Below, in pieces: positions 1 through 64,000 of a stretch of 64,000 bases of DNA (position 1 is its first letter; every line of letters starts with the position of its first letter). This DNA comes from an uncultured candidate division Zixibacteria bacterium (GTDB lineage Bacteria > Zixibacteria > MSB-5A5 > UBA10806). The notes below the pieces were generated by a model, which saw only the letters and a program-made list of their open reading frames with translations, ran no database searches and was not told where the DNA came from. A program made the translations under genes and the position numbers. The stretch covers positions 96,001 through 160,000 of the forward strand of contig CAWFQL010000017.1 of NCBI GenBank assembly GCA_963817915.1. Direction: 5' to 3'.

Positions 1-220
1 CCCGAAGGAAATAGATTAAAATCTATATGGCGGGGATAGGTGAAGTCAATAATCGTTCGGATCATTGACTTTTTTATTGCTCTTTCTTCAATATCATGGG
101 ATTTTATCAGGGGATAGCCCGATCTTCCGGGAGAAGGATGAATGATTTGCTTAACGCTTGCCCGAATACTGCCGATGCTATATATTGAGTAAAACATAAA
201 TATATAAAGATGGGTGAAAG

Positions 221-691
221 ATGATAAAAGAGCCATACAAAAAGATCTCCAAGACGGTAGAGTCTTTGATGGAATGGAATGGTGGCATGGGATTCACCTG
301 CAAATCCGGTTCCGGACATGATATTATCACTGACGCTTCTTCGCAGCACGGTGGTGGGGATTTGGGGGCCAGGCCGATGGAATTGCTTCTGTTTTCATTG
401 GGCGGATGCACAGGCATGGATATCGTTACTTTTCTGAAAAAGAAACGTCGTGATATCAAGGATGTGAAATTAAAGCTTTCCGGGCAGAGGGCGCCGGTAC
501 ATCCACACGTATTTGAGGCTATAAGTATCGAATATATTATCAGCGGTTCGGATTTAACCGACGATGATATCCGCTGGGCGATAGATTTATCGCTCAATAA
601 ATATTGTTCAGTAGCGGGGATGATCAAGAAAGTATGCAAAATTAATTTTAAATGGAAGATTATTCGTACAAAGGCCGGTGATAGTAAGTGA
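221..691 (+). CDS. OsmC/YhfA family protein
   Basis: G-x-RPMELLL-x-SLGGCTGMD and KYCSV motifs, giving the two conserved Cys of OsmC-like proteins; the true start may be slightly downstream. Confidence 0.85.
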   Translation: MIKEPYKKISKTVESLMEWNGGMGFTCKSGSGHDIITDASSQHGGGDLGARPMELLLFSLGGCTGMDIVTFLKKKRRDIKDVKLKLSGQRAPVHPHVFEAISIEYIISGSDLTDDDIRWAIDLSLNKYCSVAGMIKKVCKINFKWKIIRTKAGDSK

Positions 692-1524
692 ACGGTTATA
701 GGCCATTTAGATCAGATTTCCAGAATACCATAAACGGTATGTTTCCGCCTGCAATTCAATGGCTGCTTTTGATCAATGCCGCTTTGTTTCTGATTCCAAG
801 GATAATCCCGATTAATATAGATTTATTCGACCGGATATTTGGCCTGGTGCCCGCGTATATATGGACAAAATTTTACTTGTGGCAATTGGCTACGTATCTT
901 TTTCTGCATGGTGGATTCTGGCATATTTTCATGAATATGCTGATTCTGTGGATGTTTGGAGCTGAACTTGAGCGCACCTGGGGTAGTCGCGAATTCGTAA
1001 AATTCTATTTTGTCGCAGGTATCGGCGCCGGTATCGTCAATGTGATTTTCGCGGCTATAATGCCGGCGATGTCATACACGCCGATCATCGGAGCGTCGGG
1101 TGCGATTTATGGAGTGTTAGTGGCATATGCCATGCTTTTCCCAGATCGTTATGTACTCCTTTATTTTCTGATACCAATCAAGGTTAAATATATGGTGATT
1201 GGTTTGGTCGCGATTGAATTCGCGTTATCCTATAATGCCGATGGTGTTGCCCATTTTGCGCATCTTGGTGGGGCGCTGGTTGGATTTTTATATTTAAAAT
1301 CCGACATGAAATGGCGTATCAAGCGCTGGTCTCCGATCGATTATTTCAAGAGGGTAAAGGCCGAAGCCATGGCCAAAAAGCGAAGTGAAGGCATGAAAAT
1401 AATGGATGAAGTCGATGCTATCCTGGATAAGATCAACCAGGTGGGATATGATAATCTTACCCGTCGCGAAAAGAAAATTCTGGAAAAAGCTTCAGATAAT
1501 CTTTCCAAGCAGGATAGAAAATGA
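688..1524 (+). CDS. Rhomboid family intramembrane serine protease with C-terminal DUF6576-like tail
   Basis: WQLATYLFLHGGFWHIFMNM, catalytic GASGA, AHFAHLGG; tail VDAILDKINQVGYDNLTRREKKIL. Confidence 0.9.
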   Translation: MNGYRPFRSDFQNTINGMFPPAIQWLLLINAALFLIPRIIPINIDLFDRIFGLVPAYIWTKFYLWQLATYLFLHGGFWHIFMNMLILWMFGAELERTWGSREFVKFYFVAGIGAGIVNVIFAAIMPAMSYTPIIGASGAIYGVLVAYAMLFPDRYVLLYFLIPIKVKYMVIGLVAIEFALSYNADGVAHFAHLGGALVGFLYLKSDMKWRIKRWSPIDYFKRVKAEAMAKKRSEGMKIMDEVDAILDKINQVGYDNLTRREKKILEKASDNLSKQDRK

Positions 1525-1603
1525 GATTTAAGTATAGGCCTCGACTGTCCGATGGATATTCTGTAATACTATTTTCGGCCGGAACGCGACCAATGGAGGG
1601 ACA

Positions 1604-2692
1604 ATGAAAAAGATTGTTGTGGCCGAGGCATCCTCGACAATCAAGAGTGTGGCCGATTCTCTCCTGCGCCAGAACGGATTCGATGTTTACTGTACATCGG
1701 ATGGGCTTCAGGCGTGGGAAGTTATCACTGCTGAAAAGCCCGATCTGGTAATTGCCGGCGCTGTACTTTCGGGAATCTCAGGCCTTGAATTATGTCGTCA
1801 GATGGTCGGGGATCGAATTTCCGGCGGAATTCCCACTATTATAATGTACGGGGCCAAAGACCCTGTGAAACAGGAAGATATTTTGTCATGCGGCGCGAGG
1901 GGCCAATTGAAAAAGCCATTTTCGCCTCGTGATTTGCTGGATATAGTGAATAAATTGGTTGGCGCGACCGGCGATACTTCGGCCGCCAAAATTAAAACTA
2001 GTGTCGATAGAGAAAGCGAAAAAACATTCCATGGTGTTAATGTTCAATCTACCGGCGTCAGGAGCGAATCGAGCAAGAAAGTAGTTTATAATCTCGATTG
2101 GTCCGACTTGAACGAGACCGGCGGCAAAAAGGGAGAACAGCCTAAGGTTAAGAGCATTGATCTTTCCTCTGAGGATCAAGGACTTTCAATAGAAGAGGAT
2201 CAATACGGATTGACCAGCACCGACGAAGCTCGTGACAACGCCGTATTTGTCGGCAAAAAGGATAAAGACGAAGATTATGACTGGTTTCTTAATGAGATGC
2301 AGAGGGAGTTGGAAAACAAGCCGTTAGCGGCGGATCACGGCAAAATTAGAGAAGAGAAATCATTTAATACCCCTAAGCCGGCCCCTGAAAAAATATCAGC
2401 GGGCAATTTAAATTATGACGATATTAAAGCCCCTGCAAAATCCACAGACTACGAAGATTTTATATCAGGCATCGATGTTGGGGAAGAGGAAATTCCGAAG
2501 CTGGGCGAGCCCGCCAGGGCACTTCCAGTTACACCCATAATAGACAAGTTCAAATCGGAACCCCATGTTAAGCTTTCCGAAAGCGAAATAGATCTTATTG
2601 CCAATCAGATAGCCACCAAATTGGCGACCGCAATAGCGGCAAAAATTGATAAAAGCCAGATAGTACAGATTATAAAGAATTCACTCGGATAA
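1604..2692 (+). CDS. Atypical response-regulator receiver protein with long acidic linker (RomR-like architecture)
   Basis: N-terminal REC fold (KPDLVIA..., KPF) lacking the acidic pocket and phospho-Asp; ~200-aa low-complexity linker; C-terminal amphipathic helix; GGAGG RBS. Confidence 0.65.
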   Translation: MKKIVVAEASSTIKSVADSLLRQNGFDVYCTSDGLQAWEVITAEKPDLVIAGAVLSGISGLELCRQMVGDRISGGIPTIIMYGAKDPVKQEDILSCGARGQLKKPFSPRDLLDIVNKLVGATGDTSAAKIKTSVDRESEKTFHGVNVQSTGVRSESSKKVVYNLDWSDLNETGGKKGEQPKVKSIDLSSEDQGLSIEEDQYGLTSTDEARDNAVFVGKKDKDEDYDWFLNEMQRELENKPLAADHGKIREEKSFNTPKPAPEKISAGNLNYDDIKAPAKSTDYEDFISGIDVGEEEIPKLGEPARALPVTPIIDKFKSEPHVKLSESEIDLIANQIATKLATAIAAKIDKSQIVQIIKNSLG

Positions 2693-2728
2693 TTAAAGAT
2701 AATTGAATCCTTATTAAGCCAAAGATGA

Positions 2729-2759
2729 AGCCGCCGTAAGATTGAATTTTGCGGCGGTT
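2729..2759 (+). terminator. Hairpin, possible intrinsic terminator
   Basis: gccgccgtaag...tttgcggcggt stem downstream of the REC gene, with a weak U-tract. Confidence 0.45.
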
Positions 2760-2837
2760 ATTAATTTTGGTTGCGTTGAAGCGCCGAAATTACGATTTTA
2801 TGACAGATGTTATGACAACTATGATTTGGAGGAATAA

Positions 2838-3554
2838 ATGGATTTAGTCGACATGTCGGTAGGATTGGCTTTTATCGCCGGACTGTTGTCGTTTTTCTCG
2901 CCGTGCGTGCTGCCATTAGTGCCGGGATATCTATCGTTTATATCAGGTGTTTCCATCGACGAATTGAAAACCGGAAAACGGTACGATTTCCTGTTGCGGG
3001 TATTGATCAATATTCTATTTTTCATATTGGGTTTTTCGGTCGTGTTTACGTTGATTTTTGTCTCGGCATGGGGAGTCAGCAGTTGGCTGGTGGAATACAG
3101 GGATGTATTAGGGAAGATATTTGGAATTCTCGTAATTCTATTCGGCTTGCATTTCATGGGTGTCATCGATTTTAAAATGCTCAATTATGAAAAGCGAATG
3201 CATCAGAATAAAGGGCGATCGGGCATTGTGAGTTCCATAATTGTCGGAGTTACATTTTCATTGGGATGGTCGCCTTGCACTGGGCCGTATCTGGCAACGA
3301 TCGCGGGGCTTGCCAGCGCCAAGGAGACTGTCTGGCAGGGATTCGGTTTTCTGCTTTTTTATATAATTGGATTAGGAGTTCCATTTATAATTTCGGGATT
3401 ACTTTTCAATGGATTTGTGAGTTTCGCGTCGAAAGTGAAGAAATTTCTCAGGGTCATCGAATTTGGCGGAGGTTTGCTCCTGGCGATTGTAGGCGTGTTA
3501 CTGGTTTTTGGCAATTTGCAACAGATCGCGAATGATATTATCGACTTTTTCTAA
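2838..3554 (+). CDS. ccdA: Cytochrome c biogenesis protein CcdA (DsbD transmembrane domain)
   Basis: SFFSPCVLPLVPGYL and GWSPCTGP motifs, ~6 TM helices, GGAGG RBS. Confidence 0.9.
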   Translation: MDLVDMSVGLAFIAGLLSFFSPCVLPLVPGYLSFISGVSIDELKTGKRYDFLLRVLINILFFILGFSVVFTLIFVSAWGVSSWLVEYRDVLGKIFGILVILFGLHFMGVIDFKMLNYEKRMHQNKGRSGIVSSIIVGVTFSLGWSPCTGPYLATIAGLASAKETVWQGFGFLLFYIIGLGVPFIISGLLFNGFVSFASKVKKFLRVIEFGGGLLLAIVGVLLVFGNLQQIANDIIDFF

Positions 3555-3755
3555 AAATAAAGTGGACAGGGAACCCTTTCCGATGATTCCGCGTTGATTG
3601 TAGCGGATTTGCAGAATATGGAAAATAGTAGGAGTTAGCTGTAAACAAAGGATAATAAGGGCTGCGATACGCCCGGGCAATTGGACTTATTTCAGGGTTC
3701 AAAGCCGAAGCTTAAACGCCAGGATTTTATTTTATCTAAAGATGGAGAATGAATA

Positions 3756-4589
3756 ATGAAAAACTTAGATTGTTTTGTCAACGATGGCGAATTATTCTTA
3801 TATCTTGACGGTGAAATAAATGCAGATAGAAAAAGAGCTATCGAAGGGCATCTGTCAGCGTGTCCTGATTGCGCGCAAAAACTCGAAATTGAACAGCATA
3901 TAAAATCGTCTATACATGACAATTGCGCTAATTCCAAGGCTCCGGTTGCGCTGCGGGAGAAGATTATTTCCAGCTTATATGATAATTCTCTGGAATTTGA
4001 ACAGGGATTTTGGTATCGGATTAGAATTTTGATGGCGGGAAAGCCGCTTGTCCCTATAGCGGCGGTGGCTGTCCTGATGATAATATTTTTTGGCGCGGTT
4101 ATGTTCAGGCCGGCGGTACCGGGCTCGGTCGCGTTGATCAACGGGGCGATTCAGGAACATTATGAGCATGTGCAGAGTCCGTCGACTCTGGGAATAATAA
4201 GTGACAGCCTCGCCGAAGTATTGCAATGGTTAAGCTCTAAAACCGGCAAGCAGGTCAAGATACCGAATCATCCTTTGATGACAAATGTAGTTGGCGCCTG
4301 CACCGAAAATGGCCCGCACGGGAATATTTCATGCGTCTTCTTCGACTATGATACCCGCCGGATTTCATTTATTATTTCGACGGATTCTTTTGAGGATATC
4401 CCGGGGTATGAATCGAAAATTATGAATAATGTTGAGTTCCATCATGGCAATAATACCGGGATTAATTTTGTTACCTGGAAGAAAAACGAAATGAGTCATA
4501 TCCTCGTGGGAAATTTCTCACCGGATACGTTGATGGAGCTGGCCGGACAAATGTCCAATGTCAATAATATTGTGGCCTCTTCATATTAA
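3756..4589 (+). CDS. Zinc-binding anti-sigma factor (zf-HC2/ZAS) with TM helix and extracytoplasmic domain
   Basis: YLDGE...HLSACPDC (HxxxCxxC), one TM segment at ~aa 95-115. Confidence 0.8.
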   Translation: MKNLDCFVNDGELFLYLDGEINADRKRAIEGHLSACPDCAQKLEIEQHIKSSIHDNCANSKAPVALREKIISSLYDNSLEFEQGFWYRIRILMAGKPLVPIAAVAVLMIIFFGAVMFRPAVPGSVALINGAIQEHYEHVQSPSTLGIISDSLAEVLQWLSSKTGKQVKIPNHPLMTNVVGACTENGPHGNISCVFFDYDTRRISFIISTDSFEDIPGYESKIMNNVEFHHGNNTGINFVTWKKNEMSHILVGNFSPDTLMELAGQMSNVNNIVASSY

Positions 4590-4801
4590 TTATCGGAATT
4601 TATATTTCCTAAAATTTTTATATTCCATAACTCTCAAATATGCTTGCGCTGGCTTTTTAAAGATTTATCTTGAAACGGCAATGCGTTAGATTTAGTGGTT
4701 TTGACGGAAATAAGAGACCAAGGATCGTTTTCGTTAGCTGGTAATTTGGGGATTGATAATGATTGAAATAATCGTATTCAATGCGAGTCGCCCGAGAGAT
4801 T

Positions 4802-5524
4802 ATGAATTCTAATTTTATTTGTATTACAGCCGAATATCCCGACCCCGAACGAATATCGGCCGGCTTGCTTGGCTGTGTAGGCAAAAAGCACGCCGCCTTT
4901 CTGCAAAGGGCATTTATGATGGATCTGATTTCGGTGAGCCTGAAAGTGCCCCGGTCAGAAATCGTTTTGGGATTCCGGCCGGATAATTCGCTGGACGGAT
5001 TCAGGGATTTGATATTTTTATATCAAAATGAAGAAAGGGATAGGAAAATTGCGCGAAAGGCAGAAAGCATTGCCTTAATTCCACAGAAAGGCGAAAATAC
5101 AGGCCAGAGGCTCGCAAGTTTATCCGAGGAGATATTTAAAATGGGGGCTAAGAGGCTATTGTTTCTCAAGCCTGACACTCCGTTGATAGACCCTATCGTG
5201 CTTCGCGCGTCATTTGAGCTTTTAAGAGGCAATCAAGTTGTCGCCGGACCGACATTTAACGGTGGCTATTATCTATTGGGAGTCGACAATCATTACCCGT
5301 CGCTATATGACGGCATAGATATACAGCGCGGAAATCTTTACAAGCATTTAATAGACCGTTTGAACGGTTACTCCATGAATTGGCAGGAATTAGAATTATC
5401 ATACGATGTTGAAGGACCGGATGAGCTGGACCAGCTTTGCAGTGATATTGATAACCTGCGCCTGGCAGGAGAGGAGAATTTGTGCATTCACACAGAAAAA
5501 TTTCTAATGAATCTAAAAAAATAG
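4802..5524 (+). CDS. DUF2064 / CofC-like glycosyltransferase-A fold protein
   Basis: QKGENTGQRL...PDTP...VVAGPTFNGGYYLLG...YDVE matches the family pattern; start placed at MNSNF (the ORF track starts at 4781). Confidence 0.75.
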   Translation: MNSNFICITAEYPDPERISAGLLGCVGKKHAAFLQRAFMMDLISVSLKVPRSEIVLGFRPDNSLDGFRDLIFLYQNEERDRKIARKAESIALIPQKGENTGQRLASLSEEIFKMGAKRLLFLKPDTPLIDPIVLRASFELLRGNQVVAGPTFNGGYYLLGVDNHYPSLYDGIDIQRGNLYKHLIDRLNGYSMNWQELELSYDVEGPDELDQLCSDIDNLRLAGEENLCIHTEKFLMNLKK

Positions 5525-6642
5525 ATCAAGAGCCATTAATCACTCCTATTTATCAGAGTTCGACATTCATTTTCCCGGATACCGCATCGCTTATAGCCTA
5601 TCAAAAAGGTGAGGCAAAGGCGTATCTCTATACAAGATACGGCAATCCGACAATCGAATCCGCCGCGAAACGTATGGCCGAACTGGATAAATCAGAATCA
5701 AGCCTCGTGCTGGCATCGGGCATGGCAGCGATTTCAACTGCCTGTCTGACTTTGCTGAGCCCCGGCGATGAGCTGATATCATCATTCCCGATTTATGGCG
5801 GAACGGCGAATTTATTCAATAATATATTCAAACGACTGAAAATTAAGGTCAATTATTTTCCATCGGATGATCTGGAAGCGATGGCTAAATTAGTAAATTC
5901 CAAAACGAAGGTAATCTATCTGGAATCGCCGACTAATCCGAATCTGAAAATTATCGATCTCAAAGCGGCCGCATCATTTGGCCAAAAGAAAAAAATAATG
6001 ACTTTAATCGATTCCACATTCGCAACTCCGATTAACCAGAGACCGATCGAATTTGGAATCGATGTAGTGATTCATTCGGCAACCAAATATCTCGGGGGGC
6101 ATTCGGATATTATCGGCGGGGTTATTTCAGGCTCATCGGAATTCATTCGTCGATCTATGGAAACGATGAAGCTTTTCGGTGGATGCGCCGATCCCCATCA
6201 GGCGTTCCTGCTTGAGCGGGGCTTGAAGACTCTTTGGGCCAGGATGCGAATTCATAATGAGAACGCGATAAGGATCGCGGAATTTTTGGATTCCGAACCC
6301 GGAATTGAAAGAGTGATTTATCCGAGCCTGGAATCCCATCCGCAGCATAGGCTAGCGTTGGATCAGATGTCGGGATTTGGCGGTATCGTCAGTGTCGATT
6401 TAGGGACAGAAGCAAGGGCTATCAAATTTGCGGATTCGCTTAGAGTTTTCAAAAACGCGGTCAGCCTGGGCGGAGTGGAATCGCTTATTTCTATTCCTAT
6501 CTGGACATCCCATATGGGTTTAGACAGAAATGAGCTGGCGAAATCGGGGGTTACACCCGGCCTGGTCCGGCTTTCTGTCGGTATCGAGGATTCTGATTTG
6601 CTGATAGAAGACATCAAGAATTCATTAGAAAAATTGAATTGA
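5482..6642 (+). CDS. Cys/Met metabolism PLP-dependent enzyme (cystathionine gamma-synthase / methionine gamma-lyase family)
   Basis: YTRYGNPT, SGMAAI, ESPTNP, HSATKYLGGHSD (PLP Lys), SLGGVESL; GAGGAG RBS before the GTG start. Confidence 0.92.
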   Translation: MHSHRKISNESKKIDQEPLITPIYQSSTFIFPDTASLIAYQKGEAKAYLYTRYGNPTIESAAKRMAELDKSESSLVLASGMAAISTACLTLLSPGDELISSFPIYGGTANLFNNIFKRLKIKVNYFPSDDLEAMAKLVNSKTKVIYLESPTNPNLKIIDLKAAASFGQKKKIMTLIDSTFATPINQRPIEFGIDVVIHSATKYLGGHSDIIGGVISGSSEFIRRSMETMKLFGGCADPHQAFLLERGLKTLWARMRIHNENAIRIAEFLDSEPGIERVIYPSLESHPQHRLALDQMSGFGGIVSVDLGTEARAIKFADSLRVFKNAVSLGGVESLISIPIWTSHMGLDRNELAKSGVTPGLVRLSVGIEDSDLLIEDIKNSLEKLN

Positions 6643-6814
6643 TTCGCTAGAATCTGTTCCAATTTCCCCAATTATTAAAAAAGCATAAATCTATGCCGAT
6701 TAATATATTGACAGCCATTCAATATATTGGATGGCATTTCGAAATATTTTATTTCTGGTAATGGAATCATATTTCCTATTATGGCTATTTTGACTGTAGA
6801 GGATCATCGAGCAA

Positions 6815-8497
6815 ATGAATGATCAATGGATGGCGACTACCACGGTAGAAAACCGCGCGGTTGCCAATTATAAGCTTGTCGAATTAATAGGCGCCGGAGG
6901 AATGGCTAATATTTATAAAGCCATTCAGCTTTCCCTGGATCGCCCAGTAGCCTTGAAAATCATGCACGAACATCTGATTATAAACGAAGGATTCATAGCT
7001 CGATTCGAAAAAGAAGCCAAGCAGGCGGCGCATCTGCACCATGAAAATATAGTTTCGATTATCGATTACGGCCATTGCGATTCCAAGTATTTCATCGCCA
7101 TGGAATATATCGACGGGAAAAATCTCAAGCAGATTTTGGAGATTCAGAAACGTCTGCCATTGGAAATTTGCCTTCTAATCTGCCAGCAGGTAGCTGAAGG
7201 GCTCAAATATGCTCATAGCCATAATTTAGTTCATAGGGATATCAAGCCCGCCAACATAATACTATCCTATGATGGTAGAGTATTGATAACCGATTTTGGT
7301 ATTGCCAAAGGCAATGATGATTTATCGATCACGGCGACCGGCCAGATGGTCGGCTCTCCGGCCTATATGTCACCCGAGCAGGCGGCCGGACGGCATACCG
7401 ACCATCGTTCCGATCTATTCAGCCTGGGGATTATATTCTATGAGATAATCGCGGGCGGCAAGCCGTTCAACGGCGATTCTTATCAGCAGATGATAACCTC
7501 GATAATGTCCCAAACGCCACAGCTTCTGAATGAAATCAGAGTCGATGTCTCTCCCGAAATTGCGCAGATTGCTCAAAAGGCATTGATAAAGGATGTCGAT
7601 ACACGTTATCAGACAGCCGAGGAGTTTTCGGATGTGCTTCAAGCCCAGCTTGCCAATTTCAAGATTCCACCAGTTAAGAGCCTTATAGCGAATTTCCTGA
7701 AAAATCCCATCAAGATGACCGAGAAATTAAGAGAAGATAAAATCTCGAATCACCTCGAATCAGCATTGTATTTTGTCAATCTTGGCGAGGGTAAATTGGC
7801 GGAGGCTCGGAGGGAATTCCAGGAAGTGCTTAGATTCGATAAAAACAATAAGGCCGCGAAAGAGTTTTTGAGTAAAATACAAGGGCATCTCGAACAGACC
7901 GGCGCGCCCAGCAATCCGAAACCGAAAGCCAGATTTCCCTGGATATGGAATTTTTCGGCGATATTCTCTATATTGATTTTGGCCGCGCTAATGACGGTTT
8001 ATATCCCTCGTTGGAAGAAATCATCGGCTTCCATGAATAAAACAAATGCAGGTACCGGTCAATTATCGGCTGATGATACTTCTCAGAATTCACAGACAAT
8101 TTTGCCTAAGATTATCGAACGGCAGGGTAATACTGAAAACACGGGGGATAATTCTCGACCGCCAGTCAATACCAGGAATAAATCCAACGGGTCATCGGCG
8201 AATAATGAAAAATCGAATGTTCAGAAATCGGTTAATAGGCAATCAACTGCTTCGTATAATTATCCCAACCAGAATTTAATAGATTATGGAACGCTAACAG
8301 TGAAAACCAATGTGCCCGCCGATATTGAAATAGACCAGACTTATTATGGCAAGAGCAACGGCCCGGTGATCAAAATCGCTCCCGGCCGGCATGTTCTGTC
8401 GGTTCAGGCCGATGGTTATTCGGCCCAGAAAAAAAGAATTTTCTCCGAGAAAGATAAGGCCGTTAATTTCGAATTGGATTTAATCCCAGGCAAATAA
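6815..8497 (+). CDS. Hanks-type Ser/Thr protein kinase with TPR-like helices, TM helix and C-terminal PEGA domain
   Basis: GAGGMA, VALK, HRDIKPAN, DFG, YMSPEQ; TM at ~aa 375-397; PEGA-like GTLTVKTN...PGRHVLSVQADGY. Confidence 0.9.
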   Translation: MNDQWMATTTVENRAVANYKLVELIGAGGMANIYKAIQLSLDRPVALKIMHEHLIINEGFIARFEKEAKQAAHLHHENIVSIIDYGHCDSKYFIAMEYIDGKNLKQILEIQKRLPLEICLLICQQVAEGLKYAHSHNLVHRDIKPANIILSYDGRVLITDFGIAKGNDDLSITATGQMVGSPAYMSPEQAAGRHTDHRSDLFSLGIIFYEIIAGGKPFNGDSYQQMITSIMSQTPQLLNEIRVDVSPEIAQIAQKALIKDVDTRYQTAEEFSDVLQAQLANFKIPPVKSLIANFLKNPIKMTEKLREDKISNHLESALYFVNLGEGKLAEARREFQEVLRFDKNNKAAKEFLSKIQGHLEQTGAPSNPKPKARFPWIWNFSAIFSILILAALMTVYIPRWKKSSASMNKTNAGTGQLSADDTSQNSQTILPKIIERQGNTENTGDNSRPPVNTRNKSNGSSANNEKSNVQKSVNRQSTASYNYPNQNLIDYGTLTVKTNVPADIEIDQTYYGKSNGPVIKIAPGRHVLSVQADGYSAQKKRIFSEKDKAVNFELDLIPGK

Positions 8498-8624
8498 TCA
8501 TATCTATCCCAATTGCGGGAATCCTCACGATATCTTATAATCAATCTATGAAATACTCGATGCCAAGCTCACGGCAGGCAATCTCCAATTCAAGATCGAT
8601 TTTCCTCATACGGAAAGCATTTAT

Positions 8625-9521
8625 TTGAAAAACAGCGCTAATACTAATTTACATAATTATCTTCCGGATATCTCATTATTCATTGCGACACTTGTCTGGG
8701 GATCGACATTTACTGTATTAAAAGTGGTATTGGGTAATGATATATCACCGGTATTATTCGTCTTTATTCGTTTCTCGCTGGCGGCGATTCTATTGTATCC
8801 AATATGCAGGAAAAGGCTGAGGGGATTGGGAAAAGACGGAATATCGGGCGGTATACTTCTCGGTATTCTAATTTACGCGGGCTTTTTGACTCAAAGCCTC
8901 GGAATCGGAACCACAACGGCCTCCAAAGCGGCGTTTATTACCGGATTGTCTGCCATTTTCGTGCCGCTGTTTTTATTTTTGCATAAGGGGAAATTTCCAC
9001 AGCTATTAAGCGGAATAGCTATCGTAATCGCCACATTTGGAATGTATATGCTGACGGGGCCATCGGGCGGCGGGTTTACATTCGGGGATTTTCTCGTACT
9101 TCTCTGTGCGGTATCATTTGGGGCGCAAATCTATTTCATGGGAGTGATAACTGTCGGCCGGGACGCGCTGGCATTAACGTTTGTAGAGCTGGCTACGACC
9201 GTAGTACTGTCTGCGCTGTCGCTTCCGTTCGAAAATATGAAATTGAATATTACCTGGGCATCGTTGGGCGCGATAGCTTTCATGTCAATTCTGCCGACAT
9301 TCGGCGGACTGCTAGTACAGGCCTGGGCTCAGAAGAAGACTAATGCTGTCAGGGTGGGTTTGATTTTCACGGCGGAGCCTGTCTTCGCCTATGTATTTGC
9401 TTTCTTTTTATTGGGCGAGAACTTTAACACAATCCAATTGATTGGCGCGGCGATAATTATCCTGGCGGTGCTGACATCGGAAGTGCTGCCGATGATGATG
9501 GGCAATAATAAAGAAGTTTAG
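8625..9521 (+). CDS. EamA/DMT family transporter
   Basis: WGSTF, FIRF, duplicated 5-TM repeat, EPVFA. Confidence 0.88.
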   Translation: MKNSANTNLHNYLPDISLFIATLVWGSTFTVLKVVLGNDISPVLFVFIRFSLAAILLYPICRKRLRGLGKDGISGGILLGILIYAGFLTQSLGIGTTTASKAAFITGLSAIFVPLFLFLHKGKFPQLLSGIAIVIATFGMYMLTGPSGGGFTFGDFLVLLCAVSFGAQIYFMGVITVGRDALALTFVELATTVVLSALSLPFENMKLNITWASLGAIAFMSILPTFGGLLVQAWAQKKTNAVRVGLIFTAEPVFAYVFAFFLLGENFNTIQLIGAAIIILAVLTSEVLPMMMGNNKEV

Positions 9522-9583
9522 CATTTTCGAAAATTAAAAATCGCTTCACTTTTTTATAATCCGGAATTATTCTCTATCTGTTT

Positions 9584-10522
9584 ATGGTATCTAATAAATT
9601 GGGCATTCTAATAGACAACTCGTTTTTCCTGCATGATACCGGGGCATGGCATCCGGAATCGCCGGAGAGATTACGCGCTATAGAGGAAGCCATAGATAGC
9701 ATCAAGATTCCTTATACTAAAATTAAAGCCCGGCTGGCAACTCGCGATGAGCTACTATTGATTCATAAGCCCCAATATGTGGATTATATTTTAAACAGCC
9801 AAACCGCCAATTCGATCCAACTCGATCCCGATACATTGCTATCGCTTCATTCGAAGGAGGCGGCGTTAATGGCTGTGGGAGGGACAATCGAGGCGGTGAA
9901 TATGGTGATCGATGGCACAATAGATCGCGCGTTCTGCGCGGTGAGGCCGCCGGGACATCACGCGAGATCGGGGGCCGCAATGGGTTTTTGTATTTTCAAT
10001 AATGTCGCAATCGCCGCGGCATACGCTCTTGCGAAGAAAAGCATCGAACGAGCGGCAATAATCGATTGGGACGTGCATCACGGCAATGGCACCGCGGAAT
10101 CGTTTTATCGGAATCCGAATGTGCTTTATATATCAATGCATCAGTATCCCTATTATCCGGGAACCGGTTCAGAAGTCGAGCAGGGAGAAGGTGAAGGATT
10201 GGGGTTTACGCTAAATATCCCTATGCCAGCAGGTTCGAATGATGACGATTACAGGAAAGCATTTAAAACCAAAATTCTGCCGGAGCTTCAAAAATTCGCT
10301 CCTGATATTGTCTTCATTTCGGCAGGATTCGATGCCCATGAAGATGATCCGCTCGGCGGGATAAAGCTTTCGACTGAGTTTTTCGGAGAGATGACAAGAA
10401 TAGTTTGTGACATAGCTGATAAATATTCAAAATGCCGACTTGTTTCCGTGCTTGAAGGGGGTTATAATCTAAATGCCCTGAGGGATTCGGTGAAGGTTCA
10501 TTTGGAGGAATTGGCAAAATGA
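9584..10522 (+). CDS. Histone deacetylase family amidohydrolase
   Basis: HPESPERL, RPPGHHA, GFCIFNN, DWDVHHGNGT, SAGFDAH, LEGGY. Confidence 0.95.
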   Translation: MVSNKLGILIDNSFFLHDTGAWHPESPERLRAIEEAIDSIKIPYTKIKARLATRDELLLIHKPQYVDYILNSQTANSIQLDPDTLLSLHSKEAALMAVGGTIEAVNMVIDGTIDRAFCAVRPPGHHARSGAAMGFCIFNNVAIAAAYALAKKSIERAAIIDWDVHHGNGTAESFYRNPNVLYISMHQYPYYPGTGSEVEQGEGEGLGFTLNIPMPAGSNDDDYRKAFKTKILPELQKFAPDIVFISAGFDAHEDDPLGGIKLSTEFFGEMTRIVCDIADKYSKCRLVSVLEGGYNLNALRDSVKVHLEELAK

Positions 10523-11286
10523 CGAAATTCGTGAGAATAAAGATCGATGACGATATCAAATGGGGAATGGTCGAAGGCGATTCGGTAGCGCTGCTAAACA
10601 CACCGCCGTGGGAAGGAAGCTTCGAATCAGGGGATAGAGTGCCTCTCGATTTAATGAAATTGGCCGCTCCGGTAGCTCCCACAAAAATAGTATTGATCGG
10701 ATTAAATTATCACGCGCATATCAAGGAATCGCAATCGGCCTCGGCAGTGCCGGAAGAGCCGGTGATTTTTATGAAGCCATTGACCGCTCTTATCGGACCC
10801 AATGATAATATTGTATATCCCAAGGGTGTTGACAGGGTTGATTACGAGGGAGAGCTGGCTGTTATTATTGGAAAGAAATTATCGAAGGTTGATGAGCATA
10901 TAGCCGCAGAGGGGATTTTCGGGTACACGTGCCTTAATGACGTAACCGCGCGCAATCTCCAGAAGAAAGATGTCCAATGGACCCGCGCCAAGGGATTCGA
11001 TAGTTTTTGCCCGATAGGTCCATTTCTTGTAACCGGAATCGACCCATTGAATCTGAAAATCGAGACAGTCTTGAACAATGACAAAAAGCAATCATCGAAT
11101 ACATCATTTCAGATCTGGAATGTTTTCAAGCTGGTGAGTTTTATTTCGAAGGTGATGACATTATTGCCGGGGGATGTTATTTCGACGGGCACTCCAGAAG
11201 GCATAGGGCCGGTCAAACCGGGCGACAGGATGAAGATTACAATCGAGAATATCGGGACTTTGGAGAACGGAGTAATCGCCGGATGA
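10519..11286 (+). CDS. Fumarylacetoacetate hydrolase family protein
   Basis: GLNY, FMKP, DYEGEL, NDVTAR, KGFDSFCPIGP, TGTPEG. Confidence 0.93.
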   Translation: MTKFVRIKIDDDIKWGMVEGDSVALLNTPPWEGSFESGDRVPLDLMKLAAPVAPTKIVLIGLNYHAHIKESQSASAVPEEPVIFMKPLTALIGPNDNIVYPKGVDRVDYEGELAVIIGKKLSKVDEHIAAEGIFGYTCLNDVTARNLQKKDVQWTRAKGFDSFCPIGPFLVTGIDPLNLKIETVLNNDKKQSSNTSFQIWNVFKLVSFISKVMTLLPGDVISTGTPEGIGPVKPGDRMKITIENIGTLENGVIAG

Positions 11287-13105
11287 TTAACGGAATTTTA
11301 GCGGCCATAATTTTATTTAGTACTCCGCCGGGATTATCTGCAGAAGTATCTTCGGATTATCATATAAAGGTTGTCCTCGATACTACAACTCATTCGTTGA
11401 GCGGTTTCGAGGGCATCAGTTTCGTAAATCCAACATCTATGACTCTAGATAAAATCTGTTTTCATTTATATCCGAACGCGTTTAAAGATACTTCTTCGGT
11501 TTTCTGCCGTGAGAATTCCGGAGTCAGGAGCCGGGTGTTGGCGGGTGATACGGCGGCTTTGGATGTGAATGGAATGATTATAAATGGTGATCTGGTGGAT
11601 TCAACTAGAATTACCCGGAGCGGCACTCTAATGTATATCACTCTTGATAAACCTTTAATGCCGGATAGCGAATTGTCGGTATCGTTGAATTTCAATTTAA
11701 AAATTCCGCGGACGATTGAACGATTTGGCTATGATCATCGGGGGAATTACCTTCTGACGCAATGGTTTCCGATTTTGGCGGGGTATCAGAATGATCGTCT
11801 TATCGATTGTGAATATCATGCTAATACGGAATTTTTCTCGAATTTTTCAAATTATAAAGTCATGATTACGACTCCGGCCAATTTTGAATTGGGAGCATCG
11901 GGCGAAATATCATTATTAGAAAAGGATAGCATTAATGCGAATGGTGGCAGGTCGAGGCGGATACGGTGATCGATTTTGCGTTCGCATGCGGCCCCAAATT
12001 CAAGAAATTCGAATCTGACACGCTGGGAATTAAATTCCGTTACCTGCTCACAGATGAGCGAGCCGATTACTTTAATAAAATCGATGATACTACCAAGAAA
12101 ACTATAGCATATAATTCCGAGAGATTATTCAAATATCCGTATAAGACAATCACGTTAGTTGATTTTAATTCAGGGGCGGGCGGAATGGAGATGCCGGGAA
12201 TGGTGCAGGTAACATTCCCCGATGGCAAACCGGGTGTTTCCGATTCGTCTGAATTCACTATGGGAATTGTCCACGAAGCCACACACGAATGGTTTTACGC
12301 GACTATTGCGACCAATCAATTCGATGATCCCTGGCTGGATGAGGGGATTACTACCTATATGACGAGCAGAATATTAAATTATTATAATATTCCATTTAGA
12401 TTTATCGGGCCGCTTGGGTATGAAATTTCGGGTCATACAGGCGAACGGGCGATCGGGCTTTTCATGAAAGCCGATTTTCCTATTAATATGAAGAGCTGGG
12501 ATTACCCGGATATGTTTTCCTACAATGCGATAATCTACGAGAGAGCCTCGCTTGTTATGCAGACAATCGAAGGGGTCATGGGACGTGATGAATTCGATAA
12601 GGCTCTGAAAAATTACGCTAATCAATATCGGTTTCGCCATCCCAATAGCAATGATTTGGAAAAAGTGTTATCGTCGCAGACCAATATCGATCTTTCGAAA
12701 ATCTATTCTCAATTTATCGACGGTACGGCGAGGGTTGATTATGAAATTCGATCTATGAGCTATACGCCGGCCGCAGTTGCTTTAGCAGATTCAAATTACA
12801 ATTATGATGTCAAAGTCGAGGCGGGCCGTGTTCTTGATGGCCAATTGCCGCAGCAGGTATCATTGGTTCTGGAAGACGGAACCAAAATCGACACAACCTG
12901 GGATGGTCAATCGAAAGTCAAAGTGTTTGAATTCAAGACGAAATCAAGGCCGAAATATGCTGTAATTGATCCAGAGAATATATATTCAATCGACGAGAAT
13001 AGAATCAATAATAGCCTTTCTATCAATGCTCGCGGAGCCAGACAAGCATCATTTGAGTGGGATATCATATTTGCGGTGGAGTTTTTGCTTTCATGGCTTT
13101 TATAA
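11283..13105 (+). pseudogene. M1 family metallo-aminopeptidase, split by a 1-bp frameshift near 11940 (may be an assembly error)
   Basis: N-terminal half 11283-11969 with signal peptide and QWFP; C-terminal half with GGME, HEATHEW and DEG; the frames join as ...WWQVEADTVIDFAF. Confidence 0.8.
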
Positions 13106-13935
13106 AGAAAATATTTAAGAATAATATAGTAATCTCGGCATTGTTATTCCAAGCGTTAGAGGTAGCCGGGGCGTTTCTGATAATGGCGCCGATACTGGTA
13201 TATTTGCGGATTATTATGGAAAAATCGGTAATGTCATCGCAATTATGGCCTGTCATTTCGCCCGATCTTTTAAGCGATATTTTATTGAATTACGATCAAG
13301 CTCTGGGGATATATGCCTTAGCGGCCATAATCATATTATTTGTGTATCTGCCGTTGAAGAATCTCATGGCCGGGGGAATTTACAATATCATTCTATTTGG
13401 GAGTGATTGGAATTCCGATTTGCAATCGAGGACATTTCTTGAGCGGGCATCTGATGCCTGGGTCGGGTTTCTCAAAGTAGTATTATTCGCTGCGCCTGTT
13501 TATATAGTCGTGTTATTTTTGGGATTTATTTTTGGCAATATATTAAGCCACATCAGCCTAATCGTAGCGTTCGTATTGTTTTTTATATTTTTCATAATGG
13601 GATCATCGTTATTGCAGATATTAAGAATCAAAATGGTAATGGAAAATCAATATCGTTTGCGTGCGACGCTGCTGGCGATTAAGATTCCATTGAAAAACTC
13701 CTTCTGGCGACTGGTTATCGGCAATATTTCGGTCAGCGCAGTAGCCCTTATTATCGTTTTTATTTTATGGACAATATTGAAGGCGGTTCGGGGTGATGAA
13801 TGGAATTATTGGGCAGCATTATTATCATTTATTGTTCAGCAATTAATGGTTTTTATCATCTGCCTGGCGCAGACATTAAGGCTAAATTTCAATTATTCAG
13901 TTATTAGAAGAGGTAATGAAGATGTATTGGGATGA
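13093..13935 (+). CDS. Hypothetical polytopic membrane protein
   Basis: About six hydrophobic segments; overlaps both neighbours, suggesting an operon; start placed at MAFIKK. Confidence 0.7.
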   Translation: MAFIKKIFKNNIVISALLFQALEVAGAFLIMAPILVYLRIIMEKSVMSSQLWPVISPDLLSDILLNYDQALGIYALAAIIILFVYLPLKNLMAGGIYNIILFGSDWNSDLQSRTFLERASDAWVGFLKVVLFAAPVYIVVLFLGFIFGNILSHISLIVAFVLFFIFFIMGSSLLQILRIKMVMENQYRLRATLLAIKIPLKNSFWRLVIGNISVSAVALIIVFILWTILKAVRGDEWNYWAALLSFIVQQLMVFIICLAQTLRLNFNYSVIRRGNEDVLG

Positions 13936-14644
13936 ACTGAACTGGGCAGAATTCGAGAGATTGATCCCCGATAAATATGACACTGCGATTTTGCCCATTG
14001 GTACTATCGAGGCTCATGGCGTGGCACCGTTGGGAACAGACAATATGATTCCAGCCAAGATGGCCAATTTAATAGCCGACGATCTAAAGGCGATCGTTGC
14101 CCCTACAATTCCATATGGAATCACGCGGACATTATTGGCATATTCGGGATCGTTGACAGTCACCCCGGAGACATTCGAGAAATATGTCACCGAAACTATG
14201 CTTTCGATAGCCGATTGTAAATTCAAAAAACTAATTGTGCTCAATGGCCATGGTGGCCATCTCGAACAACTTGGCCGAGCGGCGAGGGAAGTCTGGACTG
14301 CCAAAAAGATTAAGGTAGCGGTTGTTCATTGGTGGATGTGCTGCGACGATATTGTCGAGAAAATATATGGCATCGGCGGAGGCCATGCGGCGACTGATGA
14401 AAATGCGGCGATACAGGCGTTCAGGCCAGAACTGATAAAAAAGGAGCTTTATTCCGACGATATGGTTTATTTGCAGCCGCCTGGATTTACTGTATATCCC
14501 AATCCGGCAACGATTCTGGCATATAAAGAAAAAGCTGGATATATCAATTTCGATCAGAAAAAAGCAGAACAGTATTTTAAGGAAGCGGTCGAACGGGTCA
14601 AGATGCATATCCTCGAGATTTTTCGCAGGTGGGAACGGCTATAA
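13916..14644 (+). CDS. Creatininase family amidohydrolase
   Basis: LPIGTIEAHG, GTD, NGHGG, HA..DEN motifs. Confidence 0.9.
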   Translation: MKMYWDELNWAEFERLIPDKYDTAILPIGTIEAHGVAPLGTDNMIPAKMANLIADDLKAIVAPTIPYGITRTLLAYSGSLTVTPETFEKYVTETMLSIADCKFKKLIVLNGHGGHLEQLGRAAREVWTAKKIKVAVVHWWMCCDDIVEKIYGIGGGHAATDENAAIQAFRPELIKKELYSDDMVYLQPPGFTVYPNPATILAYKEKAGYINFDQKKAEQYFKEAVERVKMHILEIFRRWERL

Positions 14645-14759
14645 TCTGTGCGTGCAGATGACCGACAGCACTATTTTTGTGCGTCGATTTTGAGAATGGA
14701 ACTTAAACTATTTTGCCCAAGTATAGGTCTAAGGATATGTTAGAGCAAGCAGGCCGTAA

Positions 14760-14775
14760 CGGCATAAGGTTTGCT
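14760..14775 (+). promoter_or_regulatory. Possible sigma54 -24/-12 element
   Basis: cGGCATaaggtTTGCt has GG-N10-GC spacing. Confidence 0.35.
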
Positions 14776-14820
14776 TTAAGAGATCTTGTGTTCTTTGAAA
14801 ACTTAATCGAGTCAAATCTA

Positions 14821-14849
14821 TTGACAGCATTTTGGACTTGTGATACAAT
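14821..14849 (+). promoter_or_regulatory. Sigma70-type promoter, probably giving a leaderless mRNA
   Basis: TTGACA-17 nt-TACAAT with extended -10 TG; ATG starts 7 nt after the -10 box and there is no RBS. Confidence 0.65.
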
Positions 14850-14855
14850 CGGCCT

Positions 14856-15650
14856 ATGATTCTACGTAATGCGATAATAGTTGTAGTGACATTGTTTTCG
14901 ACGGCCATTGCTCAGTATGAGACGAGCCAGGATTCTATTTATAGCCGGATGACTGTTCCGAAAACGGAATTGCGATGGATAATGGATACCCCGACCGCGG
15001 GCATGCTTCCGCGGGGAGCATTCGATATGGATATGAGAACCTTCCCGACCGGCGGCTTGCAGGCATCGCTAATGATAGGATTGATGGATCGTTTTTCGGT
15101 GGGATTCGGTTATCAGGCCGCCAGAGCCTTGACCGACGCTGTCCCCGAATGGGGTCCCCGCCCAGAGTTTCTATTCAGATTCAGACTTCATGAAGAGACC
15201 GGAGGGTTGCCGGCAATAGCAGTCGGTTTTAGCTCTCTCGGCTACGGCGCCTGGGATAAGGATAGAAAACGGTACATGGTAAAATCGAAGGGCTTCTATC
15301 TATCATTCTCAAAGAATTTCAAATTGTACTCGAATCCGGCCGGATGGCACTGGGGAATAAATTACAGCTTCGAAAGCAAGACCGATAATGACCCATCGGG
15401 TTTTGTGGGATTCAATACCGATCTCGGCGACGAGATGACATTCTTAGCGGAATACGATCTGGGGATTAACGACAACAAGCCTGATTCAATTTACGGTCTA
15501 GGCCGCGGATTTCTGAATCTCGGGATAGTCTGGTATATCACAGATGAACTGTCATTAGAGCTCGATCTTAAAGATCTCCTCAAGAATCGAAGACACACCG
15601 AAGCGATTGATCGCGAGGCGAGATTGGTGCTTGTGGAATATTTCTATTAG
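14856..15650 (+). CDS. Outer-membrane beta-barrel protein (YjbH-like)
   Basis: Signal peptide, DTPTAG motif, alternating beta strands, C-terminal aromatic residue. Confidence 0.6.
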   Translation: MILRNAIIVVVTLFSTAIAQYETSQDSIYSRMTVPKTELRWIMDTPTAGMLPRGAFDMDMRTFPTGGLQASLMIGLMDRFSVGFGYQAARALTDAVPEWGPRPEFLFRFRLHEETGGLPAIAVGFSSLGYGAWDKDRKRYMVKSKGFYLSFSKNFKLYSNPAGWHWGINYSFESKTDNDPSGFVGFNTDLGDEMTFLAEYDLGINDNKPDSIYGLGRGFLNLGIVWYITDELSLELDLKDLLKNRRHTEAIDREARLVLVEYFY

Positions 15651-15663
15651 ACAGGAGTGGTTT

Positions 15664-16161
15664 ATGAAAAGGCTAATAATGACCGCCCTGACGGCGGTTT
15701 TTTTGTCGGTAATCATTCAGGGATGCTATACCCAATTTAAATCCAATGAGCCGAAGACAGGCGAACGGGATTATAGCGATTACCAATACTACGATGATTA
15801 TTATTATAGCCCATTTTATTATGGAATGGGATGGTATCAGCCATATTTTTACTATCCTTATCCATCATTTTATGGATACATGTATTCGCCATGGTGGTAC
15901 GATCCCTGGTATTATTATTACGATGACGGGACTCATAACTTATTTCCCAGTAATGGCAGCAAGGCAATTCGAAGCAGGGGTTCGCGAGATGGTTCGATAC
16001 CTCAGACGCCCGGATTTCAATATTCACCTCCAGCCCCGGCTCAGCCGCCCAGGGGAGGTACTGTGGAAAGCAATCCGCCATCTCCACCGCCATCAAATAA
16101 CAATCCTCCCGATAAAAAGGAACCCAGGGAATCAGGCAAATCAACACGCGGCAGAAGATAA
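15664..16161 (+). CDS. Tyr-rich, Pro-rich lipoprotein
   Basis: MKRLIM...IQGC lipobox, Tyr/Trp-rich core, Pro/Arg/Ser-rich tail; GGAG RBS before ATG 15664. Confidence 0.75.
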   Translation: MKRLIMTALTAVFLSVIIQGCYTQFKSNEPKTGERDYSDYQYYDDYYYSPFYYGMGWYQPYFYYPYPSFYGYMYSPWWYDPWYYYYDDGTHNLFPSNGSKAIRSRGSRDGSIPQTPGFQYSPPAPAQPPRGGTVESNPPSPPPSNNNPPDKKEPRESGKSTRGRR

Positions 16162-16171
16162 GGGGGAATGA

Positions 16172-17461
16172 ATGAAATCAATTAAAATTAGAAATACCGT
16201 TATAGTATTTGGTACGACAATTCTGACGCTATTTTTGGCGCAGCTTTTATTGGCGCAGATTTACGATGATCCAAGCATGGTTTATGAGCCCGCCACCGAA
16301 GGCGGTTTTATTCCGGGCGCTCGCGCCGCCGGGATGGGCGGTGCCCAAATTGCCGCCGGAAATGATGGTTCCGCGCTTTGGTATAATCCTGCCTTGATTA
16401 CACGAATCAGGAAAACCGAACTCTCAGCAACATTGACTCATCAGAGAATAACGAATAAAACCACGTTTCCGTTTTATTCTATACCTTCAGCCGTTGTAAG
16501 CAATACCAGGCTTGGATCACTTTGGGCGATCTATCCATTGGCGACTGTAAGAGGCGGACTATCTCTGGGATTGTCGATCAATCGGGTAAAAAGTTTTGAC
16601 AGAATATTCCGTTACGCCTCAAGCCCGACTTGGATTGATAGGCCTAATGTCGATGGCTGGGGTGGCGGCGAAGATGAATCGGGTGGACTTTGGGCTTATT
16701 CATTTGGTGCGGCTGTTGAAGTCTCTCCAAAGGTGAGTGTTGGCGGGTCGTTGGATATACTCGATGGAACTGATAATTACGGCTTTTTCTTCAATTCATT
16801 GTCGTTATCAGGAACTCATACGTTTGATGAAACCAAAGAAATCAACGATAGCTATACCGGTATAAGCGGCAAAATAGGGGCGACATATTCTGCCAATAAT
16901 TACCTGACATTGGGCGCCATAGTCGGATTACCGCAAAGTATCAATGTCGATCAAACATCCAGCCATTTTATAAATGAGACCGATAGTTTGCCATACTCAT
17001 TTCGTGGAGCGATTTCTTATCGTTATTCATTACCGTTCTCATTCGGCGCGGGAGCGGCATTCTCATTCAACGGGCTTATAATTACTGGGGACTTCAAATA
17101 TCTCGATTATTCTCAGCTTGAATATCAATCCGGGATAGACTCTATATCGCTGGCCAATATGACAGCCAGGCACTATTACAAGGAAACATTCAATCTCCAC
17201 GCTGGGGCGGAATATTCAATCCCTGGGACAACATTAAAAGTAAGAGCGGGGTATTATCGAGAGCCGATACCATTCAAAGGCAATTTAGTTGAAATAGAGC
17301 CTAATTATTATACTATGGGATTAGGCTATATCGTAGATAATAATCTGAATTTCGATTTCGCGCTTATGAACGGCTCGTGGAAACGTAATGATGTCAATCT
17401 TGAATACAAGGAAAAATATTCTCCGCTTCGTTTCATGCTGACAATGTCATATAGATTGTAG
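16172..17461 (+). CDS. OmpP1/FadL/TodX family outer-membrane transporter
   Basis: GARAAGMGGA and WYNPA hatch motifs, amphipathic beta strands, terminal SYRL. Confidence 0.8.
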   Translation: MKSIKIRNTVIVFGTTILTLFLAQLLLAQIYDDPSMVYEPATEGGFIPGARAAGMGGAQIAAGNDGSALWYNPALITRIRKTELSATLTHQRITNKTTFPFYSIPSAVVSNTRLGSLWAIYPLATVRGGLSLGLSINRVKSFDRIFRYASSPTWIDRPNVDGWGGGEDESGGLWAYSFGAAVEVSPKVSVGGSLDILDGTDNYGFFFNSLSLSGTHTFDETKEINDSYTGISGKIGATYSANNYLTLGAIVGLPQSINVDQTSSHFINETDSLPYSFRGAISYRYSLPFSFGAGAAFSFNGLIITGDFKYLDYSQLEYQSGIDSISLANMTARHYYKETFNLHAGAEYSIPGTTLKVRAGYYREPIPFKGNLVEIEPNYYTMGLGYIVDNNLNFDFALMNGSWKRNDVNLEYKEKYSPLRFMLTMSYRL

Positions 17462-17485
17462 ATAAATTAATACTGTAGTTCAAGG

Positions 17486-17521
17486 TGTCGCAGGGTCGCC
17501 GTACCAGGCGACATTTTTTTT
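17486..17521 (+). terminator. Intrinsic terminator
   Basis: tgtcgc...gcgaca stem followed by T8. Confidence 0.7.
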
Positions 17522-17572
17522 AATGACGGAGACCCGCCACCATACGATGTTGACTGAAGACTATCCGGGTCG

Positions 17573-17788
17573 TCGTCATTGCGAATCCGCCTTCGGCGGA
17601 TATGGCAATCTCACTGCGCGAATGTATATACTTTCGTATATTTTTATACAGTATTTTTAAGTTATATTACTCCCGAATCAATGTTCTCACGGCGATGAGA
17701 TTGCCATGGCCGGCGTACGCCGGCCTCGCAATGACGATATGATGTCGGGTTTCTCATCCGCCTATGGCGGATTCGGAACGCCGACCTA
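17573..17788. repeat. REP-like nested palindromic element
   Basis: Two 12-bp inverted-repeat pairs (tcgtcattgcga/tcgcaatgacga and atggcaatctca/tgagattgccat) plus hairpins atccgccttcggcggat, ggccggcgtacgccggcc and atccgcctatggcggat. Confidence 0.75.
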
Positions 17789-17850
17789 CCCTTGCTTTTA
17801 GCATTGACAATCAAAGACCATAATTATTTTATAGGCAGCGGAGAAATGAT

Positions 17851-19038
17851 ATGCTGTCACTTGCTTTACTGTTTGTTCTCACTGTCTTATTAATACGAAT
17901 CAAATTTCCCATAGGATTTGCATTATTGATTGGAGCGATTTTCCTGGGGATTTATCATTTCGGATTAAAAAATGAATTTTGGATGATGCTGTATAATTCA
18001 TTAAAGAATCTCGAAAGCTGGAAATTGGTTTTGACAGTGTCATTGATTTTGACATTCGCGAATATTTACGAGGACGAAGGTTTTGTAAAATCGATGGTCG
18101 ATTCATTGAAATCATTTTTGCCGCCAAGCTGGGTGGCAATAACCGGACCTGCAATAATCGGATTGCTGCCTATGCCTGGCGGGGCTATGGTTTCGGCGCC
18201 ATTGGTTAAAGAGATTGCATCGGGGACTGATGCCACACCGGCAGAATTAACCGCTGTCAATTATTGGTGGCGGCACGTTTGGGAGACAACATGGCCGTTG
18301 TATCCAAGCATTATTCTGGCCGCGGCGGTGCTCAATGTTTCAGTATGGAATGTAGCCATGATCAATTTTCCTATCAGCATAATGTGCATTATAACCGGAC
18401 TATTTTTAAAAAAAATCGGTCCAAGACATATTCAATCGCCTCATTTCAATGGCCTAAAATTACTTCTGTCGCTATGGCCGTTGATCTTTATTGTTTTGTT
18501 GGGGCTGATTTTTAAGATCGATCTGATTCTTTCCGTGGTTTTCGTAATTTTGGTGGTTGTTCTTACACAACGAATTCATATCAATAAAATATGGAACGGG
18601 ATCAAACGAGGTTTTGCATTCGATATTATCGCTCTTATCTTCGGTGTGATGACTCTGATGAATGCTATCGAAACAACAGGAACTGCCGGACATTTTTATG
18701 ATGAATTGGTGATTCTTCATATACCATCATTTTTGGTTGTATTTGTTGTTCCATTTGTGGTGGGGCTTTTGACCGGAGTGACATCGGCATACATTGGTGT
18801 GGCATTTCCGGTTATAATGCCGATGGTTGGCACGGCAGATCTTACTCAGTCCGCAGGAATGCTTTTAGCATTCGCAGGCGGCTTTATGGGGGTAATCGCC
18901 TCGCCGGTTCATCTATGTCTGGTGCTTACACAGAAGTATTTTGGGGCCTCATTTTTGAGGACATTAAGGCTCCTGGCAATTCCAATAATAATGACTTCTG
19001 TTATTTCCTGGATTGTGGCTTTGTATATTTATCAGTAA
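17851..19038 (+). CDS. DUF401 family membrane protein (ion-transporter superfamily)
   Basis: IGLLPMPGGAMVSAP, NYWWRH..E..WPLY, SPVHLCL; ~11-12 TM helices. Confidence 0.85.
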   Translation: MLSLALLFVLTVLLIRIKFPIGFALLIGAIFLGIYHFGLKNEFWMMLYNSLKNLESWKLVLTVSLILTFANIYEDEGFVKSMVDSLKSFLPPSWVAITGPAIIGLLPMPGGAMVSAPLVKEIASGTDATPAELTAVNYWWRHVWETTWPLYPSIILAAAVLNVSVWNVAMINFPISIMCIITGLFLKKIGPRHIQSPHFNGLKLLLSLWPLIFIVLLGLIFKIDLILSVVFVILVVVLTQRIHINKIWNGIKRGFAFDIIALIFGVMTLMNAIETTGTAGHFYDELVILHIPSFLVVFVVPFVVGLLTGVTSAYIGVAFPVIMPMVGTADLTQSAGMLLAFAGGFMGVIASPVHLCLVLTQKYFGASFLRTLRLLAIPIIMTSVISWIVALYIYQ

Positions 19039-19094
19039 TATTAATTTTAAAGTAAATATTTTATAATGTCGATACCATTCATAGGAGAAACAAT

Positions 19095-19295
19095 ATGAGC
19101 GATCTGGCTACTATAATAATGGGTATTTCTATCGTTGTTCTTGCCTGGACAATTGCGAGGATCAACGAGAAAATCGACAGACAGATAAAAAAATTCAAAA
19201 GATTTGAAGAAGCGCTTAAGAAAAATGCCACCGGCCGCATTAAGGGCGAGTATTCCGACAGCAAAAATCAGACAAATAGCGTTATCCGCCAGTAA
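19095..19295 (+). CDS. Small single-pass membrane protein
   Basis: AGGAG RBS, N-terminal hydrophobic helix, basic helical tail. Confidence 0.55.
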   Translation: MSDLATIIMGISIVVLAWTIARINEKIDRQIKKFKRFEEALKKNATGRIKGEYSDSKNQTNSVIRQ

Positions 19296-19381
19296 CTTAA
19301 ATCAATTCGAAAAAAATGAATATTTTAGGAACTCTCCGCATAAAATGCGGTATAATTGGTTGAATGTCGCAAAGGAGAATT

Positions 19382-20005
19382 ATGGCGAATTTGACCAAGC
19401 ATGGAAATGGAACCAAAGTGACTGATAAAGAGCTGATGGAATTGATCCAGGCAGGAGACGAGAAATCATTTAATGAATTGGTTAAGAGATATCAAGACCG
19501 ATTGCTGAATTTCGTAGGTCGAATCGTTAATGATCAGGAGACGGCCGAGGAATTAATTCAGGAGACATTTTTAAGAATCTTCAATCAACGAAACAGCTAT
19601 ACGCCCGAATTTGCAGTATCTACTTGGATTTATACTATCGCATTGAACCTTGCTCGTTCCGAGCTGCGAAAAAGAAAATTGCGGAAATTTATCAGCCTCG
19701 ATTTTTTAAAGGAAGAATCCGATATCGAAATAGCGGATAAAACCAATCTTTCGGTACAGAGCCTGGCCCCAGTTCTGCAAAAGGCTATCGAAAGGTTGCC
19801 GGATGACTACAGGGAAGCATTTATTCTATGTGATATTCAGCGTTTGCCCTACCAGCAGATCGCTGAAGTATTGAGAGTACCGGTAGGTACAGTAAAATCG
19901 AGAATAAACAGAGCAAGGGCTATGTTGAGAGATGTCCTTAAACCATACAAGGAGATTTATTATGAATTGTCGAGGGGTATCCCGCAGACTATCAGCCTTT
20001 ATTGA
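19382..20005 (+). CDS. ECF sigma-70 factor (RpoE/SigW-like)
   Basis: AEELIQETFL, STWIYTIALN, IAEVLRVPVGTVKSRINRAR; AAGGAG RBS before ATG 19382. Confidence 0.92.
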   Translation: MANLTKHGNGTKVTDKELMELIQAGDEKSFNELVKRYQDRLLNFVGRIVNDQETAEELIQETFLRIFNQRNSYTPEFAVSTWIYTIALNLARSELRKRKLRKFISLDFLKEESDIEIADKTNLSVQSLAPVLQKAIERLPDDYREAFILCDIQRLPYQQIAEVLRVPVGTVKSRINRARAMLRDVLKPYKEIYYELSRGIPQTISLY

Positions 20006-20531
20006 TGACGATCTATCCCCCGGCATCAAGCAGGCGGTCGATGAGCATCTGGCCTGTTGTGCGAAATGCAAGCGGCGGATGACTGAGCTTGAGACTATCG
20101 TCAGGGCGGCTCATGAATTGCCCTCGCTGAATATCTCTCAGGGGTTTTCCGAACGGGTTGTTCAGGCGGTTCATAGCCGAAAGGAATCAAGTTTTGTTCT
20201 CGGCGCAATTCGTTTTAGATTCGTATTCGCCGGAGCGTCGTTTGTCGCCACCGCTTTAGTCGTATTCTTTCTGATAGGTCCCAAATCCGGCCTTAATGAT
20301 TCTTCATCATTCGCGTCGAAACAGGCGCGGCCCTCGTTGAATGCTACCGCCCCAGATTTTTATACAAATCCGGGGATGAAAGTCGATAGCTTCCCAGTGC
20401 CCGAATCAGCCATGAAAAGAGATCTATCGGGTCTGGATAGTTTGATGATGGCAGACACGTCGTCCCGTATCGATGAGTTTATTTTGCCCGAAGTTCAAAA
20501 GGCAAAAGAAAATGTTAACGTTAAATTTTAA
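19962..20531 (+). CDS. Cognate zf-HC2 anti-sigma factor
   Basis: MNC...LSAFIDDDL...HLACCAKC, one TM helix; overlaps the sigma gene. Confidence 0.85.
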   Translation: MNCRGVSRRLSAFIDDDLSPGIKQAVDEHLACCAKCKRRMTELETIVRAAHELPSLNISQGFSERVVQAVHSRKESSFVLGAIRFRFVFAGASFVATALVVFFLIGPKSGLNDSSSFASKQARPSLNATAPDFYTNPGMKVDSFPVPESAMKRDLSGLDSLMMADTSSRIDEFILPEVQKAKENVNVKF

Positions 20532-20540
20532 AGGATTTTA

Positions 20541-21734
20541 GTGATAAAAAATGCTAAAAGTTTTGTATTTTCATTTCTGCTGACGACAACACTATTATAT
20601 GACATTTCATTTTGTGGAACTTCGAATTCCCTCGATCGCGAATTAAATTCAATATTAAAAAAAACTGAATCCTTTCTGGTGACGGTTAAAGGCGTGGGCG
20701 GTGCCCGAAATCTTGTGGCCACCGGGATTATATACGATAGCCTCGGCCATATTTTAACTTCGGCGTATATCTCCAATTCCCAGGGCTTTAAGGTTATTTT
20801 CAAGAACGGCAAATCTTATTCGGCCTCCAAAGTTGGATACGATATGCAATCGGGACTGGCGGTATTGAAAATCGATGGTTTAAAATTACCGGCGCCTAAG
20901 TGGGGTGACTCCGCGAAATTAGAAAGCAACGGATGGATAATCGTAATTGGTAATTCCTATAATATTCCATCATCTGTGAATTTTGGCAATTTTGTAGGAT
21001 TGACCGATGATGGCCTTTTGCAGTTATCTGTTAATGTCAATCCTGGTTCGTCAGGCGCCGCGGTATTGGATACCGAAGGGGAAATTGTCGGGATTCTGAT
21101 TGCCAGGGAAGCTTATGGCATACCATCGAAAGTATCATTGGCCCGAAGTCCCGGCCAGATAGGCGGGAACTCATTATTCGAAAATAGCAATCATTCTATG
21201 ACAGGCTATGCCATCCCCATAGATGTGGCTGGAAACATAGTAAATCAAATTATAGATTCTGGTCATGTCAGCCGTGGTTTTTTGGGTGTTGGACTCAGGA
21301 AATCAATAACTGCCTCGTCCTTAAAACTGGCGGATAAGCTGGGTCTGATTGTCGATGATGTCGCGCAATCATCGCCTGCGGAAAAAGCAGGTTTGGCCAA
21401 AGGGGATGTTATCCTGGCAATCGATAGCGTTTCCGCCTGCAATAGAGGATGCGTGTATAACCTGGTTCGTGCCCATTTGCCGGGGGATACGGTGAAAATC
21501 AGATACCGCCGAAATGGCGAAGAAAAAGTGGCAGATGCCATTCTCGCCGATGCCGATAGTCAGCCGCTATCGACCTCGCTGCGGCTAAATAGCGGTTTTC
21601 AGGACTCTACTTCTAGTCAAAAAAATGATCTTTCAGATAATTCCCTCGTTAAATCGAAAATAGACAGCCTTACCGCTGAAATGAGACAATTGCAGGATGA
21701 AATTGCCAATTTGAAAAGTAAAATAAGGCGATAG
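20541..21734 (+). CDS. HtrA/DegP-like trypsin-fold + PDZ protein with degenerate catalytic triad
   Basis: ILTSAY, SGLAVLKI, NPGSSGAA, GFLGV PDZ loop, C-terminal coiled coil. Confidence 0.85.
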   Translation: MIKNAKSFVFSFLLTTTLLYDISFCGTSNSLDRELNSILKKTESFLVTVKGVGGARNLVATGIIYDSLGHILTSAYISNSQGFKVIFKNGKSYSASKVGYDMQSGLAVLKIDGLKLPAPKWGDSAKLESNGWIIVIGNSYNIPSSVNFGNFVGLTDDGLLQLSVNVNPGSSGAAVLDTEGEIVGILIAREAYGIPSKVSLARSPGQIGGNSLFENSNHSMTGYAIPIDVAGNIVNQIIDSGHVSRGFLGVGLRKSITASSLKLADKLGLIVDDVAQSSPAEKAGLAKGDVILAIDSVSACNRGCVYNLVRAHLPGDTVKIRYRRNGEEKVADAILADADSQPLSTSLRLNSGFQDSTSSQKNDLSDNSLVKSKIDSLTAEMRQLQDEIANLKSKIRR

Positions 21735-21890
21735 CGCATTTGTCAAGCATTCTTGTCGTCGCAACCCCTTTTCGACTAATCATTTAGAAACATAAAATAT
21801 AATTTTATCTATCCCAAATAGTGGAACTGATAACGGGATGAGATTGTTGTCAATTGTATGATGGCGGTGTCTCAGTGTCAGTTTTTACGG

Positions 21891-21919
21891 TTGACTATCA
21901 ATTATTGTATAGCTATATT
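21891..21919 (+). promoter_or_regulatory. Sigma70-type promoter upstream of the pilin gene
   Basis: TTGACT-17 nt-TATATT. Confidence 0.5.
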
Positions 21920-22042
21920 CAATCGGGTATAGGGAAATTTCGATAGCTTAATTGGGCAAATACGGGAAGTTCTATAGAAAGCTGGTTGTAATGATAAATA
22001 GAATAACAAACAAATACCAAAAAATATAAAGGAGAATTAGTA

Positions 22043-22435
22043 ATGATCAGACAGCGCAGTGCAAAGGGCTTCACATTGGTTGAAGTTCTAGTCGTGGTAG
22101 TCATTTTGGCTATTTTGGCGGCAATTGCTATTCCGATTTACCTGAATTATGTCGAAAGCGCGCGCGCCAGCGAAGCGCAAGAGGCAATCGGTTCGATTAA
22201 AGCCGCTGCTCAAATATTCCAGTCACAAAATGGATCTTGGCCCACCAATGTAAGCCAACTTAAGCTCCAGCTATCTCAGCTAGTGATAGATAGATGGCAG
22301 TTTACTATTATCGCGGGCGGTCAGGGCATCCAATCGATAGTCGCTACTTCCAGAAATAAGATGCCGGGCGGCGCAGGTAAAGTCGTCACATACGATGCGG
22401 TTCAAGGAAAATGGAGAGGCTACGGCACCGATTGA
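22043..22435 (+). CDS. pilA: Type IVa major pilin
   Basis: Class III signal KG|FTLVEVLVVVVILAILAAIAIP with Glu5; AAGGAG RBS; first gene of the cluster. Confidence 0.85.
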   Translation: MIRQRSAKGFTLVEVLVVVVILAILAAIAIPIYLNYVESARASEAQEAIGSIKAAAQIFQSQNGSWPTNVSQLKLQLSQLVIDRWQFTIIAGGQGIQSIVATSRNKMPGGAGKVVTYDAVQGKWRGYGTD

Positions 22436-22465
22436 TTTTTAACTTTTTAATTGGACTAAACTAAA

Positions 22466-23554
22466 TTGGAAAATTTCGAGGCGGTAGGCGGCATAACCGC
22501 AACAGAAAAGTCGCTTTCTATAGAGGATCTTCTGCAATTTACAAAAGATCAGGGGGCTTCAGATCTTCATCTTTCAGAAGGATCAATACCGGTAATTCGT
22601 GTCGACGGCAGATTGCACAAGCTTGATCTTCCGGGATTGTCACGCGACGGTATTAAGGACCTGATTCTTAGCGCCTTGACTGATGAGCAAAGAAGACGTT
22701 TTGAGGCGGATTTTGAAGTCGATTTTGCCAAGGAAATAAACGATTCGACCAGATTTCGTTGCAATATTTATCGCCAGATTAACGGCATTTCCGGCGCATT
22801 CCGAACAATTCCAGCAGATATAAGATCATTTGAGGAGTTGGGCCTGCCTGATGTTCTCAAACGTTTATCATTGATGGAAAAAGGACTTGTGCTGCTTACA
22901 GGTCCTACCGGCTCGGGTAAAACTACCACTTTGGCGACAATGGTCGACTGGATCAATCAGCATAAGGAATGCCACGTAATCACGATTGAAGACCCGGTCG
23001 AATATTTCCACAAAAGCAAATTCAGCCTTATCAATCAACGCGAACTCGGTTCATCCACTAAATCATTCTCAAACGCGTTAAGAGCCGCGCTTCGTGAGGA
23101 CCCCGATGTAATATTGGTCGGTGAAATGCGCGATCTTGAAACAGTGTCGTTGGCGCTTACAGCGTCGGAGACAGGACACCTGGTGCTTTCGACCCTGCAC
23201 ACATCATCGGCGGTAAAATCGATAGATCGTATTATTGACATCTTTCCGGCTGAACAAAAATCGCAGGTTCGTTCGATGCTTTCCGAATCGCTGCAGGCAG
23301 TAGTCGCTCAGACATTATTGCCCAAAAAAGATGGCGGAAGAGTTGTTGGTCTTGAGATCATGATCGCTACAATCGCTGTCAGGAATCTGATTCGTGAAAA
23401 CAAGATTTACCAGATTCCATCGATTATTCAGGCCGGTGGTAAGATGGGTATGCAATCTCTGGATCAATCGTTGATGACGCTTGTTTCAGAGGGCAAGCTC
23501 GAACGTTCAGTTGCCGCACAACGCGCGGATAACCCCAAACTATTTATTGATTAG
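22466..23554 (+). CDS. pilT: Type IV pilus retraction ATPase
   Basis: ASDLHL, GPTGSGKT, TIEDPVE, LREDPD, TLHT, AVRNLIRE. Confidence 0.93.
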   Translation: MENFEAVGGITATEKSLSIEDLLQFTKDQGASDLHLSEGSIPVIRVDGRLHKLDLPGLSRDGIKDLILSALTDEQRRRFEADFEVDFAKEINDSTRFRCNIYRQINGISGAFRTIPADIRSFEELGLPDVLKRLSLMEKGLVLLTGPTGSGKTTTLATMVDWINQHKECHVITIEDPVEYFHKSKFSLINQRELGSSTKSFSNALRAALREDPDVILVGEMRDLETVSLALTASETGHLVLSTLHTSSAVKSIDRIIDIFPAEQKSQVRSMLSESLQAVVAQTLLPKKDGGRVVGLEIMIATIAVRNLIRENKIYQIPSIIQAGGKMGMQSLDQSLMTLVSEGKLERSVAAQRADNPKLFID

Positions 23555-23561
23555 GATTGGC

Positions 23562-24017
23562 TTGACGAATTTTCGGCTAAATAATCAAAACTTAAGTAAG
23601 AGAAACGGGTTTACCCTTGTTGAACTAATGGTTGCGATTACGATAATCATAATTTCCTCTGCCGCGGCCTATATAATGTTTGAACAGGGGAGTATTCTAA
23701 TAGAAGAGCAGTATCACCGCAGAATTGCGTTCGAAAAAGCTCAAGCATTCTACGAGGAAGTAAAGGCCTACAGGGAATCACATGGTGGCGCGTTTCCTCC
23801 GACTATGCCCGCCTACTTTGATGCAGCATTGGTGCCCGGTTCATCGGATGGCAGCAATGATGGCATAATTGCGAGATATACTGTTCAAATTGTCAGATCC
23901 CAAGTGTCGCACCCCTTATTTGGCGGAACCACTCTTTTTGCTGAGATTAGAATAAATTACAAGTGGGTGGAACACTCCGGAAGGGAATATTCGTACCAGT
24001 TCAATACGCCAATTTAA
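23562..24017 (+). CDS. Minor pilin (PilV-like)
   Basis: NG|FTLVELMV prepilin motif; start placed at TTG 23562. Confidence 0.75.
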   Translation: MTNFRLNNQNLSKRNGFTLVELMVAITIIIISSAAAYIMFEQGSILIEEQYHRRIAFEKAQAFYEEVKAYRESHGGAFPPTMPAYFDAALVPGSSDGSNDGIIARYTVQIVRSQVSHPLFGGTTLFAEIRINYKWVEHSGREYSYQFNTPI

Positions 24018-24032
24018 CACCCGATAAATAAT

Positions 24033-24638
24033 ATGAGAATGATATTTAGAAATTGTACAAAATCCTGGAATCGAGGCATGACGCTTATCGAAGTCATGGT
24101 GACGATGGTTATAAGCGCGGCGGTAGTCGGGGGTATGGGCCTGGCATTTTCCGAGGCAATGAGATATTGGGCGAGGGAATCACAAAAAATGCAGATATAT
24201 GAAGACGCATCTTTGTTTTTGTATAAACTGAATAAACAGATCCGCCGCGCGCAATTTGTGGCAATTTATCCTTTTGGCGGTCAGCAAAACGCCAGGCTCG
24301 TCCTGGATATGCCGGGCAATACGATAAGAACCCCTCTCTGGAGAGCGGATTATTATTATGTGGACGCTGAAGGAACAATAAGATACAACGGCAATGTCGA
24401 TGACAGGCCCTTTTACCATAAAAAGGTACTCCCTTTGTGGGATTTCCGCACGCAAGGCGGAAACGACACTACTTATTTTGATTTATACAAAGTTGAATTT
24501 ACATTCACGGAGGCGGGCAATTGGCCTTCCTCACCGGGCGGTCCGGCAATGGTAAAAACCGAGTTGTTCATGAGGTCGCCTTCAGGCGATACATTATACA
24601 TGTCGTCATTGAACGCCAGAAGAAATCGGGCTAATTGA
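24033..24638 (+). CDS. Minor pilin (PilW-like)
   Basis: RG|MTLIEVMV prepilin motif. Confidence 0.75.
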   Translation: MRMIFRNCTKSWNRGMTLIEVMVTMVISAAVVGGMGLAFSEAMRYWARESQKMQIYEDASLFLYKLNKQIRRAQFVAIYPFGGQQNARLVLDMPGNTIRTPLWRADYYYVDAEGTIRYNGNVDDRPFYHKKVLPLWDFRTQGGNDTTYFDLYKVEFTFTEAGNWPSSPGGPAMVKTELFMRSPSGDTLYMSSLNARRNRAN

Positions 24639-24673
24639 TTTTTTTCGATAAATTCGAATCTTAGGAGGCAATA

Positions 24674-26083
24674 ATGAAATTTAATAATTGTAAGGATGAA
24701 AAGGGCAGCGTGCTGGTTATGGCGGTAGTGCTGTCTTTCGGTATCATACTCTTAGGGCTTTCATTTTTGACTACGGTTGAAAGATTCGAAAAACGAATCA
24801 ATTTGGAAATTACCATGGAAAAGGCCGCCATAAATGCCAACATGGGGGCATTTGAAGGTCTGGCATTGCAGATTACCAAAAAGCTCAGTGCCCATTATAT
24901 CAGTCAGGAATTCCAGTGGCCCGGCTATAAAAATAATTCTTATAAATTTGAAATTCGCCCCCTGGGCAATTCGAATATAAGTTATGGTATTTCTCATGGA
25001 TTTATGATTACAGGTATAGGCAAATCGAAGGAATATGGCTGGGAAATCGAGGACACCGTACAAGTAAAATATAAATACGAATCTTACGCTGATTATTTAT
25101 ATATATCGAATTTCGAATACGATTCCCTACGACGGGTGGAAATCAATTTCTGGAGTCCGGATACCCTCGACGGCAAAGTACATTCCAATGACGTCATTCA
25201 TATTCAAGGCAGTCCGGTTTTCAAAGAATTGGTGACAAGCTGCTCTACCTATTTTGAACCGATTAATAATAACGCGATTTTTGATGTACCGCCTCAGCTC
25301 GGGGCTGGCCCCATAGATTTTCCGGAGCAGGCAGATGAGATACGTAAATTTTCATATTATCACAATTGGGGGACATTCGCGCCGGATTCTTTAGATTCAC
25401 TCACGGAACTAACTTTTAGCGGCCCCACTATATATCGCCGTTACTGCGGACCCGATACGCTTCATAGCGATTCCATTGTCTGTTACCCTCCCACAATTGC
25501 CGAGGCCCCGCAATTCGCGGTACCTCCGAATGGCGCCCAATTTATTTTCGGCAAGGTATGGGTAAAAGCTGATAGAGGAGGCGCGGATATTAACGATCCT
25601 TCATTTATGTCGCAGGGATTTGAGGGCAAATTGACGATCGCGGCCTCCGATACTATTATAATAGTAGATAATTTAGTTTATAAGCACGCAAGGCCGAACA
25701 GGTCTGTTCCCGCGCAGGATTCCTGCGAAGATGTTTTAGGCATAATAGGAGAGCATTATATTATGATGGGCAGAAGATGCCCGAGAACCTTATATGTTAA
25801 TGCCGCTCTGGCGGCTATTAACGGTTCGATATCGGTTCAAGACATTTATTGGAGATGGGCTCCCGGCTGGAATAATGAAAAGCAATCGTTGCAGATTTAC
25901 GGGTCGTTGGCTCAGAGGTACAGAGGAATAGTCCATACTACCGATTACCCGCCGGATAATCCGCCGCATTTGCGCGGTTTCATAGAGAAAGATTATCATT
26001 ACGATAAGAGATTTATCGAGAATCCTCCTCCATATTTTTTACCCACCAAGAAATACGCACTTATATTCATGGAGAGTTTGTAG
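24674..26083 (+). CDS. PilX-like minor pilin with large C-terminal (DUF4900-like) domain
   Basis: KG|SVLVM leader lacking Glu5; DGKVHSND and GF.KDYHYDKRF..PPPYF motifs. Confidence 0.7.
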   Translation: MKFNNCKDEKGSVLVMAVVLSFGIILLGLSFLTTVERFEKRINLEITMEKAAINANMGAFEGLALQITKKLSAHYISQEFQWPGYKNNSYKFEIRPLGNSNISYGISHGFMITGIGKSKEYGWEIEDTVQVKYKYESYADYLYISNFEYDSLRRVEINFWSPDTLDGKVHSNDVIHIQGSPVFKELVTSCSTYFEPINNNAIFDVPPQLGAGPIDFPEQADEIRKFSYYHNWGTFAPDSLDSLTELTFSGPTIYRRYCGPDTLHSDSIVCYPPTIAEAPQFAVPPNGAQFIFGKVWVKADRGGADINDPSFMSQGFEGKLTIAASDTIIIVDNLVYKHARPNRSVPAQDSCEDVLGIIGEHYIMMGRRCPRTLYVNAALAAINGSISVQDIYWRWAPGWNNEKQSLQIYGSLAQRYRGIVHTTDYPPDNPPHLRGFIEKDYHYDKRFIENPPPYFLPTKKYALIFMESL

Positions 26084-26284
26084 ATTCGATGAATTTTGGA
26101 ATTGATGGAAGTTTTTAATCAGGGTACTTTGAAAGATTGATTTGAAAGAGTTTTTGCCATCCTATCTGGGATTTCGCGATTTCGGATTTAACCTCAGCGA
26201 ACCCTCGCATACCCAGCTTTAAAATGGTGGATTTATTTTAAGGGCAAATAATAGTGAATTTTGTATTTATGAATAAGGAGTAAC

Positions 26285-27337
26285 ATGGCGAGATCATCTT
26301 TGGGCCTCGATATCGGCTCTTATTCTATTAAGTTGGTAGACATTGAAAATGACGAAGGTCGTTTCAAGCTTAAAAACTACGCTATTGTCGACCTCTATAA
26401 AGAGGATGAGGAGTTCGATCCCGAAGGTCCAAATTATAATCGTTTGGCTGCCGGAATAAGGGAAGCATTCAAACAAATGAAGCTCGTGCCTAAGCGGGTA
26501 AAGAATCTGAATTGCTCGCTCGGCGGAGCATCGACGGCAGTTAAGCAGATTCGTTCGATTCCATTGGGCGCTGAGGAATTGGAATCATCGCTGGCGTTTG
26601 AGGCCAGGAAACATCTTCCGATGGACGATACAGAGGCGATTCTGGATTTTCAGATTCTTGATGGAGGCGCCGAATCATCGTTCATGGATATTCTTCTTGT
26701 CGCCACCACCAAAAAAGCATTTGAGAACCAGATCAAGATACTCGGTGATATCGGGGTCAAGCCCAGGATTATCGATGCCGACAGCACATCGCTGGTCAAT
26801 TCATTTCTCTTGACCAAGGGCAAGCCGGCAGGCGAAGCAGCGTTGGTGTTCTTAAACATCGGGGCCAAATCAACCAACCTTACGATTTTTACCGACAAGA
26901 ACCTGCTATTTTCAAGAGATATCCCGATTGGCGGATTTAAAATGACCGAGGATATCAAGGCGATTTCGAAATTAAGCTATACGGAATCCGAAAATTTGAA
27001 AAAAAGCAAGGGAATGGGTGCATTTTTGGCGGCGGCCGATGGTGAGGGCGGGGGTATCAGGGTAGCTCGAAGAATGGCGCATGATAATTTGATCGATGAA
27101 GTACGACGTTCGCTCAGATATTATACGAAAGAGACGAGTGTCAGGGAATTTGACCGGATGCTATTCAGCGGCGGGGCCGCATTGACAGTCAATTTGAATT
27201 CCCAGCTCGCCCAGGCGCTTTCAATGACCGTAGAAATATATAATCCATTCGACCTTTTCACAGTGCCTCCGGGATTTACTGATTCAGTCGGGGCTCAACT
27301 GGCGATCGCATGCGGGTCGGCGCTGAGGGAGGAATAA
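26285..27337 (+). CDS. pilM: Type IV pilus assembly protein PilM
   Basis: LGLDIGSYSIK, NIGA, IGG, SGG, terminal A.G.ALR. Confidence 0.9.
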   Translation: MARSSLGLDIGSYSIKLVDIENDEGRFKLKNYAIVDLYKEDEEFDPEGPNYNRLAAGIREAFKQMKLVPKRVKNLNCSLGGASTAVKQIRSIPLGAEELESSLAFEARKHLPMDDTEAILDFQILDGGAESSFMDILLVATTKKAFENQIKILGDIGVKPRIIDADSTSLVNSFLLTKGKPAGEAALVFLNIGAKSTNLTIFTDKNLLFSRDIPIGGFKMTEDIKAISKLSYTESENLKKSKGMGAFLAAADGEGGGIRVARRMAHDNLIDEVRRSLRYYTKETSVREFDRMLFSGGAALTVNLNSQLAQALSMTVEIYNPFDLFTVPPGFTDSVGAQLAIACGSALREE

Positions 27338-27916
27338 ATGAAAGCCGCATATTATCGAATAAATCTGAATAAGGCATCCAATAGACTGGATCAGGCGGAT
27401 CAGGCGAGAAGAAAAAAGAGAATAGCGATCATTGCCTCGTTCTTTTTGTTGTTGATTATAGGAATGAGCGCGGTAGTCTATCGGACATATCTTACTCAGC
27501 AAGTAATCAAGGCCGACAAAGCTCAACTGCAGGAGATAGAAGACAAGATTGAAAAGCTGGAAGCGTCGAGCGACTATATATCTCCGGAGGACATTTATTT
27601 ATTAAATCAAGTCGCCCGCAATCGACGAATTTGGTCTGATAAGCTATCGATTTTAGATAAGGCGTTGCCAAAGGATGTGGCAATCACTGAAATGAACTTT
27701 GACGCGTCACTAAATACATTCGTTATTAAAGGCATTTCCAAAGTAAAGTTAGACATGAAGGATTTGGATCTTGTAGTTGGGATTATCGATCTGCTGAAAT
27801 CTCAGCAGGACTTCTACAAGGATTTTTCAGAAGTAAAATTCCAGATGTCGCAGAGAATTAAATACCATGAACAGGAAATGGTCAGATTTGAGATAGCCTG
27901 TTTGCTGAAGGCATGA
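27338..27916 (+). CDS. pilN: PilN alignment protein
   Basis: INL motif, TM helix, coiled coil, ALPKDVAI; follows pilM. Confidence 0.8.
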   Translation: MKAAYYRINLNKASNRLDQADQARRKKRIAIIASFFLLLIIGMSAVVYRTYLTQQVIKADKAQLQEIEDKIEKLEASSDYISPEDIYLLNQVARNRRIWSDKLSILDKALPKDVAITEMNFDASLNTFVIKGISKVKLDMKDLDLVVGIIDLLKSQQDFYKDFSEVKFQMSQRIKYHEQEMVRFEIACLLKA

Positions 27917-27929
27917 GGATGGATGAAAT

Positions 27930-28538
27930 ATGAAATCTAATTTAATTTTCTTAGCGATCTTATTAGTATTCCTCGGTGCCGGATACTTTTATTATGAAAA
28001 AGCAATAGTGCCTCAGCCCCAGGAAATGATCACTACCAAAGAGCAAATACAGGAAAAAAATAAGCAATTGCTGGCCGCCCAGATTCTGGCCGAAAAGCGT
28101 CCCGGTGTTACCAGCCTGATTAAAGGGAATTTGATTTCAAGTATGGCTGATTCCCTTGCCGAAAAGGCGTCCTTGCCGTTCCTGCGCTATATTACCGAGA
28201 CAATGGATAATCTTGATATCAGGCTCATATCTCTGATTCCCAAAGATATAGTCGGAATGGAAGATCCCAATTCATTTAAATTGAAAGAATTCATTGAGAT
28301 TCCATATGAGATGAAAGTACTTGCGAGTTACGAGGAATTGGGGAAATTCCTGGATATTCTGGAGAAATCGCCTCGTCTCATAAAGATTTCATCATTTACG
28401 GTAACAAACGACATAGAGCAAGGCGTAATCGCTGAAGAAGTCGCGGGAAAGCCAAGACAGCATACGGTTAATCTTCAGATAAACACAATAGCAATTTTGA
28501 AAGCGAGTTTTAGAAGTGAATCGGGAGAGCATAATTAA
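27930..28538 (+). CDS. pilO: PilO alignment protein
   Basis: TM helix, coiled coil, YEELGKFLDILEKSPRLI. Confidence 0.82.
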   Translation: MKSNLIFLAILLVFLGAGYFYYEKAIVPQPQEMITTKEQIQEKNKQLLAAQILAEKRPGVTSLIKGNLISSMADSLAEKASLPFLRYITETMDNLDIRLISLIPKDIVGMEDPNSFKLKEFIEIPYEMKVLASYEELGKFLDILEKSPRLIKISSFTVTNDIEQGVIAEEVAGKPRQHTVNLQINTIAILKASFRSESGEHN

Positions 28539-29071
28539 GGCATTGGCTGCCCTGGCGGCAGCCGCGCTGGTACTTTTTATCGGATTTGCCCTGATCAAAG
28601 TCTATTTGTTAAATCCCACGGATGGACAAGTTTCTGAAGAGCCACAGGCGGCTACATTGGATGCCAACGCGACTTTGAAGAGCACCATAGATTCCCTTGA
28701 ATTATTCTGGGAAAACCGGCAGGCTTATGTTTTTAGCGTTATCGATGATCCGTTGTATCTTCCTCGAGTGATAAAAGATTACACTTTGGTTTCAGGCACC
28801 AAGCAGGAAGCCGAGGAAGAAGAGAATATCAGGTTGACTGCGACAGTGGTTGATTCCAATCCCAAGGCGATTATCAAATATAATGGCAAAAGCTATGTGG
28901 TTAGAGTCGGCGATTGGCTCGGCAATGTTTACAAAGTAGAAAGTATTGAAAAGAAACAGGTGGTGCTTGGATCATGGAGGCAATAAAAAAATCCTGATGA
29001 ACAAGCCACTTCAAAATGAAGGTTCTGATTATTCCACTAATGGTGATGACCCCGGGTTATCCAATTATTAG
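28516..29071 (+). CDS. PilP/GspC-like protein; C-terminus shifted by an extra base near 28968
   Basis: N-terminal TM, DPL, AII...YVVRVGD...V..I; the annotated frame stops at 28986 but the +1 frame continues DHGGNKKIL...SNY* to 29071. Confidence 0.6.
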
Positions 29072-29110
29072 CTGGGCGGATTTTCCTATATGAATATTAA
29101 GGAGGATATT

Positions 29111-30611
29111 TTGGTCAAAACATCTATGAGGGGATTGATCACGGGTATTGCAATAGCATGGTTGTTGTTAGGAATTCCAGTCTGGGGCCAGTCTACAACC
29201 GAGAACGCATCAATACCACAAGCGCTACAAATAGGTCTTGCAAAGACAGTCACATTAGATGCCGATGATGCATTCTTGCCGTCAATTTTAACAATTTTGG
29301 CGGAAAAATCTGGATTTAATATTGTTACGGGTCCCGGAGTAAATACTAAAGAACGTATATCAGTCCATATTAAAGAGACCCCCATAGAAGAAGCAATAAA
29401 CCTTGTAGTTCGCGCAGCGGGACTTTCATATGAAATCGTAGGGAATTCATTCCTGGTAGCCGAACCTAATGCCCTTGAACAGGAAATCGGTCTTTCGGCG
29501 CATATTATAGATTTACAGTGGGCCAAGGCCGGCGAGGTTAAGGATATTCTCAAGGATTTATCCGAGAAAATTCAAGTCGATACCTCAGGAAATAAGGTAG
29601 TTGTGTTAGCCAGCCCCAGGGTTTTTGCGGAAATAAAGGAAATAGTCAAGCGAATCGATATCCCGGCAAAGCAGATCATGTTAGAAGCTCGGTTGATCGA
29701 AGTAGCCACCGACAATCTCGATCAATACGGTATCGACTGGGAAAAGTTATCCAAAATTACAACGATCCTTGCAGAGTCTCCTTTGAATTCCGATGGTTCA
29801 TCGAGAGCGCCGGTAGAGAACGATCTCGGCGGCAATTATCCTTATCTCGATCAACTTACCCGAAAGATTTAAATTTGAAAAGATTGAAGGATTCGATAAC
29901 GTATTCAATTTTTCAAGGCAGTTAAAAGCATTCGATATTACATTGGATTTCTTGCTCAAGAGAAATAAGGCCAAGGTGCTGGCCCATACACAATTGACAA
30001 CTCTGAATAACCGCGAGGCGTCGATTCTCATAGGAGAGACATTGCATTGGGCCGTAAGTTCACAGCTTAACGCAATTGTCGTGACAGATTCGACAGGTAT
30101 AAAGCTCAGAATAACCCCGACCATTAATTCCGATGGCTATATTACGACAACGGTACAACCGGAAGTATCATCGATCAATGAATTGGTACAGGGGTTGTAT
30201 CCAAGGAAGAAAATTAGAACAGCGTCGACTACGGTTCAGGTAAAAGACGGCCAGAAAATATTTATCGGCGGATTGCTCTCTGTTGAAGATGCGCAAGTAA
30301 CCTTCAAGATGCCGTTGCTGGCCAACATTCCTCTAATAGGAAAATTATTTACTCATCAATATATTTCTACCAAAAAGACGGATTTATTGATCGAAATTAC
30401 TCCTCGCATCGTAAGGGAAAGCACAAGCTATTCCGATGCCAGTAATTTAACGAGCCAGGGACAAAGGATTTTTGATGAAGGTCAGATTTCCGATTTCTCA
30501 AAATTAGATCCGGACTTGAAATCATTTGATAATGTCAAGTCTGATATCGAATCGTTAAAAAGAGATCAACAAAGGGTCACGACACCATATGATGAGAAAC
30601 AGAATAAATAA
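29111..30611 (+). pseudogene. pilQ: Secretin PilQ/GspD, split by a +1 frameshift near 29858 (may be an assembly error)
   Basis: STN/N3 domains and DIPAKQIMLEARLIEV in 29111-29872; secretin core GIKLRITPTI, IGGLL, PLLANIPLIGKLF, ITPRIV in 29943-30611; the frames join as DQL/PERFKFEK...ITLDFL. Confidence 0.85.
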
Positions 30612-30655
30612 GGTTGTTTGGTTTGAAGCCGGGCTACCTTTTAAAGGAGGAAATT

Positions 30656-33487
30656 ATGGCAACCAGCATTGATTTTAAGAGGCTGTTGGTTGGAATTGCG
30701 GTCTTATTGGTTATCGTTGGATTTTCAGTAATGTCCTGCGATAGAAGAGGCAGTATCGACACAACCGGAAACGATCAGGGGGGGGGCACCGGCGGAATCG
30801 ATAACGTTCTAGTCAGGTTGAGCCCGACCCAGATATTTTTGCCGTCTCCAGAAGCCACCGCTACAGATACAATTGTTATTACACTCATGGACGCCGAAGG
30901 CATCGGTATCTCCGGAGCATATCCGAGAGTAACCCGGACGCCATCGAACGGTTCTATTACCCAGCCGGATTCGACTGATAGAAATGGCCAAACCAGGGCC
31001 GTATTCCAAGCGCAGCCGGGACAGTATGGCACGGTTGTTATTACAGTGACAGCGGGCACGAAAACTAAATCTACCAACCTTTATATCAGCGGCCCTTCGG
31101 AGTATACATTGAATCTAACCTATTCTCCGCCGGTCCCGAAATTAATCGATCACGAGGCAGTGCCATATGTTATTACGGCGTCATTGGTCGATACGACCCA
31201 AAGAGGTGTCGCGGGCCAGCCAGTAATATTTTCAGTTTTGAATCAGGTTGGCAGAATCGGATTTTCAGATCCAAACATTACAGTACCGTTTACCAACCCT
31301 CAGGGAATCGCGACTGTAAATTTTTTCAACACCGAATTTGATGAAGTTAATAATCCTACTCAGGCAATTATTCAGGTGGTGACTTCTTCGCCAACCGATT
31401 CCAGCAACCCTATCGTGGCATCGGTGACTTTACCATTGAGAAGAGTGCGAAATGCATTAACCTTAGAGGCAAATCCCAATACTATTTTTGGCGATGGAAC
31501 GAGCACTTCTCAGGTCAGGGCAATTCTGCTCGATACGGATGGACATGGAATAATCCATGACACTATTAGTTTCAGGAATATCGATTTTGATGGTTCAATT
31601 CAAGCCAGCCAGATTACCGATAGCAATGGTATTGCGGTGAGCACATTTACGCCGTTTTCAAATCATATTAATAGTACCAGAATAATTGCGGAATATAAAC
31701 TTGGCTCAATTCATCAGGCAATCGATACTACCGAAATTAGTATTTTGCCTGTCCGCGCGATTGGCTATATCACGGTTTCTCTGCAAAAGCCGAATGTAAC
31801 CGCCGACGGTGTTGATTCCTCACTGATTTTCATCACGGTACAGGATTCGTTGGGCGGGCTTATCGCTGACGGAACCGAACTATTGTTGTCTCATATTGGA
31901 CTCGGACGATTGACTCCAACGATTGTACATACAATCGGGGGTCAGGCCAACGCGTCGATTTCAGGTCCTACAAGCATTGATTTAGGTCCCAAGTCCGATA
32001 CAATTTTGGTGTCAGGCCATTTAAACGATACTACAACAGTTACCGGCAAGGCCGTAGTGAACTATGTGCCGGGAAAGATTGCGACTTTGGAATTTATAGA
32101 ACCTCTTACGGCTGTGACATTAGTAGCCGGTTCGGGCGAATCAGTAGTGATTAGAGTTATCGGTAAAGATGCCAATGGCAATAATGTAGCTAACGGCACT
32201 CAGATAACTTTTAGAAACAATATCCAAGAGTCAACTCTCAATCCCGAATCGGCATCTACAGATTCGGGTGTCGCTACCACGACTTATCTTATAGGGTCAA
32301 TGACCGGGGTCGACAATGTTGTCGGCTGGATCCTCAATCCGAATCAGCCGACAGACACGATATTTACTTTACAGCCGGTAGTTATTAATTGTATATCTTC
32401 AACGGCAACTACTCTAGTTTTGAGCGCCAGCCAGCCCAATATTCAGGTGGGAGGCGCGTCATGCCAGATCATAGCCACACTTCAGGATGCTTATGGCAAT
32501 CCGCTATCCGAGGGGTATGATGTCGCGTTTCAGATAGTTTCTTCACCGGGCGGCACCCCTACGCAAAAGCCATCCTTTGATACTCAGCCGGGTATTTATT
32601 ATGACTCCGTTCTGACCAATATCGCCGGTCAGGCTATAGTTCAGCTTTATTCAGGAACGGCAGCGGGCGCTGTTTCGATAAGGGCCTGCACAGTCCCGGA
32701 TTCCACTGATACGCTTCCGCTTTTTGCCTGCGATCAGAAATCACTTGTGACAATATCTTCAGGTCCTCCGGCTCACGTGAGCATTTCATTTACATATTCC
32801 GGTCAGGCAACCAATCAGAATACACCTGAACGATTCACTCAGTCCGCGGCAATCGTATGGGATCAATATACAAATCCAGTCGAATATGGTACGGCGGTGT
32901 ATTTCAGCCTTATCCCTGCTACAACAGGCGAAATTGAAGGAAATTCATTCACCGGCGGTCCAAGGCCTTATCACCCTGATTCGGTGAATGGCGTCGCGTA
33001 CACCAGAATAATTTACGGATGTTTCTCGACATTTGATACGGTTAGAGTCGTCGCGTCATCGGCCGGCGAGTTTGGACCAGTGGTAGATACCTCAGAGGCG
33101 TTGTCACTGCCCATATTCGATGGAACGATTACTCTCATAGCAAATCCTGGAAATTTATGGACTGACAATTCCAACTGCACCGGCCCAGGTTCGAGAGATA
33201 CTTCGAATATTACGGCCTATCTTATCGATGGAGGCGGATGTCCAATCAAAAATGGCATTATAAGTTTCTCCGCTATAGGTGCAGGGGCAATAATTGGCCA
33301 AAGTATCGACACCACGGATGTTCAGGGAAGAGCATTTACGTCATTTATGGTTAGAGGATGTGAAATTCAACAACAGCAGGACGGGACGTGTAGGATAACT
33401 ACAACCGTGAAGGCAACTCTTTTGCAGGATAACGAGGTCGTTGGCACAATCGACATTGTTTGTTCGCGAGACTGCGCAACTCAATAG
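30656..33487 (+). CDS. Large lipoprotein with tandem invasin/intimin-type Ig-like (Big-1) repeats
   Basis: VMSC lipobox, repeated ADG..., DANGN/DAYGN and TD.NG.A motifs, Thr-rich beta strands; AAGGAGG RBS before ATG 30656. Confidence 0.78.
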   Translation: MATSIDFKRLLVGIAVLLVIVGFSVMSCDRRGSIDTTGNDQGGGTGGIDNVLVRLSPTQIFLPSPEATATDTIVITLMDAEGIGISGAYPRVTRTPSNGSITQPDSTDRNGQTRAVFQAQPGQYGTVVITVTAGTKTKSTNLYISGPSEYTLNLTYSPPVPKLIDHEAVPYVITASLVDTTQRGVAGQPVIFSVLNQVGRIGFSDPNITVPFTNPQGIATVNFFNTEFDEVNNPTQAIIQVVTSSPTDSSNPIVASVTLPLRRVRNALTLEANPNTIFGDGTSTSQVRAILLDTDGHGIIHDTISFRNIDFDGSIQASQITDSNGIAVSTFTPFSNHINSTRIIAEYKLGSIHQAIDTTEISILPVRAIGYITVSLQKPNVTADGVDSSLIFITVQDSLGGLIADGTELLLSHIGLGRLTPTIVHTIGGQANASISGPTSIDLGPKSDTILVSGHLNDTTTVTGKAVVNYVPGKIATLEFIEPLTAVTLVAGSGESVVIRVIGKDANGNNVANGTQITFRNNIQESTLNPESASTDSGVATTTYLIGSMTGVDNVVGWILNPNQPTDTIFTLQPVVINCISSTATTLVLSASQPNIQVGGASCQIIATLQDAYGNPLSEGYDVAFQIVSSPGGTPTQKPSFDTQPGIYYDSVLTNIAGQAIVQLYSGTAAGAVSIRACTVPDSTDTLPLFACDQKSLVTISSGPPAHVSISFTYSGQATNQNTPERFTQSAAIVWDQYTNPVEYGTAVYFSLIPATTGEIEGNSFTGGPRPYHPDSVNGVAYTRIIYGCFSTFDTVRVVASSAGEFGPVVDTSEALSLPIFDGTITLIANPGNLWTDNSNCTGPGSRDTSNITAYLIDGGGCPIKNGIISFSAIGAGAIIGQSIDTTDVQGRAFTSFMVRGCEIQQQQDGTCRITTTVKATLLQDNEVVGTIDIVCSRDCATQ

Positions 33488-33499
33488 GGATATAGAAGT

Positions 33500-35203
33500 A
33501 TGAAATTGTTGGGAGAAGTACTCCTAAAAGAAAAACTCATTACTGAAGATAAGCTTCAGATTGGACTGAAGGCTCAAAAGGCAAATGGCAAGCGGCTGGG
33601 CGAAGTTCTACTGGTCGAGGGCCTGATTACCGACGAGAAGCTGGCGCACGGCTTGGCGGTTCAGCTTGGTATTCCCCTGGTATCCGCTGAAGATCTAATA
33701 AAGATCGATAAAGAAATCATGGAGCTTGTTCCTGAATTTTTTGCCAGAGAATATCATTGCCTGGCCTTTGGGAGAGATGATGATAGCCTTAAAGTAGTTA
33801 TGGTGGATCCGGAGGATATCGTAGTAATCGATAATCTTCAAAAGATCACTGCAAGGCATATTATTGTCCATATTGCGTCCCAATCGACAATCGACGAAGC
33901 TATTGAAAGACATTACAAAGAACTCAGGACTACGGGCGAAGTATCTGAAGCCCTTTCGGGCATGGATTTCATTGTCTCTGCCGATGGCCGCGAGCTTGAT
34001 GATATCGATGTGAATCAGCTAAAGCGAGAACTCGACGAAGCCCCGATTGTCAAATTGGTGAATTTGATTATATCCGAGGCCATCAAGAGCCGCGCGACAG
34101 ATATTCACATTGAGCCGCTTTTCGACGCCTTATTGGTTCGTTATAGAATTGATGGGGCGTTGCAGGAGATGATGACCGCGCCGATCAAGTCGGCCGTGGC
34201 GATAATCTCCCGTTTGAAAATCATGGCCAATCTCAATATCGCCGAACGTCGCCTTCCTCAGGACGGGCGAATTTCGATTAAATCGCCCGATAGGGAAGTC
34301 GATGTTCGTGTATCGGTACTTCCAACAGTCCGCGGTGAAAAAGTGGTGCTCAGGCTTTTGGATAAAAAAGGGTTTGAGTACACGCTGGCCAATCTTGGAT
34401 TTGAAAACGAAATGCTTCAGATTTTTCGCAAATGGATATACAAACCATACGGGATGATTATCGTATCAGGTCCTACTGGAAGCGGAAAATCAACAACATT
34501 GCATGCGGCTTTGAAATCGGTTCAAAATGAAGAGGACAATATCGTGACCGTAGAAGACCCGGTGGAATATCAAATCGATAAAATCAACCAGGTCGCAACC
34601 AATGATTCAATTGGACTGACATTCGAATCTACACTAAGGCATATTTTAAGACAGGATCCTGATAAGGTTCTAATCGGCGAAATCAGAGATAAGGAAACAG
34701 CCGATATTGCTGTCAAGTTCGCTCTAACAGGCCACTTGGTATTCACCACACTTCACGCTAATGATGCGCCGTCGACCATTACGAGGCTTCTCGATATCGG
34801 ATTGCCGCGCTATTTGGTGGGTTCCGTGACGAATCTTGTTATGGCACAGCGGCTGGTCAGGACTATTTGTTCCGGCTGTAAGCAGGAATATATACCGAGT
34901 CCGGAAGAACTTTTGTCATTAAAGATGGATCCGGACAAGCATAAAGGCGCCGTATTCTACAAGGGCAAGGGTTGCGTCCGTTGCAGAAGCACAGGATATT
35001 TTGGTAGAACCGCACTCTTCGAGCTTATGGAAATGAAGCTGCCGATTAGAAAAGTGATTTTCGAAGACAAAAATGCTGACGAATTGAGAATGGAAGCGCT
35101 CAAAGGTGGCATGGTCAGCCTTAGAGATGCCGGCATACGGAAAATGCTGGCCGGCACTGTGTCTTCGGAAGAAATATTGAAAAAGACAATTGACGAGGAT
35201 TAA
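33500..35203 (+). CDS. pilB: Pilus extension ATPase PilB/GspE (copy 1)
   Basis: MshEN-like N-terminus, GPTGSGKS, TVEDPVE, LRQDPD, CSGC/CVRC zinc motif. Confidence 0.92.
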   Translation: MKLLGEVLLKEKLITEDKLQIGLKAQKANGKRLGEVLLVEGLITDEKLAHGLAVQLGIPLVSAEDLIKIDKEIMELVPEFFAREYHCLAFGRDDDSLKVVMVDPEDIVVIDNLQKITARHIIVHIASQSTIDEAIERHYKELRTTGEVSEALSGMDFIVSADGRELDDIDVNQLKRELDEAPIVKLVNLIISEAIKSRATDIHIEPLFDALLVRYRIDGALQEMMTAPIKSAVAIISRLKIMANLNIAERRLPQDGRISIKSPDREVDVRVSVLPTVRGEKVVLRLLDKKGFEYTLANLGFENEMLQIFRKWIYKPYGMIIVSGPTGSGKSTTLHAALKSVQNEEDNIVTVEDPVEYQIDKINQVATNDSIGLTFESTLRHILRQDPDKVLIGEIRDKETADIAVKFALTGHLVFTTLHANDAPSTITRLLDIGLPRYLVGSVTNLVMAQRLVRTICSGCKQEYIPSPEELLSLKMDPDKHKGAVFYKGKGCVRCRSTGYFGRTALFELMEMKLPIRKVIFEDKNADELRMEALKGGMVSLRDAGIRKMLAGTVSSEEILKKTIDED

Positions 35204-35279
35204 AAGGATTTTTTGTTGTGCTGAATATGTTGGTTTGTTTTGGTACCAAGATAGGCAGGATTGACCAGAAAGGATTAAA

Positions 35280-36536
35280 ATGCCAACTTTTGCCTATGTA
35301 GTCAAAGATAATAAAGGCAATAAGCACGAGGGCACGATCTCCGCTGATTCCCTCGATGCCGCGTTGAATAAATTAAGAGATTCCGGTCAGACTGTTATCT
35401 CAGTTGTTGATTCAAAACAATCAGGCGGAGCGAAACGAAAGAGCCTGATTGACGAGATAGCGTTATTTGTATATAAGATCAAGACGAAAGTGCCATTGAA
35501 TGCGCTGGTCTTTTTCACGCGCCAGCTAGCCACAATGTTTTCCGCCGGTCTTACTATCGAAAAAGCTCTTAATAACCTGATCTATGAAGAATCAAATAAG
35601 AAATTCAAGAAGGTAATTGCTCAGCTGCTGAATGACGTCAAGAAAGGGTTCTCCCTTTCCGACGCTATGGAAAAGCACCCCGGCGTATTTTCGCCATTGT
35701 ATATCGCGTTGGTACGATCTGGGGAAATTTCCGGATCGCTGCATGCGGTGCTTGATGAGCTTTCCGATTATCTGGAATTTATTCAGGACACTCGACGAAA
35801 GATATTTTCCGCGATGTCATACCCTGCCTTTGTAGTGGTCGTTTTGACGGTGCTGACAATCATCTTGATCGTATTTGTAGTTCCGATGTTCGAAAATGTC
35901 TATTCAAGATTCAACGCCAAGCTGCCGGTGCCGACGCAAATGCTTATTCATGTTTCAAAGATAATAAGCGCTAATTTCTTCTATTCGCTTATAGGGGCGA
36001 TTTTCCTTGGAATGGGATTCATTGTCGTAAGTCTTACTGATACGGGCAGGAGGATAATCGATAGAGTTAAGCTTCATATCCCGATCATCAATAATGTCAT
36101 CGTAAATTCAATGATGAGTAAATTCTGCCGCACGTTCGGTATGTTGCTTGGAGCCGGTGTTCCCGTGGTCGATGCCATGAATCTTGTTTATCGAGTTATG
36201 GATAATGTCCATTACAAAGCGGCTATCAGGCAAGCGACCAACCTGATAAGAGATGGATTTTCTATCGCGGCCTCATTGAAGAAAACAGGGATATTTCCCA
36301 ATACGCTCCTTTCTCTCGCCTCTACCGGCGAAGAAACCGGAGATATGGATAAGATGCTGGCAAAAGCTGCCGGTTTTTACGATAAACAGCTTGAAGCCGT
36401 TATTATGAGGCTGACCTCCCTTATCGAGCCGATGCTGATCGTTTTGATCGCCCTGGTTATCGGCACCATAGTGATTATCATTTATCTGCCGGTTTTCTAT
36501 CTCGGATTTGCGTTCCGAAAAGGTATAAGCCAGTAG
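35280..36536 (+). CDS. pilC: Platform protein PilC/GspF (copy 1)
   Basis: FTRQLATM, GEISGSL, AMSYP, GEETG, LIEP. Confidence 0.92.
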   Translation: MPTFAYVVKDNKGNKHEGTISADSLDAALNKLRDSGQTVISVVDSKQSGGAKRKSLIDEIALFVYKIKTKVPLNALVFFTRQLATMFSAGLTIEKALNNLIYEESNKKFKKVIAQLLNDVKKGFSLSDAMEKHPGVFSPLYIALVRSGEISGSLHAVLDELSDYLEFIQDTRRKIFSAMSYPAFVVVVLTVLTIILIVFVVPMFENVYSRFNAKLPVPTQMLIHVSKIISANFFYSLIGAIFLGMGFIVVSLTDTGRRIIDRVKLHIPIINNVIVNSMMSKFCRTFGMLLGAGVPVVDAMNLVYRVMDNVHYKAAIRQATNLIRDGFSIAASLKKTGIFPNTLLSLASTGEETGDMDKMLAKAAGFYDKQLEAVIMRLTSLIEPMLIVLIALVIGTIVIIIYLPVFYLGFAFRKGISQ

Positions 36537-36544
36537 GCAAAAGC

Positions 36545-36583
36545 AAAAAAAGCCGCCCTTTTCGCATAAAGGGCGGCTTTTTT
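36545..36583 (+). terminator. Strong, possibly bidirectional intrinsic terminator closing pilus cluster 1
   Basis: aaaaaagccgcccttt-tcgcat-aaagggcggctttttt. Confidence 0.85.
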
Positions 36584-36776
36584 ATTCCCCGAATCTCGCT
36601 TATTGTTGATATAATTTCTATATAAATCGACTAATTCATTTTATATTGGGATTCGGTTGAATGTGGAAGGCGCAGGCTGAAGGGCGGCTTAAGGATGATT
36701 TTCGAAAAATTCACTATTTTTGAAGTATGTTAATGACCCTGGGTCTATTTTGATATTATAATACGTATAATTTGAT

Positions 36777-39700
36777 ATGAAGAAGCTCCTAAAAATACCG
36801 ATTTATATCGCGATAGTTTTTACCGTAATAATTCTTGCGATTGTCTACTTATATAGTTTTACCACTCTACCGGAAAACGAATTAAATAACTGGCTTGTTT
36901 TATTCGCACCAAAGAAGCTAGGCCTCGAAATAAAATTCGATAAGATTAATCGGGACTTTTGGAATCACATCGTGATCGATGGCCTGGAAATCTCCCGAAG
37001 CGATGACGATCAGGCGCGGTTGGCTTATATTTCCCATCTCGAGGTAAAGTACAAAATTAGCGATATTATTAAGGGAAAGTATATCATTAGTTCATTCAGG
37101 ATTGATTCATTGCAGGCTTGGATTCCCAAATCAGGAACCATAGGTAATCAATCCGGCACATCGCAATCGTCGCAGCCATTCAATTCCTCCATAACGGTCG
37201 ATACGGTAAGCGTGAATCTGGCCCAAATTACGCTTCCCAATAGCGAGACAATTTCAATGGATACTCTCTATTCCAAATTGGTAGTAGATAAAGGGAAATT
37301 TGATATTTCCATAGATCGGTTCAGGGCCGATTGGCCTGAAAGGAATTTTGGAATAGATAGTCTGCATGGTAGAATTGTCTCAAATGATAACGGTTTTAAT
37401 ATCGTGGCAATGAAGGTAATCACAAAAAGGTCCGACTTAACTCTATCGGGGCAGGTCGGAAAATCCATTACAAGCGGCTGGAAGCTTGACTATATTTTCT
37501 CTCCAATCGATTTAAAGGATATTGAATCCTTGACCAAAGTGAAGATTAACGGCGTGCTGGAATCGAATGGTACCATTAGCGGGTCTATAAAAGATTTTGG
37601 CGGGAAAACTGTTGTCAATGGCATCTTTATGGCAAAACCGTTTGACGAGGTTTATATAAATTATCATTTTGCCAATGGTATCCTGGGTTTTGATAAAATT
37701 GATGGCGATGTGTTTCACTCTCGTTTTAATGGCGCGGGGCAGATTGATTTTACTCGGAAACCGGAGCATTATAGCTACAACGGAAGTATCAATCATCTCG
37801 ATTTGCGAGGGATAGGTCCGGCATTGAAAACCGATTTTACCGGCAATGTGCGGATGGAAGGCCAGGGTTTCACCGAGGACAAATTTCATATGGCTATCGA
37901 CGCTCAGCTTCAAGCTGTAAAAATCGACAGTTTTTATTTTGATGAAGTTGCTGGCTCGGTTGATTTCAATCTCAAAAATATTGAATTTCTTCCAGGTTTT
38001 TCCGCCAGATACAAAAACACATATATAAACGCGACGGGCAATCTCGAATATCAGGGCAATCTCGATATCGCGGGTGAAGTCGTATTCAAAGATCTCAGGG
38101 ATTTTACCGGACAGACATTTATTCAAATATTGGGTGGTAAAGGGAAGGCGACGGTGCACGCGACCGGCCCGACGATAGATTTTAACGCAGACGCCAGTTT
38201 TAACTCGGATTCATGCTGGACTTACGGACTCATACCAGGATTTGTTCACATTGACGCCAATCTGAAATCATTTATCAGCCATAAAGTAGGCGTGGTCAAA
38301 GGTTATTGGAAAGGGGGAACGCTCTATTCGGTTCCTTCGGATACAGGTTATTTCAAGGCAGGTGTTTCAGGAGAGCGGGCGTTTCTCGATACAGTGTATA
38401 TCGCCAATAGCTATAGTAATCTCAGATTAAATGGCGGGTTTAACGGTACGATTGTGCCCCCGACTTTTGTTGTTGATACGCTGTTTGGTGAAATTCACGG
38501 CAATCATTTCTTCTCACGATCCCCCATCGAATTTTCATTATTCCCGAAAGAAACGGAATTTGATCAATTTAAGTTGGGCTATGAGACAGGCACGATCAGT
38601 ATCAGCGGGACTGTTACCAACGATTTGGATCTGGGTCTTGATATCCAGGCAACCGGATTTCAGATTCAGCCAATTATAAAACAAATATACAAAGACAAGG
38701 CGATTAGTGGAATTTGGTCAGGTACAGCGCTATTGAGAGGAAATTTCGATAAGCCAATTATGGATTTTGATTTGAGAATCGATAGCCTGACAATCGGGCA
38801 GACTAATATGGGCAATTTAATTGTTCGTTCAATATATGAGGACGGATATCTGTATTCTGATTCATCTTATATGTATTCGCCATCTGATTCATTTTATTTT
38901 TATGGGAAATTTCCAATTGATCTGTCATTTGCCGAATCGGCAAATCGATTCCCCGAAAACCCGATTGATTTCAATTTTTCCGCGTCGGGGAAAAGACTTA
39001 CTCTCGCTGAGATTTTTATTCCGGATGTTCAGCGTTTCGACGCCGATTTCAATGTTAAAATTAATTATGGCGGGACTTATGCAAATCCTAAGATTTCCGG
39101 GGCGGGCCAGATTTCTAATGGTCAGCTAACGGTGGTTGAGCTCCAAAATTTAATAACCGGTATTCGAGCCAATTTAAGAATGGAAAATGCCACCATATAT
39201 TTGGATAGCCTTGTCGCGGGATCCTCTCAGGCATCGATGGACCTGGGCGGTGCGTTAAATGAGCTGATTTCCGGACGAAGTCACGTTAGTGATAAATCTG
39301 GATTGGCGATGTCGGGCGTTATCAAACTTCTCGGACTGGGAAAGTTATCTTACGATCTGAATATCGGCGGCAGAAATTACTATTTTGTTTCCAGCCTGTT
39401 TGGTGTTAGCGGTTTTGCCGATCTTGACCTTAAGGTCAAAGGCGATATAATCCCGACAGTCAGCGGAAAAATACAATTAAGGCGGCTGGATGTTCGCGAA
39501 GAATTCGAAAAATTTACCGGCAAGGATTATAATCCGGAAATCGTGCTGGAAGACTCGACAATTTGGAACCTCAATATCGACGTCAGCTGCGTTAATAATC
39601 TTTGGATACAGAACAGTAATATAGACGCTGAATTGAAAGGGGATGTTCTGGTCGAGAGAAATCTGGGAATAATGAAAATGTTGGGCCAGTTCAATGTTAT

Positions 39701-40316
39701 CAGAGGAGCTTATACGTTGTTCGGGCAAAAATTCCAGGTCATTAGCGGGGCTCTCAATTTTCAGAATGTCGCAACCGTAAATCCCGATTTAGATTTCACT
39801 GTGACAACCAGACTCAGAAATGCCCCCGGCGCCGGGCAAGGCCCGATGTATAGCGATGTGCAGATTCATATCAGCGGCACATTAAAAGAGCCCAAGATCG
39901 ATATGGGGTCTCAATCGACACTTACAAGAGAAGATTTTTTCAAAATGCTTGTTTCTGGAAATGAGATAAGCACATTATTCCCCGGTCAGCAGCAGCAGAG
40001 CAGCTTCGCGATAAATATATTGAAAAATGTCGGATTGCTTTCGGCCTTCGTACCCAATCCGCTAACCGGCCAGGGAATTGTCGAGGAATTTTCGATTTAT
40101 CCTACCCAGGTTGGCGATCCTCAGATATCATTGGCAAAATATATTTCGAGAAGTCTCTATCTACGTTATTCCAGAACCCTTTCGCGGGAATCGGGTACGG
40201 CTATCGGCGTAGAGTACTACCTAAACAATAACTTATCATTCCAGGCAACCCAAAATTTACGTGGCACACAGGATGAAGGCATATCGTTCGATATTAATTT
40301 TAATTACGAGTATTAG
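36777..40316 (+). CDS. tamB: TamB/AsmA-like translocation and assembly protein
   Basis: N-terminal membrane anchor, long beta-rich body, DUF490-like C-terminus (GAYTLFGQKF, NPDLDF, ISGTLKEP, GVEY). Confidence 0.85.
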   Translation: MKKLLKIPIYIAIVFTVIILAIVYLYSFTTLPENELNNWLVLFAPKKLGLEIKFDKINRDFWNHIVIDGLEISRSDDDQARLAYISHLEVKYKISDIIKGKYIISSFRIDSLQAWIPKSGTIGNQSGTSQSSQPFNSSITVDTVSVNLAQITLPNSETISMDTLYSKLVVDKGKFDISIDRFRADWPERNFGIDSLHGRIVSNDNGFNIVAMKVITKRSDLTLSGQVGKSITSGWKLDYIFSPIDLKDIESLTKVKINGVLESNGTISGSIKDFGGKTVVNGIFMAKPFDEVYINYHFANGILGFDKIDGDVFHSRFNGAGQIDFTRKPEHYSYNGSINHLDLRGIGPALKTDFTGNVRMEGQGFTEDKFHMAIDAQLQAVKIDSFYFDEVAGSVDFNLKNIEFLPGFSARYKNTYINATGNLEYQGNLDIAGEVVFKDLRDFTGQTFIQILGGKGKATVHATGPTIDFNADASFNSDSCWTYGLIPGFVHIDANLKSFISHKVGVVKGYWKGGTLYSVPSDTGYFKAGVSGERAFLDTVYIANSYSNLRLNGGFNGTIVPPTFVVDTLFGEIHGNHFFSRSPIEFSLFPKETEFDQFKLGYETGTISISGTVTNDLDLGLDIQATGFQIQPIIKQIYKDKAISGIWSGTALLRGNFDKPIMDFDLRIDSLTIGQTNMGNLIVRSIYEDGYLYSDSSYMYSPSDSFYFYGKFPIDLSFAESANRFPENPIDFNFSASGKRLTLAEIFIPDVQRFDADFNVKINYGGTYANPKISGAGQISNGQLTVVELQNLITGIRANLRMENATIYLDSLVAGSSQASMDLGGALNELISGRSHVSDKSGLAMSGVIKLLGLGKLSYDLNIGGRNYYFVSSLFGVSGFADLDLKVKGDIIPTVSGKIQLRRLDVREEFEKFTGKDYNPEIVLEDSTIWNLNIDVSCVNNLWIQNSNIDAELKGDVLVERNLGIMKMLGQFNVIRGAYTLFGQKFQVISGALNFQNVATVNPDLDFTVTTRLRNAPGAGQGPMYSDVQIHISGTLKEPKIDMGSQSTLTREDFFKMLVSGNEISTLFPGQQQQSSFAINILKNVGLLSAFVPNPLTGQGIVEEFSIYPTQVGDPQISLAKYISRSLYLRYSRTLSRESGTAIGVEYYLNNNLSFQATQNLRGTQDEGISFDINFNYEY

Positions 40317-42243
40317 TCTTGCACTTTCTTTAATTCTTGCTTCGCCCGTCTTGGCTCAGGTTGATACTTCCAAGCTTAAGCAGGCTGGCATCAAACGACT
40401 TGTTGTCAAAAGGATCGAAATTGAAGGCGTCCGGGCTTTTCCCGAATCACGCATCAGGAAGATTTTATTCACCAAGCCGAATCATTGGTATAATTTTCTC
40501 AAAATTCGGAGATATTCCTTATCGAACGTGATTGCCGATGTCGGAATGATACAAAAGTATTATCAGCGAAGAGGTTTTCTTTTTGTAAAGGTCGAGGCGG
40601 CGGTAACCAATTATGGAGCCGATGGTGTCATCGCGATTTACAAAGTCGACGAGGGCAAACGGACATTTTTTAACGGAATTTCGATAACCGGCGGATTTGA
40701 AACAATCAATAAAAAGCTCGATCAATTTCTCTCGCAATTTGAGCTTAACGATCCCGTCAATAACGATCTCGTTCTTGCGGGCGCATTTTCATTGCGGGAT
40801 ATCTACGCAAACTACGGGTACCCCTACACGAGAATCTTAAGCAGCTACCAATTCGATGACGACAGCACAAAGGCGAATGTCAATTACTCCGTTCAGGATT
40901 CAATATATACTGTCAATGGCAAGACTAAAATTTTCAAAAAGGGTTTTACTAAACCATATGTGGCATTCAGAGAAATCATATCTGTTCCCGGCAAAGAATA
41001 CAGCCTGGCGGATAAAACAGAATCAGAGCAGCGGCTGTATTCGACAGGGCTGTTTCGCTATGTCAGTCTCGAACGGAACGATTCTACGGCGGTCATACGC
41101 AATGATACCTGTACGGTCGGATTCAATCTGCGTATGGAAGAGCGAAAGTCGTTCTACTTTAATAGCGGTATCGGTGTCGGCCAGGAAGATAATTTCGGCA
41201 TGGTTCTGCGCGGAGCGGCTCAATGGGGAACTAGGAATATTTCCGGCACCGGCAGGAAAGTATATTTGAGCTTTAATCCTCGATTCCAAATAACAAATCC
41301 TCAGGGACCATTGAAATCTTTGAGATACTCGGATCTCAAGAAGAAATTAAGCTTTAAAGTGCTGAGGACAACATTCGAGATTGACTATGTTGAACCCTGG
41401 ACATTCAATCAAAGGTTGCCTCTCGATGTAAAATTATCATATGAGCCTTATACTTTCGATCCGATTCTCAAATATAGATATGACCGAGCTGCCGGGCAGT
41501 TGATATTTACGAAGGAATTAAATAAAACCACAATTGCACGACTGACAGCCGCACTGGATTATGTCAATTATCTTCATGTACCATCGGATCAGGAAAAAGT
41601 GTTTAGGGCCATTGGAGAAAACCAGGTGCGACGTAAATTGTCGTTCTACGGGGAACATGATACCAGGGGGAATTTTTTCGTTCCCCAGAAAGGTTCGTAT
41701 TCTTTTGTAAGCGCCGATTTCGTCGGGAGCTTCCTCGGCGGGGATTTCAGTTATTTGAAAATGCAATTTTCCACGAGCCGATATCAGTTGATAAGCGAAC
41801 AGAGCGTTTTGGCAACAAGAATCTGGCTCGGATTCCTGAGGGAAATCGGCAAAAATGGCAAATCGGCGGCGGCCGATAGATTTGTTATCGGCGGCGCGAA
41901 TACCATTAGAGGTTATCCCGAGAACGGTCTCGGCCCCGTATTTACAGAGGCGGATAGCGCCGCGACCGGAAAGCCCAAAGGAGGCCGCTACCTGATGATA
42001 GGGAATATCGAATTGCGCCGGCCTTTATTTTGGGTTTTTGGTGGATCGCTATTTCTCGATGCCGGCAATACCTATTATCATTTTAAGGAAATCTCTGCTA
42101 TCTCGATCGCATTTACAACAGGGGCTGGTATTCAGATTTTTACACCCATAGGCCCGGTTCGATTCGATTATGGCGTAAAATTGAAGAAAAAGTTTGACCT
42201 TGGCAACGGCAATTACCATCTTTCATTACTGTATGCGTTCTAA
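40273..42243 (+). CDS. Omp85 family TamA/BamA-like outer-membrane protein
   Basis: POTRA domains, RLYSTGLF, IRGY, GPVRFDYG, terminal Phe; overlaps tamB. Confidence 0.88.
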   Translation: MKAYRSILILITSISLALSLILASPVLAQVDTSKLKQAGIKRLVVKRIEIEGVRAFPESRIRKILFTKPNHWYNFLKIRRYSLSNVIADVGMIQKYYQRRGFLFVKVEAAVTNYGADGVIAIYKVDEGKRTFFNGISITGGFETINKKLDQFLSQFELNDPVNNDLVLAGAFSLRDIYANYGYPYTRILSSYQFDDDSTKANVNYSVQDSIYTVNGKTKIFKKGFTKPYVAFREIISVPGKEYSLADKTESEQRLYSTGLFRYVSLERNDSTAVIRNDTCTVGFNLRMEERKSFYFNSGIGVGQEDNFGMVLRGAAQWGTRNISGTGRKVYLSFNPRFQITNPQGPLKSLRYSDLKKKLSFKVLRTTFEIDYVEPWTFNQRLPLDVKLSYEPYTFDPILKYRYDRAAGQLIFTKELNKTTIARLTAALDYVNYLHVPSDQEKVFRAIGENQVRRKLSFYGEHDTRGNFFVPQKGSYSFVSADFVGSFLGGDFSYLKMQFSTSRYQLISEQSVLATRIWLGFLREIGKNGKSAAADRFVIGGANTIRGYPENGLGPVFTEADSAATGKPKGGRYLMIGNIELRRPLFWVFGGSLFLDAGNTYYHFKEISAISIAFTTGAGIQIFTPIGPVRFDYGVKLKKKFDLGNGNYHLSLLYAF

Positions 42244-42973
42244 GAAACCGACAATTGGCATTACTATCTCAGGCGCCAATGCGTCCGATAAATACCGCTG
42301 GCCGGCCAAAAAGGAATTTGATTTTCTTAAGCGGGAATACTATCAGGCGATTATTAAGTCGGGCGGTCTGCCGATATTGCTGCCCAATGCTGAAAATAGG
42401 GATATTATAAAATCGTATTTGGAATCGATTGATGGTTTGCTTCTTACAGGCGGCGGTGACCTTCATCCTCGATATTTCGGCCAAAAGGCGCATGAAAAAC
42501 TTTCGCGGACATATAAGGCGCGCGATTATTTTGAAATGGCCATAGCCGAATTAGCGTTGAAAATGGGAATGCCGATCATGGCTATATGCCGCGGGCATCA
42601 GGTACTCAATGTAGTTTTGGGCGGCACTCTTTATCAGGATTTGTCCTGTATTCCCCATAAGACTCTGGCTCACGCCGATCCTGATCAGACTGCCAGGAAT
42701 TTCCATTCGGTGAAAATTGTCAAAGGCTCGAATCTTCATAAAATTATTGGGTCATTATCGATACAGGTCAATTCCAGCCATCATCAGGTGATAGATCGCC
42801 TTGGAAGAGGACTAATAGCCTCGGCATTTGCGCCAGATGGCCTTATAGAGGCGATAGAGCTTCCGGGCGCCGAATTTGTGTTGAGTCTGCAGTGGCATCC
42901 TGAGGGGATTTTTAATCGCGCTCATAGCAAGAGGCTATTTCGGGCATTTGTAAATAAGTCTCGCGAAAAATAA
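42233..42973 (+). CDS. Gamma-glutamyl-gamma-aminobutyrate hydrolase family (peptidase C26)
   Basis: GLLLTGGGD, AICRGHQ, VNSSHHQ, QWHPE. Confidence 0.9.
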   Translation: MRSKKPTIGITISGANASDKYRWPAKKEFDFLKREYYQAIIKSGGLPILLPNAENRDIIKSYLESIDGLLLTGGGDLHPRYFGQKAHEKLSRTYKARDYFEMAIAELALKMGMPIMAICRGHQVLNVVLGGTLYQDLSCIPHKTLAHADPDQTARNFHSVKIVKGSNLHKIIGSLSIQVNSSHHQVIDRLGRGLIASAFAPDGLIEAIELPGAEFVLSLQWHPEGIFNRAHSKRLFRAFVNKSREK

Positions 42974-43062
42974 CAATGGCAAATTCCCAATTTTCATAAA
43001 GAAATATACTTTAGCCTCCATAAATTAGTACTTACTAAGATTGTAGACCGAATAAGTCTCTA

Positions 43063-43091
43063 TTGACATCGCTTTTGCTGATTTTTATATT
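43063..43091 (+). promoter_or_regulatory. Sigma70-type promoter of the cysteine desulfurase gene
   Basis: TTGACA-17 nt-TATATT. Confidence 0.6.
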
Positions 43092-43116
43092 GGCATCACA
43101 GAATAGGAGTAATTGG

Positions 43117-44286
43117 ATGAAGAAAGTCTATCTAGATCATAACGCTACGACCCCAGTGCATCCAGAGGTCTTTGAGGCCATGAGGCCTTATTTTACCGAG
43201 AAATATGGCAATGCCAGTTCAATATATGGTTTGGGACGAGAAGCCAAAGCCGCCTTGGAGGACGCCAGAGATTCAATCGCGACGATATTGGGATGCAAAG
43301 CCTCCGAATTATATTTTACATCCGGCGGCACTGAATCCGACAACCTGGCTATCAAGGGTGTCGCATTCGCCAATCGGTCTAAGGGCAAACATATTATCAC
43401 ATCACCTATAGAGCATCATGCTGTAGAAAAATCATGTCGATTTCTCGAAAAAGAGGGATTCGAGATCACATTCCTGCTTGTCGATTCCGAAGGCCTCATT
43501 AACCCTCAGGATTTAAAAAACGCTATTCGCCCCGATACAATTTTAGTAACCATAATGTATGCCAACAACGAGACCGGTATAATTCAGGATATCAAGGCAC
43601 TGACCGCGGTGACGAGAGAAGCTGGGATCTATTTCCACACCGATGCCGTACAGGCAACCGGCAAAATTTCGTACAAAATCCCGGAGCTCGGATGCGACCT
43701 GCTATCGATTTCAGCTCACAAACTATACGGACCAAAAGGTGTCGGATTGCTCTATATCAAATCGGGTACCAAGATACAGCCTTGGAATGAGGGCGGGGGT
43801 CATGAACGGGGCAGACGCGCCGGCACGGAAAGCGTGGCCAACGCGGTAGCACTCGCCAAAGCGATAGAGATCAGTTATCGTGATATGGATAAGGAAACAT
43901 CAAAACTTCTTTCGTTGACGAACAAATTTTACGACCAGGTGCAAAAGCGCATACCAGATATTCATTTTAATGGCAGCCTGACTAATAGAGTACCTAATAC
44001 GCTTAATATTTCATTCAAGGCGATAGAAGGGGAATCGATTATTCTTAGCCTTGATATGAAGGGGGTTTCTGTTTCATCGGGTTCGGCTTGCACGTCGGGC
44101 GCAACCAATCCCTCGCATGTGCTTTTGGCGATGGGAATTCCGCCGGAGCAAGCTCATGGATCAATCAGGTTTTCATTTGGGCGGAGCAATCAGGAAGAAG
44201 ATATCGATTATGTAGTGAATATCCTTGCCCAGGAAGTTGAACGTTTAAGGAAGATTTCACCGTTATATTCCAAATCGGGGATATAG
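43117..44286 (+). CDS. iscS: Cysteine desulfurase (IscS/NifS group I)
   Basis: YLDHNATT, TSGGTES, HTDAVQ, SAHKLYGPKG, SSGSACTS; GGAG RBS before ATG 43117. Confidence 0.93.
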   Translation: MKKVYLDHNATTPVHPEVFEAMRPYFTEKYGNASSIYGLGREAKAALEDARDSIATILGCKASELYFTSGGTESDNLAIKGVAFANRSKGKHIITSPIEHHAVEKSCRFLEKEGFEITFLLVDSEGLINPQDLKNAIRPDTILVTIMYANNETGIIQDIKALTAVTREAGIYFHTDAVQATGKISYKIPELGCDLLSISAHKLYGPKGVGLLYIKSGTKIQPWNEGGGHERGRRAGTESVANAVALAKAIEISYRDMDKETSKLLSLTNKFYDQVQKRIPDIHFNGSLTNRVPNTLNISFKAIEGESIILSLDMKGVSVSSGSACTSGATNPSHVLLAMGIPPEQAHGSIRFSFGRSNQEEDIDYVVNILAQEVERLRKISPLYSKSGI

Positions 44287-44304
44287 CGGGTTAAAATAGG
44301 TCCG

Positions 44305-44332
44305 GAGCCCCGGTAGCTTCGGGGCTTTTTTT
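44305..44332 (+). terminator. Terminator-like hairpin abutting the mnmA start codon
   Basis: gagccccgg-tagct-tcggggc followed by T7, then ATG. Confidence 0.6.
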
Positions 44333-45424
44333 ATGAGCAAAAAGAAAGTCCTATTAGGAATGTCTGGCGGAGTCGATAGCTCTATCGCCGCCGCGATTTT
44401 GATCGAGCAGGGCTATGATGTCATAGGCGCGACGTTGAAGCTTTATGATTATTCCCAAATTGACTATGATCCCCCTGATGGCGGTTGCTGTTCGCTTGAT
44501 CTTATCGACGATGCCCGTTCGGTATGCGCGAAATTAGGCGTGCCGCATTATGTATTTGATTTGTGTAAAGAATTCGAAAAGACGGTCATAGATAATTTTA
44601 TTGATCAGTATTACGCGGGACGGACTCCCAATCCCTGCATAAGCTGCAATCGATTTATCAAATGGGGTGAGATGCTCAAAATAGCCGATCGTCTTGAATG
44701 CGATTATGTGGCTACGGGACATTATGCGGTAGTAGATCATTCAACCTCTCTGCCTCGATTAAAGAGAAGTGCGGACGCGAATAAGGATCAGTCATACGCG
44801 CTCTGGGGAATTCCTGTTCAGGCGTTGGAGCGAACTATTCTCCCAATCGGCACAATGACCAAACCCGAAGTGAGGGCCAAAGCCAAATTGTTGGGATTTC
44901 GCAACGCCGAACGAGATGATAGTCAGGAGATCTGTTTTGTGCCGGATAATCGTTACGCTGAATTTGTCCATAATAAACGACAAGTCTCGGGAAAGCCATT
45001 CGAGCCGGGGCCGATCGTAGATACCCGGGGTAAAAAGGTCGGCGAGCATAAGGGGTACGCTAATTATACAATCGGTCAGCGAAAAGGCCTGGGGATTTCG
45101 GCGCCAAATCCATTATATGTTGTCAGAATTGATGTCGAGCGAAATGTCGTAGTTGTCGGTAATAATGATGATCTTATTGCGACAAAATTTGCTGTCACGG
45201 ATACCAATATTCTTGTGGATGATTTTCTGAAATTCCCGGATATTTCAGTCAAAATCAGATACCGCCATCTGGATAGCCCGGCAAATCTTTTGATTGCGGA
45301 TGACGGGACTATCATCGTGCAATATCATTCTCCACAGCGGGCGATCACACCGGGGCAATCGGCTGTATTTTATTCAGGCGATATCGTACTTGGCGGAGGA
45401 ATAATCGATAGGGTGCTCGAGTGA
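44333..45424 (+). CDS. mnmA: tRNA 2-thiouridylase MnmA (Cys-rich type with CC, CxxC and C)
   Basis: SGGVDS, GCCS, TPNPCISCN, ATGHY, KDQSY, SQEICF, TIGQRKG, PGQ. Confidence 0.95.
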   Translation: MSKKKVLLGMSGGVDSSIAAAILIEQGYDVIGATLKLYDYSQIDYDPPDGGCCSLDLIDDARSVCAKLGVPHYVFDLCKEFEKTVIDNFIDQYYAGRTPNPCISCNRFIKWGEMLKIADRLECDYVATGHYAVVDHSTSLPRLKRSADANKDQSYALWGIPVQALERTILPIGTMTKPEVRAKAKLLGFRNAERDDSQEICFVPDNRYAEFVHNKRQVSGKPFEPGPIVDTRGKKVGEHKGYANYTIGQRKGLGISAPNPLYVVRIDVERNVVVVGNNDDLIATKFAVTDTNILVDDFLKFPDISVKIRYRHLDSPANLLIADDGTIIVQYHSPQRAITPGQSAVFYSGDIVLGGGIIDRVLE

Positions 45425-45499
45425 TTATTGGATCGTCTACTAATCAATTGACTTTCATTTTTCCTGAGGATAAATTTGACATAAATATGGGGAGGAATA

Positions 45500-46183
45500 A
45501 TGATAAAAATAACATTCATAGGGCATTCATGCTTTCTGCTCGATAACGGCACGAACAAAATAATAATCGATCCGTTCATAACCGGCAATCCGTCCGCAAA
45601 GATTTCCAAGGATCAAATAAAAGCGGATTTCATATTAGTTTCACACGGCCACGGTGACCATCTCGGCGACGCAATTGCGTTGGGTAAGGCTAATAATTCC
45701 ACCATAATTGCCAATTATGAATTATGCATGCATTGTCAAGCAAATGGCGTAAAAAATATTCACCCGCTTCATATAGGCGGCGGTAACAAATTTCCGTTCG
45801 GTTCGGTCAAACTAACGATCGCCCATCACGGCTCGACACTCGGCGAAGATGGATATGGCGGCAACCCTGTCGGATTCATTATCCGCACCGATAATAAGGT
45901 GATCTATCATTCGGGCGATACGGGACTCTTTCTGGATATGAAGCTAATCGGTGAATTGGATATAATCGATTTGGCCCTGCTTCCAATAGGCGGCAATTTT
46001 ACCATGGATGCCTCCGATGCCATCAAGGCAGTCGAATTCCTTAAGCCCAAGAAGGCGATTCCAATGCATTATAATACCTTCGATATAATCAAATCCGACC
46101 CTCAGGTTTTTATCAAGGGAATCAAAGCACAGGGTGTTGAAGGAATAATCCTAAAACCTGGTGAAAGCTACGACTTGAATTGA
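45500..46183 (+). CDS. Metal-dependent hydrolase, metallo-beta-lactamase fold (UPF0173)
   Basis: GHS, IDPF, SHGHGDH, HSGDT, PIGG, PMHY. Confidence 0.9.
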   Translation: MIKITFIGHSCFLLDNGTNKIIIDPFITGNPSAKISKDQIKADFILVSHGHGDHLGDAIALGKANNSTIIANYELCMHCQANGVKNIHPLHIGGGNKFPFGSVKLTIAHHGSTLGEDGYGGNPVGFIIRTDNKVIYHSGDTGLFLDMKLIGELDIIDLALLPIGGNFTMDASDAIKAVEFLKPKKAIPMHYNTFDIIKSDPQVFIKGIKAQGVEGIILKPGESYDLN

Positions 46184-47157
46184 AAAGTAATTGGCTCACA
46201 GCTACCAAAGCCCGGATTATGATCCTGGGCTTTTGTTTTATCCAGACATTAATATCAGGCAATTCTATTATTCATGCTCAAAGCTCGGCTTCGTCACAAT
46301 TTTTGGTTTTGCCTCAAGATAATCTATATGCCGATTCCGCTAAATATTATCTGAAATTCTTCAAGTCAAAAATTGAGCCCATACTCGGCTGGAATCTTGA
46401 TACGCTGGTCACATTGTATATGGCGGATACGGAAGATGATTTTAGAAGGGATGTCGGCGAAACATTTCCCGATTGGGGAATAGGAGCGGCCATAAGCGAC
46501 CAGGCGAAAATCGTAATTAAATCGCCTAAATTCATATATGGTGGAAAGTCGCTCGGGGAATTGATAGGCCATGAGCTCGCGCATGTCATGCTATTCAGAG
46601 CCGCCGGCAAACGGAGGCTGCCGCGGTGGTTCCAGGAAGGATTTGCCATGTATATTTCAGGCGAATGGCGGCTTGGGCAGGATATACTCGTGGCCAGGGC
46701 GGCCTGGACCGGCAATCTCATACCGCTCGAACATATGGATGGTCTTTCATCATTTAAGGGGCCCAAGGCCTCGCTGGCGTATACCGAATCCTATCTTGCC
46801 ATATCGAGTCTGGTCAGAAGGAGCGATCCGTTTCTAATTTCAGATTTTCTGGAACAGTACCGAAACAGGGGCGATTTCAATTTATGCTGGCGCAAGGTGA
46901 CCGGAAAAGATTATTATTCATGGCTTATGGACTGGTTCAATACAATTTCGAGGAATTATCATTTTCTGCTATTTATGTTTGATAGTGAGATATTTTGGAT
47001 TGTCTTCGCCCTGGCTGTTATTCTATTCTTTATATTGAAGAAATTGCAGAATCGACGGGTGAAGAAAAGATGGGAAAGGGAGGAAAGGCTAAATCCTCCC
47101 GACGAGAACTATAAAAAGTATTTCGATGGGTATTACGACGAAGAAAATAAGACATAA
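46180..47157 (+). CDS. Peptidase MA-like membrane-anchored zinc metallopeptidase
   Basis: HELAH and LPRWFQEGFA, signal peptide, C-terminal TM helix. Confidence 0.75.
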   Translation: MKSNWLTATKARIMILGFCFIQTLISGNSIIHAQSSASSQFLVLPQDNLYADSAKYYLKFFKSKIEPILGWNLDTLVTLYMADTEDDFRRDVGETFPDWGIGAAISDQAKIVIKSPKFIYGGKSLGELIGHELAHVMLFRAAGKRRLPRWFQEGFAMYISGEWRLGQDILVARAAWTGNLIPLEHMDGLSSFKGPKASLAYTESYLAISSLVRRSDPFLISDFLEQYRNRGDFNLCWRKVTGKDYYSWLMDWFNTISRNYHFLLFMFDSEIFWIVFALAVILFFILKKLQNRRVKKRWEREERLNPPDENYKKYFDGYYDEENKT

Positions 47158-48019
47158 TGTCGAATTCATAATTATCAAGATTCTCCTCTTTGTACTAAAT
47201 CTCGTGCCTTATAAAATCGCTCTGCGCTTTGGCGATTTTTTCGGCATGATGGCGTTTTCGGTTTTCCGATTCCGCCGAAAAGTGACATTGGAAAATCTTG
47301 AGAAATCATTCGGGCCGAAATATACTATCAGTCAATATAGAAAAATTGGCTCCCGAACTTATCGCAACATTGTAAAAAGCATTATCGAATTCGGACTTTT
47401 CCCATCGTTAAAAAAGAAAAATCTATCGGAATTGATTTCTATCGAAGGGCAGGAGCATCTACAAAAATTGAAAAGCGACGGCAAAGGCGCTGTTCTTGTC
47501 ACCGGTCATTTCGGAAGTTGGGAGCTTTTGGGCGCCTTTATTTCGCAAAATGGCTGGCCGATTGATTATCTTGTCGGTGAGCAGCACAATCTCAAGGTCA
47601 ATGAACTGATGAATTCTCACCGCCAGATGTATGGCATCGGGCTGATCGAAATGGGTGTTGCCGCGCGCGGAGTGATCAAGGCGATAAGGGCCGGCAGGAT
47701 GGTTGCGATGCTTTCGGATCAGGACGCGGGTTCCGATGGTGTCATAGTGCAGTTTATGGGACGGCCGGCATCGACTCCCAAAGGTCCTGCGGCGTTCGCC
47801 TTAAAAACAGCGACACCAATAATATTCGGATGCATAGTCAGGGGAAATGGAATGCATAAAGTAATAATCAAGCCGCCTTTGGTTATGGAACCATCCGGAA
47901 ATAAAGACGACGATATAAAGACAATTACTCAGGCCTACACATCGCTTTTGGAGAAATTCATAATCGAAAATCCCGATCATTGGTTCTGGCCTCATCGCAG
48001 GTGGAAATCGACCTCATGA
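47126..48019 (+). CDS. Lipid A biosynthesis acyltransferase (LpxL/HtrB family)
   Basis: GHFGSWE, DQD, FMGRPA, W.W.HRRWK. Confidence 0.88.
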   Translation: MGITTKKIRHNVEFIIIKILLFVLNLVPYKIALRFGDFFGMMAFSVFRFRRKVTLENLEKSFGPKYTISQYRKIGSRTYRNIVKSIIEFGLFPSLKKKNLSELISIEGQEHLQKLKSDGKGAVLVTGHFGSWELLGAFISQNGWPIDYLVGEQHNLKVNELMNSHRQMYGIGLIEMGVAARGVIKAIRAGRMVAMLSDQDAGSDGVIVQFMGRPASTPKGPAAFALKTATPIIFGCIVRGNGMHKVIIKPPLVMEPSGNKDDDIKTITQAYTSLLEKFIIENPDHWFWPHRRWKSTS

Positions 48020-50352
48020 GCGAACCGCAATATTCGCTTTTCAACGGGCGGCCTGCCCTTGTGGCGTTATTGTCCCTTATTTCAGGGATTCTCTTCGGCC
48101 GGATTATCAATGTCTCATTTTTTATCCCATTTATTTTAGTAATAACCATTCTATTTATTATCACTATTTTATACCTCAAGGGCCTTTCGAGGCCCGCCGG
48201 CTGGATTGCCATTCTGGTTATAATTGCCTTAGGGTGGTTCAGGGCGGAGGTCGCTGATGGGCCATTTCCACCAAATCATATTGAGAATCTCGCAGTCATG
48301 GGAGGACGAGCTGAAATTATTGGAAAGGTCGTAAGTGAACCCGATCAAAGGGCTGACAAGACATATCTGATTATCGAAATTGACTCCGTTGTGATAAAAT
48401 CACTCAGGACACCGTCGATGGGTCGCCTGCGAGCAGGCATAAATGAATATACGAATGAGTTTGGCTATGGCGATCATCTAAAGCTTAGCGGCTATTTGTA
48501 TAAACCATCGGGTCCGCGTAATCCGGGCGCATTTGATTACAAAATGTATCTTGAGGCGAAAGAGATATTCGCCGCGCTTTCCGTAAGTTCTACAAATGAT
48601 ATCAATGTGATCAACGCCCAAAAGTCATTTTTGTCAGTGGTCATTTCTCCATTACGTAAATTTCTGATCGACAAGACGGTCAGGTATTTGCCTGAATCTT
48701 CGGCCGCCATTCTTTCCGGTTTTATTTTAGGTGAACGGCGTAACATGCCGGCAGAATATGAGAGATATTTTAGAGACACTGGCACCATGCACCTCATGGC
48801 AGTTTCAGGCTCCAATGTCGGAGTCGTGATTGCATTTTTTGCTCTGCCGCTGACACTGCTGCGTCTTCCCAGACCCCTTAAGGCTATCATATTAGCTGCT
48901 GTCGTTATCTTTTTTGCAATACTGACACGGCTGGAACCTTCAGTGATCAGAGCCTCGATAATGGCGTTGGTTGGGATAGTCGCCTATGGATGGATGAGAA
49001 AACCTGATTATGTAAACCTGCTTGGATTTGCCGGATTGATAATGCTTCTATGGATGCCGCTTCAGCTTTTCGATGTCGGCTTGCAATTATCTTTTGCGGC
49101 GACATTCGGAATTTTATACGCGACTTCGCCGCTTTTCAAGAAACTGTCGGCGATTCGCATTCTAAAAATTAAATATATTTTTTGGGCTGTCGCGGCACTT
49201 ATTACAACTCTGGTTGCTCAAGCGGCGGTGATGCCGTTAATGGGGCATTACTTTAATAATTTTACTCTTGTCGGCATAATCGCTAATCTTCCAATTGGCA
49301 TCCTCGCATCATGCTCTACGATATTAGGCATGATTTTTTATCTTGTATCCTGGTGCGGATACTGGCCGGCATTTCTAATTTCGATTCCGCTGAAATGGAT
49401 ATTAAGCCTGACCGCTATCACACTAAAATTCTTCGCGTCACTTCCATTGGCCAATATTAAGATTCCATCATCGGGATGGATAATGATGATTTCAATTTGG
49501 ATTGTTTTGTATTTGATATTTGAATTATTCATAAGGCATCGCCTGAGCAGGACAGCATTATTCGCAGGGCTGATCACCTTGAATATTTTTATTTGGGAGA
49601 AATTATCTGAACCGATAAAAGATTGGCGTCTTGAATTTCTCGATTTGGGGAGAAATCATGCCTGGATATTTTCCGGCCATGATCAACCAACTATGGGCTG
49701 TTACGATGATTATCATTCGCAGGGCGACGCGGAAAGCATGATACCGTTAATTATTAATAATTATTCCGGTAAAATGGATATTCTAATTTCCTCAACGCCG
49801 GATTCTAAAGATACAAAGGAAATTGCCTCGGAATTTGGAGCTCGACTAATTTTACCTGATAGCATTATAAATAATTTGGACTCTTTGGACGTAACCTATT
49901 TAAATGAAACGAATTACGGAAAATATTATACTCTTTCATCTAATGTTAAGATTGTATGGCCTAAATCCGATAATATAATTGAGGGAGATAAACCTCATTC
50001 TTATGTTCAAATTGATGTCAGTGATGGCGTCCTGATTCTTGCGGGCTGGGCAGGAATTGGCGAATTCGAGGGTGCTGAAATGAATAATAGGGTTAAAATG
50101 CTCGAACTGTCCTGGAGCAGCTATGCGCAGACTGCCTGCCTTGATATAATCGATAAACTGAAACCAGAGATGGTTGTGTTTTCCCCCGATCGTTATTCAG
50201 TCAGAACCCCGTATAGTAGAAATGAGTTGACTCATTCGGCTGGCCGCACATTTTCAACATCGATTTTTGGCGCCATGGAAATATCCAATACTGATTCTAC
50301 ATTGAGAATCGGCTCAATGAAGAATGGCGAAATTGAGGGGGAATCAAATTGA
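48016..50352 (+). CDS. comEC: ComEC/Rec2 competence DNA-uptake protein
   Basis: OB-like domain with NPGAFDY, GTMHLMAVSGSN, PSVIRA, GLQLSF; degenerate MBL domain; ATGA overlap with the upstream gene. Confidence 0.88.
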   Translation: MSEPQYSLFNGRPALVALLSLISGILFGRIINVSFFIPFILVITILFIITILYLKGLSRPAGWIAILVIIALGWFRAEVADGPFPPNHIENLAVMGGRAEIIGKVVSEPDQRADKTYLIIEIDSVVIKSLRTPSMGRLRAGINEYTNEFGYGDHLKLSGYLYKPSGPRNPGAFDYKMYLEAKEIFAALSVSSTNDINVINAQKSFLSVVISPLRKFLIDKTVRYLPESSAAILSGFILGERRNMPAEYERYFRDTGTMHLMAVSGSNVGVVIAFFALPLTLLRLPRPLKAIILAAVVIFFAILTRLEPSVIRASIMALVGIVAYGWMRKPDYVNLLGFAGLIMLLWMPLQLFDVGLQLSFAATFGILYATSPLFKKLSAIRILKIKYIFWAVAALITTLVAQAAVMPLMGHYFNNFTLVGIIANLPIGILASCSTILGMIFYLVSWCGYWPAFLISIPLKWILSLTAITLKFFASLPLANIKIPSSGWIMMISIWIVLYLIFELFIRHRLSRTALFAGLITLNIFIWEKLSEPIKDWRLEFLDLGRNHAWIFSGHDQPTMGCYDDYHSQGDAESMIPLIINNYSGKMDILISSTPDSKDTKEIASEFGARLILPDSIINNLDSLDVTYLNETNYGKYYTLSSNVKIVWPKSDNIIEGDKPHSYVQIDVSDGVLILAGWAGIGEFEGAEMNNRVKMLELSWSSYAQTACLDIIDKLKPEMVVFSPDRYSVRTPYSRNELTHSAGRTFSTSIFGAMEISNTDSTLRIGSMKNGEIEGESN

Positions 50353-51515
50353 GCTTCGCCGGCAATCTTAACACGGTCTCGATGGCCGATATACTCCAGC
50401 TTATATTTTCATCGAAAATGTCAGGAGCAATGTTTGTTACCAAGAGTCAGTCTCGCCGCGAAATTTATTTTAAGTCGGGCCAGTTGATTTATGCCTGCTC
50501 CTCTGATGAAGAAAATTTATTCGGAAATCTTCTGCTTAAAAAAGGCAAAATATCGAAAGTCGAATTAGATCAGGTATTGAGGAGTCAGAAGGAAGGCAAA
50601 AAGATCGGCGCCATGCTTATCGAACGGAATCTTTTTACGCGTGACGAAATCATCGGCGCGCTAAAAATGCAGATTGAAGAAATCGTATATGGTCTGTTCG
50701 GATGGAAGGATGGCACATTCGAATTCATCGAGGGCAAAACCCCTCCGCCCGAAACAATTCAGACCGAACTCAATCCTATTAATATTATCATGGAAGGCAC
50801 CCGCCGTATCGACGAATGGGAACAGCTAAAGAAAGTACTGCCACCCGATGATTCATTTATCGAACTCGTACGCGAGCCAGCCTTGAGATCAGAAGAAATG
50901 AAGCTTTCGAAGAATGAATTCATGGTGCTTGCCGAAATTGGCCCGGGCAAACAGATTTCGAAAATTGTGAACGATAGCGTACTGGATCATTTCCTGACAT
51001 CGAAAGCCCTGGCTAATCTGCTTCAACTAGGCCTTGTCAAGGCGAGCAAGATGGTCGTGAAAGACAAGACTTCTGAGCAGGATGAGAAAGCTTTAGTAGA
51101 AGTCCTGGCACAAGTTTATATCAATAATCTGAGATATATCTTTGACAGTCTAAAAGAGAAACTAGGCTCGAAAGGTGAAAAAGTAATTTTCGAAACTTTC
51201 CAGGAAAATAAAATATTCTATCCGATCTTAAGCCAGAGTTTCGCCGGCAAGGACGGTCAGGTAAATTTCGATCTGTTTCTCGATCTTTACAAGAAGCTTC
51301 CGCCGGAAGCTCGTATCTGGCGCATCGTATCGAATTTTAATTCTCTGATTATCGATTATCTGGCGGCGGTAGAAAAAAATCTTGGCCCAAAAGTCTATAA
51401 ACGAGTACTTTCCGAAATTAAGATAAATATTCAAAATGATATCAATAAGAACAGGCAATTAGCGAATAAATATGGACTCGAAGAAGAATTTTCCCGAGTC
51501 CTAAAAGATAAATAG
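50349..51515 (+). CDS. DUF4388 (PatA-N-like) domain protein
   Basis: FAGNL..VSMADILQLI...SG, LFGWKDGTFEF, IIMEGTRRIDEW. Confidence 0.85.
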   Translation: MSFAGNLNTVSMADILQLIFSSKMSGAMFVTKSQSRREIYFKSGQLIYACSSDEENLFGNLLLKKGKISKVELDQVLRSQKEGKKIGAMLIERNLFTRDEIIGALKMQIEEIVYGLFGWKDGTFEFIEGKTPPPETIQTELNPINIIMEGTRRIDEWEQLKKVLPPDDSFIELVREPALRSEEMKLSKNEFMVLAEIGPGKQISKIVNDSVLDHFLTSKALANLLQLGLVKASKMVVKDKTSEQDEKALVEVLAQVYINNLRYIFDSLKEKLGSKGEKVIFETFQENKIFYPILSQSFAGKDGQVNFDLFLDLYKKLPPEARIWRIVSNFNSLIIDYLAAVEKNLGPKVYKRVLSEIKINIQNDINKNRQLANKYGLEEEFSRVLKDK

Positions 51516-51566
51516 AAGCGCTCTTCCCGCATCAGTAAACTTGTTGGATTAGAAAGCGGTCATTAA

Positions 51567-51866
51567 ATGGTTGCTCAGCTATATCCGGTAATAGAGACAG
51601 CATTACTGATAATTTTTTCGGTTGCGTGCATGATATTGACGTTGTCGATATTCAGGTCACTGCGAGGCGGCAGCCTCGGCAACCCCTGGATTTTTATTGT
51701 CGGCGGTTTTGCGCTTGGAGCCCTTTATGGCATTGTTCATTTTCTGGAAACTTTGAATATACTTTTCGAACAATATGACCTTAGGCTTTTTTATCTTGTT
51801 GTAGGCTCATTCGCATTGATTCTGATGTTAATTGGCTTTTGGGTATACAAACGCGGCCTTAGATAA
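51567..51866 (+). CDS. Small 3-TM membrane protein
   Basis: Three hydrophobic helices; same strand within the locus. Confidence 0.6.
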   Translation: MVAQLYPVIETALLIIFSVACMILTLSIFRSLRGGSLGNPWIFIVGGFALGALYGIVHFLETLNILFEQYDLRLFYLVVGSFALILMLIGFWVYKRGLR

Positions 51867-51884
51867 CACGGCAAGATAAATTCC

Positions 51885-51911
51885 TAAACATATACGCGCG
51901 ACTGTCGATAA
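51885..51911 (+). promoter_or_regulatory. Sigma28 (FliA/WhiG)-like promoter
   Basis: TAAA-N15-GTCGATAA compared with the consensus TAAA-N15-GCCGATAA. Confidence 0.55.
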
Positions 51912-51945
51912 TCTAAATAGTTGTTTTGACTCAAGAGGTTAGTTT

Positions 51946-52803
51946 ATGTTCGATTTTGCCGAATTAGACGATCGCATCGCTAAATGCGAGAAAATACTGG
52001 CTGCCGATCAAAACAGCCAGATATTTGCCGCTTTGGCCGAAGCCTATAGGAAAAAGGGTGATGTTAAAAGGGCCCAGGATGTTTGTATCCAGGGTCTTAA
52101 ATCTCACCCGAATTATTCGTCTGCCAGAATTGTATTGGCCAAAATACTTATGGATAGAGAAAATTTCGACGCTGCCTGGGAAGAATTAAAAAAGGCCATC
52201 GGCTCGTCTGGCAGGACTCGGACGATAGATCTTCTCGAATCCGAAATATTGATTCATAAAGGCCAGCAATCGTCGGCGCGGGCAATCCTCGAAAAGCTCT
52301 TTCTTACCGATCCTGAAAATGACACCGTTAGGAATCTGCTCGCCATTGCCTCGGATGAAAAACAGACGTATGGTTCTATTAATGCGCGAATGCCAGAAAG
52401 ATCGATAAATGCTTTCGAGCCCAAACGCACCACGCTTACTGAAGCAGTTGGAATTATCAAGGTCCTTCCGCGTGTCATGGGAGTGGCGATTGTTGGCCAT
52501 GACGGAATGGTTCTGGAAGGACGTTTTGACAGCGCGTTATCAAAAGAAGACATAGCGGCATTATCAAAAAGCATTTTCAATAGTGTCACTTCGAATGGCC
52601 AAAGATGTAATCTCGGCATGACCGCTGAAATTCTGATAGAAACTTGCAGTACTAAAATATGGATCATCAGGAAGGTAAAATTCCTTGTGGTCATCCTGAC
52701 GCGCGATGATGTCAGTTTGGGATCATTAAGGCTGAAGGTCGCCGAGATATTTCAACAACTGGAGAATTCTGAAAGCAGGAAAAATCAGGAGGAGGTCGAG
52801 TGA
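51946..52803 (+). CDS. TPR + roadblock/LC7 domain protein
   Basis: N-terminal TPRs (FAALAEAYRKKG...HPNY.SAR..LAK), C-terminal roadblock (GVAIVGHDGMV...SLGSLRL). Confidence 0.78.
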   Translation: MFDFAELDDRIAKCEKILAADQNSQIFAALAEAYRKKGDVKRAQDVCIQGLKSHPNYSSARIVLAKILMDRENFDAAWEELKKAIGSSGRTRTIDLLESEILIHKGQQSSARAILEKLFLTDPENDTVRNLLAIASDEKQTYGSINARMPERSINAFEPKRTTLTEAVGIIKVLPRVMGVAIVGHDGMVLEGRFDSALSKEDIAALSKSIFNSVTSNGQRCNLGMTAEILIETCSTKIWIIRKVKFLVVILTRDDVSLGSLRLKVAEIFQQLENSESRKNQEEVE

Positions 52804-53246
52804 AGAGCACTAAGATCATAAATAGATTTCAATCTTCGGTCGATTATCTGACTGAATATTCCGGAGTGATCGGGGCGGTGGTCTGCGACGACGAAGGTCT
52901 GATCATCGCCAAGGGAGGCGCTGAAGCATTCGATGCTGAAAGTTATGCGGCTCTGGGGCTGACCCTGGTCACGGACGTCGGCCTCAAATTAAAGCGTTTG
53001 ATCGGTCCCGAAATTGAATACGTTGTTTTGAAAACCGGAAGACACTGGTTGACTATCGCCAAATCCTCCAACATGTATCTAATTGTTGCCGCCGACAGAC
53101 ATGCCGACGATCTTCTGAATATCAGGATAACAAGGTCTATAGAAATGATAACTTCATTTGTAAAAGAAAAATATCCCTCTACGTCAGCTACGCAAAAACT
53201 GACTACGAGTTACATCGCAAAGAATATGGAGGATGTTCATGTATGA
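52800..53246 (+). CDS. Roadblock/LC7 domain protein
   Basis: GVIGAVVCDDEGLII...ESYAAL. Confidence 0.78.
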   Translation: MKSTKIINRFQSSVDYLTEYSGVIGAVVCDDEGLIIAKGGAEAFDAESYAALGLTLVTDVGLKLKRLIGPEIEYVVLKTGRHWLTIAKSSNMYLIVAADRHADDLLNIRITRSIEMITSFVKEKYPSTSATQKLTTSYIAKNMEDVHV

Positions 53247-53577
53247 TATTTTAGGCGAATTGAACAAGACATCCGGCATCAAGGGTTCGATGCTGGTGGG
53301 AGCGGACGGGATTATAATTGCCGCCGATTTGGATTCAAATCTCGAAGATGAGACCGTTGGCGCGTTGGCCGCGTCGATCATGTCAAATGTCAATAAGGCG
53401 CTCGAGAGGATGAAACAGCATGTCCCCGAGAGGATTACTATCGAAGCCGAACAGGGCAAAATATTCCTAAATGATGCCGGGGTCGGAATACTCGCGGTGG
53501 TAACTGAACCTAATGTTAATGTAGGATTGATAAGATTAGAAATTAAAAATGCGATTGCTCAAATAAAGAATCAATAA
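53239..53577 (+). CDS. Roadblock/LC7 domain protein (MglC-like)
   Basis: GIKGSMLVGADGIIIA...VNVGLIRL; GGAGG RBS favours ATG 53239. Confidence 0.82.
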   Translation: MYDILGELNKTSGIKGSMLVGADGIIIAADLDSNLEDETVGALAASIMSNVNKALERMKQHVPERITIEAEQGKIFLNDAGVGILAVVTEPNVNVGLIRLEIKNAIAQIKNQ

Positions 53578-53595
53578 ATAAAGGGCGCACTAATT

Positions 53596-54846
53596 ATGGT
53601 ATCAATAAACTACGCCTTTAAAGAAATAATATCAAAAATTGTCTACTACGGTCCGGGACTTTCGGGCAAGACGACAAATTTGCAGTACGTCTTCAAGAAA
53701 GTGCCGCAGGATACTAGAGGAGAATTGATAAGCCTCGCGACCGATGCGGACAGAACTTTGTATTTCGATTTTTTACCGGTTAATGTCGGTACTATCCAGG
53801 GATTCGCGACCAAATTCCAGCTTTATACCGTTCCCGGCCAGGTCTATTACAACGCCACTCGAAAGCTCGTGCTTCGAGGCGTCGACGGGCTTGTTTTTGT
53901 TGCCGACAGTCAGAATGAAAAAATGGATGAAAATGTAGAATCCATTCAGAATTTAAAAGACAATTTGGAAGAATATGGATACGACATCAAGCAGATTCCT
54001 ATGGTAATACAGTATAATAAGAGGGATTTACCTAATATTGTCTCAATCGAAGAACTCCAAAGGATTTTGAATCCAATGGGAATTCCCTACCACGAGGCGG
54101 TCGCTTCCACGGGCGAAGGCGTGTTTAAAACACTTAAGGCCATCAGCAAGATGGTACTTGATCAGGTCCGTTCGAAAAGAATGGAACCTGGACGTATCGC
54201 GCCAAAACCTGAGCCGGTTGCTGTTGGAGCCGCGTCAAAGCAAGTTCAAAGCGCTCCGGTAATGCCTGAACCCGCTCCGCAGATTGTTAAGCCTTCTGCT
54301 CCCAAAGCCGAGGCGGTTAGGGCCGCGGCTATGCAGACTCTTGTCGAGGAAAAAATAAGTGTTCCTCAAAGCACGGAAATGGGAATTCCCATTCATGAAA
54401 TAGAAGACAATGATGAACCATCAGCGCCGCCGGCTATTGTCTCGGAAGCCGAGGTGCATACTACTGTAGTGGTTTCCGATAACCCGGAAAAACAAAACGG
54501 TGAACAAACCGCTCAAAAGAAAGACGACCTTGAAGAAACAACCGAAAGGTCAATTCTAAAGGACGAAAGCCCGTCTTCGGAAATTCAACCGGAGGTGGCG
54601 GCGGAAACGAAGTCTATAAAAAAAAGTAAATACGTATTAGACGATATACCAGATGATGTTTTGTATGGCAAAAAGGCTCAGAAGGAAAATTTCGATGAAG
54701 AGGCGACCCAGATATCTGAAATAGTGATAAAGAATCCATTGCCTCTCGGAAAACCACAGATGGCAGAAAGCCGGAAAATAAGGGCGAAAAAGGGAAAATT
54801 CAGCCTTTTCAAATGGCTTAAAAAATCTGACGATGAAGAAGAATAA
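53596..54846 (+). CDS. mglA: Small Ras-like GTPase MglA with long C-terminal extension
   Basis: KIVYYGPGLSGKTTN, DRTLYFDFLP, LYTVPGQV, DGLVFVADS, NKRDL. Confidence 0.93.
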   Translation: MVSINYAFKEIISKIVYYGPGLSGKTTNLQYVFKKVPQDTRGELISLATDADRTLYFDFLPVNVGTIQGFATKFQLYTVPGQVYYNATRKLVLRGVDGLVFVADSQNEKMDENVESIQNLKDNLEEYGYDIKQIPMVIQYNKRDLPNIVSIEELQRILNPMGIPYHEAVASTGEGVFKTLKAISKMVLDQVRSKRMEPGRIAPKPEPVAVGAASKQVQSAPVMPEPAPQIVKPSAPKAEAVRAAAMQTLVEEKISVPQSTEMGIPIHEIEDNDEPSAPPAIVSEAEVHTTVVVSDNPEKQNGEQTAQKKDDLEETTERSILKDESPSSEIQPEVAAETKSIKKSKYVLDDIPDDVLYGKKAQKENFDEEATQISEIVIKNPLPLGKPQMAESRKIRAKKGKFSLFKWLKKSDDEEE

Positions 54847-54869
54847 TCGGCGATAAAAGGAGGTATAAA

Positions 54870-55355
54870 TTGGCTCAAGAACAACACGTCCTTTATGAGG
54901 ATCAGATCAAACAGATCGACAAAGCGCTGAACAGGATTATTAAGGAATCCGAGGCGAAATGCGCCCTGCTTGTAGATAAAGACGGTCATTTGATAACCCG
55001 ACAGGGCTTTACACATACGCTTGATACTACAGCTCTTGCCGCGCTTTTAGCTGGTAGCTTTGCGTCAACCAAGGAAATAGCCCGACTAGTCGGAGAGCCT
55101 GAATTTTCAGTGCTTTTCCATCAGGGGAAGAAAGATCATATTCATATTTCATTGATCGGCGAGAGGACAATTCTGGTTGTCATTTTCGATGATCGCACGA
55201 CAATCGGAATGATTCGCCTTTACGCTAAAGAAATCAGCGAAACCCTCAAGGAAATTCTCGAAAGCGAGAATAAAGGCAATCGATCTGACGTTGTCCTAGG
55301 TCAGGAATTTTCTGATTCGGCCGACGCCAAACTAAATGATATATTTCAGGATTAG
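54870..55355 (+). CDS. mglB: MglB, roadblock-fold GAP for MglA
   Basis: LLVDKDGHLI, LDTTALAALLAG, EFSVLFHQG, FDDRTTIGMIRL, C-terminal helix LNDIF. Confidence 0.9.
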   Translation: MAQEQHVLYEDQIKQIDKALNRIIKESEAKCALLVDKDGHLITRQGFTHTLDTTALAALLAGSFASTKEIARLVGEPEFSVLFHQGKKDHIHISLIGERTILVVIFDDRTTIGMIRLYAKEISETLKEILESENKGNRSDVVLGQEFSDSADAKLNDIFQD

Positions 55356-55400
55356 GCTGGCCGAGGATCTTTCACATAGTCTAAAGGGGTAGGAATCAAG

Positions 55401-57095
55401 ATGGCTCTCGAACTCGGCCGAATGCTGGTTAAAGCCGGCAAAATCACCGAAGATCAACTTCAGAAAGCGTTGGAAATGCAGAAGGATGGCGCCGGCAAGC
55501 TCGGCGAAATCCTTGTGAAGCTTGGTGCTGTCCCCGACGAAAATATTATTTCTGAATTCATAGGCAAACAACTTAATATCGGAGCCATTCGATTAAATGA
55601 TATCGAGCTCAATCCCGATATCGTCAAGCTGATTCCGCCTGATATCGCCAGAAAATTCAACGTAATAGCTATTTCAAAATTCGGGAAGACCCTGGTTGTA
55701 GCTATTTCCGATCCAAACAATATCTATGTTCTTGACGCCATCAAGTTTATTACCGGATGTAATATTCAGCCTGTAATTTCGCCGGAAAATACAATTCAAA
55801 AAGCTATTGAAATTTATTACGATGATTCCGGCGGCCTGAATGAAATCATAAAAGGGATGAGCAGCGAACTAGAGGTAGTCGAAGAAACCGAAGAGGATTT
55901 GCCCTCGGAGCAGGATCTGCAGTCTCAGGTGCAGGAAAAGCCTCTGGTCAAGCTGGTCGACGGTATTATCGCTGATGCTATTAAAAAAGGCGCTTCGGAT
56001 ATTCATTTCGAATGTTACGAAAAAAGGGTCAGAGTTCGCTTCAGATTGGATGGTGCATTACAAGAAATGGCTCCTATTCCATTCAAGTATCGCGCCGCAA
56101 TTATCTCACGTATGAAAATCATGGCCGACCTCGATATTTCCGAACGTCGTTTACCGCAAGACGGAAGAATTAAGGTTAAATTGGGCGAACGAACCATCGA
56201 CCTTCGAGTATCTGTCCTGCCAACGATTTTCGGCGAAAAGATAGTAATGAGAATTCTGGATCCTAAATCCTTGATGGTCGATATGACGAAACTTGGATTT
56301 CCAGAATTTGCCCTAAAGAATTTTTCAAAAGCAATCAGCTTGCCATATGGCATGATTCTGGTCACGGGCCCTACCGGTTCGGGAAAGACTACTACGCTTT
56401 ATTCGGCTCTTAAAACATTGAATACTATCGATGTCAATATCATGACCGCCGAAGATCCTGTCGAGTTTAATTTCGATGGTATCAATCAGGTTTTAGTCAA
56501 GACAGATATCGGATTGACATTCGCGGCGGCATTGAGATCATTTTTACGTCAGGACCCGGATATCGTAATGGTCGGTGAAATTCGAGACGGCGAGACTGCG
56601 GATATCGCGATAAAGGCCGCGCTTACAGGCCATTTGGTCTTTTCGACCCTGCATACGAACGATGCTCCGTCGACGATCAATAGGCTCGTAGACATGGGAG
56701 TCCCAAGCTATTTGGTGGCTGCCTCGACAAAATTGATAATGGCTCAGAGAATGATTCGAAAGATATGCACACAATGTCGTCATGAAATTCCTTTGACCGA
56801 TCAAATGAAGGAGGCTCTTGGCCTGGCGCCCGAAGAAGCCCAGACGATGAAAATATTCGAAGGCAAAGGCTGCAGCAATTGTAATGATACCGGATATTCG
56901 GGTCGAACAGGTCTATTCGAAGTCATGCCGATTACTCCTCAAATAGAAAAGATGATAGTTCAGGGTGCGTCCACCGCTGAAATTCGTGCGCAGGCGGTAG
57001 CTGAGGGTATGATGACTTTAAGGGATGCCGGTCTGGAAAAATTGCGCAACGGTATTTCGACAATTGAAGAAGTAGTTGCCGAGACTGCTTTATAA
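55401..57095 (+). CDS. pilB: Type IVa pilus extension ATPase PilB (copy 2)
   Basis: MshEN-like N-terminus, GPTGSGKT, TAEDPVE, FLRQDPD, CTQC/CSNC. Confidence 0.95.
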   Translation: MALELGRMLVKAGKITEDQLQKALEMQKDGAGKLGEILVKLGAVPDENIISEFIGKQLNIGAIRLNDIELNPDIVKLIPPDIARKFNVIAISKFGKTLVVAISDPNNIYVLDAIKFITGCNIQPVISPENTIQKAIEIYYDDSGGLNEIIKGMSSELEVVEETEEDLPSEQDLQSQVQEKPLVKLVDGIIADAIKKGASDIHFECYEKRVRVRFRLDGALQEMAPIPFKYRAAIISRMKIMADLDISERRLPQDGRIKVKLGERTIDLRVSVLPTIFGEKIVMRILDPKSLMVDMTKLGFPEFALKNFSKAISLPYGMILVTGPTGSGKTTTLYSALKTLNTIDVNIMTAEDPVEFNFDGINQVLVKTDIGLTFAAALRSFLRQDPDIVMVGEIRDGETADIAIKAALTGHLVFSTLHTNDAPSTINRLVDMGVPSYLVAASTKLIMAQRMIRKICTQCRHEIPLTDQMKEALGLAPEEAQTMKIFEGKGCSNCNDTGYSGRTGLFEVMPITPQIEKMIVQGASTAEIRAQAVAEGMMTLRDAGLEKLRNGISTIEEVVAETAL

Positions 57096-57148
57096 ATTAC
57101 AGTATTGTAAAATAATGTCGATAAATTGAATAAAAGGGGTATAAATTT

Positions 57149-58246
57149 ATGGTGACCTTGCGCGAATTGCTGGATTTGATGGTAAAAAGGAATAGTTCCG
57201 ATTTACATATTACTGTCGGAGCGCCTCCGGTATTGAGAATTGACGGCAAGCTCACTAAGACCGAATATGATGTTTTGTCTCCTGAAGATACCAAGAAGCT
57301 CGCTTATTCAATTTTAAACGAGAGACAAAGACAGAAATTCGAAGAGAATTCGGAGCTGGATTTATCCTTTGGCATTGAGCAGCTTTCGCGCTTCCGTTGC
57401 AATGTCTTTATGCAGCGTGGCAATGTTGCAATGGCTTTAAGGCAAATTCCCCATAAAGTTACGAGTTTCGAAGAGCTGGGATTGCCGGATGTCGTTCAAA
57501 AATTCGCCGACTTGCCGCGAGGGCTGGTGTTGGTAACGGGACCTACAGGCTCCGGTAAATCTACGACATTGGCTGCTCTGATAGACAAAATAAATACCGA
57601 GCGCCATATGCATATAATAACGGTCGAAGACCCGATTGAATATCTTCACAGGCACAAAAATTGCCTGATCAATCAAAGAGAAGTCCATTCGGATACAAAG
57701 AGCTTTGCCGCGTCGTTGAAATACGCGTTGAGGCAGGACCCCGATGTTGTGTTGATCGGTGAAATGAGAGATCTGGAGACGATGGAAGCCGCTCTGACCA
57801 TATCCGAAACCGGGCATTTGGCATTCGCGACATTACACACAAATTCCGCCGCCGAGGCAATCAACCGAATTGTGGATGTCTTCCCTACCAATCAGCAAGA
57901 ACAGGTTCGAGTACAGTTGTCATTTGTGCTACAGGGCATACTTTCGCAACAACTCATACCTAAGATTGGCGGAGGAAGAGTCATGGCAATGGAAATATTG
58001 GTCGCAACTCCGGCGTTACGGGCTGTAATCCGAGATGATAAGATTCACCAGATTTATTCATTGTTGCAGGCCGGACAAAAATTCGGTATGAGGACAATGA
58101 ACATGTCATTATTTGAGCTTTATAATAAGAAGAAAATATCACTAAACGATGCCATTACAAGATCGTCCAATATTCAGGAATTCGAGGAAATGATTGGACG
58201 TTCCGAATCACCGGATGGCACCAGAAAAATGCTGCAGGCCAAATAG
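57149..58246 (+). CDS. pilT: Retraction ATPase PilT (copy 2)
   Basis: SSDLHI, GPTGSGKS, LRQDPD, TLHTN, ALRAVIRD. Confidence 0.92.
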   Translation: MVTLRELLDLMVKRNSSDLHITVGAPPVLRIDGKLTKTEYDVLSPEDTKKLAYSILNERQRQKFEENSELDLSFGIEQLSRFRCNVFMQRGNVAMALRQIPHKVTSFEELGLPDVVQKFADLPRGLVLVTGPTGSGKSTTLAALIDKINTERHMHIITVEDPIEYLHRHKNCLINQREVHSDTKSFAASLKYALRQDPDVVLIGEMRDLETMEAALTISETGHLAFATLHTNSAAEAINRIVDVFPTNQQEQVRVQLSFVLQGILSQQLIPKIGGGRVMAMEILVATPALRAVIRDDKIHQIYSLLQAGQKFGMRTMNMSLFELYNKKKISLNDAITRSSNIQEFEEMIGRSESPDGTRKMLQAK

Positions 58247-58257
58247 CGAGGTAAAGC

Positions 58258-59457
58258 ATGCCTGTATACGAATATAAAGGCAAGTCCTTGGGTGGGAAGC
58301 AGGTTCAGGGCGAGCTCAAGGCAAAGAACAGGGCCGAACTTGAAAGGCTCTTGCGCGGCAATAAAATCCTGCTGACCAGTGTAACTAAACAGCCGTCGCA
58401 GATAAAAATCAAATTCGGGACCGGTGTCAAAAAAATCGACATCTCTCGTTTTACACGCCAATTTGCCACCATGATCTCGGCAGGTTTGCCAATGGTGCAA
58501 TGTCTCGAAATTCTCTCGACCCAGATGGAATCACCGGAATTTCGCAAGATCATCAACGAGGTCAAGGAGGCGGTGCAGTCCGGCTCAACATTATCCGAGG
58601 CTCTCGGCAAGCACAAGAAGGTATTCGATGATCTTTATGTAAACATGGTCGAAGCCGGTGAAGTCGGCGGCGCATTGGATACCATACTTATCAGGCTGGC
58701 TCAGTACAGAGAAAAGGCCGACAAACTTGCCAGAAAAGTCAAAGGCGCGTTAGTATATCCTATCGTGGTTGCGGTAGTGGCTACAGGCGTCACATTCGCG
58801 ATGTTGAGATTTATCGTGCCAACATTCGCCAAGATGTTTGGCGGACTGGGAGCGGAACTCCCCACGCCGACCAAAGTTGTGCTTGGTATTTCGACTTTCC
58901 TCCAGGCTAATACGGTTACATTGATAATTGCCATCTTTATCCTAATCGCCGCATTCCAGGTATTTTTAAGACAGCCCAAGGGAAGGCTGATGTTCGATCA
59001 GTTTAAGTTGAGAATGCCGATGTTAGGCGACCTGATTCGCAAAAGCGCCATTTCAAGATTCACCCGCACACTAGCGACGCTATTATCATCGGGAGTTTCA
59101 ATTCTCGATGCTTTGAATATAACGGCCAAGACCGCTGGAAATATGGTGCTTCATAACGCTATCAGAAAATCGATGTTGTCTATTGCGGAGGGCGAGACGA
59201 TTACTCAGCCTTTGAAGGATTCCGGCGTATTCCCGCCTATGGTTACACAGATGATTTCAGTAGGAGAGAAGACCGGCGGCCTGGATGACATGTTGGCCAA
59301 GATTGCCGATTTCTATGATGAGGAAGTCGATGCTGCCGTCGCGGCATTGACATCTATTATCGAGCCCGTAATAATTGTTTTCATGGGCGCCATTATCGGC
59401 GGTATCTTGATTGCAATGTATCTGCCAATGTTCGATATTATCGGCAAGATACAATAA
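58258..59457 (+). CDS. pilC: Platform protein PilC (copy 2)
   Basis: FTRQFATMISAG, AGEVGG.LD, ALVYP, GEKTG.LD, IEP, MYLPMF. Confidence 0.95.
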   Translation: MPVYEYKGKSLGGKQVQGELKAKNRAELERLLRGNKILLTSVTKQPSQIKIKFGTGVKKIDISRFTRQFATMISAGLPMVQCLEILSTQMESPEFRKIINEVKEAVQSGSTLSEALGKHKKVFDDLYVNMVEAGEVGGALDTILIRLAQYREKADKLARKVKGALVYPIVVAVVATGVTFAMLRFIVPTFAKMFGGLGAELPTPTKVVLGISTFLQANTVTLIIAIFILIAAFQVFLRQPKGRLMFDQFKLRMPMLGDLIRKSAISRFTRTLATLLSSGVSILDALNITAKTAGNMVLHNAIRKSMLSIAEGETITQPLKDSGVFPPMVTQMISVGEKTGGLDDMLAKIADFYDEEVDAAVAALTSIIEPVIIVFMGAIIGGILIAMYLPMFDIIGKIQ

Positions 59458-59469
59458 TAGAGATAAATC

Positions 59470-59518
59470 AAAGGCCTCGCTTCTCTAGTGATTCATGAAT
59501 GAAGACGAGGCCTTTTTT
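59470..59518 (+). terminator. Terminator-like hairpin just before the kinase start
   Basis: aaggcctcg...cgaggcc followed by T6. Confidence 0.6.
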
Positions 59519-59523
59519 ATTGT

Positions 59524-61221
59524 ATGAATGACAAAATAAAAGATCTTCAGTCGGCCGCAATCGGCAAAAAACCGTGGTTTCTGGGATTAAGAATCCTCAC
59601 GACCCTTTTTCTGCTGGGTTCAAGCCTTGTCTTCCTAAATCCTATAACATTCAATTACGCCCTGCTGATAATATACAGCTCATTGACCCTGATACTCCTA
59701 TTGCATAACCTGATCGGAATCCGATATTCGGAATCATTTGTCCGATCCTTGCTGATAGTTCAAATTGCCTGCGAATTGATCATAGAAGGGTTATTGGTCA
59801 ATCATGTCGGCGCCAATTTTTCGCCATTCATCTTATTCTTCCTGATTACGATAGTTACTGCCGGACTTTTATTCCATTTGATGGGCTCCATTATAGTTGC
59901 GACATTGGCAGGACTACTCTATTCAATGCCGATATTCTTCGATTTGTCCGCAATATTCCAGGGCTTATTGGAAGCCACAAGGCTTACTGGTATGGGAGTC
60001 TCATCCGATGAGGCATTCTATACGGTATTCTTGCATCTATGCCTTTTCTATTTCTTCGCCTTTATTTCTGGATATATGACCGAAAGACTGTTTTTCACAT
60101 CGCAGGAGCTCAATAAAGTCCGTTTGGAAACCAATGAAATTATCGAACAGATGATTTCCGGTCTCATGACAGTCGATGCTAATGGCCGCATAATCTATTT
60201 TAATAATGCGGCAGGTGAAATTTTTGGCATCAACCCCGAATCCGCAAGGGGCGGCAATATCAATGACATCTTTTCGGATGGCCTCAAAGATTTCCTTATA
60301 AAGATTCGAATCGCTCTCGAGACGGGTCAACATGAGACTAGGGGTGAGGTTCAGGTGCGTTTGCCCGATAGAGGCATAATTCCAATCGGTCTGTCTTTTT
60401 CGCCATTGAAAGATGGCAGCGGCATTTTGAGAGGTGTCATTGCAATTTTTCAGGACCTGAGTGAGGCTAAGAAATTGGATGCTCGAATAAGGGCGTCGGA
60501 GAGATTGGCCGCCGTTGGACGATTAGCCGCGGGTATAGCGCATGAAATCAGGAATCCATTGGCTTCGATTTCCGGATCAGTAGAAGTTTTAAAAGATGAG
60601 CTACAGCCGACCGGTGACAATCTTCGCCTGATGCAATTAATTCTAAAAGAATCCTCTCGATTGAATACAATTCTGACTGATTTTTTGAATTTTTCTCGTG
60701 TCTCCAAAACATCATCGAGCAAGTGCGATCTTGTTTCCGTGATTTCCGAAGTTATCGGACTGGTTAAGGTCAATCATCAGGTAAATGATTCCATTCTTAT
60801 CTCATCAAATATTCATAGGCAGCCGATTATTGTCTCCGGCAGCGAAGATCAATTGAAGCAAATTCTCTGGAATCTGATTCTCAATTCAGCACAGGCATTG
60901 GGTGCTAGTGGACAGATTAAAATTTCAACAGCCGATAGTCTGGAAATCGGCAGGCCGAAAATGGTTAAATTGATTGTATCTGATACCGGATCCGGCATTC
61001 CCGAAGGGTTGATGGATAAGATTTTCGATCCCTTCTTCTCCACAAAGCAAGATGGCACCGGCCTGGGTCTTTCTATAGTGGCCAGAATTATCGATTGTCT
61101 TGATGGCAAAATCGAGGTGGAATCATCCTCCGATAATGGGACTAAATTCTCTATATTTCTCCCCTTAGCGGCATCTAATGAAAAGAAATCTATTGTACTG
61201 CAAGAAGTTGGCTCGGGATAG
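59524..61221 (+). CDS. pilS: PilS-like sensor histidine kinase (multi-TM, PAS, HisKA, HATPase)
   Basis: ~6 TM helices with FSPF loop, PAS, AHEIRNPL, N/G1/F/G2 boxes; follows pilBTC. Confidence 0.8.
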   Translation: MNDKIKDLQSAAIGKKPWFLGLRILTTLFLLGSSLVFLNPITFNYALLIIYSSLTLILLLHNLIGIRYSESFVRSLLIVQIACELIIEGLLVNHVGANFSPFILFFLITIVTAGLLFHLMGSIIVATLAGLLYSMPIFFDLSAIFQGLLEATRLTGMGVSSDEAFYTVFLHLCLFYFFAFISGYMTERLFFTSQELNKVRLETNEIIEQMISGLMTVDANGRIIYFNNAAGEIFGINPESARGGNINDIFSDGLKDFLIKIRIALETGQHETRGEVQVRLPDRGIIPIGLSFSPLKDGSGILRGVIAIFQDLSEAKKLDARIRASERLAAVGRLAAGIAHEIRNPLASISGSVEVLKDELQPTGDNLRLMQLILKESSRLNTILTDFLNFSRVSKTSSSKCDLVSVISEVIGLVKVNHQVNDSILISSNIHRQPIIVSGSEDQLKQILWNLILNSAQALGASGQIKISTADSLEIGRPKMVKLIVSDTGSGIPEGLMDKIFDPFFSTKQDGTGLGLSIVARIIDCLDGKIEVESSSDNGTKFSIFLPLAASNEKKSIVLQEVGSG

Positions 61222-61260
61222 TGCCTTAGCAAAAAAAATCCGCTAAATTATATTTTTTTC

Positions 61261-61289
61261 TTGACGATTGAACATATGAACAGTATATT
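61261..61289 (+). promoter_or_regulatory. lexA promoter with candidate operator
   Basis: TTGACG-17 nt-TATATT enclosing TGAACATATGAACA. Confidence 0.55.
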
Positions 61290-61384
61290 TCTATGCAGGG
61301 TACAAATATTTAGTGCTGGGGAGCGATAAATAGCCGGATGAACTATATGGGAATACAAAAACATCAATATACAGGAGGGATGTC

Positions 61385-62012
61385 ATGGCCAAAGACTTGA
61401 CAGCCAGGCAAAGAGAAATCTTCGAATTTATCAGGGAAATGGTACGAGGCAAGGGCAGACCGCCATCGATCAGGGAGATCGGCGAACAGTTTAAAATCCG
61501 TTCTACAAATGGTGTCAGAGCGGTACTGGAAGCGTTGGAACGAAAAGGGTATATCAAAAGAGACCGTTACACTTCGCGCGGTATTGAGCTTCTAAAAGAG
61601 ACTGTGGACAGCCTGACGTCGCAACGGTTCCGCGAGATATTCTGGGTTGGACGGGTTGCCGCCGGTTCGCCTATCTGGGCAGAGGAAAATATCGAAGGCA
61701 GTTTCTTGCTCGATAGTGAATTTATCCCCGGCGAGGAGGTTTTCTCGCTCAAGGTTCAGGGGAATTCGATGATCGATGCCGGTATTTTCGATGGCGATTT
61801 CGTGCTTGTTAAAAAGCAGCAGTCGGCCGATCCCGGCGATGTCATCGTGGCGCAAATCGGCGATGAGGCCACTGTCAAAAAGTTCTTTCCTGAGAAACGG
61901 CGAATCCGTCTCGAACCAGCCAATCCCGAATACGGCCCGATAATCGTGGAAAAGGAAACCCCAGGCTTTTGCCATTGCGGGCAAGGTCATCGGATTGTTG
62001 AGGAGGATGTGA
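61385..62012 (+). CDS. lexA: SOS repressor LexA; C-terminus shifted by an extra T at 61967-61970
   Basis: LTARQ, PPSIREI, GRVAAG cleavage site, GNSM (Ser), ATVK (Lys); removing one T restores AIAGKVIGLLRRM*. Confidence 0.93.
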
Positions 62013-62205
62013 GGCAGTTTGATGATGTTGGAAAATAAAAATGTATCGAAAAAAAACCTGCAAATTTGATCTTTCTTATTTGATTTGACGAGCCCAGAGT
62101 TTTTGGATCTTTGAATGCGATCCGGAAAAGACCGCCTATTAAAGTTGGTGAAGTGGTGGATTTGAAAATAACATAATTAAATGTTTTTTCAAACCGTTGA
62201 ATTTT

Positions 62206-62454
62206 ATGTACCAGGATATTGAAGAATCGGTGGATGTCATTGTGATCTTTGAGTCGGGGCGAATGCAGCCGCTCAAATTTCGCTGGAATGGACGATCCAT
62301 CAAAATCAAACAGGTCACCGGCTCGTGGAAATCCGATGTCGGCGCCCATAAAATTCGCTACTTCGCGGTGCTCGATAACTCATCCAATTTTTTCCAGCTC
62401 GCTTACGATGAACGCAATACCTCATGGGTTTTGAATAAAATCTGGGTAGAATAG
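62206..62454 (+). CDS. Small DUF6504-like protein resembling the ImuB C-terminal domain
   Basis: P..FRWNGR...I..V...W...YF.V...F.L.YD....W.L pattern; lies between lexA and dinB. Confidence 0.65.
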   Translation: MYQDIEESVDVIVIFESGRMQPLKFRWNGRSIKIKQVTGSWKSDVGAHKIRYFAVLDNSSNFFQLAYDERNTSWVLNKIWVE

Positions 62455-62460
62455 AATATC

Positions 62461-63660
62461 ATGAACGGCGATCAATGGAAAAATAGCAGGGTTATCATGC
62501 ATCTGGATATGGACGCTTTTTTCGCGGCTATCGAGCAAACAATACATCCGGCATTAAGGGGGAAACCGGTAATAATCGGCGGACCGGCGGATTCCAGGGG
62601 AGTGGTCTCAACCTGCTCCTACGAGGCCAGAAATTACGGTATTCATTCGGCAATGCCGATGAAAAAGGCGCATCAGCTTTGTCCCGATGGCATTTATATC
62701 GATACTTCTGGGGATAAATATTCCTACATGTCAGCAGAAGTGATGAAGATTTTAAGAGCTTTCTCACCCATAGTGGAGCCAGTCTCGATAGACGAGTCAT
62801 TTGTTGATATCACGGGGATATGGGAACGATATGGCGGGATGGAAAAGCTGGCTTTTAGCATCAAAGATGAAATCAGACATAGATTGGATTTGACAGCCTC
62901 GATTGGAATAGCCCCCAATCGATTTGTGGCCAAAATGGCGTCGTCATCGAATAAACCTAATGGACTCGTGATAATCCCTCCAGATCAAGTTCAACAATTT
63001 TTATGGGGTCAGCCGGTAGAGCACCTCTGGGGAGTTGGTCCGAAATCGGCAGAAGCGATGAAGAAATATGGTATTAATACAATCAGCGACCTGGCGAAAA
63101 CATCGAAGGCACAGATGAAAAATATGTTCGGTATAGTCGGTGAGGCGCTTATCGGTATGGCTAACGGTAAGGGAGAGGATAAGGTTAGGGCGAGCCACGA
63201 AGAAGGCGATACCAAATCGATGGGGCATGAACACACATTCCATAGAGATACTAAAGACCCCGATAGAATTCTGAGCCTGCTGCTCTATCTGTCTGATAAA
63301 GTAGCCCGTCGCCTTAGATTACACGATTACGAGGGCAGAACAGTCAATCTGAAAATTCGAAAATCTGATTTCAAGTTAGTTACCCGCGCGATAAGCTACA
63401 ATGTCTATATTAATAACGAACAAGAGATATTCAAGGCGGCTAAAAATCTGCTCTTGGAAAATAGATTTCTCGACCATCCGATCAGGCTTATCGGAGTCAA
63501 TATTTCCAATCTCCGGAAACGGCAGGCTGAAAATTACGATGAATATTTGATTGATTATGAACCGGTGAAAAAATCAAAAAAAATCGACGAAGTAATTGAT
63601 AAATTACGAGAAATTCACGGCGAAGAAGCGATAACTTTCGCCGGGACAAAATTGGATTAA
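62461..63660 (+). CDS. dinB: Y-family DNA polymerase (DinB/Pol IV-like)
   Basis: HLDMDAFFA, SYEAR, SIDES, ASIGIA..RFVAKMAS, WGVG, IRLIGV. Confidence 0.93.
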   Translation: MNGDQWKNSRVIMHLDMDAFFAAIEQTIHPALRGKPVIIGGPADSRGVVSTCSYEARNYGIHSAMPMKKAHQLCPDGIYIDTSGDKYSYMSAEVMKILRAFSPIVEPVSIDESFVDITGIWERYGGMEKLAFSIKDEIRHRLDLTASIGIAPNRFVAKMASSSNKPNGLVIIPPDQVQQFLWGQPVEHLWGVGPKSAEAMKKYGINTISDLAKTSKAQMKNMFGIVGEALIGMANGKGEDKVRASHEEGDTKSMGHEHTFHRDTKDPDRILSLLLYLSDKVARRLRLHDYEGRTVNLKIRKSDFKLVTRAISYNVYINNEQEIFKAAKNLLLENRFLDHPIRLIGVNISNLRKRQAENYDEYLIDYEPVKKSKKIDEVIDKLREIHGEEAITFAGTKLD

Positions 63661-63743
63661 TTTATTCCGATTATCCTTGACTTAATACTCTTATTTCCTA
63701 TTTTCCTCATGGTGATTTTGAACTTATTTTGAGGTGGTAAAAC

Positions 63744-64000
63744 ATGGCGGGAAAGAATGTCTTGGATAAGGAAAAGTTGTTAGTCGATCGATGGCATTTT
63801 TCTACGCGGGCTCGGACATTAAAGAGCTCGATTATAAGAGAAATTCTAAAAGATTCTACCAAACCCGGAGTGATTAATTTGGCCGGCGGTTTGCCAGCCC
63901 CCGAATTATTTCCTATCAACGATATCAAGCAAGCTTGTATTAGAGTTCTTGATAAATATGGTCCTGATTCATTACAGTATAGTCTCACCACCGGTGTACC
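63744..64000 (+). CDS. PLP-dependent aminotransferase, class I/II (LysN-like), truncated by the window end
   Basis: Manual translation: MAGKNV...SSIIREILK...INLAGGLPAPELFP...LQYSLTTG; GAGGT RBS. Confidence 0.85.
   Translation, partial: MAGKNVLDKEKLLVDRWHFSTRARTLKSSIIREILKDSTKPGVINLAGGLPAPELFPINDIKQACIRVLDKYGPDSLQYSLTTGV

Follow-up and report, generated by a model that had tools for sequence, protein, structure and literature searches.

Organisation of the locus

In the window, a 64,000-nucleotide stretch of DNA from an uncultured Zixibacteria bacterium, ten genes lie on the plus strand at the positions and with the domains that a first-pass annotation had given them. The first encodes a DUF4388 (PATAN) protein of 388 residues (50349..51515; DUF4388, E 2e-33) and is followed by a small membrane protein of 99 residues without a family, with three hydrophobic segments (51567..51866), and a 285-residue fusion in which a variable linker joins TPRs (residues 1-140) to a roadblock domain (residues ~160-275; 51946..52803). 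Two stand-alone Robl_LC7 proteins come next, roadblock 1 (148 residues; 52800..53246) and roadblock 2 (114 residues; 53233..53577), and then the small GTPase gene mglA (53596..54846) and the gene for its putative roadblock GAP, mglB (54870..55355). The last three are the extension ATPase pilB (55401..57095; TIGR02538, 726.9 bits against a cut-off of 675.65), the retraction ATPase pilT (57149..58246; TIGR01420, 502.9 against 319.1) and the platform protein gene pilC (58258..59457; T2SSF).

The row is longer than 50349..59457, with additional plus-strand genes on both sides. On the 5' side, the DNA-uptake channel gene comEC (47980..50352; Competence and DUF4131 domains) overlaps the DUF4388 gene by 4 nt. 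On the 3' side, a membrane PAS histidine kinase (59524..61221) starts 66 bp after pilC, at the place of pilS; we call it PilS-like from its position, not from a family match. The full row reads comEC-DUF4388(PATAN)-TM-TPR/roadblock-roadblock-roadblock-mglA-mglB-pilB-pilT-pilC-pilS-like kinase. From the TPR gene up to pilC, the spacing stays below ~55 bp as previously described (-4, -14, 18, 23, 45, 53 and 11 bp), and no terminator-like site was found on the plus strand between 50349 and 59325. Over an 18-kb scan, terminator-like sites were at chance level (17 observed versus 18.2 ± 3.9), while promoter-like sites were above expectation (54 versus 38.5 ± 5.9) without placing any transcript start. 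Relatives of the small membrane protein are ~121-140 residues long and have an extra N-terminal hydrophobic segment that is absent from the 99-residue copy.

Conservation across Zixibacteria

Synteny in related genomes had been proposed as a check on the annotation, and the Mgl-pil order is kept throughout the phylum. mglA was detected in 197 of 201 sampled Zixibacteria genomes. Among loci from genomes, pilB directly follows mglB in 34/34, and among those from metagenomes in 44/46; the PilS-like kinase is in place in 26/27 and 18/18, respectively. This conserved order is far beyond chance, and intact MglA and MglB with four roadblock domains are fixed beside pilB-pilT-pilC phylum-wide, as the annotation would predict. 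The genome of the window has one mglA and four Robl_LC7 matches in total, all of them at the locus. Outside Zixibacteria, the row was looked for around 21 long MglAs from the phylum to which genome G208 belongs and around five further mglA loci, and was found at none of them; the Atlas also flags Fibrobacterota and Gemmatimonadota. A homologue search with query A1 returned only close relatives among the best 120 matches.

Gene order can also persist by inertia, i.e., the Mgl and pil genes might be old neighbours without a functional link, with the GTPase serving some other membrane process. Upstream in the row lie co-directional, unrelated genes (a lipid A acyltransferase and a peptidase), so that linkage alone need not mean function; these genes too are order-conserved in close relatives, and kin are not independent observations. 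However, mglB-pilB survives in family f8 even though pilB-pilT is broken there (loci L057, L228, L231 and L236). Moreover, other lineages place roadblock genes in pil clusters: in Myxococcota, mglC sits after pilMNOPQ, and in loci of the FCPU426 type, a TPR-roadblock gene and mglC do so together. We regard inertia as very improbable.

MglA and its tail

Over the G domain (residues 1-196), MglA matches its M. xanthus and T. thermophilus counterparts with E-values of 2.2e-80 and 2.6e-72. The G1 P-loop, the arginine finger beside the G2 threonine, TVPGQ and NKxD (G4) are present in 36/36 MglA copies. By these motifs, with group 1 defined as in PMC4316618, and by its G-domain similarity, MglA is an intact group 1 GTPase. 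It is not of the ~195-residue, single-domain, anchor-less kind; at 416 residues it is about twice the usual length, and lengths range from 317 to 511 residues in the 36 copies and from 321 to 453 in 46 further ones. The additional ~190 residues form an acidic, proline-rich, disordered tail, which ends in a basic-aromatic, MinD-like motif encoded by the last 25 codons (54772..54846). With a relaxed criterion, this motif is found in 36/36 copies and 46/46 held-out copies; with the criterion that was set first, the counts are only 18/36 and 34/46. The background among open reading frames of the genome is 77/1966, or 84/1966 for the relaxed criterion, and none of 21 other long MglAs has the motif. 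The segment is C-terminal, basic, amphipathic and conserved, with an aromatic face, all of which are MinD-type features. AlphaFold predicts no helix for the tail, where pLDDT is 40-54, in a model that is poor as a whole (mean 53.5). Taken together, the sequence features suggest that the tail is a candidate membrane anchor and probably binds the membrane.

MglB and the stand-alone roadblock proteins

MglB matches M. xanthus MglB with an E-value of 1.6e-34 over residues 5-160, its C-terminal helix region being alignable as well, and groups with other MglBs (hhalign 100%; tree support 100/99). By homology it is a true MglB and a putative GAP. Of the K14/R115/K120 surface of the M. xanthus protein, R115 alone is kept.

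Roadblock 1 is soluble in the family of the window and in its sister family. In 10 of 12 sampled families it has an N-terminal membrane domain of 2-4 segments, which is present at 14/14 genome loci outside the order of the window's genome (families f1-f2), at 0/22 inside it, and in 42/66 of the metagenome set. Roadblock 2 is the most conserved of the three extra roadblocks and probably starts at its second Met, giving 112 residues as in most relatives. D25-G26-I27 is invariant; relative to the F-D-(G)-I surface with which MglC binds MglB, roadblock 2 keeps D25, G26 and I27 and lacks the Phe. The predicted complex of an MglB dimer with roadblock 2 scored 0.56 (best control 0.00), with contacts agreeing to at least 93% between runs and a partner pLDDT of at least 79, lending the interaction weak support. 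The complex-score mark was reached by 116/157 solved pairs and 2/215 mismatched pairs, and at scores of 0.60 or under only 18 solved pairs reach it, together with both mismatches. The score may derive from likeness to solved roadblock pairs.

Could any of these proteins be MglC? For roadblock 1, roadblock 2 and the TPR-roadblock protein, hhalign against Myxococcota MglC gave 26%, 4% and 79%, respectively, versus 99.3% for a true orthologue, and the MglC clade, with a tree support of 100/100, excludes all three. A7 was identified as MglC through its match to PDB 7ct3 (E 7.8e-37). No MglC orthologue was found in the genome, which is 93.9% complete, and a search of the same genome with a RomR-C motif was likewise negative; this motif retrieved four Myxococcota proteins of RomR layout. 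A receiver-linker-helix protein (1604-2692) has a RomR-like layout, with a C-terminus that matches at only 17%. With neither the MglC orthologue nor the RomR-C motif found, the known pole-selecting feedback appears to be missing.

The TPR-roadblock and DUF4388 proteins

The first-pass annotation had suggested an SgmX-like adaptor in the TPR-roadblock protein and a c-di-GMP input through the DUF4388 protein, wiring in which the former would carry MglA-GTP to PilB and the latter would sense c-di-GMP. The attraction of an SgmX-like carrier is that the C-terminal TPR triad of SgmX binds MglA-GTP. However, SgmX has 1,060 residues and 14 TPRs, whereas the fusion has 285 residues with N-terminal TPRs and a roadblock domain; this distinction is one of size and architecture as described. 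Its Robl_LC7 match, the fourth of the genome, is weak (18.5 bits, below the cut-off of 23). Homologous TPR-roadblocks, moreover, mostly occur without MglA: in the phylum of genome G212 they are present in 33/41 genomes, only 5 of which have an MglA match, and of 46 TPR-roadblock loci outside Zixibacteria (FCPU426/Goldbacteria type), one has mglA. Orthology of the two TPR-roadblock families is likely, short of being established by the tree. As a gene preceding mglC in Myxococcota, the TPR family found no support, with 0/5 upstream ORFs matching, some of them perhaps in wrong frames in this high-GC DNA; the proteins that match the TPRs best in Myxococcota mostly have 700-800 residues and no detected roadblock neighbour.

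With regard to c-di-GMP, part of the proposal stands. The DUF4388 protein is a PATAN domain with an inserted, MshEN-like four-helix unit (residues 55-111) and a helical C-terminal domain; from our reading of the fold matches, residues ~158-237 look winged-helix-like. The insert superposes on 5htl_B with Z 5.8 and an rmsd of 2.0 Å over 57 residues, which is modest (Z under 8), and NF053729 scores 37.9 bits, just below its cut-off of 38. A Foldseek search of the model against the PDB gave nothing at E <= 0.001, and the best hit of a wide fold search (Z 7.8) is no higher than common helical arrangements can score. The binding Gly pair is retained in 30/31 sequences, and the genome has two GGDEF matches, both of which would suit a c-di-GMP sensor. 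By contrast, MshEN receptors are recognised by a tandem RLG...G...LxxxLxxQ motif, and its arginines are nearly always replaced: they occur in 1/31 and 4/31 DUF4388 sequences (first Gln 10/31, second turn Gly 7/31), and in 0/31 and 3/31 sequences of PilB, whose own MshEN motif is degenerate. In MshE, Arg9 matters for c-di-GMP binding. The helices are there, but a c-di-GMP input through DUF4388 is doubtful, and we consider the wiring as a whole unlikely. SopA was rejected as a DUF4388/MshEN carrier, having no known domain. As Synechocystis PATAN domains bind PilB1 as well as PilC's N-terminal domain, the DUF4388/PATAN protein is our most likely candidate for an output adaptor to PilB and PilC.

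A putative GTPase switch for the adjacent pilus motor

The genome encodes the parts of a type IVa pilus: intact PilB, PilT and PilC at the locus, and PilMNOPQ, pilins and prepilin genes elsewhere. The genome also has flagella and a second pilB/pilC/pilM cluster. The papers searched gave no account of cell shape or motility in Zixibacteria.

In our preferred reading, which we hold to be reasonably probable from the sequences, the row encodes a group 1 MglA/MglB switch that is dedicated to the adjacent type IVa pilus motor, held at the membrane and scaffolded. MglA would be held at the inner membrane by the basic, amphipathic segment at its C-terminus, with the long tail acting as a flexible tether. 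MglB would turn MglA off and, as M. xanthus MglB reportedly does, may also reload it. A scaffold built from the three additional roadblock domains, of which one is membrane-anchored in most families, would position MglB and MglA and stand in for the RomR-MglC scaffold, and the PATAN protein would relay the output to PilB and PilC. The outcome would be that the place or the timing of pilus extension and retraction is controlled, in the service of surface movement, adhesion and/or DNA uptake via ComEC.

That last output leads to an alternative in which the pilus is mainly a competence pilus and the switch sets the time or place of DNA uptake by pilus and ComEC, unrelated to front-rear motility. 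The mechanism could be the same as in our preferred reading, with a different output. comEC lies immediately 5' of the DUF4388 gene in 34/35 genome loci and 31/32 metagenome loci, and overlaps it in the window; dprA is present in the genome; and RomR-C and MglC, which are needed for M. xanthus reversals, were not found there. On the other hand, the comEC-DUF4388 gap grows to 150-194 bp in some distant families, leaving room for a separate promoter, and comEC and dprA are common among bacteria (dprA is matched in 11/14 control genomes). We give this alternative a minor but appreciable chance.

A bolder version of the switch, drawn by analogy, strikes us as possible, though well short of probable. 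Here, a membrane-tethered Ras-like GTPase would work on a scaffold that is itself anchored in the membrane and is a heteromer of three different roadblock domains plus the MglB dimer, a counterpart of Ragulator-Rag, generating polarity without RomR or MglC and acting via a PATAN adaptor on PilB/PilT, all from one operon that includes the DNA channel. If true, a self-anchored Ras-like GTPase on a membrane-anchored, multi-roadblock scaffold would be nearer to eukaryotic small-GTPase platforms. Each part of the row has known relatives, and the phylum is known here from genomes alone. In M. xanthus, the polar localisation of MglA has been called not well understood and the SgmX-PilB interaction is not described; the locus, which lines up the switch and its scaffolds with an adaptor and the motor, offers a short parts list for reconstitution.

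Comparison with known systems

A close reference is the M. xanthus module (MglA, MglB, MglC, RomR/RomX and RomY, with SgmX/FrzS/SopA on PilB), in which MglA acts on the localisation of PilB and PilT. Shared with it are a group 1 MglA with an intrinsic arginine finger and TVPGQ, a true MglB, extra roadblock proteins and a type IVa motor of PilB/PilT/PilC. In contrast, the Zixibacteria row includes the motor and comEC; mglA precedes mglB, the reverse of the M. xanthus order that the annotation gave and Table S2 of PMC4316618 bears out; MglA is twice as long and has a candidate membrane anchor; the three additional roadblock domains fall outside the MglC clade; and no RomR-C motif was found.

The claim that the system is undescribed goes too far. 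MglA-MglB-PATAN neighbourhoods and long 'MglA2' proteins have been catalogued (PMC4316618 Table S2; PMC3000849), long group 1 MglAs being included in Table S2 of PMC4316618, and in Fibrobacter succinogenes a 313-residue MglA (Fisuc_0226) is followed by MglB (PMC4316618 Table S2; PMC3000849). These loci share with ours PATAN near a group 1 mglA, two roadblocks per mglA, a C-terminally extended MglA and, as in Fibrobacter, the mglA-then-mglB order; the Fibrobacter succinogenes locus may be the same system. Neither tail motifs nor pil genes nor TPR-roadblocks are listed in the tables of these papers, where the MglA extension is termed a 'domain of unknown function'. What appears to be new is the gene link between Mgl and the motor, together with the membrane-anchor features, neither of which we found in print.

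Other likenesses are more partial. In genomes of the FCPU426/Goldbacteria type, the same TPR family is fused to a roadblock beside pilus genes, in loci with TPR-roadblock and mglC after pilMNOPQ-aroCKB, and a small roadblock comes next in 45/46 loci; this small protein, however, is orthologous to MglC (hhalign 99.3%; tree 100/100), and MglA was mostly not found there. Cyanobacterial PatA-type regulators share PATAN, i.e., DUF4388, whereas the Zixibacteria PATAN lacks a receiver domain and is tied to a GTPase module rather than to a chemosensory array. By analogy, the MglA tail resembles the membrane-targeting sequence of MinD and FtsA in that an NTPase ends in a basic, amphipathic segment; homology is not claimed, and nucleotide-driven dimerisation is not known for MglA. 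Ragulator-Rag, finally, resembles the row in surrounding a small GTPase with several different roadblock domains and an anchor in the membrane, again an analogy without a claim of homology, in which the Zixibacteria roadblock heteromer is hypothetical.

Conservation of the gene row

All ten genes named in the first-pass annotation, from the DUF4388 (PATAN) gene to pilC, are present on the + strand with the domains it had given. The gaps from the TPR/roadblock gene to pilC are short (-4, -14, 18, 23, 45, 53, and 11 bp), no terminator-like site was found on the + strand between 50349 and 59325, and the four roadblock domains it had counted were recovered as the only 4 Robl_LC7 matches in the genome, all inside the row. 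Upstream, comEC overlaps the DUF4388 gene by 4 nt, and a pilS-like PAS histidine kinase gene lies 66 bp downstream of pilC. mglA is present once in this genome (93.9% complete), within the row, which is presumably co-transcribed. Within the 3' end of pilC (59326-59375), the sequence shows a hairpin resembling a terminator together with a sigma-70-like site (11/12), from which the kinase gene may be transcribed separately. The small membrane gene (51567-51866) begins directly after an in-frame stop, and its product lacks an N-terminal hydrophobic segment of approximately 22 residues that is present in relatives. Directly after the kinase gene, lexA, a DUF6504 gene, and a dinB-type polymerase gene stand in a row (61385-63660), forming an SOS mutagenesis cassette.

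The row represents a genuine variant of the MglA/MglB-type IV pilus system that extends across the phylum. The MglA G domain was matched in 38/41 related genomes and in 197/201 genomes of a phylum sample (the window's genome included in both), and synteny was followed in all 37 MglA-positive relatives of the 41-genome set. The proposed joining of mglB to pilB holds in 34/34. In automatic counts, the expected next neighbour was found for comEC-DUF4388 (34/35), DUF4388-small membrane gene (34/34), small membrane gene-TPR/roadblock (34/35), TPR/roadblock-roadblock 1 and roadblock 1-roadblock 2 (34/35 each), roadblock 2-mglA (35/35), mglA-mglB (34/35), pilB-pilT (30/31), pilT-pilC (29/29), and pilC-kinase (26/27); 6 of the 7 exceptions are overlap-filter artefacts, with the genes in place on inspection of the loci. 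The complete 12-gene run occurs in 19/37 relatives, the remainder being interrupted by contig ends or the overlap filter. True breaks follow pilB in 2 loci, L048 and L057, the latter of family f8 and outside the automatic counts. In L048, a 493-aa pilB is followed by other genes; in family f8 (L057, L228, L231, and L236), the row stops at pilB, and pilT-pilC are not next. In L058, pilS is split into two pieces. Among the best 80 of 258 confirmed metagenome loci, retrieved with roadblock 2, the order was kept for roadblock 2-mglA (70/70), mglA-mglB (51/51), mglB-pilB (44/46), and pilB-pilT (25/28). Since the counted genomes are kin, this order shows a fixed block that is inherited, not independent origins.

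A putative membrane anchor on MglA

G1, the arginine finger, TVPGQ, and G4, which are marks of group 1 MglA (PMC4316618), are kept in all 36 complete MglA copies. Every complete copy also carries a tail of approximately 100 to 290 residues, with few hydrophobics and mostly acidic or Pro/Ala-rich, that terminates in a basic-aromatic motif (consensus KKxKFxLFGWxKK). A strict criterion for the last 25 residues, fixed before counting (hydrophobic moment at least 0.5, net charge at least +3, and at least 2 Phe/Trp), was passed by 18/36 tails versus 77/1966 genome ORFs. A relaxed criterion, picked after that count (moment 0.3, charge +4, and 2 Phe/Trp), was passed by 36/36 tails versus 84/1966 ORFs and by 0/21 long MglAs of other lineages; applied unaltered to 46 new metagenome copies, it was passed by 46/46 (strict, 34/46). 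MinD is described as being anchored by a weakly binding amphipathic helix at its C-terminus (PMC6803595), and the MglA tail is, on its sequence, a probable membrane anchor. The AlphaFold model has an unstructured tail of low confidence in which the terminal helix is absent, so that membrane binding is something we infer.

Roadblock and DUF4388 proteins

Roadblock 1 carries a membrane domain at its N-terminus in 14/14 loci of ten other families and in 0/22 with the window's order. As MglC reference, we used seven Myxococcota roadblocks located after pilMNOPQ/aroKB or before aroQ/efp, whose profile matches solved MglC at E 7.8e-37. Profile comparison to MglC gave 4% for roadblock 2, 26% for roadblock 1, 79% for the TPR-fused domain, and 99.3% for the small roadblock of FCPU426-type loci; the profiles closest to roadblock 2 are TPR-fused domains (99.4% to 99.5%). 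All three row proteins were rejected as MglC, being excluded from the MglC clade (100/100) in a tree built from 71 rows and 131 columns, with no more than 10 rows drawn from each group and with several long branches, and the MglC profile had no match in the window's genome at E <= 0.1. By profile and tree, the extra roadblocks are thus a non-MglC set, which would act as a scaffold. A predicted complex of two MglB and two roadblock 2 chains scored 0.56 (best control 0.00), which weakly suggests contact; the score mark was reached by 116/157 solved versus 2/215 mismatched pairs, with 18 solved pairs and both mismatches at the 0.56 level, and the modelled score may instead reflect resemblance to solved roadblock pairs.

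The TPR-roadblock protein had been proposed as an SgmX-like adaptor. The fusion is widespread beyond the window: a scan with distant members gave 56 loci, 46 with the fusion, of which 45/46 have a roadblock as the following gene and 1/46 has mglA in the locus. Many distant fusion loci come after pilC-pilin-pilD-pilMNOPQ-aroCKB, a context annotated for L086 and elsewhere assigned by size and order. In the phylum of genome G212 (completeness unstated), the fusion profile was found in 33/41 genomes (24 via the roadblock end), MglA in 7/41, and both in 5. On these gene contents, the architecture accompanies pilus genes more than MglA, which counts against a dedicated SgmX-like effector. The FCPU426-type fused domain groups beside MglC (95/86), apart from the Zixibacteria fused domain, so the tree does not back their orthology. 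L086 and related loci (L083-L126) have a TPR-roadblock and an MglC orthologue after pilMNOPQ-aroCKB, with MglA mostly not found; their roadblock proteins may work at the pilus without a GTPase.

As to a c-di-GMP input via the DUF4388 protein, its insert has an MshEN fold, but the arginines of the motif (defined in PMC5013675) are absent, as they are from PilB. Sensing is therefore possible but doubtful. DUF4388 is the PATAN domain, for which binding to PilB1 and to PilC is described in Synechocystis (preprint 10.1101/2021.06.11.447907), and the DUF4388 protein is the best candidate for an output adaptor. Elsewhere in the genome, a pilT paralogue is coupled to a 716-aa MshEN ... DUF4388 protein (L188:3481-6716, contig C16).

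Other pilus and polarity genes

The biological output of the row's switch is one that we infer. Another complete cluster, for a second pilus or for secretion, lies at 22043-36536 (+), with genes for a pilin, pilT, minor pilins, pilM, a secretin, an Ig-domain protein, pilB/gspE, and pilC/gspF; its secretin occupies two ORFs (29090-29872 and 29943-30611), possibly a broken gene or sequence error. On contig C11 are pilMNOPQ (118371-123197) and a tandem set of four pilin genes, after which come a gene for a probable prepilin peptidase and one for a PAS kinase (L187, 180788-185583). After a rhomboid-type gene, 1604-2692 (+) encodes a protein of 362 aa whose receiver domain has no phospho-acceptor Asp and which continues with a long, acidic linker and ends in a pair of amphipathic helices; among 61 genomes of the phylum, 9 others have homologues (E <= 1e-18). 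Its layout is like that of RomR, but the C-terminus gave a 17% match and the receiver ranked fifth best, results that do not back orthology to RomR.

Comparison with other lineages and known systems

Among the literature matches listed, covering few subscription journals, we found no paper on this operon and, within the same scope, nothing on MglA in Zixibacteria or an MglA membrane-targeting tail. The 21 long MglAs from the phylum of genome G208 and five other mglA loci had no adjoining pilB/pilC and no Zixibacteria-type tail; most of the long paralogues of that phylum (L128, L134-L153) terminate in a conserved segment with alternating hydrophobics, which differs from the Zixibacteria tail. 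Genome G210 has two clusters: DUF4388-TPR/roadblock/roadblock-mglB-mglA-DnaA-like ATPase-DUF4388 after cheB (L116:8618-14237), with no pil genes in the stretch examined, and roadblock-mglA-DUF4388-mglB (L130). In the Atlas, clusters of long MglAs are listed for Fibrobacterota, Acidobacteriota, Myxococcota, and Krumholzibacteriota, and clusters of TPR-roadblock proteins for Gemmatimonadota.

Group 1 mglA neighbourhoods are described as highly variable; some mglA genes of groups 1 and 5 have PATAN genes nearby, and in F. succinogenes a 313-aa MglA is followed by mglB (PMC4316618). Seven cases are reported in which a single group 1 mglA is coupled to two mglB (PMC4719450). The row's MglB can be aligned to M. 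xanthus MglB across residues 5-160. In M. xanthus, the MglB surface formed by K14/R115/K120 binds MglC (PMC10329633); of these residues, R115 is conserved in 31/31 sequences here and K14 in 5/31, and K120 is replaced by Glu in 30/31.
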